A stretch of DNA of 64,000 nucleotides from contig NW_027361863.1 in the NCBI RefSeq assembly GCF_039654945.1, forward strand, positions 17,298,001 through 17,362,000. Direction: 5' to 3'. The DNA is from Dendrobates tinctorius. Its lineage: Eukaryota. Each line of letters opens with the position of its first letter. Position 1 is the stretch's first letter. The translations under genes and the position numbers were made by a program. Below, one piece after another: positions 1-64,000 of this stretch. Under the pieces are notes generated by a model. It was not told the DNA's origin, did not search any database, and saw nothing but the letters and a program-made list of their open reading frames with translations.

Positions 1-1640
1 GCCGGCTTCATCTAGGATCAATGAGACTGCCTCAATTCCTTTGTCGTGTGCAATTGATGTATACAAACTGTTGACATCGAATGTACAAAGGATACTATTG
101 GGTGAAACAGAATTGATAGTACGGATTTTGTTGAGAAAATCTCCTGTGTCTAAAATGAAAGATTTGGTAATATGGGTATATGGTGTTAGCAATTTTTCCA
201 AAAAGATGGATAATGGATTAAGAATTGAATCTGTTGAGGCAACAATAGGACGTCCGGGTGGGTTGTGTAGGTCCTTATGAATTTTAGGAAGAATGTAAAG
301 AACTGGAGTTACTGGATGTTGATTGGTCAGAAATGTTTTAGTTTTTGTATCTATAGTCCTGAGCTGCATGTTTGTTAAGGATACAGTCGATCTTCCTACG
401 TATGTGATATGTAGGATCATTTTGAATTCTTTTGTAGGTGTTAGTATCTGAGAGCTGTCTCCTAATCTCAGTCACATACTGGTTTTTGTTCATGACAACG
501 ATTGCGCCCCCTTTGTCCGCAGGTTTAATGATGATGTTTAAATTCTCTTTTAAGGCAGCTATTGCTTGTTTCTCTGCTGATGGTAAATTATGGCAGACAG
601 GGAGTAGGCCCAAACATTGTTCATGAATGGTTTGTTTGATGTCTCTGTCAAGTAGGTTCACAAAAGTCTCGACAGCGTGGTTCGTCTTGGGTGGCATGAA
701 ACTACTTCGATTTCGTAATCCTAAGGAGTCAATGGAGATAGAAGGGCTAATGTCACGACTATACCTGCAAAGTTGGTCATTTGTGATGATGTACCTTCAA
801 AGTGTACCTTTAGTCTAATGCTCCGATAGAACTGTTGTAGGTCTTTTTCTAGCTGAAAGGCATCCCATCTAGGTGTTGGGCAAAATGAGAGGCCCAAATT
901 GAATACTTTAAGTTCTAAGGGAGAAAGAGATATTAACGACTAGGTTTGGACTCCTACCTGTTGTGATCGGAGGATCATCTGACGATTCTGTTCTCCTCCT
1001 CCTCGACCGCCTTGTTGGCCTGTTCTTTGGCCTAAAAAAGGAACTCTTGAAAGGGATGTTCCACCAGCATCGCTCCCGGAACCAGGTGATGAACCTCCAA
1101 CCGGAGAGGATCCCCCGGAGGCCGTGTAAGCCCCTGGTTGGTGACGGTTCTTGACCGGAAGCGTCTTGGTGCTGAGTCTTCCCATTTATAGACTCTGCTG
1201 TTCAAATAGTCTTCTGTATCGCGTTGGAACTTAGACCTTTTTCTTTCCTCTAAGGTTTTTTGGTGTGTTAGTAGAGCAGCATCCACTTTGTTCTTTAGAG
1301 TGTTGAATTCAGTGTTGTTAAGCGTAGAGGATAATTGAGTCTCTATGGTAGTTATTTTATCCTCGGTTTCCTTTATGGCTTCTTGAAGATATTCGATTGT
1401 GAGTAATATTATATCAAATGAGCATTTATTCAGGATTTTCTGAAAGGTAGCGCAATATTTGGTGTTGTCTGAGAAGAGGGTGGGTCTCAGATGACTGCGA
1501 AGACCACTGGGTATATTCCCTTGTCTGTGATATTCTCCCAATGTTGCACAGTGTAGATCGTAAGCTATGAGTCTCTTCCTTTTTTTTTCCCCTCAGACCC
1601 ATTGATCGTTTGCTCACATGAGTCTCTTTTGACATCTTCT
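1..1640 (-). mobile_element. Penelope-like retroelement (5' part; RT runs off the window start), frameshifted
   Basis: Minus-strand translation gives GLSFCP, IIIKPADKGGAIVVMNK, LYILPKIHK..PPGRPIV and TFDVNSLYTSI, which are Penelope-type RT N-terminal motifs. An upstream coiled-coil-like region lies at 940-1541. Confidence 0.85.
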
Positions 1641-1753
1641 ATGGCGGTAAGATAATTAACTACTTTTTCTTCTTTTAAGGAATTTTTCCTTATTGTTTCA
1701 TTTTTTCATTTTCATTTTTATTTTTTATTTTCTTTCATTCATTTTTCTATATA

Positions 1754-2701
1754 CAGTTGTGGCCAAAAGTATTGACACCCCTGCAATTCTGTCAGATAAT
1801 ACTCAGTTTCTTCCTGAAAATGATTGCAAACACAAATTCTTTGGTATTATTATCTTCATTTAATTTGTCTTAAATGAAAAAACACAAAAAGAATTGTCGT
1901 AAAGCCAAATTGGATATAATTCCACACCAAACATAAAAAGGAGGGTGGACAAAAGCATTGGCACTGTTCGAAAAATCATGTGATGCTTCTCTAATTTGTG
2001 TAATTACCAGCACCTGTAACTTACCTGTGGCACCTAACAGGTGTTGGCAATAACTAACTCACACTTGCAGCCAGTTGACATGGATTAAAGTTGACTCAAC
2101 CTCTGTCCTGTGTCCTTGTGTGTACCACATTGAGCATGGAGAAAAGAAAGAAGACCAAAGAACTGTCTGAGGACTTGAGAAACCAAATTGTGAGGAAGCA
2201 TGATCAATCTCAAGGCTACAAGTCCATCTCCAAAGATCTGAATCTTCCTGTGTCTACCGTGCGCAGTGTCATCAAGAAGTTTAAAGCCCATGGCACTGTG
2301 GCTAACCTCCCTAGATGTGGACGGAAAAGAAAAATTGACAAGAGATTTCAACGCAAGATTGTGCGGATGTTGGATAAAGAACCTCCACTAACATCCAAAC
2401 AAGTTCAAGCTGCCCTGCAGTCCGAGGGTACAACAGTGTCAACCCGTACTATCCGTCGGCGTCTGAATGAAAAGGGACTGTATGGTAGGAGACCCAGGAA
2501 GACCCCACTTCTTACCCCAAGACATAAAAAAGCCAGGCTGGAGTTTGCCAAAACTTACCTGAAAAAGCCTAAAATGTTTTGGAAGAATGTTCTCTGGTCA
2601 GATGAGACAAAAGTAGAGCTTTTTGGGCAAAGGCATCAACATAGAGTTTACAGGAGAAAAAAAGAGGCATTCAAAGAAAGAACACGGTCCCTACAGTCAA
2701 A
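1754..2701 (+). mobile_element. Tc1/mariner DNA transposon, 3'-truncated at an L2 fragment
   Basis: TA followed by CAGTTGTGGCCAAAAGTATT terminus at 1754. Transposase from ATG 2136 (MEKRKKTKELSEDLR..GRKRK..WSDETK) breaks off at ~2700. Confidence 0.9.
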
Positions 2702-3702
2702 CATTGCTGCATGAACCAGTTAACAGTCTAAGTGTGTAAAAGTTCAGACACAGAGGGCTATTAAATGCATAAAGCATGTGAGAACATGATGCGAGGAACC
2801 TGGTTATGGTAAAAAAATTTTGAATGAGCCACACAGGGATATTTAGATTAATGTGTTGAGGCGGTAGGCCAGTCTGAATAAATGCATTTTCAGGGCACGC
2901 TTAAAATTGTGGGGATTGGGGACTAATCGTATTGACCTGGGAAGTGCATTCCAAAGAATTGGTGCAGCACATGTAAAGTCTTGGAGACGGGAGTGGGAGG
3001 TTCTGATTATTGAGGATGCTAACCTCAGGTCATCAGCAGAACGGAGGGCACGGGTAGGGTGGTATACTGAAACAAGGGAGGAGATGTAGGGTGGTGCTGA
3101 GCCATGGAGAGCTTTGTGGGTGAGGGTAATAAGTTTATACTGAATTCTGGAGTGGATGGGTAGCCAGTGTAATGACTGGCACAAGGTAGAGGCATCGGTG
3201 TAACGATTGGTGAGGAATATGATCCTGGCTGCAGCATTCAAGACAGATTGGAGAGGGGAGAGTTTGGTAAGAGGGAGACCGATTAGAAGAGAGTTACAAT
3301 AGTCGAGACGAGAATGAATAAGAGAAACAGTAAGAGTTTTTGCAGAGTCAAAAGTAAGAAAAGGTCGAATTCTAGAAATGTTTTTGAGGTGCAGATGACA
3401 AGAGCGAGCCAGTGATCGAATGTGGGGGGCAAAGGAAAGCTCGGAGTCAAGTATGACCCCAAGACAGCGGGCCTGTTGCTGGGGAGTAATAGTGGAGCCA
3501 CACACAGAAATGGCAGCGTCGGGTATAGGTACATTAGTAGCGGGAGGAAACACAAGGAGTTCAGTCTTTGACAGGTTCAGTTTCAGATATAGTGAGGACA
3601 TAATGTTAGACACAGCGTTTAGACAATCGCCAGTGTTTTCTAGAAAGGCTGGCGTGATGTCAGGAGAAGAAGCGTATAATTGGGTGTCATCAGCATAGAG
3701 AT
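2702..3702 (-). mobile_element. L2-clade LINE fragment (RT C-terminus plus part of 3' UTR)
   Basis: ORF 2843-3613 with [19 protein letters not shown] and LHWLPI; YADDTQLY near 3680-3700. Same family as the copies at 23081 and 27311. Confidence 0.92.
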
Positions 3703-5870
3703 GGTTAGTTATATATATATAGTAGTTATATTCTTGTACATAGGAGCAGTATTATAGTAGTTATATTCTTGTACATAGGGGCCGTACTATAGTAGTTATA
3801 TTCTTGTACATAGGGGCCGTATTATAGTAGTTATATTCTTGTACATAGGAGCAGTATTATAGTAGTTATATTCCTGTACATAGGGGCCGTATTATAGTAG
3901 TTATATTCTTGTACATAGGGAGCAGTATTACAGTAGTTATATTCTTGTACATAGGAGCAGTATTATAGTAGTTATATTCTTGTACATAGGAGCAGTATTA
4001 TAGTAGTTATATTCTTGTACATAGGAGCAGTATTATAGTAGTTATATTCTTGTACATAGGAGCAGTATTATAGTAGATATATTCTTGTACATAGGGGCAG
4101 TATTATAGTAGTTATATTCTTGTACATAGGGGGCAGTATTATAGTAGTTCTATTCTTGTACATAGGAGCAGTATTATAGTAGTTCTATTCTTGTACATAG
4201 GAGCAGTATTATAGTAGTTCTATTCTTGTACATAGGGGCAGTATTATAGTAGTTATATTCTTGTACATAGGAGCAGTATTATAGTAGTTATATTCTTGTA
4301 CATAGGAGCAGTATTATAGTAGTTATACTCTTGTACATAGGGGCCGTATTATAGTAGTTATATTCTTGTACATAGGGGGCAGTATTATAGTAGTTCTATT
4401 CTTGTACATAGGAGCAGTATTATAGTAGTTATATTCCTGTACATAGGGGCCGTATTATAGTAGTTATATTCTTGTACATAGGGAGCAGTATTACAGTAGT
4501 TATATTCTTGTACATAGGAGCAGTATTATAGTAGTTCTATTCTTGTACATAGGAGCAGTATTATAGTAGTTCTATTCTTGTACATAGGGGCAGTATTATA
4601 GTAGTTATATTCTTGTACATAGGAGCAGTATTATAGTAGTTATATTCTTGTACATAGGAGCAGTATTATAGTAGTTATATTCTTGTACATAGGAGCAGTA
4701 TTATAGTAGTTATATTCTTGTACATAGGGGGCAGTATTATAGTAGTTCTATTCTTGTACATAGGAGCAGTATTATAGTAGTTCTATTCTTGTACATAGGA
4801 GCAGTATTATAGTAGTTCTATTCTTGTACATAGGGGCAGTATTATAGTAGTTATATTCTTGTACATAGGAGCAGTATTATAGTAGTTATATTCTTGTACA
4901 TAGGAGCAGTATTATAGTAGTTATATTCTTGTACATAGGGGCCGTATTATAGTAGTTATATTCTTGTACATAGGGGGCAGTATTATAGTAGTTCTATTCT
5001 TGTACATAGGAGCAGTATTATAGTAGTTATATTCCTGTACATAGGGGCCGTATTATAGTAGTTATATTCTTGTACATAGGGAGCAGTATTACAGTAGTTA
5101 TATTCTTGTACATAGGAGCAGTATTATAGTAGTTCTATTCTTGTACATAGGAGCAGTATTATAGTAGTTCTATTCTTGTACATAGGGGCAGTATTATAGT
5201 AGTTATATTCTTGTACATAGGAGCAGTATTATAGTAGTTATATTCTTGTACATAGGAGCAGTATTATAGTAGTTATATTCTTGTACATAGGAGCAGTATT
5301 ATAGTAGTTATATTCCTGTACATAGGAGCAGTATTATAGTAGTTATATTCTTGTACATAGGGGGCAGTATTATAGTAGTTATATTCTTGTACATAGGAGC
5401 AGTATTATAGTAGTTATATTCTTGTACATAGAGAGCAGTATTATAGTAGTTATATTCTTGCACATAGGAGCAGTATTATAGTAGTTATATTCTTGCACAT
5501 AGGAGCAGTATTATAGTAGTTATATTTTTGTACATAGGTGCAGTATTATAGTTATATTCTTGCACATAGGAGCAGTATTATAGTAGTTATATTCCTGTAC
5601 ATAGGAGCAGTATTATAGTAGTTATATTCTTGTACATAGGGGGCAGTATTATAGTAGTTATATTCTTGTACATAGGGGGCAGTATTATAGCAGTTATAGT
5701 CTTGTACATAGGAGCAGTATTATAGTAGTTATATTCTTGTACATAGGGGGCAGTATTATAGCAGTTATAGTCTTGTACATAGTGGCAGTATTATAGTAGT
5801 TATATTCTTGTACATAGGAGCAGTATTATAGTAGTTATATTCTTGTACATAGGAGGCAGTATTATAGTAC
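3703..5870. repeat. 35-bp satellite (ATAGGAGCAGTATTATAGTAGTTATATTCTTGTAC), about 60 copies
   Basis: Direct tandem repeat visible in the sequence. Confidence 0.97.
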
Positions 5871-5915
5871 TATATATATACAGGACAGGAGGAGTAGTAC
5901 TGTGCAGTGTATATA

Positions 5916-7532
5916 CAGTGCCTTGCGAAAGTATTCGGCCCCCTGGAACTTTTAAACCTTTTCCCACATATCATGCTTCAAACATAAAGGTACCAAATGT
6001 AAATTTTTGGTGAAGAATCAACAAGTGGGACATAATTGTGAAGATGAATGAAATTTATTGGTTATTTTAAATTTTTGTGGAAAGTCAAAAACTGTAAAGT
6101 GGGGCGTGCAATATTATTTGGCCCCTTTACTTTCAGTGCAGCAAACTCACTCCAGAAGTTCATTGTGGATCTCTGAATGATCCAATGTTGTCCTAAATGA
6201 CTAATGATGATGAATATAATCCACCTGTGTGTAAGTCTCCGTATAAATGCACCTGCTCTATGATAGTTTCAGGGTTCTGTTTGATGCACAGAGAGCATCA
6301 TGAAGACCAAGGAACACAACAGGCAGGTCCGTGATACTGTTGTGGAGAAGTTTAAAGCCGGATTTGGATACAAAATGATTTCAAAAACTTTAAACATCCC
6401 AAGGAGCACTGTGCAAGCGATCATATTGAAATGGAAGGAGTATCATACCACTGCAAATCTACCAAGACCCGGCCGTCCCTCTAAACTTTCATCTCAAACA
6501 AGGAGAAGACTGATCAGAGATGCAGCCAAGAGGCCCATGATCACTCTGGATGAACTGCAGAGATCTACAGATGAGTTGGGACAGTCTGACCATAGGACAA
6601 CAATCAGTCGTACACTGCACAAATCTGGCCTTTATGGAAGAGTGGCAAGAAGAAAGCCATTTCTCAAAGATATCCATAAAATGTGTCATTTAAAGCTTGC
6701 AACAATCCACCTGGGAGACACACCAAACATGTGGAAGAAGGTGCTCTGGTCAGATGAAACTAAAATCGAACTTTTTGGCAACAATGCCAAACGATATGTT
6801 TGGCGTAAAGGAAACACAGCTCATCACCCTGAACACACCATCCCCACTGACAAGCATGGTGGAGGCAGCATCATGGTTTGGGGCTGCTTTTCTTCAGCAG
6901 GTACAGGGAAGATGGTAAAAATTGATGGGAAGATGGATGGAGCCAAATACAGGACCATTCTTGAAGAAAACCTGTTGGAGTCTGCAAAAGACCTGAGACT
7001 GGGACGGAGATTTGTCTTCCAAGACAATGATCCCAAACGTAAAGCAAAATCTACAATGGAATGGTTCACAAATAAACGTATCCAGGTGTTAGAATGGCCA
7101 AGTCAGAGTCCAGACCTGAATCCAATCGAGAATCTGTGGAAAAAGCTGAAAACTGCTGTTCACAAACGATCTCCATCTAATCTCACTGAGCTCGAGCTGT
7201 TTGCCAAGGAAGAATGGGCGAGAATTTCAGTCTCTCGATGCACAAAACTGATAGAGACATACCCCAAGTGACTTGCAGCTGTAATCGCAGCAAAAGGTGG
7301 CGCAACAAAGTATTAAGTTAAAGGGGCCGAATAATATTGCACGCCCCACTTTTCAGTTTTTTAATTTCCACAAAAATTTAAAATAACCAATAAATTTCGT
7401 TCAACTTCACAGTTGTGTCCTACTTGTTGATTCTTCACCAAAAATTTACATTTGGTATCTTTATGTTTGAAGCAAAATATGTGGGAAAAGGTTGAAAAGT
7501 TCCAGGGGGCCGAATACTTTCGCAAGGCAGTG
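5916..7532 (+). mobile_element. Full-length Tc1 (DD34E) transposon with ~210-bp TIRs and TA TSD
   Basis: TA|CAGTGCCTTGCGAAAGTATTCGGCCCCCTGGAAC ... GTTCCAGGGGGCCGAATACTTTCGCAAGGCAGTG|TA, enclosing a transposase ORF. Confidence 0.97.
6300..7271 (+). CDS. Tc1 transposase, 323 aa, with a premature stop shortly before the normal C-terminus
   Basis: Paired-like HTH, GRP motif, WSDETK / QDNDPK / SPDLNPIE with 34 residues between D and E. After the TGA the frame continues LAAVIAAKGGATKY*. Confidence 0.93.
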   Translation: MKTKEHNRQVRDTVVEKFKAGFGYKMISKTLNIPRSTVQAIILKWKEYHTTANLPRPGRPSKLSSQTRRRLIRDAAKRPMITLDELQRSTDELGQSDHRTTISRTLHKSGLYGRVARRKPFLKDIHKMCHLKLATIHLGDTPNMWKKVLWSDETKIELFGNNAKRYVWRKGNTAHHPEHTIPTDKHGGGSIMVWGCFSSAGTGKMVKIDGKMDGAKYRTILEENLLESAKDLRLGRRFVFQDNDPKRKAKSTMEWFTNKRIQVLEWPSQSPDLNPIENLWKKLKTAVHKRSPSNLTELELFAKEEWARISVSRCTKLIETYPK

Positions 7533-8291
7533 TATACAGGACAGTAGGAGTGGTACTACTTCCTGGTATATAGCATTGTACCCGCTGTGTACGGCCCAAT
7601 GTGCGCAGACCAGTACTGGGCAAACTGGTTTCCTTTCATAGATATTTCCTGCTTCCTGCATACAGTTAGAGACAGCAAGCAACACAAAGAGACAGGCAGC
7701 TACCAAGACAGCAGGAGACAGAGCACAGGAGAACAGAACCCAGGCCAGGAGCAGTCAGCAGCCAGATCAAGAGACAGCAGGAGACAGGCCAAGAAAAGAG
7801 AGGATGAAGAAGTGAAATGTACAGCAGAAGCCACAAAAAGTGACTGCAAGAGATTAATAACAGGCGAACAGACAGCAAGAGACTGTCCAACAAAAGAAAG
7901 GACCAAGGAGATGCCAAATACACAGCAGAAGAAGCTGCAGAAAGAGACTGCAAGAGATTAACAACAGGCGAAGAGACAGCAAGAGACTGTCACTCAAATG
8001 AGAGAACACAGGCAAAGTGAAGCAGTGACAGCAAAAGAAAGACTGTAAAACAGGGCAAGACACAGTCTAACGAGAGAGAGGACCAAACGTCAGACGGCAA
8101 AAAGTAAAATAGGATCAAAAAAATAAAAAAGAGACAGCAAGAGACTGTTACACAGGTAAAGGGACAGCAGGATGAGATACGGATAAAAAGAGACAGTTAG
8201 CGAGAGCAAGGAACAGAAGAGGGTCTTAAGCAAAGAGCCTAACCCAAAGAAGCCCCCCAGAAGCGACATTACATCACTGGAGAGTATAAGG

Positions 8292-8462
8292 ATGAGCGAA
8301 GAGGGGAAAACCAGCGAGACCTCGTCACCCGCCGACGACACGGAACCCAAAATGCCCAGTCACCCCATGTACACGCTGAAGCCGCGACAATCCTTCACCC
8401 CCCAGAACATTGATCCGGAAGTAAAGGAGAAACCTCCTAATGAGGACTACTTCATATTCAGG
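8292..8462 (+). CDS. TPRG1-like coding exon 1
   Basis: ATG 8292; ends DYFIFR|gtaatg. Confidence 0.8.
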
Positions 8463-11400
8463 GTAATGTGGGCATTGTGTGTGGTGGCGCCCCCTATGTG
8501 TAGATGTGCCCTCATTATTGGACATCATGTCCAGGGTTTCTCTCGTTTCCCGTTCACTGTCTATTCCAGTCTCCGATGCGCCGGTCTGACCCCATAAAGG
8601 CAGCATAGTGTTTGGTGGGAGATTAGCGGGAAAAGCCCCCATCATTGCCCATACCCGCTATAGAGCACCTATAGGATCCTGCATATAACGTGCGCTTTAT
8701 TCACTCAGCTCTGCGACATCCAACACCTAACAATTACCCATCATGTGCTGACAATGGCAGGGAATCCACGTGACCCTTTTTTGTTACCCCACAGCCCACA
8801 GTGGTCCAGCAAGCCGTCCACGAAATTCAGAGCCACTTGTCTCCAGAAGAAGACGGGAACACGAGGAGCACCTGGATCCTGGCGCAGTAAGGCTTCCCCG
8901 AGTATCCTCATATCTGCGGTACATTAGACCCAACCTCAGGAATAATATCCCACAACTGCCACCATCACCCCATAGGGGGATATACGATTAATTATTCCCA
9001 TCTCTTCCCTCTTATCACTGTGTCTTGTTATGGAGACTTATGGCCAGGCAATGCTTACTGGGAAAAATATGCAGATTAGCTCTTTTCCAGGAGGCTAAAG
9101 GCTGCCACCTACTGGAGGAATTAGGGACATAGTGAGCCAGCTGTGGTCCTCCTGGAGGAGAGCTCACTGGCATTTGCTGTTGCTTCTCACACTGTCTTCT
9201 TGTCTTGCAGGATGAGTCACTGGGGAACGGAGCGCGAAGTGATCGCTTTTCTCTGCGATAGATCACTACTGATCTGTTACTACGACTTTGTGGAGCTTGG
9301 TAGATCTCACGTGTTTCGTGTCCCCCTGAATTACATCAACACTGTGATATGGGGACCTCTGTCGTATCCCAAGATGGCTCTGAACAAGTAAGTTACCCAA
9401 CTAAGGAAAGAAGTTATCAAACTACTGCAGGGGCGCACTAAGGGTGAGGTGGGGGATGGGTGCTTTGCATCTCTGTACACAGGGAGCTCCCCCTAGTGGT
9501 GACTGCAGTCAGGATCTTATCATGTATCTCTGTATACAGGGAGCTCCCCCTAGTGGTGGCTGCAGATGGAATCTTATCATGTATCTCTGTATACAGGGAG
9601 CTCCCCCTAGTGGTGGCTGCAGTCAGGATCTTATTATGTATCTCTGTATACAGGGAGCTCCCCCTAGTGGAGGCTGCAGACAGGATCTTATGTATCTCTG
9701 TATACAGGGAGCTCCCCCTAGTGGTGGCTGCAGGCAGGATCTTATCATGTATCTCTGTATACAGGGAGCTCCCCCTAGTGGTGGCTGTAGACAGAATCTT
9801 ATCATGTATCTCTATATACAGGGAGCTCCCCCTAGTGGAGGCTGCAGACAGAATCTTATCATGTATCTCTGCATACAGGGAGCTCCCCCTAGTGGTGACT
9901 GCAGACAGGATCTTATCATGTATCTCTTTATACAGGGAGCTCCCCCTAGTGGTGGCTGCAGACAGAATATTATCATGTATCTCTGTAAACAGGGAGCTCC
10001 CCCTAGTGGTAGCTGCAGGCAAACAGAATGTTATCATGCCACTACAGTAAATTACTGTCACGTCGCTGTCAGACTCAGGGCCTGCTGTTCCGGCTTCGGC
10101 CACTAGGAGGGGCCAGACTGGCACGTCACCACCAGACTCGGGGCCTGCTGGTCTGGCTTCGGCCACTAGGAGGCGCCGGACTGACACGTCGCCGCCAGAC
10201 TCGGGGTCTGCTGTTCCGGTCTCGGCCACTAGGAGGCGCCGGACCGTCGCGTCCCCGTTGGACTCGGGGACGGCTGTTCCTGCCTCGGCCACTGGGAGGC
10301 ACCGTGGTTCGCCCCTGGGTGAGGGTGGTGACAGAGAAGAGGCTCCTGCACAGGCATCTGGTGGGCGCAGGCTCTGCCCAGTGGCGTAGCGTGGGGGGGG
10401 CGGAGGGGGCGGTCCGCCCCAGGCGGCACTTGTGTGGGGGCGGCACGGCGCGGCAGCAATTCAATTCCTCTTCTCTGTCACTCTGTGGCCTGTGGGAGAA
10501 CAGCGCGGACTCCGCGGAGGCGCACAGTGCAGGCGCTTTCAAATTCTTCTAGTACCTGGCTTGCTGGACTGGAGCCTCGGCTGCTGTCCGCTCCTGAGCC
10601 GGTGCTGGGCGGTGGGCGCACTCAGAGACCCGTCTGCTCCTGGAGGAGGTGTTCGCGCTGAGCCGGCGCAGCAGGACTCAGAGCGGATCCCGGGAGGGAC
10701 ACAGGAACCGGTGAGTGAGGGGGACGGCGGGAAGCGCTGCCGGGTTGCCCGTGATATCTGTGAGGGGAGGACGAGGGAGACACGTGACCTGCCTGCGGCC
10801 TGCCACACACCGCCCGGTCAACCTGGTCCTTGACAGCCTCAGGCCTTGAGTCCTAGAGATTGACGAATGCTGAAGTTGGTTTCTTATTTGGCTATTTTTT
10901 ATTTTCTGTTTTTTTCAGGTTTTTCAATAAAAATAAAAGTATATAATAAATATGCAATCATGTGTCCTTTTGTGAATACACTTAAAAACAGATAAAAAAA
11001 ATTAGAAGGCTGGCACAGAAATGGGCATCAAAGTGGGCTATGAGGTATGGTATTGAAGGGGTTAAATGGCTTTGTGCCACTGATCTGACACGTGATTTAC
11101 ATACCTTGTGATGCCACACATGAAATTCATGTCAATCCAGCCTGGCACAAATGGGTTATGGCCTTCAAAACTGGCATCAAAGTGGGCAGAGAACCAATTT
11201 TCACACATGTGAATAAGTAACAGCTAAATTTAAGGGGTTAAATGGCTTTGGGCCACTGATCTAACACCTGAACTGGCATCAAAGTTCTGATGCCCAGAAC
11301 CCATTTGTGCCAGGCTGGAGTGACATGAATTTCATGTGGGGCATCACTAGGTATGTATATCAGGTGTTAGATCAGTGGCCCAAAGCCATTTAACCCCTTC

Positions 11401-13591
11401 AATACCATACCTCATAGCCCACTTTGATGCCCATTTTTGTGCTAGCCTTCTAATTTTTTTATCTGTTTTTAAGTGTATTCAAAAAAGGACACATGATTGC
11501 ATATTATTATATACTTAGAATGTTTTATTTTTATTGAAAAACCTGAAAAAAAACAAAACAAAACCCAAGTTTCGAAAATAATTTGTACTTTCTGTTTTTT
11601 TCTGTCACATTATTAAAAATTATTATAAAAAAAGCCATTAGGTCTTCATCCAGCATCATCAAGAAGATGAAAGTCTATAAATTTAGAAATAATAACAGCA
11701 GACATCTTTGAGTGTAGTGTGGTCTTTTCAGATGCATCCGGATTATCAACGACCAAAGGGGCGGCAAATTTTTCGACCGCCCCGGGCGCCACAAACAGTT
11801 GCTACGCCACTGGCTCTGCCCCTCTGTCTGTCATGTAGGGCTTACTGCATCACCATCTGGCCTAGTCCTGGGGGCGGTCCTAATTACATCACCAGTCCGG
11901 GAACCTGTGAAGGATGACCTGATCCCTCAAATACCTTGGGACTGGTCTTGCAAGTGGCCGGATATATTCTTGGTTCTGCTGCGTGCTACTGTGTGAATTG
12001 CTATAGTTAATGCTGCCCTCAGCCTGGATTTCTGACCATTCTATTGCCTGCCGTTTTTGTACCTCCACCTCTCTTCTGATTTTTTGACACTGACCTTCGC
12101 TTGGATTCCTGACCCTTCTGCTGCCTGCTGATTCAGTACCTTTGCTGCTCTCCTGGTTTTACTGACCTTGGCCCGGACTTTTGACTCTTCTTCTGCCTGC
12201 TGATTTTGCACCTCTGCTGCCCTCCGGCCTCCGACTCCTGCCTCCTGACCACGATTACGGGTTTTAGTTTTAACCCCTTGGCGGCAGTCCTGCTCTGGTC
12301 CACTGCTCCACCAGACAGCTACCCCCTGGGCCTTGCTACAATTCCAGATCCCTGTATAGGGTTTAAGGGTCTCGGGGTTACTCGGGGTGCTGTTCCTACT
12401 GCAGCCCAGATTCGCAGATGGCCATCAGTTACTTTGAGTATCATACAGACTTCTGACTGCTACGAATAATAAATACAATTAAATTATACTTCGTTATATT
12501 TTTCTGATATGGCAGTCTTTATATTAATTTTTGCATTTTCCAGACGAGAGGGAAATGCGATCCAGATAAAATGGGACAAGTTCAGGGAACCTCCGTCACT
12601 CCTATCATGGTGGAATCCATGGACAGAAGATCTATCGTACATCAACCTGATCCAACACCCTGGAAACCCAGAAGATAAAGACTTGAGAGCTATGTGTCAG
12701 GTAAGACATTCTCCCTCCTTCCATCCTTCATATCCTCTGAGTTGGATCATATGAGGAAGCAAAACAAAGAACAAGGATCCACAGAAGCACAGAGTATTTC
12801 AGGAGAGAATCGGGCCAGTGATCACCTGTACTCTTGAGTGGTTAGGTGAGTGAAGGCTGCCTGGGGAAAACGGATGATGTGAAGGTGAGAACGGAAACAA
12901 ATGGGATGTAAAGACTGAGATAATAGAGGGGGCAGGGTTGTACCGCAGCACAGAGTATTTCAGGAGAGAGTAGCAATTGTGCAATTATGTAATTAAAGAC
13001 GGGGGGGGGGGGGGGAATGTGAGGCGAGGAGATGAATGATCTGAAGGTAAGAATGGAAACAAACCGGAGGTTAAGATCAAGATCTACATAATGGCAGGAG
13101 CATGGCCTTAACAGCAGCACAGAGTGTTTAAAGAGATATTCTCAAAAGTTAAGACCTGTGATTACATTGGTGAAGAAAGGCAAAGGGAGATAATAGGGGG
13201 TCCCATTCATAATCCATGTCTCCCCCGCAGTAGATTATTTTTAGAATATATAGTGCTTATATATAAAAAAAAAAATAATAATAAATGAATTTCAGGAGCT
13301 GATCCGGTGTGACCAAAGAAGTTGGACAGGAAGGGGAGCGGAGAAAGAGGAGGCACAGAGGATCCATATTATCCGTTTCTTCTTCTCTTCTTTCAGCCGG
13401 AGAAATTCATGGAGCAGCTGGTGGAGATGGTGAAGCTGGCACACGAACGCAGCCCCCTCCCTGGTCATGCCAATGGCCTGATGGTCCTCCAGAGGCCTGT
13501 GACCATAGATACGTCCATCGGACTTGTCTCGTTGATTAACAAAAAGGTCCAGTTGGGCTACGCCAAGCCTCGATGGGGGTTTGGATTCTGA
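8292..13591 (+). CDS. TPRG1/TPRG1L (Mover)-family protein, 263 aa; join(8292-8462,8795-8886,9211-9387,12544-12700,13397-13591)
   Basis: Five GT-AG exons with compatible phases, 792 nt in total. The protein has YFIFRP..QQAV.EI, HWGTERE, LLICYYDF, LNKREG..IQIKWDK, WNPW, PLPGHANG and KVQLGYAKPRWGFGF, colinear with TPRG1L/TPRG1. Orthology is uncertain, so no symbol is given. Confidence 0.9.
8795..8886 (+). CDS. TPRG1-like exon 2
   Basis: cag|PTVVQQAVHEIQSHLSPEEDGNTRSTWILA|gtaag. Confidence 0.88.
9211..9387 (+). CDS. TPRG1-like exon 3
   Basis: cag|MSHWGTEREV..LLICYYDF..PKMALN|gtaagt. Confidence 0.9.
9466..10022. repeat. 57-bp tandem repeat, about 10 copies, each with a minus-strand CTCF-like motif
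   Basis: Unit CTTATCATGTATCTCTGTATACAGGGAGCTCCCCCTAGTGGTGGCTGCAGACAGGAT; the reverse complement contains CCACTAGGGGGAGC. Confidence 0.93.
10057..10310. repeat. GC-rich ~63-bp repeat, 4 copies, each with a plus-strand GGCCACT(A/G)GGAGG motif; start of a GC-rich, probably retroelement-derived segment (to ~10830)
   Basis: GGCCACTAGGAGG(G/C) at ~10098, 10161 and 10225, and GGCCACTGGGAGGCACC at ~10288. Confidence 0.75.
10905..11560. mobile_element. Palindromic non-autonomous DNA element (MITE/foldback)
   Basis: Long inverted arms (~10905-11170 versus ~11290-11560) containing AAGGGGTTAA/TTAACCCCTT. Confidence 0.8.
11829..12430. mobile_element. Possible degenerate solo LTR
   Basis: Starts TGTCA; has pyrimidine-rich internal repeats (TGACC..CTGCCTG) like frog Gypsy LTRs. 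Ends are not resolved. Confidence 0.35.
12544..12700 (+). CDS. TPRG1-like exon 4
   Basis: cag|REGNAIQIKWDK..WNPW..AMCQ|gtaag. Confidence 0.9.
13397..13591 (+). CDS. TPRG1-like exon 5 (terminal)
   Basis: cag|PEKFMEQLV..GYAKPRWGFGF*; AATAAA at 13594-13599. Confidence 0.9.
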   Translation, partial: PEKFMEQLVEMVKLAHERSPLPGHANGLMVLQRPVTIDTSIGLVSLINKKVQLGYAKPRWGFGF

Positions 13592-14180
13592 GCAATAAAC
13601 CTTCTATGAAGACGACCACTACTAGAGTAGTACGACCACGAGGGCAGATGTGGACACCGGACCGCCCGCATCGCCGCTCTGCTATTCCACTGTGACCTAT
13701 GAGCTTCCTATTAAAAGATGGAGTTTGTAATAAATAATATCCGCAGTGATACATTGTAGCATCCCAATGGCACAGACCACTCTGCAGGGGTTGAGGGGGG
13801 ATTAATATCTAAAGGGGTTTTGTTTATTAAAAAAGGAAAGGTTTCTCAGTTATCTTCCTACTTGGTGCATCAAAGCTTCACTTTTTTCATAATCACTGCT
13901 TGTTGTTAGTGAATGGTAACATCCACCTTTACATCCAGAGGGTGAGAACTACTCCTGACCGGGTCTCGAAAAGACACTGATCAGACTTTGCTACATAGAA
14001 ACTATCAGCCGGTTCTTAAAGGGGTTGTTTCATACAAAAAAAATAAAAAAAATAAAATATCTTTTAAGACATTTAATGTAGTAGGAGCGTCCGCTGTTCT
14101 GAATCCTCGTCTGCCAACTTGAGGAGAAACTAGATAAACGGAGTCGCTCGCTCTGGAGGACGCATCACATCCATGCATTA

Positions 14181-14486
14181 GGGTGTGTGCACACGCTGCG
14201 GATTCTGCTGCGGATCTGCAGTGGTTTTGGCCCTGCGGATCTGCAGCAGAATTAGCTGCGTTATACAGTACCATTATATCCTATGGAAAATGGAAACTGC
14301 AGTGCACACCGTGCGGAATTTTCCGCTCGGTTTTTGTTGCGGTTTCCAATCCGCAGAAAGAATTGACGTCATTCTTTTCTGCGGATTCCGCTGCGGTTTG
14401 TCATCTCCTCCATTGTGGAGATGAAAAACCGCAGGGCAAAACCGCAGGCTAATCCGCAGACCAATCCACAGCGTGTGAACATAGCC
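14181..14486. mobile_element. PIF/Harbinger-type MITE, TTA TSD
   Basis: TTA|GGGTGTGTGCACACGCTG ... CAGCGTGTGAACATAGCC|TTA, with internal CCGCA/TGCGG repeats. Confidence 0.85.
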
Positions 14487-14789
14487 TTACCCAGGCAGCA
14501 TGCTGGAAAACATGTCATTCTTCATTTCCCCACTGGTGGCACTGCGGCTAAAAGGAGCACTCGCTGCTATGTTCCATAATGATTACACCTGATCACCTAG
14601 ATGGGTTTAAGTCGGGGTCAGATAGCAATATGCAATGGCCGGATGGACACAGAGCAAACGCACAGCCTCATGAACAGTATACACGTGTCTGATCCCACCC
14701 GACAACATGTACAAAAAGTTAGATGCAAAAATAGAAAAAGTGATTGAACGTTTAAGTTTGAAGTTGTTTCATTGATTCTCTCCTCTTTT

Positions 14790-15990
14790 CTGCAGTTGTT
14801 ACATAGATTCTTCTTTGATTTTACAGTTTTTCTTTCCTTTTTGCAGTTGTTTATTCCCTCTTCTATGCAATTGTTACATTGTTTCTTTCCGCTTTCCTGC
14901 AGTTGTTACATTGTTTCCTCTTTCCTGCAGTTGTTACATTGTTTCCTCTTTCCTGCAGTTGTTACATTGCTTCTTTCCTCTTTCCTGCAGTTGCTACATT
15001 GTTTATTTCCTCTTTCCTGCTGTTGCTACATTGTCTCTTTCCTGCAGTTGTTGCATTGTTTCTTTCATCTTCTCTGCAGTTGTTACATTGTTTCTTTCAT
15101 TTCTTCCTTCAGTTGTTACATTGTTTCTTTCATCTCTCTGCAGTTGTTACATTGTTTCTTTCCTGCAGTTGTTAGTGTTTTTTTTTTCCTCTTTCCTGCA
15201 GTTGTTACATTGTTTCTTTCCTACAGTTGTTGCATTGTTTCTTTCCTCCTTTTTCTGCAGTTGTTACATTGTTTCTTTCCTGCAGTTGTTACATTGTTTC
15301 TTTCATCTCTCTCTCTCTGCAGTTGTTACATTGTTTCTTTCATTTCTTTCTTCAGTTGTTACATTGTTTCTTTCATCTCTCTGCAGTTGTTACATTGTTT
15401 CTTTCCTGCAGTTGTTAGTGTTTCTTTCCTCTTTCCTGCAGTTGTTACATTGTTTCTTTCCTCTCTCTCTCTCTGCAGTTGTTACATTGTTTCTTTCCTC
15501 TTTCCTGCAGTTGTTACATTGTTTCTTTCCTGCAGTTGTTACATTGTTTATTTCCTCTTTCCTGCAGTTGTTACATTGTTTCTTTCCTGCAGTTGTTAGT
15601 GTTTCTTTCCTCTTTCCTGCAGTTTTTACATTGTTTCTTTCCTGCAGTTGTTACATTGTTTCCTCCCTCTTTCCTGCAGTTGCTACATTGTTTCTTTCTT
15701 GCAGTTATTAGTGTTTCTTTCCTTTTTCCTGCAGTTACTACATTGTTTCCTCTTTTTTTCTGCAGTTGTTACATTGCTTCTTTCCTGCAGTTGTTACATT
15801 GTTTATTTCCTCTTTCCTGCAGTTGTTACATTGTTTCTTTCCTCTCTCTCTCTGCAGTTGTTACATTGTTTCTTTCCTCTCTCTCTCTCTCTCTCTCTGC
15901 AGTTGTTACATTGTTTCTTTCCTCTTTTTTCTGCAGTTGTTACATTGTTTCTTCCCTCTTTTCTGCAGTTGTTACATTGTTGCTTCCCTC
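14790..15990. repeat. ~25-35-bp variable tandem repeat (CTGCAGTTGTTACATTGTTTCTTTCCTCTTT) directly upstream of P3H3 exon 1
   Basis: Roughly 35-40 units by eye. Confidence 0.95.
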
Positions 15991-16145
15991 TGTGTCTTAG
16001 GTTCTGTGCCCCCCAGTCCTCCTCCACGTCGCTCCTCACCTGCCCCCTCTCCTCCTCCTCCTCTCCCCTCTCCTCCTCCTCCTCCGGTTGGGAATGTCAG
16101 CAGTGGCCGGGCCTCTCCTCCCTGCTTCCCCGGCTGCCCCCCAGC

Positions 16146-16511
16146 ATGCAGGCCCCTCTCCTGCTCCTCAGCCTGGGGCTGGTGCACGCTGTGACTCTGC
16201 AGCCCCCCGATGAGTTGCTCTGGGATGGGGTCTCTCTGTTTTCCAGGGGAGAGTGGTCGGAGGCCCGGGACAAGTTGCGGGGGGCGCTGCGGAGCCTGCG
16301 GGAGGTGCGGGGCGTGCGGCTGAGGTGCGGGGAGGAATGCGGGCTCCGAGGGGCCCAACTGGAGGAGGCGGTGATGGAGCGAGCGGACTGTCTGCTGAGC
16401 TGCGAGCGCCTGCAGCTGGGGGAGCCCTCCCTGTACCGCCTGACCCAGGACACGGAGAGGACCTTCCGCAAGGGGGCGCCCTACAACTACCTGCAAGTGG
16501 CCCACTACAGG
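16146..16511 (+). CDS. P3H3: P3H3 exon 1
   Basis: [26 protein letters not shown]|gtgag. Confidence 0.92.
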
Positions 16512-19500
16512 GTGAGACGGGGCGACTGATGGGGCAGGGTGGTCTGCATGGTGGAGATGCCATAGTCTGCAGGACATGCCATGACACTGGGGCAATAGTC
16601 TGCAGGACATGCCATGACACTGGGGCAATAGTCTGCAGGACATGCCATGACACTGGGGCAATAGTCTGCAGGAGGGTGCAGTGACACTGGGGCAATAGTC
16701 TGCAGGAGGGTGCCATGACACTGGGGCAATAGTCTGCAGGAGGGTGCCATGACACTGGGGCAATAGTCTGCAGGAGGGTGCCATGACACTGGGGCAATAG
16801 TCTGCAGGAGGGTGCCATGACACTGGGGCAATAGTCTGCAGGAGGGTGCCATGACACTGGGGCAATAGTCTGCAGGAGGGTGCCATGACACTGGGGCAAT
16901 AGTCTGCAGAGGGGGGCCATGACACTGGGGCAATAGTCTGCAGGAGGGTGCCGTGACACTGGGGCAATAGTCTGCAGGAGGGTGCAATGACACTGGGGCA
17001 ATAGTCTGCAGGAGGGTGCCATGACACTGGGGCAATAGTCTGCAGGAGGGTGCCATGACACTGGGGCAATAGTCTGCAGGAGGGTGCCATGACACTGGGG
17101 CAATAGTCTGCAGAGGGGGGCCGTGACACTGGGGCAATAGTCTGCAGGAGGGTGCCGTGACACTGGGGCAATAGTCTGCAGGAGGGTGCCGTGACACTGG
17201 GGCAATAGTCTGCAGGAGGGTGCCGTGACACTGGGGCAATAGTCTGCAGGAGGGTACCGTGACACTGGGGCAATAGTCTGCAGGAGGGTGCCGTGACACT
17301 GGGGCAATAGTCTGCAGAGGGGGGCCATGACACTGGGGCAATAGTCTGCAGGAGGGTGCCGTGACACTGGGGCAATAGTCTGCAGGAGGGTGCCATGACA
17401 CTGGGGCAATAGTCTGCAGGAGGGTGCCATGACACTGGGGCAATAGTCTGCAGGAGGGTGCAATGACACTGGGGCAATAGTCTGCAGGAGGGTGCCATGA
17501 CACTGGGGCAATAGTCTGCAGGAGGGTGCAATGACACTGGGGCAATAGTCTGCAGGAGGGTGCCATGACACTGGGGCAATAGTCTGCAGGAGGGTGCCGT
17601 GACACTGGGGCAATAGTCTGCAGGAGGGTGCCATGACACTGGGGCAATAGTCTGCAGGAGGGTGCCGTGACACTGGGGCAATAGTCTGCAGGAGGGTGCC
17701 GTGACACTGGGGCAATAGTCTGTAGGAGGGTGCCGTGACACTGGGGCAATAGTCTGCAGGAGGGTGCCGTGACACTGGGGCAATAGTCTGCAGGAGGGTG
17801 CCGTGACACTGGGGCAATAGTCTGCAGTCCAGGACTGGGTCCCATGTGTGGGCAGATTGCTTTGCATGCAGGCAGTGTGTAGCTGGCTGTCAGGGATGCA
17901 ATACTCTGCAGGGTAGGGAAAGGTAATCTACAGCTCTGGGTGTGATGATCTGCAGTTGGTCCCAATGATGCTGGCATCACACTGATGGAGACATGTGATA
18001 GTCTGCAGTCCAGGCTTGTACCCTGCAGCCAGAGCGTCTGGGGAAATGCAATGGTCTGCAGGGAATCATGGATACTTTACTGAGGGGGTCCTATCCACAA
18101 ATGCCGGATTTTGGGTACAGATGTGGCAGCTCTCGGGTTCTGGATGCCATCAGTGTATTATGTTTGGTACAATGCAATACTCTGCAGAAAGAAGATGAGA
18201 CTATGGAGGGGTGAGTGACACCTCAATGTCTCATTCTTTGCTGGTGGTGAGTTTTGGAAGCTGTCTAGGAAAATTATCCAAGGGGTTAACTACCCAGAAT
18301 GCATTGCTGCTATGTAGGGGCTTGCACACGTGGCTGTGTATATGGCGGAGGATGGGGGGAGGCGCCATCTGTTTATGGAGACAGAAAATAAAACAAAATG
18401 TAAAAAAGTAAAATCTACAAGAATCAGCCAAATAGGAAAAAAGCACCCACATAGGCTGGAGCGTCTCGGAGTAAATATCTGCTCGCTAGTCACTTCTATT
18501 CTCTTCTGTCCAGTAATTAAAACCTCATCCAACCATTTCATTTCGGGGAAAGCCGAGTATTATCACCATTCACCTGGATTTTGACTCCTGAACATTTTCA
18601 GGTTTGTGTTTGAGTCTGAGAGATCTGGGGGAATCCTGTATCCGACCTGGAAGGACCATTGTCATCCAACTTTCCCAGAAACAGATATTAAGTAACAAAT
18701 GGCTGCAATGAATTTATAGCTTGTTGACCGGTAGGAAGAACACATGAGCTCAAGTGTAAGTGGGTGGGGTAACATTGACTCTAGGTCCTGGTGGGATAAC
18801 ATTGGCTCTAGGTCCTGGTGGGATGTGGGATAACATTGGCTCTAGATCCTGGTGGGATAACATTGGCTCTAGGTCCTGGTGGGATGTGGGATAACATTGG
18901 CTCTAGATCCTGGTGGGATGTGGGATAACATTGGCTCTAGATCCTGGTGGGATAACTTTGGCTCTAGATCCTGGTGGGATAACATTGGCTCTAGATCCTG
19001 GTGGGATAACATTGGCTCTAGGTCCTGATGGGATGTGGGATAACATTGGCTCTAGATCCTGGTGGGATAACATTGGCTCTAGGTCCTGGTGGGATGTGGG
19101 TTAACATTGGCTCTAGATCCTGGTGGGATGTGGGATAACATTGGCTCTAGGTCCTGGTGGGATATCAGTGGATCTAGGTTATGGTGAGATGTGGGATAAT
19201 ATTGGCTCTAGGTCCTTGTGGGATAGCATTGGCTCTAGGTTCTGGTGGGATAACATTGGCTCTAGGTCCTGGTGCTATGTTGGGTAACGTTGTTTCTTGG
19301 TCCTGCAGGGATGTGGGGTAACAATGTGGGGTAACATTGGATTTAGGACCTGATGGGATGTAAAGTAACATTTGCTTAGGTCCCGGAGGGCTGGAGATAT
19401 CGTTAGCTCTAGACTCTAGTAGTATGGAGGTGTTATTGGTCTAGGTTCTGGTATGACGCATATATGACTCTAAAGTGTTGTGTGATGGAGGCATCATTGG

Positions 19501-22500
19501 CTCTAGGTCAAAGACAGACACAGACAAATGAAGGTCCCCGAGCAAGAACAGTATGAAGGTCCCCGAGCAAGAACAGCATATGGGCCATTTGCAGCCCAAT
19601 GTGTCTGTGACATAAGTTTCTTTGGAGGTGGAGGTGGCCTCTCGACATTTTAAGCCCTTGTGAGGATGCACAAGTTGCACCAATGGTGTGTCCACCCCTG
19701 ATCTAGATTCTGGTGGGATGGAGTAATCAGTAACTCTAGGTCATGGTGACATGGAGGTATCATTGGCTCTAGGTCCTGGAGGGATGAAGGCATCATTGGG
19801 TCTAGATTCTGGCTGGATGGAGGCATCATTGGCTCTAGATTCTGGCAGGATGGTGGAGCCATTGGCTCCTAGATTCTGGATGGATGGATGGAGACATCAT
19901 TGGCTCTAGATTCTGGCTGAATGGAGGAGTCATTGGCTCTAGATTCTGGATGGATGGAGGTGTTATTGGCTCTAGATTCTGCAAGGATGGAGGTGTCATT
20001 TTCTCTAGATTCTGGCTAACTGTATAGAGATGTCGTTGGCTGTAGATTCTGGCTGAATGGAGGTGTCATTGGCTCTAGATTCTGGATGGATGGAGGCGTC
20101 ATTGGCTCTGGTTTCTGGCTGGCTGGATGGAAGCATCGTTGGCGCTAGATTCTGGCTGGATGGAGCTGTCATTGGCTCTAGATTCTGGTTGGATGGAGGC
20201 ATCATTGTCTCTACTTTCTGGATGATGGAGCTGTCATTGACTGTTGATTATGGATGGATGGGAGGGGTCATTAGCTCTAGATTCTGGATGGATGGAGATG
20301 TCATTGGCTCTAGATTCTGGCTGCATGGAGCTGTCATTGGCTCTAGATTCTGGCTGGATGAATGGAGGCATCGTTGGCTCTAGATTCTGGATGCATGGAG
20401 GTGTCATTGGCTCTAGAATCTGGCAGGATGGAGGAGTCATTGGCCCTAGGCTCTGGCAGGATGGAGGCATCATTGGCCCTAGGCTCTGGCAGGATGGAGG
20501 CATCTTTGGCCCTAGGCTCTGGCAGGATGGAGGCGTCTTTGACCCTAGGCTCTGGCAGGATGGAGGCGTCTTTGGCCCTAGGCTCTGGCAGGATGGAGGC
20601 GTCTTTGGCCCTAGGCTCTGGCAGGATGGAGGCGTCTTTGGCCCTAGGCTCTGGCAGGATGGAGGCGTCTTTGGCCCTAGGCTCTGGCAGGATGGAGGCG
20701 TCTTTGGCCCTAGGCTCTGGCAGGATGGAGGCGTCTTTGGCCCTAGGCTCTGGCAGGATGGAGGCGTCTTTGGCCCTAGGCTCTGGCAAGATGGAGGCGT
20801 CTTTGGCCCTAGGCTCTGGCAGGATGGAGGCGTCTTTGGCCCTAGGCTCAGCAGGATGGGGGGCGTCTTTGACCCTAGGCTCTGGCAGGATGGAGGCGTC
20901 TTTGGCCCAAGACTCGGCAGGATGGGGGCGTCTTTGGCCCTAGGCTTTGGAGGAATGTGGAGTTTTAGTTTTGGTGGAGAAGACAACGGCTTTAGATTCT
21001 GATGGAGCTGAAGTCTAATTTCTGGTGGGATTGAGCTATGTCAGTTTTCCCCTCACTTTTCACAGCTGGAGGAGTTGGACGAAGCGGCTGCCGCTGCCTA
21101 CACTTTCTTTGTGAGGAACCCCCATCATGAACAGATCCAAGGTGATGTTACCCGGTACCGCACCATGAAAGGGGTTGAAGAACGAAGCTTCCGAGACCTG
21201 GAGGAGCCCCCGTACAAGGTAACAGCTGATACTACAAGTCACAGAGTTCCTCGTCCTCATTAGTATCCATTGCTCCTGTTTTTTCTTCTCCCGACTGACC
21301 ACCATAGTGTCCTCTTACCCCAGGCTCTCTTTGCCCAAGCGTTGCCTCTACTATCTCAGGAGCGTCCGACCACCGCTGTCCTGAGGCTGGAGGAGTCTCT
21401 GAGCTCCTGTCTGTCTACTCTTCATGATTGCCGGACCCTCTGTGAGGGATTACGAGAGCACGAGAATGAAACCCACCGAGACTTCCCCGAGGTCATTGCA
21501 GGTATCAGTAGATGTCTTCTCTGCCGGTCCGTGACCTTTAGTCTCCCTGTCTGTCTCTTTGTTCCTTTATATTGATGTTCACTCATGGGGTGACCCCAAA
21601 AATATGACTATAAACCGGTTTCCAAGGGTGATTTGCAGAATTTTGGAAGCTGCTTTGGTAAACGGGGGGGATCACTTTGCTCATTTGTGTGGCCGTTTTT
21701 TTTATTTTTGGGTGATCACCAATGTTTGTTCTCCCCCCCAGAATATTATTCTCGGGTCTTGCAGTGTAAGCAGCGATGCGCCCTAGAAGTGTCATTAACG
21801 CCGGGACAGAAGCGCTCCCCCCAGGACATCCTCGTATCTCATCTACAGCTGCTTCAGCGAGGATATTCCCAGCGTAAGTCGCCTTCTCTGGCTGTGCGCC
21901 ACCTTGTATTGTAAAAACTACAACTCCCAATATGTACTGATGGCTGCAGATCATCAAGGCATGCTGGGAATTGTAGTCTCAGACCCGTTCTCCCTCTTGT
22001 CCTTCTGTCTTTACAGTTGGGGCCTGGGAGTCGGCTGCGCAGATCGCACGGTCGCTACTACTTTTCCATCCACATAATGAGACCTTGGTGGAAACTCTCC
22101 GCGGATATGAGCAGAAACTGCAAAGTAAAAGTGAGATCAGAGCACGCGAGGTAATGACCGCGCTGTGAAAAAGTATGTGCCCCTTCCAGATGTCCCCAAC
22201 TGCGGCATGTTTGTCCCACGCATAGTATATTAATTGCATTATATGGCGAAAAGTGAGAACTGGTTGATTCAATGTGATCTCCACAAATCAATCTTGAAAA
22301 GAGGTGCTGCAGTATAAAGCATGGAGGAGGGGCAGATGATCAGCAGGAGCCTCTGATGAGACAGGGTGTGGATATCAGACTTTACCGGACAGTGCAGTAA
22401 GCTCGGGTCAAAGATCATCGCTGAGTTGGAACTGATCACCACAAGCTAGACTCGAAAAGCAAAGCTGCAGTATAAAGCATGGAGGAGGGACAGATCAGCA

Positions 22501-25500
22501 TGCAGAGTCTCCAGGGACAAAAGGGATGGATATCAGACTATGTCAAATTCTAATAGACCACGAAACTGAGCTGGAGGCACCGATCCCTCGACATCAATGA
22601 GAAAATCCACCCTCCTCTCAGTGTTTTTTTTTCTGTTAATGATGGAAAATTCCTTTAAATTTTCCCACTTTTTTCCCCATTCCTTTGGGCAATGTCGCTT
22701 GTTTCGAGGTTCTAGATTATGATTTGTGTCTTTCTTTGCAGAATATCGCGTCGTACGTGCGCCAGACGCTGTCGGAGAAGAAGCTGTTGTATTACGTCAT
22801 GGAGAACCTGGGCATCGACTTTCAGGATCCGGTCAGACACATTTATTCATTCATCGTTTATTTCAATGTTCCTTAATGCTCTTCCTGAGGATGTGGATAC
22901 AAATGAAAGGGTGTGCAAACTTTTGTGGTCTATGTAGCTCAGAAAAAGACCGATAAGAGTTACGAGCTCCTCCATTAGACCGTCAAAGCGAGCTCACTGA
23001 GTTTTTCTCAGTTAACCCATTCTGCAGCAATAGACAGTGCAATACAGAGGTTACAGAAGGCAAATGGTGCCACATTTTTAATAATAATAATAATAATAAT
23101 AACAATTTTGTTTCTATAGCGCCAACATATTCCGCAGAACTTTACATTATAGAGGGGACTTGTACAGACAATAGACATTACAGCATAACAATAATCACAT
23201 AGATCATAACTGATAACAAGAGGAATGAGGGCCCTGCTCGCAAGCTTACAGTCTATGAGGAAAGAGGTAGACACGAAAGGTGGGTGGTAACAATTGCTTT
23301 CATTGTTCGGCCCAGCCATAGTGTAAGAATCGAGTGTTCCTGTTGCTGCTTGAACCAGTTAACAGTCTAAATATGTAACAGTACAGACACAGAGGGCTAT
23401 TAAATGCACAAAGCATGTGAGAACATGATGCGAGGAACCTGGTTATAGTAAAAATTTAGAATGTGCCACACAGGGATAGATTAGGTAAATGTGTTGAGGC
23501 GATCGGCCAGTCTGAACAAATGCGTTTTTAGGGCACGCTTAAAATTGTGGGGATTGGCAACTAATCATATTAACCTGGGTAGTGCATTCCAAAGAATTGG
23601 CGTAGCACGTGAAAAGTCTTGGAGACGGGAGTGGGAGGCTCTGATTATTGAGGATGCTAACCTCAGGTCATCAGCAGAACTGAGGGCACGGGTAGGCTGA
23701 GACAAGGGAGGAGATGTAGGGTGGTGCTGAGCCATGGAGAGCTTTGTGGGTGAGGCTAATAAGTTTGTACTGGATTCTGGAGTGGATGGGTAGCCAGTGT
23801 AAGGACTGGTACAAGGTAGAGGCATCGGTGTAACGATTGGTGAGGAATATGATCCTGGCAGCAGCATTCAAGACAGATTGGAGGGGGGAGAGTTTGGTAA
23901 GAGGGAGACCGATTAGAAGAGAGTTACAATAGTCGAGACGAGAATGAATAAGAGAAGCAGTAAGAGTTTTTGCGGAGTCAAAAGTAAGAAAAGGTTGAAT
24001 TCTAGAAATATTTTTGAGGTGCAGATAACAAGAGCGAGCCAGTGATCGAATGTGGGGGACAAAGGAAACCTCAGAATCAAGTATGACCCCCAAGACAGCG
24101 GGCCTGTTGCTGGGGAGTAATAGTGGAACCACACACGGAAATGGCAATGTCGGGTATAGGTACATTAGTAGCGGGAGGAAACACGAGGAGTTCAGTCTTT
24201 GACAGGTTCAGTTTCAGATATAGTGAGGACATGATGTTAGACACAGCATTTAGACAATCACCGGTGTTTTCTAGAAAGGCTGGCGTGATGTCAGGAGAAG
24301 AAGCGTATAATTGGGTGTCATCAGCATAGAGATGGTACTGGAAACCAAATCTACTGATTGTTTGACCAATAGGGGCAGTGTACAAGGAGAAGAGGAGGGG
24401 ACCTAGAACCGATCCTTGAGGAACCCCAACAGTAAGGGGAAGGTGAGAGGAGGAGGAACTGGCAAAAGATACAGTAAAGGAGCGGTCAGAGAGCTAGGAG
24501 GGGAACCAGGAGAGAACGGTGTCCTTGAGGCCAATGGAATGGAGCATAGTGAGGAGGAGCTGATGATCCACCGTGTCGAATGATGAAGGGAAGATTAGAG
24601 ACAGGCCTATAGTTAGCGGCACAGTTTTGGTCGAGGGATGATTTTTTAAGTAGTGGATGTTTGATGGCATGCTTAAATGAGGAAGGAAAGATACCGGAAG
24701 AGAGAGAGAGGTTGAATATTTTTGTTAGGTGAGTGGTGACAGCAGGGGAAAGGGACTGGAGGAGATGTGATGGAATGGGGTCACTGGTGCAAGTAGTAGG
24801 GCGAGAAGATGCAAGGAGCCTGATCACTTCTTCATCGGTTACTGGTTCAAAATCAGAGAGTGAGCGAGATGCAGTGGGGGAGGGAGGACAGTGCATGGTA
24901 TGAGGGGATTGGGAGATAATTTCCTGTCGGATATGGTCAATTTTTTCTTTGAAATAATTAGCCAGATCGTCCGCATGGAGAGCCGTGGTTGGGGCCTGCA
25001 CTCTTGGGTTAAGTAGTGATTTTAATGATTTATAGCCCCAAACACATGTATTTAAGAAATAAAATAAAGTCTTCAAAGCTGTTCAACCCCTTTTAGATGC
25101 AAGTAATATACTTTTCTTTGAATTTTCCCTTTTTTTCCCAAGATCTTTCCTGGGTGTCAGTGAAAGGGAACATTTGTTCATGCTCCTGTTCGGACCTAAT
25201 ACTTCTCACAGCTGAGGGTTACTAACAGGCTGGGTTTCAATGATACATTTTTTCTCTGCACCGATACATTGTAGCAAACTATCAGCACAGGACATAATTT
25301 TGTGTTGCTGATGTGCTTAGTATATAACCCAGGGATCACTCCTTGGGATCATACGGGATTCTCAATGTTCGGACCCCCAGCGATCAGTAACTTAGTCCTT
25401 ATTTTATAAGTATTGCACAGTTGTGTGATTAACCCTTCTAGCCCCCCCAGCCAGAATATAAACAACGCCATTTTCTTCTCTGTGGCCGGTTCTTATCGAT

Positions 25501-28500
25501 GTGACCCTCTGTCTTTTTAGGATCTTTGGACGCCAGAGGAAATTATTCCAGAGAGTCTTCGAGAGAGAATCAGGTGAGGTCACCCCCTAAGGCTCAGCAG
25601 CATCGGGGGGACGCAGGGGCGCAAGTTACTAAAGGAAAAAAAATAAAGTACCAGTGATGTGTGACGCCTAAGATCCCGGACGGGTCAAATACCCCGAACA
25701 TCTGGCCAAAATCCACATTGAGCTGATTGGGCAGCATCAACATTGCGTCAATTGGAGGTAGAGCGAGAGCTGTAGGGGGCCGCACCGCTCTCCGTCCATG
25801 CTGCAACTTTACTTTTTTCGGGGGACATTATTACTTTTGCGGGACGCGTAACGTTTTAAAGGGCATTGATATTTTTTTGAAGGGGCCATTATTTCTTGTA
25901 AGGGGGCGCTCGCCTCACCCGGGGCGCTGCTCCTCTGCTCCAATCAGAACACAGATTTTCTCTGCGATATACTATGTATAATAAGGTATTTTTATTTTTT
26001 CTGTCTTTTTTAAACTAGGGCTGAGCGAGCAGCTGCGGAGGAGGCGGGCGGTGAGTACCCTGCGACGTATTGTGCCACGTTTCGTGCTGTCACCGTGTGA
26101 CGGTATAGACATACGCCTATATGGCCGCGCACTTTTACACGTCATTGGACGCCGCGACCAGTAAACACGCGTCATGTCCTGCAGGGCAACTCCCATACGA
26201 GGAGGTGACGGTCGCACTGACCCCCCGGCAGATGAACGGGACCTCCAGAGTCACCTTGGATGGAGTCCTTTCTGACGAGGAGTGCGAGGCATTGCTTGGT
26301 CTCGTGCAGGTACGTGAAGAAGGAGTAGTATCAGGTTCCCAGGAGAAATGGAGCAATTTTGGCTTTTGGATTTTTCTTTGCGTTATTGTCTTTACCTTAC
26401 GGGTTATCTTCAGGAAGCGGAAGCCTCCGGAGAAGCGTTGAAGAGAAGACGATCCCCTCACACGGCCCACGAGAAAATCCAAGGCCTGACCGTCCTGCAA
26501 GCCCTTCAGGTACCAGTCTGGGGCAGTAAGAGCGGGTCCTTCCACTAGTCTGATGGACTAGTTTCTGTCTCTGGAAACGCGCTCTCTTTAGGGTATTGTG
26601 CACGTGACATCTTTTTCAGGCGGATTCCTGTGTTTAAAAAAAAAAAACAATGCACAGAATATTCAAAAGACCTCCTGTCGCTCATGTTCAGACTTTGTTA
26701 ATTCTGTTTAATCACTTCAGGCTTTGAAAGCCACGAGGAGGAAAAAAAGTGGCCTGTCTGGCTTGGGAGTTGCCCCTATTTTATATATAGAATGTAAAAA
26801 AAAAAAAAATCAAAATATAGCAAAAAACTATGTGGGAAGCCAGCCTCTAAAAAACACCGGGTGCACATTCCCAAAGGTACGGTATGTGCACAGAGCTGTT
26901 TGTTTTTTGGCTGAATTTTTGGACCAGAAACTCTCAAAAATGGGGCACACAAACTCTAAAAACTCTTCAAAACTTTGGAGTTTCTGCTCCAAAAACCCAA
27001 CAAGAAATGTCGTCATGTGCACATCCACCTTTAGGGTGTAGTCATGTAATGCCTGTTTTAGGAGTTTTTGGAGCGGATGTCCCCCAAAATCATCCTGAAA
27101 AACTGCTACAAAACTCTCAGAAAAATCTTCCAGTTAATTTCTGTAACAAATCCATTTTGCTGCTCATAGGAGGAGTTTTTGGGGGAGTTTCTTTTTGTTT
27201 GGTTTTTTTTTAACTGAAGTGGATTTGGAAACCGCTAGGAAGACATTAATAAATACCTGTCACTTTTGTAAAGAGATTTCTCACTGTCCAATCAGAAAGC
27301 TGCGAATAAACTTTGCCCCCACATCCGATCACTGGCTCGCTCTTGTCATCTGCACCTCAAAAACATTTCTAGAATTCGACCTTTTCTTATTTTTGACTCC
27401 GCAAAAACTCTTACTGTTTCTCTTTTCCATTCTCGTCTCGACTATTGTAACGCTCTTCTAATCGGTCTCCCTCTTACCAAACTCTCCCCTCTCCAATCCG
27501 TCCTGAATGATGCAGCCAGGATCATATTCCTCACCAATCGTTACACCGATGCCTCTACCTTATGCCAGTCATTACACTGGCTACCCATCCACTCCAGAAT
27601 TCAGTATAAACTTATTACCCTCACCCACAAAGCCCTCCATGGCTCAGCACCACCCTACATCTCCTCCCTTGTTTCAGTATACCACCCTACCCGCGCCCTC
27701 CGTTCTGCTGATGACCTGAGGTTAGCATCCTCAATAATCAGAACCTCCCTCTCCCGTCTCCAAGACTATACACATGCTGCGCCAATTCTTTGGAATGCAC
27801 TTCCCAGGTCAATACGATTAGTCTCCAATCCCCACAATTTTAAGCGTGCCCTGAAAACGCATTTATTCAGACTGGCCTATCGCCTCAACACATTAACCTA
27901 ACCTATCCCTGTGTGGCAGAGCCAAAAGTTTTACCATAACCAGGTTCCCCGCATCATGTTCCCACATGCTTTATGCCTCCATTAGCCCTCTGTGTCTGTA
28001 CTGTTACACACTTAACATTATGGCTGGTCCATACAATCAGGGCAGCTGTTACCACCCACCTTCCATGTCTCCCTCTTTCCTCATAGACTGTAAGCTTGCG
28101 AGCAGGGCCCTCACTCCTCTTGGTATCTGTTATGATCTATGTGATTATTGTTATGGTGTAATGTCTATTGTCTGTACAAATCCCCTCCGAAATGTAAAGT
28201 GCTGCGGAATATGTCGGCGCTATAGAAATAAAATTTATTATAAACTCAAGAAAAAATAAACCCAAACTCTTCAGGGAAAAAAGAAAAACTCCCTAAAAAG
28301 TAGCGTTTCCTGAGGCAGTTTCTGCTTGAAAAAGTTTTTTTTAACTCCCCATAACCCTCCAGCTTAGGTTTCAGACATAATGGCTCCCGTATGGTAATTA
28401 CTGCTGATTCTGGGGATCTCTTTATAGATGGTTTCCTCGGGATCGGTGGATCGCCACCGCGCTCATTTTCTGTACCACGCCACGGAGCGCGCTCGTGTTC

Positions 28501-31428
28501 TGACACAGTCGTACTTTGAGACCGGGACGTTGCATTTCTCGTACTCGCAGCTCGTGTGCCGCTCGGCCATTTTGGGTAAGTGAGGCTCCTGCTGTCTATC
28601 ACTATGGCCGGCAGCCTCATATACTCCCCTATGTGCCCCTTTAACTTCACCCCCTCTTTTCACTGTCAGGGGAGCAGGAGGGGCGCTCCGATCTCAGTCA
28701 CCCCGTGCATGCAGACAATTGTATCCTGGACCCCGAGGAGAAGGAGTGCTGGCGGGAGCCCCCGGCGTATATCCACAGAGACTATAGGTGGGTGAACACT
28801 GCGCCCCTAGGACCCCCCCATGTATTGTGACGGCATGATTTCCATCAAAAAGGTGAAAACTGTTTTTCAAAATATTATTTCTATGCTGAGATAGAAGGAA
28901 CTGAAGTTCCAGGCCGCAGAGCCTGAGGCTGCACTACTTCCAGGTACCTGATTCTACAGCCAGCAATGTACAGGAAACCAAAGAGGATAAAAGCCGACTG
29001 CAAAAATGCATTTATAGCTCAAAATTAATTCCTTTAAAGGGAAAACAAATGCCCCCATGTGGCTCCATATCCTTTAAATCTGCGTTACAGTCCCATTGGA
29101 ATGAATGGGAGCCTTCTGGCAATTTATTGTTACCCTTTTCTTACAGTGATTGGTGGAGGCTACACATCCTCCATCAGTGAGATCTTCCGACCTGTCACCT
29201 TCCCTTTTAAAAGGGACTTGACATTAGTTTAATTAGGACTGATCACCATAACCTCTCTGTGATTTATTCCGCCTTAGTGGGATGCTTTATCTGAATGACG
29301 ACTTTCTAGGGGGCGACCTCTTGTTCACAGAAATGGACGGGACTACGGTGGCGGTGAGTGTGAGATTTGTAATGGCTTTTTATTTATTTTTTTGGAGGTG
29401 CAGTACCACTGGTCGCCTGCAGGTGATGCTGCTGATGTATTCTAGTGAAGAGCAGCTGATAACAAGAACATAAAAATAACTAAAAGACATTTCGACACAT
29501 AAACCACAATAAAGAAATTATAGTTTATCTAAAAAAAAAAATATTTATCTTACCACAAATTCTGCACCGAAGGCTTTGAAACAATGAATTCCTCGAATTT
29601 CCTTTACTTTTTTGAGCATTTTATAATCCAAAATATCTGAAAATCAGAGAATTCTATTCACCAACTTGAGCTCGTTCTTTATGCTAATTAAAATGCTCTT
29701 CTGTCTGATTGGCAGACAGGAATCACATGACCATTTGGTATCAATATTTGGTTTAGGGGGTGGCAAACTGGGCAGCTGCATAAGGGGATTCTAAGAACAG
29801 AACCCCTGAATTTACCATTTGTTGCCTTGGAACACCTGGGAACATAAAATTAACCCCCTTTACCACCTTACACCACCAAGGAATATACAAATAGCCTTTT
29901 TATTCCCATAGACCACCACGAAATTTTGAAATTATGGTAAAAAACAAAAAACAAAACTTTGCATCCTTTAATCCGACATTATCCAATAATGAAAAAAATG
30001 CCATTATCAAACATTCTGGATTATCAAATGCAAAATTAAAGCCGTATGAACTAAAGGCTGGAATCTATCTACAAATAATAATGATCATACGGCAAAAAAT
30101 CCGAAAAGCAAACTCCCTGGTGGTCGTTCAATTGAAGCACGCTGCAGTCATCTTCCTCCTGCCCTGAAACAGCTGATAACAGAGAGGAGTAGAATTAGGC
30201 AAAGTTCACACGTAGCGGAACTCTCGCAGAAATTACCGCGAGAGTTCCAGCATTCCATTCCGCTGGAAAATCGCATTTTAAATTCCCGCGATTTTCCCGT
30301 GGAAAAATTAGCATTTTGCAAGCGTAATTAGCTTGTAAAATGCTAGCGTTCTCCAAGCGATCTGGAGCATCGCTTGGAAAACTGATTGACAGGTTGGTCA
30401 CACTAGTCAAACATAGTGTTTGACAAGTGTGAACAACTTTTTACTATTGAGGCCGCCTATGCAGCATCAGTAGTAAAAGATAAAATGTAAAAAATAATAA
30501 AAAATAAAAAATGGTGTTATTCTTATCTTCCGACGTCCTGCGCAGCCTTCCCGCCTCTCTCCACGCTCTCGTTCCCAGTAATCCTTTGCGAAAATGCCCG
30601 CGATGACGTCCGTTCTCGCGGGATCGCGACGTCTCGCGGTAATTAGCGATGACGTCGCGCAAATGACCGCAAGACTTCGCGATCCCACGAGAACGGACAT
30701 CATCGCTCGCAAAGGCTTACTGGGAGCGTGGAGAGAGGCGGGAAGGCTGCGCGGGACGTCGGAAGGTAAGAATAACAATATTTTTTATTTTAATTCCATT
30801 TTTTACAGGGATATGGTACCCAGAGCCCGGAGGACAGTCTCCTCTCCTCCGGACCGTGGGTACCATCCGCAAATGTTCTGCTTACTTTTCGCATGGTGTG
30901 CACAGCCACATGCGGGAAGTAAGCAGAACAATGCATTCCTATGGGTTGCGGGATCGCCGCGATTCCACAAAATTAATGAGCAAGCTGCCTTTTTTACCAC
31001 GAAGCGATTCCGCCGCGGTAAAAACCGCAGCATTAGCACAGCATTGCGGAATCCCATAGGAATGCATGGGATGCTTATTTTTCGCGTTTAAAACCACCGC
31101 GGAACCGCGAAAAAAACGCCACGTGTGATCTCAGCCTATGCAGTTATGTGTGATGTTAATATACACACTTTAGTACTCATGATATTAGGTCTAAAAGTAT
31201 CATTTATTTGTTGATTTATGAAAACAAAAAAAAAATTATAAAATTCTGCCTGCTGCCACCACTAGGGGGCGCTGAGGAGCTTAGTGCATACAGTGTGATT
31301 ATTGAGATCTGTGTGTTCTATACTCCCTCTAGTGGTGCCTGCGGGAAATGAGCCTTCTATCAATAAAACCTATGTGTGCAGAGGATTTGGTGCTCTGTAC
31401 CAGAATTTTATATTTAGTAATCTGCAGT

Positions 31429-31476
<48 letters not shown>

Positions 31477-32991
31477 CTCTCAGATAAGTGGTTAATAAAA
31501 ATGTTAATTGAGTCCTCTGTATTCTCCGAGCAGGCAGAGGTCCGCCCCCGCTGCGGCCGCCTGGTCCTATTCAGCTCGGGGGGTGAGAATGCCCATGGGG
31601 TTCGTGCCGTGACACAGGGGAGAAGATGTGCCATTGCTTTGTGGTTCACGGGATCGGCAGAACATGCAGAACAGGTAACACCAGTCTGAGTAAATGTCAG
31701 AGCCGGACCTGCATCCCCGCGTCGTCCGCATCCGCCTGCCTTGTTTTTACACCTTTTTTTTTTTTGACATTTTCAGGGAAGTTATGCTCATATTGTATTA
31801 TTTAATGATAAGTTTTTCCTTTTATTGTATCTTCTCAAACTTTCCACTAAAAATGTATTATTTACACCAAGTCCTCCTCCGCTATTTTTATTTGAAGGGG
31901 ATGTTGTCCGCACCAACTCTTCTTTTTTTTGTAAAAAGCCCAGAATGTTTAAAAGTGTACAAAATCTACCCTTGCTGCTGCTCTTCTAGTAACACCTGGG
32001 TCCCATGGATATGGGATGGAAAAAAACAGCTCCCGGGAGAGATCTCACCCAACTTTCCCAGATTCCTGAATGGTAATATGATTTTTTTAGTTGTTTTTTT
32101 TTAGTACGAGGAACAAATGGTGGAGATGGGCAGGGAAGACACAATCGGTGCATGCAGTCCTATACACCTTAGACTCTGTAGGCTCCATCGTTTTTGCGTG
32201 CAGCAATTTTTTTTTTTTTCCCCCTTCCCAAGTCAAAACCATAGACCCTTTAGTGCAAGAGATGGACCACCCCTACTATAAATCAGTAGGATTTGCCTGG
32301 CGCTGCTGGTGTCCATTGTGCAGCGGATTCCATCACAGGAATATGACATCCGACTATTAAAAATGGAAGCGCAGATGTGAACATCAGGGAGACTAAGAAT
32401 GCACAGCCAGAAACCTATGACGTCATGCCTTCCCGATGACGTCACCCCCTCCCGATGACGTCACCCCCTCCTGATGACGTCACCCCCTCCCGATGACGTC
32501 ACCCCCTCCCGACGACATGACGTCACCCCCTCCCGACGACATGACGTCATCCCCTCCCGACGACATGACGTCATCCCCTCCCGACGACATGACGTCATCC
32601 CCTCCCGACGACATGACGTCATCCCCTCCCGACGACATGACGTCATCCCCTCCCGACGACATGACGTCATCCCCTCCCGATGACATCATCTGGTCATGGA
32701 GCAGTTAATGGATGACCGGCTGCCTTGCAGATATCTGCCTCACAGGCTCGCGGCGTCAATATGGCATCCCATACTAATATGTTTTTGTTTTTCTCCCCTT
32801 TAAAGGAAAGAATTAAAGCAAAAAGCATAGTGACGGGCGAGGTCATTAAAGCCAAGGAAGCAGAAGACAAACCCACCAGGACCGGCAGGGAGACGTCCAG
32901 GACAGCGACCTCCGGAAGCGAAGGGGCCGAGAAACCGTCCGGACGGCAGCAGAGGAGAAGAGTCGCCAGGAAAATCAGAGATGAACTTTAG
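16146..32991 (+). CDS. P3H3: Prolyl 3-hydroxylase 3 (leprecan-like 2), 675 aa; join(16146-16511,21066-21218,21324-21501,21742-21873,22017-22150,22742-22831,25521-25573,26019-26050,26185-26309,26414-26509,28428-28575,28670-28787,29278-29353,31534-31674,32806-32991)
   Basis: 15 GT-AG exons in compatible phases, 2028 nt in total. Signal peptide, four CxxxC motifs, PYNYLQ, 2OG-Fe dioxygenase HAD..H..R ([29 protein letters not shown]) and C-terminal RDEL. The [12 protein letters not shown]...ECWREPPAY segment is P3H3-type. Confidence 0.94.
16560..17826. repeat. 34-bp minisatellite (GACACTGGGGCAATAGTCTGCAGGAGGGTGCCAT), about 37 copies, P3H3 intron 1
   Basis: Direct tandem repeat; the first copies are slightly shorter variants. 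Confidence 0.97.
18765..20950. repeat. Related 27-36-bp and 33-bp minisatellites (..CATTGGCTCTAGATCCTGG.. grading into GGATGGAGGCGTCTTTGGCCCTAGGCTCTGGCA)
   Basis: Tandem units, interrupted at ~19510-19700. Confidence 0.9.
21066..21218 (+). CDS. P3H3: P3H3 exon 2
   Basis: [31 protein letters not shown]|gt. Confidence 0.93.
21324..21501 (+). CDS. P3H3: P3H3 exon 3
   Basis: ALFAQA..CRTLCEG..EVIA|gt. Confidence 0.9.
21742..21873 (+). CDS. P3H3: P3H3 exon 4
   Basis: [16 protein letters not shown]|gtaag. Confidence 0.9.
22017..22150 (+). CDS. P3H3: P3H3 exon 5
   Basis: [22 protein letters not shown]|gt. Confidence 0.9.
22742..22831 (+). CDS. P3H3: P3H3 exon 6
   Basis: [30 protein letters not shown]|gt. 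Confidence 0.93.
23081..25020 (-). mobile_element. L2 LINE, 5'-truncated, with 3' simple-repeat tail, P3H3 intron 6
   Basis: [28 protein letters not shown] and LHWLPI with frameshifts; (TAA)n run at 23081-23100. Confidence 0.93.
25521..25573 (+). CDS. P3H3: P3H3 exon 7
   Basis: [17 protein letters not shown]|gtgag. Confidence 0.9.
26019..26050 (+). CDS. P3H3: P3H3 exon 8 (32-nt microexon)
   Basis: Poly-pyrimidine tract plus ag|[10 protein letters not shown]|gtgagt; required to restore phase between exons 7 and 9. Confidence 0.8.
26185..26309 (+). CDS. P3H3: P3H3 exon 9
   Basis: [35 protein letters not shown]|gt. Confidence 0.92.
26414..26509 (+). CDS. P3H3: P3H3 exon 10
   Basis: [28 protein letters not shown]|gt. 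Confidence 0.92.
26591..27030. mobile_element. Harbinger-type MITE
   Basis: TTA|GGGTATTGTGCAC ... GTGCACATCC..; imperfect TIRs. Confidence 0.55.
27311..28241 (+). mobile_element. L2 LINE 3' fragment, P3H3 intron 10 (opposite orientation to the intron-6 copy)
   Basis: Reverse complement of ~23090-24065; ends GCGCTATAGAAATAAA. Confidence 0.93.
28428..28575 (+). CDS. P3H3: P3H3 exon 11
   Basis: [33 protein letters not shown]|gtaag. Confidence 0.92.
28670..28787 (+). CDS. P3H3: P3H3 exon 12
   Basis: [38 protein letters not shown]. Confidence 0.95.
29278..29353 (+). CDS. P3H3: P3H3 exon 13
   Basis: [25 protein letters not shown]|gtgag. Confidence 0.95.
30198..31136. mobile_element. Non-autonomous Harbinger-like element with internal inverted repeat
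   Basis: GGCAAAGTTCACACGT ... ACGTGTGATCTCAGCC termini; internal inverted arms at ~30500-30790. Confidence 0.75.
31432..31473. repeat. (TA)n microsatellite
   Basis: Direct observation. Confidence 0.95.
31534..31674 (+). CDS. P3H3: P3H3 exon 14
   Basis: [41 protein letters not shown]|gt. Confidence 0.95.
32415..32690. repeat. 19/24-bp tandem repeat containing 12 perfect TGACGTCA (CRE) palindromes
   Basis: TGACGTCA at 32418, 32437, 32456, 32475, 32494, 32518, 32542, 32566, 32590, 32614, 32638 and 32662. Confidence 0.95.
32806..32991 (+). CDS. P3H3: P3H3 exon 15 (terminal, RDEL)
   Basis: ag|ERIKAK..KIRDEL*. Confidence 0.9.
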   Translation, partial: ERIKAKSIVTGEVIKAKEAEDKPTRTGRETSRTATSGSEGAEKPSGRQQRRRVARKIRDEL

Positions 32992-34001
32992 AGACCGAGG
33001 AAGAGACTGAGCATAGTGCGGCCCCGCCAGACTGACAGGAAGGGGTTAATGGGCCGATGCTCCGCAGATCGCTCGTGCATCGGGGACTCTGCAGGTCTGG
33101 GGAGTAAAGGAGTGTCTAATCGGCATCCAGGGCAGCAGGCTGTGGCCTGGTAAGGGTTAACGGGTCGCCGGCTGTGAACATTGCGGACACTTCGTGGAAT
33201 ATGGCGGTGCTGGTCACATGACTGGGCTTAAAGGGGATGTGCGGGTGGGGAGGTTCTGTAAGATTGATGTAGACGAAGGCCAATCTGTGTATAATACAAA
33301 GTTCTGCAACTAATCTACTTTTTGCTTCAATTCTTCCCCATTTTCCAGGATCTCTGCCTGCTGGCGGCAAATGGAACCGTTTTTTGATTGCATCCGCTGC
33401 CTTATAAACCCTAAAAGACCTAACACTTCTCACAGCTGAGAGGTTGTTACAATTGCATCTAAATTGGGCTCCCGGCTGCTCCATTTTCTCGGCTCTGATA
33501 CATTGTAACAGACATCTAGCAAGACTCGCAAAAGATTCCCTGAACCCGTGGAACGAACCCTCAGCTGTGAGAAGCCGGGATCAATATCTGGATATGGACG
33601 AGAAAGTTTCCATTTACTGACAGCAAGCAGAGGTGATGAGAAATGGTGACAAATTGTTAGAAAGTGGCAGAAGCTTTTTTTTATCATCCGCTATGATGCT
33701 TCCTTACAGAACACACGATTAAAGCCGCATGCTGACGCGACAGGCGACGGCTTATAATAGTGTCTGAGCGTTATAAGGGGAGCGGATGATATTTTTTTTA
33801 GGATTTCCTATTTCAAATCCCCAGAACTGCAGCCTCTTAATCCATATTATCCGGACTGGCTGATAACAGAGAGCAATGAGCTGTGCAGGTTTAGTGGAGC
33901 CAGGAGCTCGGCACGTACGTCGGTGCCGCCATCCCCGCGGAGGACGCTGCGCCGGTCAGCGGTGGGTTAATGATGTACAGTGAGGTTTTTTGTATTTTTC
34001 T

Positions 34002-34007
34002 AATAAA
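34002..34007 (+). terminator. Probable P3H3 polyadenylation signal
   Basis: AATAAA about 1 kb after the stop codon, preceded by a U-rich tract. Confidence 0.55.
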
Positions 34008-34496
34008 GCCTCCAGTTCGCTCAGTGACCCGGGGGAGAAGTGCATTACCGGCTCTGCCAAAATCACAAGATGTTTTGTACACAATAAGGTGTTTGTGAGC
34101 GCGGCCTGGGGGGGAGACGGGAGATGTCTTTATATGGGGACGATGAGAGAGAGAGAGACGCACGGACAGAAAGAGACACTTACAGAAAATCAGACCGCGG
34201 GATGACTTTATATGGGGACAATTGAAGAGAGAGATGGACGGAGAAAGGCAGCAAAAACAGCCCAGAGGGCAGAACGAGACCCCCTGACCTTATACAAGAC
34301 GCCGCCAGGTGCAGCGAGATGGGATACAGTCATGTGGCACAAAGAGACCCCACGCTGCGAAAATCAGATCTCGATATGGAGAGACATCACCGACGAGCGA
34401 AAGGGTATCATATATAGAGATAAGGAGCTAGAGACATCAGGGTGGAAAGAGGATGGGAAAATGTAGTATGGGGAGAAAGAGACAGACAGCAAAAAT

Positions 34497-37400
34497 AGCC
34501 CCAGACCACCAGGGATGCTGACATTACACCTGACTGCCCTAGACCACCAGGGATGCTGACATTACACCTGACTGCCCTAGACCACCAGGGATGCTGACAT
34601 TACACCTGACTGCCCTAGACCACCAGGGATGCTGACATTACTCCTGACTGCCCTAGACCACCAGGGATGGTGACATTACACCTGACTGCCCTAGACCACC
34701 AGGGATGGTGACATTACACCTGACTGCCCTATACCACCAGGGATGCTGACATTACACCTGACTGCCCTAGACCACCAGGGATGCTGACATTACACCTGAC
34801 TGCCCTAGACCACCAGGGATGCTGACATTACACCTGACTGCCCTAGACCACCAGGGATGCTGACATTACACCTGACTGCCCTAGACCACCAGGGATGCTG
34901 ACATTACACCTGACTGCCCTAGACCACCAGGGATGCTGACATTACACCTGACTGCCCTAGACCACCAAGGATGCTGACATTACACCTGACTGCCCTAGAC
35001 CACCAGGGATGCTGACATTACACCTGACTGCTCTAGACCACCAGGGATGCTGACATTACACCTGACTGCCATAGATCACCAGGGATGCTGACATTACACC
35101 TGACTGCCATAGACCACCAGGGATGCTGACATTACACCTGACTGCCCTACACCACCAGGGATGCTGACATTACACCTGACTGCCCTACACCACCAGGGAT
35201 GCTGACATTACACCTGACTGCCCTACACCACCAGGGATGCTGACATTACACCTGACTGCCCTAGACCACCAGGGATGCTGACATTACACCTGACTGCCCT
35301 AGACCACCAGGGATGCTGACATTACACCTGACTGCCCTAGACCACCAAGGATGCTGACATTACACCTGACTGCCCTAGACCACCAGGGATGCTGACATTA
35401 CACCTGACTGCTCTAGACCACCAGGGATGCTGACATTACACCTGACTGCCATAGACCACCAGGGATGCTGACATTACACCTGACTGCCCTACACCACCAG
35501 GGATGCTGACATTACACCTGACTGCCCTACACCACCAGGGATGCTGACATTACACCTGACTGCCCTACACCACCAGGGATGCTGACATTACACCTGACTG
35601 CCCTACACCATCAGGGATGCTGACATTACACCTGACTGCCCTACACCACCAGGGATGCTGACATTACTCCTGACTGCCCTACACCATCAGGGATGCTGAC
35701 ATTACACCTGACTGCCCTACACCATCAGGGATGCTGACATTACACCTGACTGCCCTACACCATCAGGGATGCTGACATTACACCTGACTGCCCTACACCA
35801 TCAGGGATGCTGATATTATCCAATACTGCAATTAGACTAGCATGGCGCTCATATTAACCACTCTACGGCCTAAATCCTGACATAGCCCCTTACTTCCCTG
35901 GACCACCAGGAATCCTGACATAGCCCTCTACTGCCCTAGACCACTATGGGTGCTGACATAGTTCTTACTGTCCCAGACCACTATGGGTGCTCACATAGCC
36001 CCTTGGGGTATGTGCACACATTGCAGATTTGTTGCGGATCCGCAGCGGATTTTCCGTGCAGAAACTGTGCAGATCCGCAAGTGTGAGACCATACAATGTT
36101 AGCCAATGGAAAAAAAATTGATGTGCACAAGGTGCGGAAAATTCCGCACCGAATCCGCAGTGTTCTATTTTCGCAGCATGCCAATTGTTTGTGCGGATTA
36201 TGCAGCGTTTTTACACCCATTTTATTATAGAAATCAGCAGGTGTGAAAATGCATGCCCAATCCACACAAAATCCGCATAAAATCCGCGTGGGTTCTGACC
36301 TGCGTTTTCTGGCAAGAGACGCCGAATCCCGCTCAGGAAATTCCTGAGCCCATGTGCACACGTTGCGGATTGGCCTGTGGATTTTTCCGCATGGAATCTG
36401 CATCTCTTGGCAGAAAACGCAGGCCAAATTAGTTGCGGATTTCTTGCAGAATTGATGCGGATTGTCATGCGTTTTTTGATGTGCGGATTTGCCTTACTCA
36501 ATGTAGAGTCAATGGGTGCAAAAGCGCTGCATTTCCACACAAAGAATTGACATGCTGCGGAAAAAAAAAAACGCCGGGAATCCACGTGGATTTTTCTGCA
36601 GCATGTGCACAGCAATTCTCAATTTCCCATTGATTATCATTGGTACTGTACTACACTGCGGATTTGATACAACTCCGTGCGTCCAAAAACGCTGCGGACA
36701 CGCATCAAAATCGTGTGCACACAGCCTTACTGTTCTAGACCACTATGGGTGCTCACATAACCCCCACTGCCATAGACCACTATGGGAGCTCACATAACCC
36801 CCACTGCCCTAGACCACTATGGGTGCTCACATAACCCCCACTGCCCTAGACCACTATGGGTGCTCACATAACCCCCACTGCCCTAGACCACTATGGGAGC
36901 TCACATAACCCCCACTGCCCTAGACCACTATGGGAGCTCACATAACCCCCACTGCCCTAGACCACTATGGGAGCTCACATAACCCCCACTGCCCTAGACC
37001 ACTATGGGAGCTCACATAACCCCCACTGCCCTAGACCACTATGGGAGCTCACATAACCCCCACTGCCCTAGACCACTATGGGAGCTCACATAGCCCCCAC
37101 TGCCCTAGACCACTATGGGAGCTCACATAGCCCCCACTGCCCTAGACCACTATGGGAGCTCACATAGCCCCCACTGCCCTAGACCACTATGGGAGCTCAC
37201 ATAACCCCCACTGCCCTAGACCACTATGGGAGCTCACATAACCCCCACTGCCCTAGACCACTATGGGAGCTCACATAACCCCCACTGCCCTAGACCACTA
37301 TGGGTGCTAACATAACCCCCATTGCCATAGACCACCTGGGATGCTGACATAGCCTCTTACTGCCCTAGACCACTATGGGAGCTCACATAACCCCGACTGC

Positions 37401-38400
37401 CCTAGACCACTATGGGAGCTCACATAACCCCACTGCCATAGACCACCTGGGATGCTGACATAGCCCCTTACTGCCCTAGACCACTATGGGAGCTCACATA
37501 GCCCCCACTGCCCTAGACCACTATGGGAGCTCACATAACCCCCACTGCTCTAGACCACTATGGGAGCTCACATAACCCCACTGCCCTAGACCACTATGGG
37601 AGCTCACATAACCCCCACTGCCCTAGACCACTATGGGTGCTAACATAACCCCCATTGCCATAGACCACCTGGGATGCTGACATAGCCTCTTACTGCCCTA
37701 GACCACTATGGGAGCTCACATAACCCCGACTGCCCTAGACCACTATGGGAGCTCACATAACCCCCACTGCCATAGACCACCTGGGATGCTGACATAGCCC
37801 CTTACTGCCCTAGACCACTATGGGCGCTGACATAGCCCCTTACTGTCTTGGACCACTATGAGCGCTGACATAGCCCCTTACTGGCTTAGACCACCAGGGA
37901 TGCTGACATTAACTACTTCACTACCATAGACCACAAGTTATTCTGATGATAATTGCTTACTGCCTTTTTAGACTGGAAAGGATGCTAACATTACCAGTTA
38001 CTTACACTAGACCACCAGGAGTGCTGAAACCAACCCCTTACTGTCCTGGACTGCCAGGGATACTGACATTAACCTCTTACTGTCCTAGGCTACCAGGCAT
38101 GCTAATATTCTGCCATAGAATACTAGTGATGCTGACTTTAACCCTTTGCTACCCTAGACAGTTATGGTCATTGATATTAACCTAATGTACCCCTAGACTA
38201 TCAGCCATGCTAACATTAATCTCCTCCTAACCTAGACCACCAACGATGCTGCTTTGCATTCCTAGACCACCATTGATACGTAATAATCCCTTATGACCCT
38301 AGTCCATCAGATAAATTAGAATTGATCATATTGAGTACACTAGACCACCAGGGATATTGATCTTAGTGAATACACTAGATTACCGAGGATGTCGGTATCA
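34497..38400. repeat. 38-bp (left) and 37-bp (right) related minisatellite, decaying rightwards
   Basis: GACCACCAGGGATGCTGACATTACACCTGACTGCCCTA and GACCACTATGGGAGCTCACATAACCCCCACTGCCCTA units. Confidence 0.95.
36006..36726. mobile_element. Harbinger-type MITE (possibly dimeric) inserted in the minisatellite
   Basis: GGGTATGTGCACAC ... GTGTGCACACAGCC|TTA; internal GTGCACACG at ~36355; resembles the MITE at 14181. Confidence 0.8.
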
Positions 38401-39204
38401 ACCCTTAAAGTGACCCTCTCCTCCGATAGTAAATGTGACTATACAATTCTCATATATAGTCAGTCTTTAGACCTACTGGCTCCTGGCTATGTAGACGTAT
38501 CTCCCCCAATAAAAATGACACCTTTCTTGTAGAGATCCCATGTGGCAGTCATGAGAAATCCAGTGTAGATGCCATATGCAAATCAGGCTGGGAGTCCACT
38601 GGGGGCGTGTCGGTATCCTTGGAAGACGCAGTGACATGCCCCCCAGTGCACTTCCAGCCTAATTTGCATATATCTTCTACAGTAGATTCCTCATGACTGG
38701 CACACCAGATCTCTACAAGGAAGATGTCATTTTTATAGGGGGACAAGCACCCATGCAAACAGACCGCTACGCCCATTAGTAAACTAGGATACGCCACCTC
38801 TGTCTCACCAGGGGAAAAGGAAGATCTGTGCTGCTGACCTGTTTACCCCACAGAGCGTTGTTACACTGGATACAACTGCAACAAACCCTCAGCTGTGTGC
38901 GAGAGTGTTGGCAGCGAATACGATGGCCAAGAACCATACTGCCCAAATCATAATCCTCTCCGCATAAACTGTGTTATTCCAGACGTATGCCCATATGGCG
39001 TCACATCAGACCAGATGTCCCACAACACGGCAGCAATTTATACACAACCCCCAGCGAGTGTCCTGCAGCCCGAACCAGACAAGAACAGCGCGACTGCCCT
39101 CCGCTGACCGCCATGTTTCATCCGGGCCACAAATTGTATGAGAAAGTGGCGCAAAGATGTAACATAATGCAGCAGACAAATCTTATAGACCTCCAAATAT
39201 TTCA

Positions 39205-40660
39205 CATAGAGAGAGCGGAGTGCTGAGAGAACGGAGTACTGTGAGAGTGCTGAGAGCGGAGTGCTGAGAGAACGGAGTGCTGTGAGAGACCGGAGTACTG
39301 TGAGAGTGCTGAGAGAACGGAGTACTGTGAGAGAGCGGAGTGCTGTGAGAGTGCTGAGAGAAAAGGAAGTGCTGTGAGAGTGCTGAGAGAGTGGAGTGCT
39401 GAGAGCAGAGTGCTGAGAGCAGAGTACTGTGAGAGAGCTGAGAGACCGGAGTACTGTAAGAGTGCTGAGAACAGAGTGCTGAGAGCGTAGTACTGTAAGA
39501 GTGCTGAGAGCAGAGTGCTGTGAGAGTGCTGAGAGAACGGAGTACTGTGAGAGAGCGGAGTGCTGAGAGAAAAGGAAGTGTTGTGAGAGTGCTGAGAGCG
39601 GAGTACTGTAAGAGTGCTGAGAGACTGGAGTGCTGAGAGCCGAGTGCTATGAGAGTGCTGAGAGCAGAGTACTGTGAGAGAGCCGAGAGACCGGAGTACT
39701 GTAAGAGTGCTGAGAGCAGAATGCTGAGAGCGTAGTACTGTAAGAGTGCTGAGAGCAGAGTGCTGTGAGAGTGCTGAGAGAATGGAGTACTGAGAGAGTG
39801 CTGAGAGCAGAGTGCTGAGAGCGTAGTACTGTAAGAGTGCTGAGAGCAGAGTGCTGTGAGACTGCTGAGAGAATGGAGTACTGTGAGAGAGCGGAGTGCT
39901 GAGAGAACAGGAAGTGCTGTGAGTGCTGAGAGCGGAGTACTGTAAGAGTGCTGAGAGTGGAGTGCTGAGAGAGGAGTGCTGTGAGAGTGCTGAGAGCAGA
40001 GTACTGTGAGAGAGCTGAGAGACTGGAGTACTGTGAGAGTGCTGAGAGCAGAGTGCTGAGAGTGGAGTACAGTGAGAGTGCTGAGTGCTGAGTACAGTGA
40101 GAGTGCTGAGTACAGTGAGAGTGCTGAGAGAACGGAGTAATGTGAGAGTGCTGAGAGAATGGAGTAATGTGAGAGAGAACAGAGTACAGTGAGAGTGCTG
40201 AGAGAATGGAGTAATGTGAGAGAGAACAGAGTACAGTGAGAGTGCTGAGAGAATGGAGTAATGTGAGAGAGAACAGAGTACAGTGAGAGTGCTGAGAGAA
40301 CGGAGTAATGTGAGAGCGGAGTACTGCAATAGTGCCAATAGAGAGAGCGGAGTACTGTGAGAGTGCTAATATAGAGAGCGGAGTACTGTGAGAGTGCTAA
40401 TATAGAGAGTAGAGTAGTGTGAGAGTGCTTATAGCAAGTACTGTGAGAGTGCTAATATAGAGAGTGGAGTACTGCGAGAGTGCTGAGAGAGTGGAGTGCT
40501 GTAAGAGTGCTAATATAGAGAGGGGAATACTGTGAGTGCTAATATAGAGAGCGGAGTGCGGTGAGAATGGAGTGCTGTGAAAGTGCTGAGAGCAGAGTAC
40601 TGTGAGAGCGGATTACTTTGACAGTGCTGAGAGCGGAGTGCTGAGAAAGCAGAGTACTGT
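39205..40660. repeat. Degenerate GAGAGTGCT/GAGTACTGT short-unit repeat (also 41150-41290)
   Basis: Direct observation. Confidence 0.9.
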
Positions 40661-41849
40661 AGGGGGTTACAGAAACTGTCCTGAACCTCCAAACTTGCCC
40701 TGGTTTAGTGTGTGTATTTGTACAATTGTGTATATATTGTTGGCTCGTAATGATGTGTGCAAAATCTGTTATGTAGATATGTATATGATTAGGGAAAGTG
40801 TAGTGTACAAGTTTGGTCACTAGATGGGGGTATTATAGGTGCTTAGTGTAGGACAAGAGTTCATTTGTGTAAATGGTTAACTGTAGGAGGGGTTAGCTGG
40901 GTGTAAGGTAGAATCAGGGCTAGGTAGCCTGAAGTGCTCGGGCGGGCTAAATGCCCGAGCTACTCAGCGCCTCGCAACGTTTAAGTTGGAACCAAGCCAC
41001 CCAGAGTCAGTGGGACAGCATAGCCCCAGATATAGCAGCGACAGCATCTACAGGAACTTGGGATAGAGGAGAAGTTACCGCAGCACAGCAGGGCAGGTCG
41101 CTCACCATGTGGCAGATCATTGCTTGGGCTGATGCCCTCAGAACAAGGGAGCTGTGAGAGTGCTGATAGAGAGCGGAGTACTGTGAGAGTGCTAATAGAG
41201 GGAGCAGAGTACTGCGAGAGGGCTAATAGAGAGTAGAGTACTGTGAGAGGGCTAATAGAGAGAGCAGAGTACTGTGAGAGTGCTAACAGAGAGGCTCTGG
41301 ATGGATGGAGTTAACTGGCCTCACTCAGCTAATTTGCTAATAAAATTTTTTAGGTTTCAGTAACCAAATGAGTCTCCCGCTGTCTATCCTTGTGTCACTC
41401 TCTGAGATTTCACTTGTCCAAGCTGTCTCCTCTGTGGATGTCTCATGTATGGAGGCCCCTATCACTAGTCGTGGGCTGACTCCAGGGGCTTCTGTGCAGT
41501 TATTGACATTTCTTGTTCCTCTGTCCTCTGACGGTGTGAGCCGTCCTTCTCCTTGTGCGTCTCTGCTGGATAATCTCTTTAGTGTAATCTGGTGGCTTTT
41601 GCTGCTGTCGTCCGCCCTCCACACTCACAATCCAGTGTGTTCGCTATGAGGCACGAGACGCGTCACACATCATGTACAGATCTAAGTACGATATGAACGC
41701 CCAAGAAAGTGCACCACAAATCAGATGACAAATGTACCTCTAAAGTAAGAGGGTCCTCTGTCCCTGAGCTATTTCCTAATTATATGTAGCTGGAGAAAAT
41801 GTGAGCCAACAGCTATGGCTACCACAAGAATAGTTACCCAACAAGTAAT

Positions 41850-42251
41850 CCTGATCCTGAGTTACATCCTGTATTATACTCCAGAGCTGCATTCACTATT
41901 CTGCTGGTGCAGTCACTGTCTACATACATTACATTACTGATCTTGAGTTACATCCTGTATTATTATACTCCACAGCTGCACGCACTATTCTGCTGGTGCA
42001 GTCACTGTGTACATACATTACTGATCCTGAGTTACATCCTGTATTATTATACTCCAGAGCTGCACTCACTATTCTGCTGGTGCAGTCACTGTGTACATAC
42101 ATTACTGATCCTGAGTTACATCCTGTATTATTATACTCCAGAGCTGCACTCACTATTCTGCTGGTGCAGTCACTGTGTACATACATTACTGATCCTGAGT
42201 TACATCCTGTATTATACTCCAGAGCTGCACTCACTATTCTGCTGGTGCAGT
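41850..42251. repeat. ~80-bp minisatellite (ACTGATCCTGAGTTACATCCTGTATTATACTCCAGAGCTGCACTCACTATTCTGCTGGTGCAGTC..), continuing at 49340-49600 beyond the Gypsy insertion
   Basis: Same unit on both sides of the LTR element. Confidence 0.93.
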
Positions 42252-43289
42252 TGTGGTATTTGCAGGTACGCAGGATGCAGTGACGAGTCGCGAGACAATT
42301 TGGTGCCTTCTAAAATAACGTTTATAAGACTAGAGGTAACTTTCCTCCGTCACGGCCTGATCACCAACAGGGGTAAAACGGGTTGCCCTCGCAGGGGCTC
42401 TAAACAAGTAAACACAAATAGGTAGAACATGACTACTCCCGGCAATAGCCGGTCACTATAGGGCCGCGGTATGGCTGACTACGGGTGCTTAATGGTAAAG
42501 TCAACTTAGCTGTCCAGACGTCCCTCGCCGTTCGGGTTGGTAGTCTTTCGGCGTAGAAGTTGCTGAGGCGTTGACGGAGTCTTCGCGCCCTCCCGCGTGC
42601 TGGTGATACCGGAGCCCCACAGGCCCCGGCGGAGTCCTTGGACGGGTGGTCCGCAGACCCCGGCCTGGGGCAAGCAGTAGCGATGAGTGGTGGCGAATGA
42701 CAGGCCACCTGTGCAGCTAGCGGCTGCGACGGGGAGTCCGCAGTCAGCCGGGTCCCGGCCCCTGCTGCGGACCGGAGCGGGACAGTGGTGACCGCCGACG
42801 GCACGGTACTTGCTGGGGCCACGCGCGAATATGGGGCGGCTGCGGGCGGCGAGGAACAGGCCGCAGCCGCAGGCTGAGGGGTGGCGGCAGCGGCCGCAGG
42901 TAGGCTACAGCTACGGGCTGAGACGAGGCGGCAGTGGCCGCGGGTTGAACTGAGGCAGCAGTGGCCGCGGGCTGGAACGGGGCAGCAAGTCTCGGCCGGT
43001 CGCCTTGGCACTGTCCCACTGGAGTCCTCTGTGCGCGTCCTCTCTGGCACTGGTGGGTCGGTCTAGCTTCCAGTCGCTCCCACGCTCTCCTGCAGTCTCT
43101 GTCCCGGTCTGCTGACTCATCGCCTGGGGAATTCCCCGCCTCTTTTATACTGGTCCCTCCCCCAGCCCATCTGTCTGTCAGAACGGTCCGTCCCCGAATT
43201 CTGTCCTCCGGGGACAGTTTCCCCCGGAACCCAGATGACGGCTCCTTTGGTTCCTGCCCGGATACTCGACGGGGGCCGTTCCTCCCACA
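42252..43289 (-). repeat. 3' LTR of the Gypsy element
   Basis: Preceded on the minus strand by the PPT GGGTGGGGGAG (43290-43300). Confidence 0.95.
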
Positions 43290-43299
43290 CTCCCCCACC

Positions 43300-46200
43300 C
43301 TGTATGCTCGCCAGTCCTCGGGCGAGGGTTTTTGTAGACTTGGGTTAGTCTTTTGAGAAGATAGTCCTTGCCGCCATACGAACTGGTCCTGTTTGTAACG
43401 TTCAGGGGGTTTTCCAGCTGTTGACCGCTCGGAGCGTCGAAGCTCGGGTGTAGTGGAGTCCTCTGGGGTGGTGGCGGGTGGTCGACTAGTTGATTCTGGT
43501 GGAATTTCCGGGTCTACTGTAGTGCCACTACTGGGGCGCCCCGCAGATGTGACGGGGAAGTCCTCTTCGTCATCCATGTCCCAGACCGTAGGCAGCGGGT
43601 CAAGGACCTGGAGGGTCGGTTCGGGCCGTGGGGGATCGGTAGACGTACATGGTCGCAACATGTTACGGTGCACAACCAGAGTGAGAGGTGCGTCGTTTCC
43701 TTCAGATTGTATTTCGTACACAGGCCTGTCGGGGCTCACTCGGCGCAACACCCGGTACGGGTTCGCCTCCCACTGGGGTTCTAACTTGTTTTGGGGGCGT
43801 TGATCAAGTACGAGTACCCGATCCCCAGCTTGAAAGTCAATGGGTGGGGGCAGTGATCCCCTTGGTGTTCTAAATCCTGGAGCTTCGTGTGGACGATACT
43901 GTGGAGGGTCTACAGCCGATGTCGGTGGCTTCGAACCCACTAGGATACCCCGGTCCAGGGTTGTGGTTCCTCAGGGTTCAATTCCACCTCCGTAATTCCT
44001 TTGCCTTCTCGTCCGAATAGCAATGAGTAGGGGGTGTAACCAGTCACTCGATGCACCCGATTGTTATATACCCACACTAGCTCGGGGACATATTCAGGCC
44101 AGCGGGCCTTGCGGTCGCTCTCAAGGGTGCGCAGCATTTGGATTAGTGTACGATTGAATCGCTCGCAGGCTCCGTTCCCCTGCGGGTGGTATGGCGTAGT
44201 CCGCGATTTATCGATACCGTAAAGATGGTGTAGCTCTTCCATGACTTTTCCTAGGAAGCACGCTCCTTGATCCGAATGTATTCGTTGCGGACAGCCGTAC
44301 ACTTGAATAAAGTTCTTACAAATCGCATAAGCGGCCGACTCCGCTGTTTTGTCTCGGGTGGGGGTGACCACGGTGAACTTGGTGAAATGGTCCACCATAA
44401 CGAAACAATGTTCATACCCCTGATAGGCAGGACCTATGGTCAGATAATCCACCGAAAGAAGCTCCAGAGGGGCTGATGTGACAATCTTTTTCACCGGGGC
44501 TCGCTGCGCAGGGGGTTTAGCGAGCTCGCACAGGCGGCAGGTTCGACAAGCTTCTTCTACGGCATCGTGCAAGCGTGGGTGGTACACCGTCTGCTGCAGC
44601 CATTGTAAAGTCTTTTGAGCACCAAAGTGAGCCCCTTTTTCATGGGCATCCCGGGCCAGTTGGTTGAGATGAGCTCCGGGCACAATGACATGTCATATCG
44701 TAGCTGACGTGGTTCGTGACATGGCCTTTCAATATAAAAGTCCCTTTTTGATGACTAGTTTTTCCCACTGCCGCAGCATCAGCAACATATCTTGGGTCAA
44801 ATTTTGTCTCTGCGAGCCCGTGGGCAATTTACCAGTGGCCACCCATCGGCACAGGAGTAAAATTTCTGTATCCTCTTGTTGCTGCTGGATCCAGTTGTCG
44901 CGGGGTTGTCCCAGGATGTCCTTCTAGGAGTCCTGGATGAGGCACTTCTTGCGTGTTGACTGTAAGCGCGGCGGTGGTGAGGGCGAACGGCGTCTCATCT
45001 GCTTCCAATTTGTCGTCTCGGTTCCTTCCTGGGGTGCTGTGTCGGATTCTGGAGAGCGTGTCGGCGTGCACGTTTTCAGCTCCCCGTTTGTAGATGATCT
45101 TATAATTGAATTTGGCCATCCGAGCCACCCACCGCTGCTCGAGGGCCCCCAGTTTGGCATTCTCCAAATGGGCTAACGGGTTGTTATCGGTCCGCACAAC
45201 TACTTCGGAGCCCGCCAGATACTCTGCGAATCGCTCCGTCATTGCCCACACTACCGCGAGGAGCTCAAGCTTAAAGGAGCTGTAATTGTCCGGGTTGCAC
45301 TCTGAGTCGTGCAGCGACCGGCTACCATATGCGATCACTTTTTCCCGGCCATCCTGCACCTGTGACAACACAGCTCCTAGTCCCTGGAGGCTCCCGTCGG
45401 TATGCAGGATGAACGGTTGTGAAAAATCCGCATATGCCAGTACCGGGGCGTCCGAGAGAGCAGCTTTGAGGTCTTGAAACGCATCCTCTTGCAGTTGCTG
45501 CCACTGGATCTTCCGTCCATTCGCCCCGGCGGGAGTCCCCTTCAGCAGGTCTTGCAGGGCTCAGGCTCGGCGTGCAAAATTCTTCACGAACCGACGGTAG
45601 TAGCTGGCCAACCCCAAGAAGGCCCGCACATCCTTCACTGTCTCGGGGGTAGGCCACCCCTGGATGGCAGCGACCTTTTCCAGGGATGGTCAAACGCCCT
45701 CTGCCGAGACGGTATGCCCCAGGTACTCGATCTGGGTGCGGAACAGGTGGCATTTCTGGGGCTTTACCTTTAACCCGTACTTCTGCAGTCGGCCGAGCAC
45801 CTGCCCCAACCGCCTCAGGTAGTCCTCGAACGTGGCGGATTAGATAATGATATCGTCCAGGTATATCAATGTGGCTTCAAAGTTGAGGTCTCCTGTACAC
45901 CGCTCCATCAACCGCTGAAAAGTTCCGGGGACATTGGCGAGCCCAAACGGCATCCGATTGAACTCGAACAGACCCATAGGAAGGATGAATGCCGTCTTGG
46001 CTCTGTCTTCCTCCGACATCGGCACTTGCCAGTAGCCGCTGGCCAGGTCAAAGGTCGAAAAGTATGTTGCGTTCCCCAGGGCGGACAGAGACTCTTCTAT
46101 GCGGGGCAGTGGATACGAATCCTTGATGGTGCAGGCGTTCAACTTCCGGTAATCCACGCAAAAACATAGAGTGCCATCTTTCTTCCGAACCAGGACAAAA

Positions 46201-48282
46201 GGGGCCGCCCAAGGGCTTTGGCTCTCTCGTATGACCCCCTTCCGGAGCATTTGGGCTAATAGAATTTTCACGTCCTGATATAGCTGCGGTGGTATTTGCC
46301 AATACCGCTCCCGGATGGGGGCCGCTCCTGCCGTGGGGAACCCATGCGTGATGGCCGTGGTACATCCAAAGTCGTCCTCGTGGCTGGCGAAGACACTGTA
46401 ATATTGCCCAAGGAGTGTCTCTACTTGGAGAAGCTGGGCTGGCGCTAGGCCGGAAAGTTCAGCACGCATTCTCTCCAGAATGACTTGACCTTTTTCTTGG
46501 GCCGCGGACGCGGCAGCCTGTTGGGTTCGTACCGTTACTGCCCAGGGATCTTCGGGTTGCACCTACAACTGGACTGCGGGGTCCGGCAGCAGCTCCTCCA
46601 ATGGCCTTACTAGTTTGGCCATTTCGGCCTGGGGCTTCAGGGTGATATCCTGATCTTCCAGGTTGACACAACGTACCAAGACGGTCCCCTCCCGCACTGT
46701 GGCCAGAGAGCAGGCCAACAGGATGCCAGGGTGCAGGCGCTCTGAGTAACATGGTTCCACCTGCACCTCCACGCCCTCCAGTGGTATCGGGGCACGGATC
46801 GGCAGAGCCACCACCATCTGCGCCGGAGGAAGCACGAGCGGGGGGCCCGCCGGCGCGATGACCTTGCCCAGCGCCTCACCCTCCTGACACTCCTGGAGCA
46901 CTCGTGCCTCCCACACCAACCGCTGGAAGACCTGCCCCTGGGCCGTGCGAGAACCCCAATGACAGAGTCTCCTGAGTGGAATCGTTGAGGAGTAGATTGC
47001 CGAACTCCCACAGTACATTCATGCCCAAGATGATCGGATGACGGTCGTTAGTCTCTCCTTGAGTCAGGACCACTCCCCGGCGACCGAGGGATTTACCACA
47101 CAATGTCATCTGAAGCCACACCACCCCGTCGACAGGTACCGGCAGTTGGTTTGCGGCCACTAGTCGTATCATGGGTCCCCACTGTGGCCTTGCTGCTTCC
47201 GGGAAATGCTGCCGGAAGTACGTTGCCGGCATGGTCGTCACCTGCGACCCCGTATCCACTAGGCACCGCACTGCGCGACCCTCAACTTCGGCCCATACTG
47301 TTGGGCACTTAGCGACCAGTTCTTCGGGACTTCCACCACCCCTCGTTGTGGCTTCTGGCTCCGAACGGCGTCCCCCATGCCCGGAGCCCTCTAGTTTAAT
47401 GTCCGCCGGGGTGGGTATCTCCCACCCTGCGGACACTCCCGTGCGAAGTGGTCCAGTTCTCCACACTCATAGCACCGGGGCGGTGAGGCTCGGCCACCCT
47501 GGGTATTGCGAGGCCCCCAGGGCCCGGAATTGTAGCCAGGTCGGCCGGGCGCGGGCTCCGTTCTTTTCTTCATTTCGGCTAGCTCGCCCCGGATACTCTT
47601 CAGTTCTTGTCTCATTTCCTCAATCCATTGAGGTTCTTCGACAACGCTCACGGAGGACTCCATGCTCCGGGCCTTTCCCACAGGAGCCGTCATCCCCTGC
47701 TCTTGCTCTTGCACCCGGGCCTGACTCCTCACTTCGGAGAAGGCTAAACGTGGGTTCACTCGGACCTGCATGCTTAATTAGTGGGTCCCGAAGTCCAGTA
47801 ACTAGGAGGTCACGCAGGGTAATGTCGATGGGCCCTACCCCTTTTCCGTCCTTCCTTTCTATGGCGGTGTGTAGCTCCTGGAGGTCGTTCATATATTGAG
47901 TGATGGTCTCCCCCTCCCCCTGCATCCGACTGACAACCGGGTTCTCAACTCTCCCACTTCCGTGGGTCTCTTCCAGGATCTGTAGGACACTGGCGAAGGT
48001 GTTACGACGCCCCGGGGGTCTCAACATTACCGACTTCCGGGCCTCCCCATCTAGCGCCATAAGGGCCACCTCAGCCTCTAAATCGGGGGTCATGGGGTGC
48101 ATGCGGAAAAGGCCCTGCATACGTTCCGTCCAGCTCCACAACAGCGTATCGGAGCCAGAAACCCGGAGCAGGTTACTCAGCATAGCCCCTAGGGAGATTC
48201 TGGAGCGGGGACCCCTGTCATCCACCCTGCTCGCAGCCCCACTCTGATCAGGTGCACCACCGTCTGCGCTCGGAGACTGCAT
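43300..48282 (-). pseudogene. Gypsy gag-pol, disrupted
   Basis: ORF pieces 47620-48282, 47391-47771, 46876-47466, 45840-46562, 44829-45371 and 43940-44683. Confidence 0.92.
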
Positions 48283-48298
48283 CCTGCCGACTATGCCA
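48281..48298 (-). promoter_or_regulatory. Primer-binding site complementary to the tRNA-Ser 3' end
   Basis: Plus-strand ATCCTGCCGACTATGCCA versus tRNA-Ser 3' end ATCCTGCCGACTACGCCA (1 mismatch), 2 nt from the LTR. Confidence 0.9.
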
Positions 48299-48300
48299 AA

Positions 48301-49339
48301 TGTGGTATTTGCAGGTACGCAGGATGCAGTGACATGTCGCGAGACAATTTGGTGCTTTCTAAAATAACGTTTATAAGACTAGAGGGAACTTTCCTCAGTC
48401 ATGGCCTGAACACCAACAGGGGTAACATGGGATGACCTCGCAGGGGCACTAAACAAGTAAACACAGATAGGTAGAACACGACTACTCCCGGCAATAGCCG
48501 GTCACTATGGGGCCGCGGTATGGCCGACTACGGGTCCTTAATGGTAAAGTCAACTCGCCGTTCGGTTGGTAGTCTTTCGGCATTGTAGTTGCTGGGCCCA
48601 GTTGCTAAGGCGTTGACGGTCTTTGCGCCCTCCGGCGCGCTGGTGATACATGAGCCCCACAGGCCCCGGCGGAGTCCTTGGACGGGTGGGCCGCAGGCCC
48701 CGGCCTGGAGCAAGCGGTAGCGATGAGTGGTGGCAAATGAGAGGCCGCCTGCGCAGCTAGCGGCTGCAACGGGGAGTCCGCGGTCAGCCAGGTCCCGGCC
48801 CCTGCTGCGGACCGGAGCGGGACAGTGGTGGCCGTCGACGGCACGGTACTTGCCACGGCCACGGGTGAGTGTGGGGCGGCTGCGGGCGGCGGGGAACAGG
48901 CCGCAGCCGCAGGCTGAGGGGAGGCGGCAGCGGCCACGGGTGACCGCGGGTAGGCTACAGCCCCGGGCTGAGTCGATGCAGCAGCGGCCGCAGGTTGAAC
49001 TGAGGCCGCAGTGGCCACGGGCTGGAGCAGGGCAGCAAGTCTCAGCCGATCGCCTTGGCACCGTCTCACTGGAGTCCTCTGTGCACGTCCTCTCTGGGAC
49101 TGGTGGGTCGCTCTAGCTTCCAGTCGCTCCCACACTCTCCTGCAGTCTGTGTCCCGGTCTGCTGACTCATCGCCCGGGGAATTCCCCTCCTCTTTTATAC
49201 TGGTCCCTCCCCCAGCCCATCTGTCTGTCAGAACGGTCTGTCCCCGAATTCTGTCCCCCGGGGACAGTTTCCCCCGGAACCCAGATGACGGCTCCTTTGG
49301 TTCCGGCCCGGGCACTCGATGAGGGCCGTTCCTCCCACA
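48301..49339 (-). repeat. 5' LTR of the Gypsy element
   Basis: Direct repeat of 42252-43289, adjacent to the PBS. Confidence 0.95.
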
Positions 49340-50455
49340 CAGTTACTGTGTACATACATTACATTACTGATCCTGAGTTACATCCTGTATTATACCCCAG
49401 AGCTGCACTCACTATTCTGCTGGTGCAGTCACTGTGTACATACATTACATTACTGATCCTGAGTTACAGCCTGTATTATACTCCAGAGCTGCACTCACTA
49501 TTCTGCTGGTGCAGTCACTGTGTACATACATTACATTACTGATCCTGAGTTACATCCTGTATTATACTCCAGAGCTGCACTCACTATTCTGCTGGTCGAA
49601 TCACTTTGCACATATATTACTAACCTTATTCGTCAAAACCAGTCAAAAAACTAATGGGGGAAGGGCACAATTATCTGATGTAAACATAACAGTCCTGAGA
49701 ATACAAATCCGCATGCTTTGTGCTTACACTGACAAGTAGGGACTGCACAATTGTGAATGCAGCTCTGGAGTATAATACAGCCTGTATTTCATTCCATATT
49801 GTGCTGACAGTTCTTCTAGACGCATCAGGTGATTGGGGTTTTGCCCACATCTCTGCAGGGCATCGTCATTATTGACACTAATAATACCATTATGTTGGGG
49901 TGTGAATATTTACGCAATGCCCTTAACCTTTACTTTCATTACATTTCAGTTTGAAGAATCTACATCCCGGCGTGAGAAAGAAAAGGATCCATTGATGAAA
50001 CAGGTTTTCCTCCTTTTCTGACAGGTCTTACTCGGTCTGAAGAACCAGTTATTTCTGTCCTGCTGCAACCCCACAGAAAACACATTTTGAGGAATTTTCT
50101 AAAGGGCGTCCAGTGTCAGAGATCTGAGATTTACCTCTATATTAGTATTGATTAGGATGCTGAAAACCCCTGTATAGCGCTTCTAGGAGCACACTATACT
50201 GCGTGTCAAAGAGGCAGACCTTGGTAATAACTGAAGAGAGGGTAGAAGAGCAAAACAGCACCACTCTTGTCTATAGGCTCGGTCTGGTAGTGCAGGTTTA
50301 GTTCCAAAAGGGTTTTCTTTCCAAAATAGTAATTTATCTTTTATCAATATTTATTCTTTATCAATAGGGTAAAAGATAAAGGACTGATCACTGTGGGTTG
50401 TGAGCGCCCTCTTCTGTATGTGGTCACTAATGGCTGGTGATATGGAGGTTTGCTA

Positions 50456-51265
50456 TTAGGGAATTAGTGATGCCAGGAAGAGTTTGCAGAAGAGAAGCAG
50501 AATAGGGCACTGACAATAGGGGAGTGTGGGGGTGCTATTAGGGAAGCCATGATGCCAGGAAGAGTTTGCAGAGGAGAGGCAGAACAGGGCACTGATAATA
50601 GGGGAGTGTGGGGGTGCTATTAGGGAAGCCATGATGCCAGGAAGAGTTTGCAGAGGAGAAGAGGCAGAATAGGACACTGATAATAGGGGAGTGTTGATGT
50701 GGGGTACGCTGTTAGGGAAGCCATGATGCCAGGAAGAGTTTGCATAGGAGAGGCAGAATACAGCACTGACAATATGGGAGTGGGGGGTGCAGTTAGGGAA
50801 GCCATGATGCCAGGAAGAGTTTGCAGAGGAGAGGCAGAACAGGGCACTGATAATAGGGGAGTGTGGGGGTGCTATTAGGGAAGCCATGATGTCTGGAAGA
50901 GTTTGCAGAGGAGAGGTGACAGGACAGGGCACTGATAATAGGGGAGTGTGGGGGTGCTATTAGGGAAGCCATGATGCCAGGAAGAGTTTGCAGAGGAGAG
51001 GCAGAACAGGGCACTGATAATAGGGGAGTGTGGGGGGTGCTATTAGGGAAGCCATGATGTCAGGAAGAGTTTGCAGAGGAGAGGTGACAGGACAGGGCAC
51101 TGATAATAGGGGAGTGTGGGGGTGCTATTAGGGAAGCCATGATGCCAGGAAGAGTTTGCAGAGGAGAGGCAGAACAGGGCACTGATAATAGGGGAGTGTG
51201 GGGGGTGCTATTAGGGAAGCCATGATGTCAGGAAGAGTTTGCAGAGGAGAGGTGACAGGACAGGG
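50456..51265. repeat. ~80-bp G-rich minisatellite, about 10 copies
   Basis: Unit TTAGGGAAGCCATGATGCCAGGAAGAGTTTGCAGAGGAGAGG..GGGGAGTGTGGGGGTGCTA. Confidence 0.93.
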
Positions 51266-52249
51266 TTGCTAGTTGGTAGAGATGTAGGACAATCAGTGCT
51301 ATTATTGGCGGTAGCGCCAGGAAGCGCTTGTAGAGGAGAGGTAGGACAGAGCAGGCAATCCTGGGGTTATGGAGTATTATCTGCTTTGCTCAGGATAACA
51401 GCAGGTTCAACAGATGCAGCTCAAGAGGATTTACCAGAAGCTAAATTCAGAAAGCAGAGATCGCAGCGCCGCAGACGTGTTCTCCGGAGCGGTCCAGTAA
51501 TAGCCGTATCTTCTGTCACATCCTGGTCCAGACCCACCAGAGCCGCAATCTCACCGCATCACCTAATGATCAGTGCTGATCGATCCCGATCGTGGTGCAG
51601 AGACAGGAGGATCGCCTCCATTATCACTGATATGACAGGCAGAGGCCTGGGGGCACGGAGTATAATCCGGAACATTCATTTTCTATTAATGGAGCATTTC
51701 ATTGTGTCTTTACTACAGGGTCATGAGATTAGTGACAACCCACAAAGCTACATAAAGTAGCGTCATACAAAGCCCTGGCCATCGCTCCCAGAACTAACAA
51801 TGGGGTCTGTATGGATCCGTAACATCAGCATGAGACAATAGCTATAGGGCGCCGCATCCCGGAACTGATCATTGAGGGCCCCAAGACCCCTAATAAGTAG
51901 ACAAAAATTATGGGATGAGCAAACGGAAATATCTCCCTAGGTGCAAAAAATCCATCTTTGCATCTATTTATTATCAATCACAAATGATACGGGGTCCTAT
52001 AAGAGATTTTGCTTTGGTTCCAGGGATAGTTCGATCTGATGATAGCTTTACTCCTTATTGGCTTTTTGAAGCAGCATCATCATAGAGTCCCCTGGAATGG
52101 CTTCCAATGTCACCACACTAAGAAATAATTTGTGGAATCACCGGCCCTCAAAGGTGTTTGAGACGATCCGGAGGATTTTGTAGACACAGGTTTAGCACAC
52201 AGCTCCAAACATTGCTGAGCCCTATTCCACAACTATTTTAAGTCAGAAC

Positions 52250-52850
52250 ATGGTAAGAACCACTCAACTTAGTAAAGAGAATCATCACACCATCATTACT
52301 TTAAGGCATGAAGGTCAATCAATCTGGAAAATTGCTAGAGCCTTGAAGGTATCCTCAACTGCAGTCAAGAAAACCATCAATTGCTATGGTGAAACAGATT
52401 TTCATGAAGACCATCCCAGGAAAGGATGAACAAGAGTTACCTCTGCTGCAGAGGATAAGTTCATCAGAGTTACCATTCTCATAAACCAAAAATTGACAGC
52501 ACCTTAGATAACAACCTTCATAAATGATGCAGAGACATCAAGTGGCAGACACAACTCAGCAGCAGTTGTCCAGATGAGAATCAGGCCTTTATGGTCAAAT
52601 TGCTGCAAAGAAGCCACTACTGAGGACCACAGACAAGAAGAAGAGACTTTTATATGACAAATTAACAGAAGGACCGAACATTTAATTAGTGGAAATCTGT
52701 AATGTGATTCAATGAGTGACAATTAGAATTTTCTTGCAAGTCTTTTGAAAGATGCAGAAACGTTGAGTGTATGGTTTGCACATGTGTGGTGCTCGCAGAG
52801 GTGGAGGTATGATGGTGCGGGGTTCTTTGCTAGTAACACTGTTGGAGATT
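52250..52850 (+). mobile_element. Degenerate Tc1 transposase fragment
   Basis: MVRTTQLSKE..IITLRHEGQSIWKIARALKVSSTAVKKTI..RVTSAAEDKFIRV with stops. Confidence 0.8.
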
Positions 52851-52852
52851 TA

Positions 52853-54328
52853 CAGTGGATATAAAAAGTTTACACACTGCTGCTACAGTCTACACACTTT
52901 TAATGTCATCCAAAATCTGAACATTTAAATTGAAAAACAATCTGAATTTTTTTCCGGTAGAAACAAAAAATAGAACTAAAATAATGAGGTTGCATAACAT
53001 CTGCTCATCCTTACACTAATACTTTGTTGAAGAACCCTTTGAATTTGACAGCATTCAGTCTCTTTGTGTCGGAGTCTATCAGTAAGACACGTCTAGAATT
53101 GACAATCTTTGCTCCCTCTTCCTTGCAGTAGCTCCTGGTGGGGGCACCTCCTGGGTACAGCGCCCTCTTCAGGTCAACCACAGATTTTCTATTGGACTCA
53201 TGTCTGGGCTCTGGGTGAGCCATTCCAAAACTTTGATCTTATTCTGTTGAAGTCATTATTTTGATGATTTGGAGGTCGCTTAGGGTCGTTGTCGGGAAGG
53301 TGAAATTCCTCTTCATTTTGATCTTCAGCTCTTTAGCAGAGGCCTGAAGAGTCTGATCCAAAATTGACTGACATTTGGAACTGTTCATAATTTCCTCCAT
53401 CTTGACTAAAGCACCAGTTCCAGCTTCTGAAGAACTGCCCAAAAGGATAATGCTGGCTCCACCATGCTTCGCTTTAGGTATAGCGTTCTTTTCCAAAAAG
53501 TTCTATCATCAGACCAGAACACGTTTTCCCACATGCTTTTGCAGACTTGATGTAGGCTTTGACAAAATATAGCCAATCTTGAATGTTTTCCTTTGTAAGA
53601 AAAGGCTTCTGTCTTGCCACCTTATCACACAGATCGGACATATGAAGAATATGGGAGTTTGTTGTCACATGCAGGACACAACCAGAAATTCCTGGGGCTC
53701 CCTTGCTATAAGCTTCTTGGCAGCCTACAGGCCAATTTTCCTCTTCACTGTTCATCAGTTTTTGAGGGACGTCCAGTTCTTGGTAATGTCACTGTTGTAC
53801 CAAATTTAAGCCATTTTTTGTGACGTCTTCACAGTGTCCATGATAGGTCTAATGCCTTGGATTTTTTTTGTACCCTTCCCTTTTCCTGACTGATGACTTT
53901 CCACAATGAGATCCCTTTGCTGTGTTGCCAGCTGTTTGCAGTCCAAGGCTTTTGCTGTAAAATGCAACTGAGAAAATGTCAGGAAAATCCTCCTAGAACA
54001 GCGACAATTTCTTTGGGGTTCATCAAAATCCATGTAAATGACGACAGCCGTGCACTGACTACTATGTAACATGAGGGTAAATGTGATTGGCTGATTCTGA
54101 ACATAACTCCATCCCCAATTATATGAGACGGTGTTCACACTTCATCAACCACATTATTTTAGGTTTGTTATTTTTATTTTCCCTCTCTAAAAGACTTCAG
54201 TTTGATTCTCAGTGGATTTGTACAGATTATGGGCAGCATGTTCTGAAATGATGCTTCTTGATACTATTCTTTTATATGTCATAAACCCGGCATTTTCATA
54301 GGGGTGTGTAGACTTTTTATATCCACTG
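52853..54328 (-). mobile_element. Degenerate Tc1 element with TIRs and TA TSD
   Basis: TA|CAGTGGATATAAAAAGTTTACACAC ... GTGTGTAGACTTTTTATATCCACTG|TA; KHGGASI and VARQKPFL remnants. Confidence 0.9.
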
Positions 54329-54439
54329 TACAGTACACACATACATACACTAATCACCTACATACACACACGCTCGCACACGCAGCCTTTGATTTCCTGG
54401 CTCCTGTTCTCCCATTTGCAAACTGCTTTGCATTTAAGC

Positions 54440-54871
54440 ATTTAACTCCAAATCGGCTTTTAGCCTCATTCCTTCTCCTCCTCCAACACCAGCCCCCTCC
54501 GTCTGTCTCCCCCTCCCCGGGAGGACTCTCTCATACCTCCACAATCCACAGGGCAGGTGGGAGAACTAGATTACCAGGAGAAAGGGAAGGGAAGAGAGTG
54601 GAGGGGAGCGATCCCACTACTTCGGAGTAAAGGGAGACCCCCTCTAATAAGGTGTAAGGGTCTGACGCGCAGACCCAAAGTGGAGAAAGGAACAGAGAAG
54701 AATTGAGGCATCAAACAGGAGTAAAAGAGAAGACAACTGGGAAGAAAGAAGCAGAGACATAGGAAGAGAAGGACCACCTGCGAGGAGGACCACTCCAAAA
54801 GTTTCATGATAGAGGAGTAGAAGAAGAGCAGAGTCAGAGCCACAGAGAGAAGAGGGATCCTGCAGCCACAG
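54440..54871 (+). other. Candidate promoter and non-coding first exon of the downstream gene (GNB3 expected by synteny)
   Basis: C-rich promoter-like stretch, a purine-rich segment and a strong donor CAG|GTAAGA at 54871/54872. No GNB3 coding exon is seen in the window. Confidence 0.35.
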
Positions 54872-55379
54872 GTAAGATGTTCTGAAGACATCTGATAAGA
54901 CGGGTCATATATGGAAGAGGGGACAGATATAGAGGACAGCTACTAATGGAAAGGGGGACATTACTGTAAGTGATATCTGTAATTTGTATGTAACCCCTTC
55001 TCAAGTACAGCACCATGGAATCAATGGCGCTATATAAATAAATAATAATAATGTGTATTACAACCACAAATATGATCATCACTACACCTCTCAACATGAT
55101 CGGACCACTGGGTGAGACCAAACAATACTCAATACATAGAAGACTACAACCCTCACCATGACCATATTTCTGGTCCCGATCATAGTATAATCATATTATT
55201 GACCTACTTTATCTCTGCACGTACAGTACTACACCTCCCAACATGACCGACCCTCTGGGTGTCATTAAAATGACATTTCTATTATACTCTATACAAAGAG
55301 CACTACTACTCCCAATGGGAACAAACTACTGCACAGGACCATTATATATTCCATTGTATTTAATATATAAAATACCACA

Positions 55380-57192
55380 GCCCCCCAACATGACCCGACC
55401 ACTGGGTAAGATTATAATGATATTCTATTATTCTCTATACGAAGAGCACTACAACCCCCAACATGACCCGACCACTGGGTAAGATCATGATGATATTCTA
55501 TTATTCTCTATGCATAGAATACTACAACCCCCAACATGACCCGACCACTGGGTAAGATTATAATGATATTCTATTATTCTGTATACGAAGAGCACTACAA
55601 CCCCCAACATGACCCGACCACTGGGTAAGATCATAATGATATTCTACTATTCTCTATGCATAGAATACTACAACCCCCAACAAGACCCGACCACCGGACA
55701 TGATCACAATGATATTCTATTATTCTGTATGCATAGAATACTACAACCCCCAACAAGACCCGACCACCGGACATGATCACAATGATATTCTATTATTCTC
55801 TATGCATAGAATACTACAACCCCCAACAAGACCCGACCACCGGACATGATCACAATGATATTCTATTATTCTCTATGCATAGAATACTACAACCCCCAAC
55901 AAGACCCGACCACCGGACATGATCACAATGATATTCTATTATTCTCTATGCATAGAATACTACAACCCCCAACAAGACCCGACCACCGGACATGATCACA
56001 ATGATATTCTATTATTCTCTATGCATAGAATACTACAACCCCCAACATGACCCGACCACCGGACATGATCACAATGATATTCTATTATTCTCTATGTATA
56101 GAATACTACAACCCCCAACAAGACCCGACCACCGGACATGATCACAATGATATTCTATTATTCTCTATGCATAGAATACTACAACCCCCAACAAGACCCG
56201 ACCACCGGACATGATCACAATGATATTCTATTATTCTCTATGTATAGAATACTACAACCCCCAACAAGACCCGACCACCGGACATGATCACAATGATATT
56301 CTATTATTCTCTATGCATAGAATACTACAACCCCCAACAAGACCCGACCACCGGACATGATCACAATGATATTCTATTATTCTCTATGCATAGAATACTA
56401 CAACCCCCAACATAACCCGACCGCCTCACATAATTATAATAATATTTTATTAATTATACTCTCTGCATGAAAGACTATAATAGATGTCATCATTATAGTA
56501 ATGCTCCACTGAACCAGTCCTGACATTAGCAGCCATTTTTGGTCCCAGTGAGCGTCGTATACACACATTTTCGGCCCAGTATATTTGTGTACTGCGCTAC
56601 GGAGCACGTTGGCGCCATATAATAATGGCTGTAGTGATGTATCACCGTTCCTGGATGCGTTCTTGCCTCTGTTATATTCCATTGTATTTAATATATAAAA
56701 TACCACAACCCCCAACATGACCCGACCACTGGGTAAGATTATAATGTTATTCTATTATTCTCTATGCATAGAATACTACAACCCCCAACAAGACCCGACC
56801 ACCGGACATGATCATAATGATATTCTATTATTCTCTATGCATAGAATACTACAACCCCCAACAAGACCCGACCACCGGACATGATCACAATGATATTCTA
56901 TTATTCTCTATGCATAGAATACTACAACCCCCAACATGACCCGACCGCCTCACATAATTATATTTTATTAATTATACTCTATGCATAAAAGTCTATAATA
57001 GACGTCATCATTATAGTAATGCTCCTCTGAACCAGTCCTGACATTAGCAGCCATTTTTGGTCCCAGTGAGGGTCGTATACACACATTTTCGGCCCAGTAT
57101 ATTTGTGTACTGCGCTACGGAGCACATTGGAGCCATATAATAATGGCTGTAGTGATGTATCACCGTTCCTGGATGCGTTCTTGCCTCTGTTA
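55380..57192. repeat. 73-bp minisatellite plus a ~520-bp local duplication
   Basis: Unit ACAACCCCCAACAAGACCCGACCACCGGACATGATCACAATGATATTCTATTATTCTCTATGCATAGAATACT; 56410-56672 is repeated at ~56930-57192. Confidence 0.93.
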
Positions 57193-57937
57193 ATTTCCTA
57201 TGCATTGGTCATGGGGATTATCGCTGCACCCCTTGCCTCTGCTTTGCATGTGCGGTGTGTTATGGCGGCGTTTACCTGCTGCCTGTTGCAACGTATTTGT
57301 ATATTTTTTACTTGTCGTATTATTAGCGCACCAAGACAACGTCGGTGTAGAACTCATACAGTACAATGGCCGGACTCGTTCATCCATACTGGTGATGTCA
57401 GCGGTATACAATATGCGTAAATATTGCTGTCGCTTGTGTTGATAGAGCTCCATACTCAAACACAAGCTAAAACCGCAAATATTTGCTGGAGATCCCTGCC
57501 CTCCGGAGCCTACAGTCTGGAAAATAGCTACATCATCCCAAGTGACGGTGCTCACCTTTAAGAGCTGCGTGGATTTTCTTGACCCTTTTGCTATATACAG
57601 GATATACATTTTTTTCATGCACTTAAAGGTTAATTCCATTTTTACCAATTTTTTTACGGTTGTAATCTTTACATCGTACCAAGTTACTTTGTAATTACAT
57701 CACTGTGCTGTTTTTGCACAGATTTTGTGTTATTTCGAGTCTTTTTAGCCACTTGCGTACGGATCTGCTGGCAGCCATTGAAAGTAGACACTCTTCTAGC
57801 TCTGCCCCTCTGGCAGTCATGTGACCTAACAACTGTGTAACTGCCACCCGAGCTCCCACAATGCACTGCTTCCTAGAAATTAAAGGGAAAATCCTGAATT
57901 TTGCTTTACACCTGAATAAAGGCGAAAATATTATATA

Positions 57938-58030
57938 ATTAGATTGTGAGCCCCATCGGGGACGGTGCCAATAATGTCTGTAAGGCGCTGTGGAATTAAT
58001 AGCGCTATATAAATGAGTAAAATAAATAAA
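57938..58030 (+). mobile_element. L2/SINE 3'-end fragment
   Basis: TAGATTGTGAGCCCC..GCGCTATATAAAT..(TAAA)n tail. Confidence 0.6.
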
Positions 58031-58938
58031 TTCAGGGTCAGAGCAGGAAAGATATAAGTGACACGGCTTAAAATTAGTGATCTAAGGGCGTAACAGTAGC
58101 ACTTAATGCCCCCACAATCCTCTTAAATGGCGTAAAGTCAGTCAGCTGATCATTACTGACCAATTAGCTGAGAGAAATGCATTTGCATACTCCACATGCT
58201 TCCTTTCAGTGCCGCCCTTTTGTCATATTATTAAGATTTTGGAAAAGTCTAATTGACATCCAGTAGGGCAAAGCCACCATTACTGTCCCATACAGGCTAA
58301 ATCGGATTACACAGGCCAACCCGGTATTACTCAAAGTGAGGCAAACGGAAGCGATTTTGGAAGTCGCCCTTCTTTATAGCAACCAATCACAGCACAGCTT
58401 TCTTTTTACCAGAGCTGTTGAAAAGATGAAAGCTGCGCCGTGATTGGTCGCTATGGGCAAATTGAGCCATGTCCATTTCCTGGTTAGTCTTACCTTCATA
58501 TATAGTGAAGCAGACATTTATATCCCACTGCTACAGACTAGTATACAGATACAGACACATATACCGTAGCTTAAAATATACATATATCATATATATAGAC
58601 TGTTTTCTCTTCAAAATCACAATTTCCCAGTTAGACCCAATTCAGACATGGATAAATTACTGTCCGATCATGGACCGCGATGTTCGGCCTGGCCGTGCGT
58701 CTCAGAACTCGACAGCCGGAGAACCACGGCCGACCTGAAGATCATGGTCCCTGCTCGGATTGTGCTTTGCGGGTGTCTAAATTGGGCCATATGCTCACAA
58801 CAAGCTGAGCTCTAGGCTGCTGTTTGCGTCATGTCCTGACAGACTGTATTAGCTAGCCCTGGCAAAATTGTGAAAAGCAAGAAAAATCTAGTGATCCGGA
58901 GGAGCCGCTGTTTGTCAGAATCCATCATGTCAGACTGA

Positions 58939-59229
58939 GGCTTCTTTTACACTTCCTGTGATTTTTGCGGCCCGTTTTTGCCTCCGCCGTTTTTCCCTGT
59001 TTTAACAAGTTGGTGGGAAAAAATACGGCGTTCCTCAGATACGGTGTACCACAAAAACAAGCACCATTGACATCTATTCCGGTTGATATTTTTTCACGGC
59101 TGTATATACGGCCCTCGCGGATAGACGGCGCTCCGATTAATTTTTTGCGGGCCGTTTTTTGCTGCCCCATAGAAATCTATTGGGGCCGCAAAAACGGCCC
59201 GCAAAACCACGGCAAGTGTAAAAGAACCC
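58939..59229. mobile_element. Harbinger-type MITE, TGA TSD
   Basis: TGA|GGCTTCTTTTACACTT ... AAGTGTAAAAGAACCC|TGA. Confidence 0.85.
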
Positions 59230-60404
59230 TGAGGAGGAGGAAGGCATGATACAGGGTGCTGTGTGCCAGGACCTCACACTGTTCTCTATAGCATTTATAT
59301 CACCTGTGAAGAGGAACCTGCAAACAGCGCCCTATATCTCAGCTTCCAGCATAGAAATTGGATAAAGCGGTTACCTCATGAAGACAACCCCTGGCCATAT
59401 GCTCTATATTGGTATACGGACATGGTAGAAGGGAGACCCTGGCTTGGGACCCCACTGCTATAGGCCAGGACATAAAGCGGAGCCATACAAGCAGCTTTCA
59501 TCCTTGCATTACATAGACGTCCATACGTATAAATGGCCCTATGTAATTTATTATTTCACCTGATGGTTTGTGTTTTGAAAAGGGACGCACCGTCTTTCTG
59601 CCCATGCCCTATGCTGAGGACGGCGCTTTCCCTCCATTTTTCTCCATAAATTTAGCACAACTTTGTCTTCTAGAACTAGAGTCCCTCCATGCTGTGTTGT
59701 TACAGATCTACCTGAGTTGAGACTGTCAGATGCACAGTGCTTTCTCTGTATTGCGATCGTTACGATTTTACATAGGACTGCTGTTAACTCCTTACGTCAC
59801 ACAGCCTCGGAGCAGCAAGTGACAAATCGAGCTCTGCTACCTCGCTATCTGCCCCTGATCCTCCCTCCTGTCCCCTATTCCTCCGCTGCAGATTAGTCTT
59901 TGTCTCACTGTTGTGTGACGTCTGGCATCGCATACACGTCTTCATATCACACCAGTTCCTACATTTGCAGCTTTAGGAAATTGCGAAATTCATTTATCTG
60001 CTTAAAGAGGCAGAGAGGCCACCATCTGTCGGGTCTTGTGAGCGTCACAGAGAAAGTTTATAGAGCCGGCGACACTGGAGAAATCGCAGATTTTTTTTTT
60101 TTTTTAAATAAGCTGCTTCCAAATGGGGGGGGAAGAGGCGGCGACATGGGAGGAAAACGGCAACGGTGGCAAAATTGTTATATGAAAATCACGAGTGATT
60201 GACAGGAGAGGGATTTAGTAATTAATGGAGGATTTACGCAGTTATCCGGGAGCAACTGATGCCATCCGAACAGCCACTTCCAGGAAAAATTAAGAAGAGA
60301 AATTAAGAGGCTCAAAAAACAAAAGATTAAACGGGTTGTGTTTACTAGAGGGGCAAGCATGGGATGGGTCTACACACCATTTTAGGGATTATATTATTAT
60401 ATTA

Positions 60405-61060
60405 TTGTATTATATCCCAGAGCTGCACTCACTATTCTGCTGGTGCAGTCACTGTGTACATACAATACATTACTGATCCTGAGTTACATCCTGTATTATA
60501 CCCCAGAGCTGCACTCACTATTCTGCTGGTGCAGTCACTGTGTACATACATTACTGATCCTGAGTTACATCCTGTATTATACCCCAGAGCTGCACTCACT
60601 ATTCTGCTGGTGCAGTCACTATGTACATACATTACTGATCCTGAGTTACATCCTGTATTATATCCCAGAGCTGCACTCACTATTCTGCTGGTGCAGTCAC
60701 TGTGTACATACAATACATTACTGATCCTGAGTTACATCCTGTATTATACCCCAGAGCTGCACTCACTATTCTGCTGGTGCAGTCACTGTGTACATACATT
60801 ACATTACTGATCTTGAGTTACATCCTGTATTATACCCCAGAGCTGCACTCACTATTCTGCTGGTGCAGTCACTGTGTACATACAATACATTACTGATCCT
60901 GAGTTACACCCTGTATTATACTCTAGAGCTGCACTCACTATTCTGCTGGTGCAGTCACTGTGGACAAACATTACTTATCCTGTACTGATCCTGAGTTTCA
61001 TCCTGTATTATACTCCAGAGCTGCACTCACTATTCTGCTGGTGCAATCACTGTGTACAAA
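60405..61060. repeat. Second array of the ~80-bp minisatellite (resumes at 62698-62755)
   Basis: Same unit as 41850-42251. Confidence 0.93.
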
Positions 61061-62697
61061 CAGTTATGCTCCAAAGTTTAAGTACCACCACAGAATTTTT
61101 GCTTTCTTGGCCTTATATCAGAGAATATGAATGATAACACCAAAACTTTTTCTCCACTCATGTTTAGTGGTTGGGTGAAGCCATTTATTGTCAGCCTACT
61201 GTGTTTTCCCTTTTTAAATCATTATGACAACCCAAAACATCCAAATAACACTGATAAAAAGTTTACATAACCCATTTCTTAATACCATGTATTGCCCCCT
61301 CTAACATCAATGACGCTGTCTCTTGACGTGTTTTGTGGTAGTTGTGGATGAGGTTATTTTCTCAGATAGTAAAGCCGCCCACTCTTCTTGACAAAAAAAC
61401 TCCAGTTCCTGTAAATTCCTGGGTTGTCTAGCATGAACTGCGTTCTTGAGATCTCCCCAGAATGGCTCAATGATATGGAGGTCAGGAGACTGAGATGGCC
61501 ACTCCAGAACCTTCACTTTGTTCTGCTGTAGCCAATGACAGGTCAGCTTGGCCTTGTGTTTTGGATCGTTGTCATGTTGGAACATCCAAGTACGTCCCAT
61601 GCGCAGCTTCCAGGCAAATTGCAAATTGATGATGATGATGATTGCAAATTTGCCTCCAGTATTTGCTGATAACATGATGCATTCTTTCCTTCAACTTTGA
61701 CCAAGTTTCCTGTGCCACACATCCCCAAAACATCAGCGATCCACTTCCATGCTTTACAGTAGGAATGGTGTTCCTTTCACCATAGTTCTTTTTAGCCTCT
61801 CTCCAAATGTAATGTTTATGGTTGTGGCCAAAAGGTTCAATTTTGGTCTCATCACTGCAAATTACCTTGTTCCAGAAGTTTTGAGGCTTGTGTCTGTGCT
61901 GTTTTGTGTATTGTAGGTGAGATACTTTGTGGCATTTGTGCACTAATGACTTTCTTCTGGCAACTCGATCATGCAGCCCATTTTTCTTCAAGTGCCTCCT
62001 TATTGTGCATCTTGAAACAGCCACACCGCTAGTTTTCAGAGAGTTCAGTATTTCAGCTGATGTTATTTGTGGGTTTTTCTTTGCATCCCGAACAATTTTC
62101 CTGGCATTTGTGGATGTCCGTGGCTTTTGTTTTTACAGAGCCCCTGATTTTCCATTTGTTAATCACAGTTTGAACGCTGTTGACTGGCATTATCAATTCC
62201 TTTGATATATTTTTGTATTCCTTACCTATTTTATACAGTTCAACTACCTTTTCCCATAGATCCATTGACAATTCTTTTGCTTTCCCCATGACTCACAATC
62301 CAGAAATGTCAGTGGCTTGATGAAAGATGCAAGAGTCTATCTGGATCCCAAAAACTCACTCAGCTTTTATGCACACACAAACACACACACACACGCAAAC
62401 AGGTCACATGTGAGGATGTTACCTTTAGTAGCTATTCAAACCCATTTGTGTCAACTTCTGTGCATGTTATCAGGCCAAATCACCAGGGTATGTAAACTTT
62501 TGATCAGGGTCATTTGGATGTTTTGGGTTGTCAGTATGATTTAAAAAGAGAAAACACAGTAGTTTGACAATAAATGGCTTCACCCAACCACTAACCATGA
62601 GTGGAGAAAAAGTTTTGGTGTTATCACTCATATTCTGTGAAAAAATGCCAAGAAAGCAAAAATTCTGCTGGGGTATGTAAACTTTTGAGCACAACTG
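61061..62697 (-). mobile_element. Tc1 element with ~215-bp TIRs and degenerate transposase
   Basis: CAGTTATGCTCCAAAGTTT ... AAACTTTTGAGCACAACTG|TA; [23 protein letters not shown] and SPDLHIIE in shifted frames. Confidence 0.93.
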
Positions 62698-64000
62698 TAC
62701 ATTACTTATCCTGTCCTCAGTTACGTCCATTATTATACTCCAGAGCTGCACTCACTGTCTCTCATCAGAGCTTGCATCATAGATTAGCATTCGTAGCAGT
62801 GTAGAAAATAGTTAGGAAGTCAATTTAGCAAACAGCGTCTTATATCTCAGCTTCCTGATCTGTGATTTCCATGTCAAGGAATGGGATATCTGAGAGTTAC
62901 TCTCATTTGATAGATATTGCAATAAATGAACCAATGACTTTACTCAAAAGTTATATTTTGTTACCCCTGAAAACCATCCACTAGATGTCTCCCTTTTGTG
63001 TAATTTGCTGGCCACTGCCTGTTGCGAAGTGTAATCCAACAACAGCGAAAACACCAAGACAGATTACAGGAAATGAGGCCGGATCTTTATCTCTCTACAG
63101 GAAGTGGGGATGGACATTTCTTTCTCTCTGCTCCTGCTCTTATGCAAATATATGACATCAAGTGAAGGGAAATGACATTCCAGCACCCATAGTGCTGGCA
63201 GAATACTGATGAAAAAGAACTACCCATTCAAAATGAGAGGGTGCCAAACCAGAAAGCACAAGAATCGTGAGAGTTCCCATACATATTAGACTGGAATGTG
63301 CTTAAACATTTACGCTTGTGATGAATGAGGGTAGGTGCGCTTTACCGCACTGATTGGTATTGCAGACATACGGTATTACATTTATTAGTAAAAAAAACCC
63401 TTTAACACCTTTCTGCCATGAAACATACTGGTACAGCACCATCTTTATACGCACAGTGATATCCACCTTGTAGCTGAAATTCAGACGATCGCAAGTTCAG
63501 GTCCTCTGAAAGGACTAAAATATAAAGTAAAATAATAAAAACATTTAAAAAAAAAAAACAATTTGAATCACCCCTCCGACACGCACATCTTTTACCCAAT
63601 TAATATTAAAGAGGAAAATAGACGTTTGGTATCGTTACGTCCGTAAAAGTCTGATCTATCAAAATGTAATTTGACACAAATGGTGAACACCATAATATCA
63701 ACAAAAGTTACAGGAAAATTACTGATTTCAGGCAATGGAGACACAAAACAAACTTTTTTTGTTAAGAAAATTCCACATTTTTTTGTACCACTTACTGTAA
63801 GTGAAATAAAAAAAAACAAAACTATACAAGTGTGAAATCAACGCAATCGGACAGACATGGAGAATCATGTTGCAAGTCCTTTATAGCACAAAATGGTAAA
63901 AAAAGAAAAAAAAATGATAGTGGAATCAGATGTTTTGTTATTTTTTTTATTTTTTATTTTACTGCTCTTTATTTTTTTCCCCCATTTTCCAGTACATTGA

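What the first reader, a model, noticed from the sequence alone, without database searches (positions are those of the whole stretch)
14790..15990. P3H3 promoter abuts a ~1.2-kb multimer of DMRT-consensus sites overlapped by MYB and SOX motifs
Seen: roughly 35-40 units of CAGTTGTTACATTGTTTC ending ~150 bp before the P3H3 ATG; the core is conserved while the pyrimidine spacers vary. Established: TTGTTACATTGTTTC fits the DM-domain (DMRT1) consensus TWGHWACAWTGTWDC at all positions, CAACTG (minus strand) is a MYB site and AACAATG is a SOX site. Inference: the array may be a gonad/germline enhancer or a DMRT sink acting on P3H3 or the TPRG1-like gene. This matters in frogs because DM-domain genes are central to sex determination.
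Basis: partly seen in the sequence, partly recalled or inferred. Interest (0 to 1): 0.72.

Follow-up and report, generated by a model that had tools for sequence, protein, structure and literature searches.

The report
Promoter-side minisatellite carrying DMRT-type sites
A frog gene for a collagen-modifying enzyme has a 1.2-kb tandem repeat just upstream, and most of its roughly 40 copies match the docking site of DMRT sex-regulator proteins very well. It behaves like the ordinary fast-growing repeats that fill this genome, and nothing shows that it is a selected sex-related switch.

Summary
Window 14761-15995 (+) is an imperfect minisatellite of 41 units of 25-45 bp. It ends 151-155 bp before the ATG (16146) of a leprecan/P3H-family exon 1.

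- **Motif match:** 23 units match TWGHWACAWTGTWDC exactly, against 0.04 expected. The core scores 21.1 of 22.95 bits on a matrix I built from the published DMRT1 SELEX sites. The DM-site claim is therefore sound.
- **No sign of selection:**
  - Changes hit DM-critical bases as often as other bases (p = 0.81).
  - Four units lost the site through a small deletion.
  - The 5' edge units are decayed.
  - A 243-bp block was duplicated recently (98% identical).
  - The "variable spacers" are slippage-prone CT tracts.
- **Relative:** In Litoria verreauxii the collinear position holds one copy reading ACG instead of ACA, which breaks the DM core. The same contig has no counterpart of the neighbouring 34-bp intron array.
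- **Background:** 24% of the window is tandem arrays. This scan has already filed many arrays carrying transcription-factor motifs elsewhere in this genome, but not this one.

The best reading is a lineage-specific minisatellite grown from a single upstream element, carrying the DM-type site passively (0.75). A DMRT-responsive enhancer remains possible (about 0.14). A DMRT sink is implausible on the numbers. Binding was not tested.

The parts
14761..14867 (+). Degenerate 5' edge of the array (units 1-4), with no usable DM-type site
   Evidence: Unit parse. The best PWM score per unit is 8.4 bits or less.
14868..15995 (+). Homogeneous body of the minisatellite (units 5-41). The basic unit is 25 bp, the common variant is 32 bp with an extra TCTTTCC, and some spacers carry (CT)n expansions. 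The + strand is 76% pyrimidine. The whole array (14761-15995) has one CpG in 1,235 bp.
   Evidence: On the DMRT1 matrix, 23 units score at least 20 bits, 28 at least 17 bits and 33 at least 14 bits. There are 23 exact IUPAC matches.
15071..15184 (+). Copy 1 of a recent higher-order duplication (243-bp step)
   Evidence: the repeat finder family D3: 15071-15184 and 15314-15427 are 98% identical.
15314..15427 (+). Copy 2 of the higher-order duplication
15166..15198 (+). First of four short-variant units (also at 15409, 15590 and 15702) reading TTGTTAGTG..., which lack the DMRT1-type core
   Evidence: PWM score below 0. The string AGTTGTTAGTGTTTC is identical to one published DMRT5 SELEX clone.
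15966..15995 (+). Last unit (41, ...TTGTTACATTGTTGC...), the orthologue of a single-copy element in Litoria verreauxii and the probable seed of the array
   Evidence: Alignment A2. The position is collinear, about 170-177 bp before the ATG in both species. The 15-mer is identical at 14 of 15 bases; Litoria has ACG where the window has ACA.
15996..16145 (+). GC-rich promoter and 5' leader with a (TCC)n tract at 16017-16085. RNA contigs rise steeply from about 16050-16110.
   Evidence: GC and CpG of 15996-16560; the X15 contig starts at 16083; X5 depth rises from 123 to 600 to 1342.
16146..16511 (+). Coding part of exon 1 of a leprecan/prolyl 3-hydroxylase family gene (122 codons, with the splice donor after 16511)
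   Evidence: PDB P3H1 8k0e, E = 8.7e-10. Atlas gives TPR_leprecan PF23557 at 0.95. Spliced loose ends at 16511 appear in runs X5 and X15. The Litoria orthologue P0001 is 86% identical.
16562..17827 (+). Second minisatellite (34-bp unit, 37 copies, 96% matches), starting 50 bp into intron 1. With the upstream array it leaves the promoter and exon 1 as a 570-bp island between two arrays.
   Evidence: The Litoria contig has no tandem array at this place.

Best explanation
This is a young, lineage-specific minisatellite. A single short element about 175 bp upstream of the start codon of a leprecan/P3H-family gene is still single-copy at the same place in the tree frog Litoria verreauxii. In the window's lineage it was copied head-to-tail by replication slippage and unequal exchange until it reached 41 units, or 1.2 kb. 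The amplified element happens to read as a near-optimal DM-domain (DMRT) site, so the array carries about 28 good sites passively. The array keeps being reshuffled, through block duplication and spacer slippage, and its units decay without regard to the DM-critical bases. Its most likely effect on the gene is passive. It pushes older upstream DNA 1.2 kb away from the promoter. It may also be bound opportunistically by DM-domain or SOX proteins in cells that express them. Shown here: the anatomy, the motif quality, the lack of a constraint signal, the single-copy orthologue, and the repeat-rich context. Inferred: the growth mechanism, the direction of the ACG-to-ACA change, and the absence of a selected function.
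For: 1. Anatomy typical of a minisatellite: units of 25, 32 and up to 45 bp, degenerate edge units 1-4, a homogeneous interior, TRF periods of 32/57/112, and a 243-bp block duplicated at 98% identity.
2. No constraint signal. Substitutions per column are 0.86 at the 7 DM-critical bases, 1.12 at the 8 semi-critical bases and 0.67 at the 3 flanking bases (Fisher OR 0.85, p = 0.81). Four more units lost the core through a small deletion, so 10 of 37 interior units carry a site-breaking change.
3. The variable spacers are CT-rich runs of up to 30 nt, including (CT)n, which is the expected substrate for slippage.
4. Comparison with Litoria verreauxii contigs L001 and L002. Exon 1 is 85.5% identical and the promoter 70%. 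The last unit aligns collinearly to a single copy reading TTGTTACGTTGTTGC, which scores 15.3 bits against 21.7 because its base at -1 was never selected in SELEX. The same contig lacks the 34-bp intron array, which shows that arrays at this locus turn over quickly (species from PMC12171712).
5. Context. 24% of the window lies in 21 tandem-array intervals, among them a perfect CRE array and CTCF-like arrays. 580 notes on tandem arrays with binding motifs exist for this genome. Frog genomes carry about 10% tandem arrays, attributed to unequal crossing-over in recombination-rich regions (PMC10794172).
6. Chance. About 540 exact IUPAC matches and about 90 sites as strong as the core are expected per 1.45 Gb, so a seed of this quality is not rare. 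Three other strong DM-type sites lie in this same window, two of them at the centre of a palindromic MITE-like element.
Against: The motif match is unusually good, at 21.1 of 22.95 bits. It is better than several of the SELEX-selected sites that I scored. About 28 such sites sit directly against a promoter, and a synthetic 4x array is enough for DMRT1-dependent reporter activation in HEK293T cells. [quoted passage not shown] The seed element is 14/15 identical between two distant frogs while the surrounding promoter is 70% identical, so the seed itself could be a conserved cis-element. The constraint test has low power, with 17 substitution hits. The Litoria contigs stop about 47 bp upstream of the single copy, inside unit-like sequence, so a diverged array in Litoria cannot be excluded. 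No binding, chromatin or tissue-resolved expression data could be examined.
Confidence: 0.75

Rival explanations
1. The array is a working DM-domain response element. In cells that express DMRT1 (Sertoli or germ cells) or another DMRT, about 28 closely spaced high-affinity sites are bound, chromatin opens, and transcription of the adjacent P3H-family gene (or the upstream neighbour) goes up or down. That would give a lineage-specific sex- or gonad-biased output.
For: The core scores 21.1 of 22.95 bits, with the invariant G at -6, T at -8 and ACAxTGT all present. There are 23 exact consensus matches against 0.04 expected. X. laevis DMRT1.S and DM-W bind this consensus in EMSA, and 4 tandem sites drive a DMRT1-dependent reporter (PMC6941857). 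DMRT1 is proposed to be a pioneer factor, and its motif overlaps that of SOX9 (PMC8216462). The array abuts the promoter.
Against: There is no constraint on critical bases, and 10 of 37 interior units carry site-breaking changes. The orthologous copy in Litoria lacks the A at -1. The half-site TTGTTAC occurs in 0 of 22 DMRT1, 12 of 40 DMRT3 and 9 of 49 DMRT5 SELEX clones by my count, so the factor cannot be assigned. There is a strong look-elsewhere effect in a genome full of arrays. I found no paper linking P3H3 functionally with DMRT1.
Confidence: 0.14
2. The array acts as a DMRT sink or sponge. It titrates DM-domain proteins away from other targets and so shifts the DMRT dosage thresholds that matter for sex determination.
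For: The sites are many, clustered and high-affinity. About 23 sites of at least 20 bits compare with only about 90 equally strong sites expected by chance per 1.45 Gb.
Against: About 28 sites per haploid genome is about 0.1% of the 29,659 sites co-bound by DMRT1 and SOX9 in mouse cells. By general knowledge it is also far below typical transcription-factor copy numbers. Known sponges are satellites with thousands of units or more. No copies of the unit were found elsewhere in the window, in the scan index or among ORF-derived proteins.
Confidence: 0.02
3. The array matters through properties unrelated to DM proteins. It may be a transcribed upstream leader or minor alternative start region, since every unit ends in a pyrimidine tract plus CAG and so resembles a 3' splice site or PTB-type binding tract. 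Or it may be a homopyrimidine, H-DNA-prone, nucleosome-disfavouring spacer that shapes promoter accessibility and local recombination.
For: Run X5 is shown to be RNA by a spliced end at 16511. It has contigs over 15667-15798 (depth 57, joined to adapter exactly at 15667) and 15907-16081 (depth 123), against 1342-6700 in exon 1. The + strand is 76% pyrimidine with runs up to 30 nt. The promoter is sandwiched between two arrays.
Against: Contigs cannot show strand, ends or true levels. The upstream signal is at most about 9% of exon-1 depth and is absent in run X15. No spliced joint into any unit was seen. The sequence features follow simply from what was amplified.
Confidence: 0.07

Closest known systems
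Frog minisatellites of recombination-rich regions (Bredeson et al. 2024, PMC10794172)
   Same: These are tandem arrays of tens-of-bp units, 1-2 kb long and densely packed (24% of this window). They differ between species and are attributed to unequal crossing-over. Some grow from a fragment of a pre-existing element.
   Different: Here the seed is a single-copy promoter-upstream element and not a transposon fragment. I could not place the window on a chromosome, so a subtelomeric location is not shown.
Other arrays carrying transcription-factor motifs that this scan filed in the same genome (CTCF-type, CRE, PBX-PREP, histone HDE arrays)
   Same: The pattern is the same: one short functional-looking word amplified head-to-tail, sometimes single-copy in other frogs. 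On follow-up they behaved like ordinary expanding repeats.
   Different: The motif class is different (DM domain), and the match to the consensus is unusually strong. The array sits directly against a promoter.
Synthetic 4x DMRT1-binding-site reporters (Yoshimoto 2010, as used in Ogita 2020, PMC6941857)
   Same: They are head-to-tail multimers of a DMRT1-consensus site placed in front of a promoter.
   Different: This array is natural, about 7 times more copies, with 25-45 bp spacing and T at -5 and +5 instead of A and G. Its activity is untested.
Izanagi transposon-borne Dmrt1 site in the medaka dmrt1bY promoter (Herpin 2010, PMC2820524)
   Same: A repeat element delivers a DM-domain binding site to a promoter.
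   Different: According to that paper's title and abstract, the repeat rewired regulation of the dmrt1 duplicate; I did not read its experiments. It is a dispersed transposon with a single site. Here the repeat is a tandem array of unknown effect next to a collagen-modifying enzyme gene.
Promoter-proximal human VNTRs such as the INS and HRAS1 minisatellites (from general knowledge, not checked here)
   Same: These are minisatellites beside promoters whose units bind transcription factors and can modulate expression with copy number.
   Different: For those, binding and allele effects were measured. Nothing of that kind exists for this array.

Membership tests
Minisatellite / VNTR | Head-to-tail units of about 10-100 bp forming an array of hundreds to thousands of bp | tested here: met
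   41 units of 20-45 bp over 1,235 bp.
Minisatellite / VNTR | Homogenised interior with decayed edge units and higher-order duplications | tested here: met
   Units 1-4 are degenerate and a 243-bp block is duplicated at 98% identity.
Minisatellite / VNTR | Copy number differs between related species or individuals | tested here: inconclusive
   Litoria shows one clear copy plus degenerate unit-like sequence before its contigs end. A ~97%-identical relative (run X14) has array-like units and the last unit. Contigs cannot give copy number or polymorphism.
DM-domain (DMRT1-type) response element | 13-bp pseudopalindrome G-N-W-ACA-W-TGT-W-N-C with G at -6 and a preferred T at -8 | tested here: met
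   TTGTTACATTGTTTC scores 21.1 of 22.95 bits on the matrix from 22 SELEX sites. There are 23 IUPAC matches.
DM-domain (DMRT1-type) response element | Bound by a DM-domain protein in vitro and in vivo | not testable with these tools
   This needs EMSA or BLI and ChIP or CUT&RUN. The only evidence is for the consensus with Xenopus proteins.
DM-domain (DMRT1-type) response element | Site integrity maintained by selection (conserved in orthologues, critical bases protected) | tested here: not met
   The Litoria orthologue has G at -1 and scores 15.3 bits. Changes in critical and other columns are equally frequent, p = 0.81.
Transcription-factor sink / sponge satellite | Number of sites comparable to the factor's genome-wide bound sites or molecule number | tested here: not met
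   About 28 sites against 29,659 co-bound sites in mouse cells. No further copies of the unit were found.
Leprecan / prolyl 3-hydroxylase gene (context) | N-terminal TPR_leprecan region after a signal peptide | tested here: met
   P3H1 8k0e, E = 8.7e-10. PF23557 clusters at 0.95. P0001 carries PF23557. Assignment to the P3H3 paralogue was not tested.

The most novel reading that the evidence does not exclude
In the window's frog lineage, tandem amplification of a conserved promoter-upstream element, after a CpG-to-CpA change completed the DM core, created a natural array of about 28 DMRT response elements. That array now places a collagen prolyl-3-hydroxylase-family gene under DM-domain, sex- or gonad-biased control. 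It would be a dated, step-by-step example of a new regulatory link born from a minisatellite.
Probability: 0.1. Interest if true: 0.65.

Novelty: new member of a known kind. Interest (0 to 1): 0.3.

Why it matters
As it stands, this is one more minisatellite in a repeat-saturated frog genome. The value of the follow-up is mostly cautionary: a perfect-looking multimer of binding sites can arise from amplification of one seed and needs no function. Two points keep it mildly interesting. First, the match to the DM-domain consensus is among the best possible, so the array is a ready-made natural reagent for asking whether DMRT proteins bind and open repeat arrays in vivo. Second, the single-copy orthologue in Litoria gives a clean before-and-after pair for testing whether amplification of a site changes gene expression. 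If the array did confer gonad-biased expression, it would show how tandem repeats can rewire regulation within one frog lineage.

Tried and rejected
1. I asked read laying for 13200-18200. Most of the array body, its 5' junction and the upstream gene's 3' end were therefore not examined with reads.
2. I looked for other copies of the unit and found none. The searches were the window at up to 4 mismatches, the scan index by sequence, and two protein-word searches with array ORFs of 298 and 75 aa. A full-text search for TTGTTACATTGT returned one unrelated Drosophila paper. All these blanks are weak evidence.
3. A literature search for DMRT1 with tandem repeats or satellites returned nothing relevant. 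P3H3 with DMRT1 returned one unrelated synteny mention.
4. A synteny check for the P3H3 paralogue call used Pfam on large ORFs downstream. It found only a decayed LTR retrotransposon, and the upstream gene's last exon gave no Pfam hit. The paralogue call and the 'TPRG1-like' label stay untested.
5. The spacers are CT microsatellite-like tracts, and the core's critical bases are not protected.
6. I rejected Xenopus as the source. The nearest public relative found is Litoria, and scan notes mention poison frogs. The genome-size-based chance figures (1.45 Gb) are therefore lower bounds.
7. The large representative-protein search was not used, because the operators flagged it as costly and no claim here rests on it.

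Full report
**What is there**

Window 14761-15995 on the + strand is an imperfect tandem array. Tandem Repeats Finder reports it as 14762-15991 with periods of 32, 57 and 112 bp. I split it at the recurring CAGTT anchor and obtained 41 units.

- Units 1-4 (14761-14867) are decayed.
- Units 5-41 share the plan CAGTTGTTACATTGTTTC, then a CT-rich spacer, then CTG.
- The basic unit is 25 bp. The common variant is 32 bp and repeats TCTTTCC. Some units carry (CT)n runs and reach 45 bp.
- The 18-base core is exact in 20 units and occurs nowhere else in the window at up to 4 mismatches.
- The + strand of the array body is 76% pyrimidine and 53% T. The array (14761-15995) has one CpG in 1,235 bp.
- The array stops 151-155 bp before an ATG at 16146.

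**The gene next to it**

The ORF from 16146 encodes the N-terminal TPR-like region of the leprecan/prolyl 3-hydroxylase family.

- It matches P3H1 chain 8k0e at E = 8.7e-10.
- Atlas clusters carrying PF23557 TPR_leprecan score 0.95.
- Two runs of the same organism (X5 and X15) contain contigs that leave the window at 16511 and continue with the same non-genomic sequence. These runs are therefore RNA, and exon 1 ends at 16511.
- RNA contig depth rises steeply between about 16050 and 16110. The X15 contig starts at 16083.
- In X5, contigs also cover 15907-16081 (depth 123) and 15667-15798 (depth 57, joined to adapter exactly at 15667), against 1342-6700 in exon 1.

This hints at minor transcription through the last 330 bp of the array. 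Contigs cannot show strand, ends or true levels, so it stays a hint.

I did not test whether the gene is the P3H3 paralogue, nor whether the upstream gene is TPRG1-like. That gene has a stop at 13591 and AATAAA signals at 13594 and 13729, and its last exon gave no Pfam hit.

**Is the DM-domain reading of the core right?**

Yes. Murphy et al. 2007 (PMC1931443) list the 22 oligonucleotides selected by mouse DMRT1. I counted them into a 15-column matrix.

- The best possible site is TTGATACATTGTTGC at 22.95 bits. The array core TTGTTACATTGTTTC scores 21.1 bits.
- The core has the preferred base at 13 of 15 positions, including the invariant G at -6, the ACA/TGT arms and the T at -8.
- Per unit, 23 score at least 20 bits, 28 at least 17 bits and 33 at least 14 bits. 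Eight have no site.
- Frog proteins recognise the same consensus. X. laevis DMRT1.S and DM-W shift it in EMSA, and four tandem copies drive a DMRT1-dependent reporter (PMC6941857).

Two qualifications apply.

- The left half-site TTGTTAC occurs, by my count, in 0 of 22 DMRT1 clones, 12 of 40 DMRT3 clones and 9 of 49 DMRT5 clones. One DMRT7 clone shares 16 bases with the unit. The short variant unit is identical to a DMRT5 clone. The motif therefore cannot be assigned to DMRT1 or to sex determination specifically.
- The SOX match is not independent, because the DMRT1 and SOX9 in vivo motifs are very similar and often coincide (PMC8216462). CAACTG is a 6-mer that is also an E-box.

**Is there any sign that the sites are maintained?**

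No.

- Among the 33 interior units with a full-length core, substitutions per column are 0.86 at the seven bases that are invariant or nearly so in SELEX. They are 1.12 at the eight semi-constrained bases and 0.67 at the three flanking bases. Fisher's test of critical against other columns gives OR 0.85, p = 0.81.
- The critical G at -6 is lost in units 30 and 34 and also in short-variant unit 33. The A at -3 is lost in two units and the T at +3 in two.
- Four units carry a small deletion that removes the core.
- In all, 10 of 37 interior units have a site-breaking change.

Mutation explains it. The spacers are homopyrimidine tracts of up to 30 nt, including (CT)n, and these change length by slippage far faster than a complex core changes by substitution.

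The array also shows the usual marks of ongoing unequal exchange. The 5' edge is decayed, 25- and 32-bp units alternate to give 57- and 112-bp periods, and a block at 15071-15184 is repeated at 15314-15427 with 98% identity.

**Comparison with relatives**

A word-based protein search with the exon-1 ORF found one relative, P0001, at 86% identity. It is encoded on two Logan contigs (L001, L002) from runs that belong to the Litoria verreauxii alpina genome project (PMC12171712).

- The alignment gives 85.5% identity in exon 1 and 70% in the promoter.
- At the collinear position, about 170 bp before the ATG against 177 bp in the window, Litoria has a single copy of the unit, AAGTTGTTACGTTGTTGCTTTCC. 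It aligns to the window's last unit. The 15-mer is 14/15 identical.
- Litoria has G at -1, a base never selected by DMRT1, so its score is 15.3 bits against 21.7.
- Because CpG-to-CpA is the common mutational direction, the DM core may have been completed by CpG decay before amplification. That is an inference and needs an outgroup.
- Upstream of the single copy Litoria has only degenerate unit-like sequence. Both contigs end there, so a diverged array further upstream cannot be excluded.
- The same contig shows that the homogeneous 34-bp array in intron 1 of the window (16562-17827) has no tandem counterpart in Litoria. Arrays at this locus therefore turn over quickly.
- A much closer relative, run X14 at about 97% identity, does have the last unit joined to the promoter, plus other array-like contigs.

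**Background and chance**

- Twenty-one tandem-array intervals cover 24% of this window.
- The promoter and exon 1 form a 570-bp island between two 1.2-kb arrays.
- For this genome the scan index holds 580 notes fitting 'tandem array binding motif'. The follow-ups shown all concluded that the arrays were ordinary expanding repeats, including one CTCF-type site that is single-copy in other frogs and amplified in poison frogs.
- Bredeson et al. 2024 report 10.67% of the X. tropicalis chromosomes in tandem arrays. They attribute expansion to unequal crossing-over in recombination-rich regions and note the same landscape in other frogs (PMC10794172).
- A seed site of this quality is not rare. About 540 exact IUPAC matches and about 90 sites as strong as the core are expected per 1.45 Gb, and more in a larger genome.
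- Three other strong DM-type sites (16-20.6 bits, against 0.25 expected) lie in this window. Two of them sit at the centre of a palindromic MITE-like element. DM-like palindromes thus arise here by several non-regulatory routes.

The 23 matches trace to one amplified seed. Given how many motifs a reader can recognise, finding some array with a consensus-grade site is expected.

**Mechanism and rivals**

| Reading | Confidence |
|---|---|
| Lineage-specific minisatellite grown from a single upstream element, carrying a DM-type site passively | 0.75 |
| DMRT-responsive element affecting the adjacent gene | 0.14 |
| Effects through transcription of the array, its 3'-splice-site-like units or its homopyrimidine structure | 0.07 |
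| DMRT sink | 0.02 |

- **Best reading.** The growth mechanism is slippage and unequal exchange. The main consequence for the gene is spacing, plus possible opportunistic binding.
- **DMRT-responsive element.** This rival is real but untested. The sites are excellent, closely spaced and next to a promoter, and DMRT1 may open chromatin.
- **Sink.** This is implausible on the numbers. About 28 sites compare with 29,659 sites co-bound by DMRT1 and SOX9 in mouse cells, and no other copies of the unit were found.
- **Array transcription or structure.** This rests only on the weak RNA hint.

**Limits**

- All reads evidence comes from contigs of coded runs, and only 15640-16560 could be laid.
- The matrix comes from mouse DMRT1 SELEX and was counted by hand.
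- The comparison rests on one distant and one close relative.
- The species of the window is not known to me.
- No binding, chromatin or tissue-resolved expression data were available.

**Verdict**

The regulatory inference is neither supported nor excluded. This is a new member of a known kind: a promoter-side frog minisatellite carrying a transcription-factor site. It is made somewhat more interesting by the quality of the DM match and by the single-copy orthologue, which allows a clean test.

Noticed in passing
window 25205-25360 and 33440-33600 (DM-type sites at 25261-25277 and 33495-33511): Two copies of a ~150-bp palindromic MITE-like element with terminal inverted repeats CTTCTCACAGCTGAG / CTCAGCTGTGAGAAG. 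Each has a strong DM-type palindrome (GATACATTGTAGC or GATACATTGTAAC, 17-20.6 bits on the DMRT1 matrix) at its centre. A dispersed repeat family may therefore scatter DM-like sites through this genome.
   Followed up: partly
window 13746-13762: A third strong DM-type site (GTGATACATTGTAGC, 16-18 bits) lies directly after the AATAAA at 13729, downstream of the upstream gene's stop codon (13591).
   Followed up: no
window 16562-17827, compared with L001 640-1070: A very homogeneous 34-bp minisatellite (37 copies, 96% matches) starts 50 bp into intron 1. Litoria verreauxii has no tandem array called at the same place (TRF found none). Together with the upstream array it leaves the promoter and exon 1 as a 570-bp island between two arrays.
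   Followed up: partly
window 15667 (run X5): An RNA contig of k-mer depth 57 joins Illumina adapter sequence directly to position 15667 inside the array. This could be a discrete minor RNA end or only duplicate fragments.
   Followed up: no
window 42744-46559 (-), with 84-86-bp tandem repeats at 41851-42251, 49340-49620 and 60406-61062: A decayed LTR retrotransposon with integrase, RNase H and reverse-transcriptase ORF fragments on the minus strand. Related tandem-repeat blocks lie on either side of it, and a third block lies further on. I observed it only.
   Followed up: no
window 6300-7271 (+): An intact-looking 323-aa ORF that looks like a Tc1/mariner-type transposase by eye (no family search was run). 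It lies upstream of the neighbouring gene.
   Followed up: no
window 32417-32686: A tandem array whose 24-bp unit contains the perfect CRE palindrome TGACGTCA. This is another consensus-grade transcription-factor word inside a minisatellite in the same window.
   Followed up: no
window 16335: Both RNA runs (X5, X15) read C where the window has G in exon 1, at full depth. This is probably a strain or individual difference.
   Followed up: no
window 18763-20943, compared with L001 1920-2015: The intron-1 arrays with units containing CATTGGCTCTAG have a recognisable counterpart at the end of the Litoria contig (two copies of ATCATTGGCTTTA-like units). This repeat family at the locus is therefore older than the two arrays that flank exon 1.
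   Followed up: no
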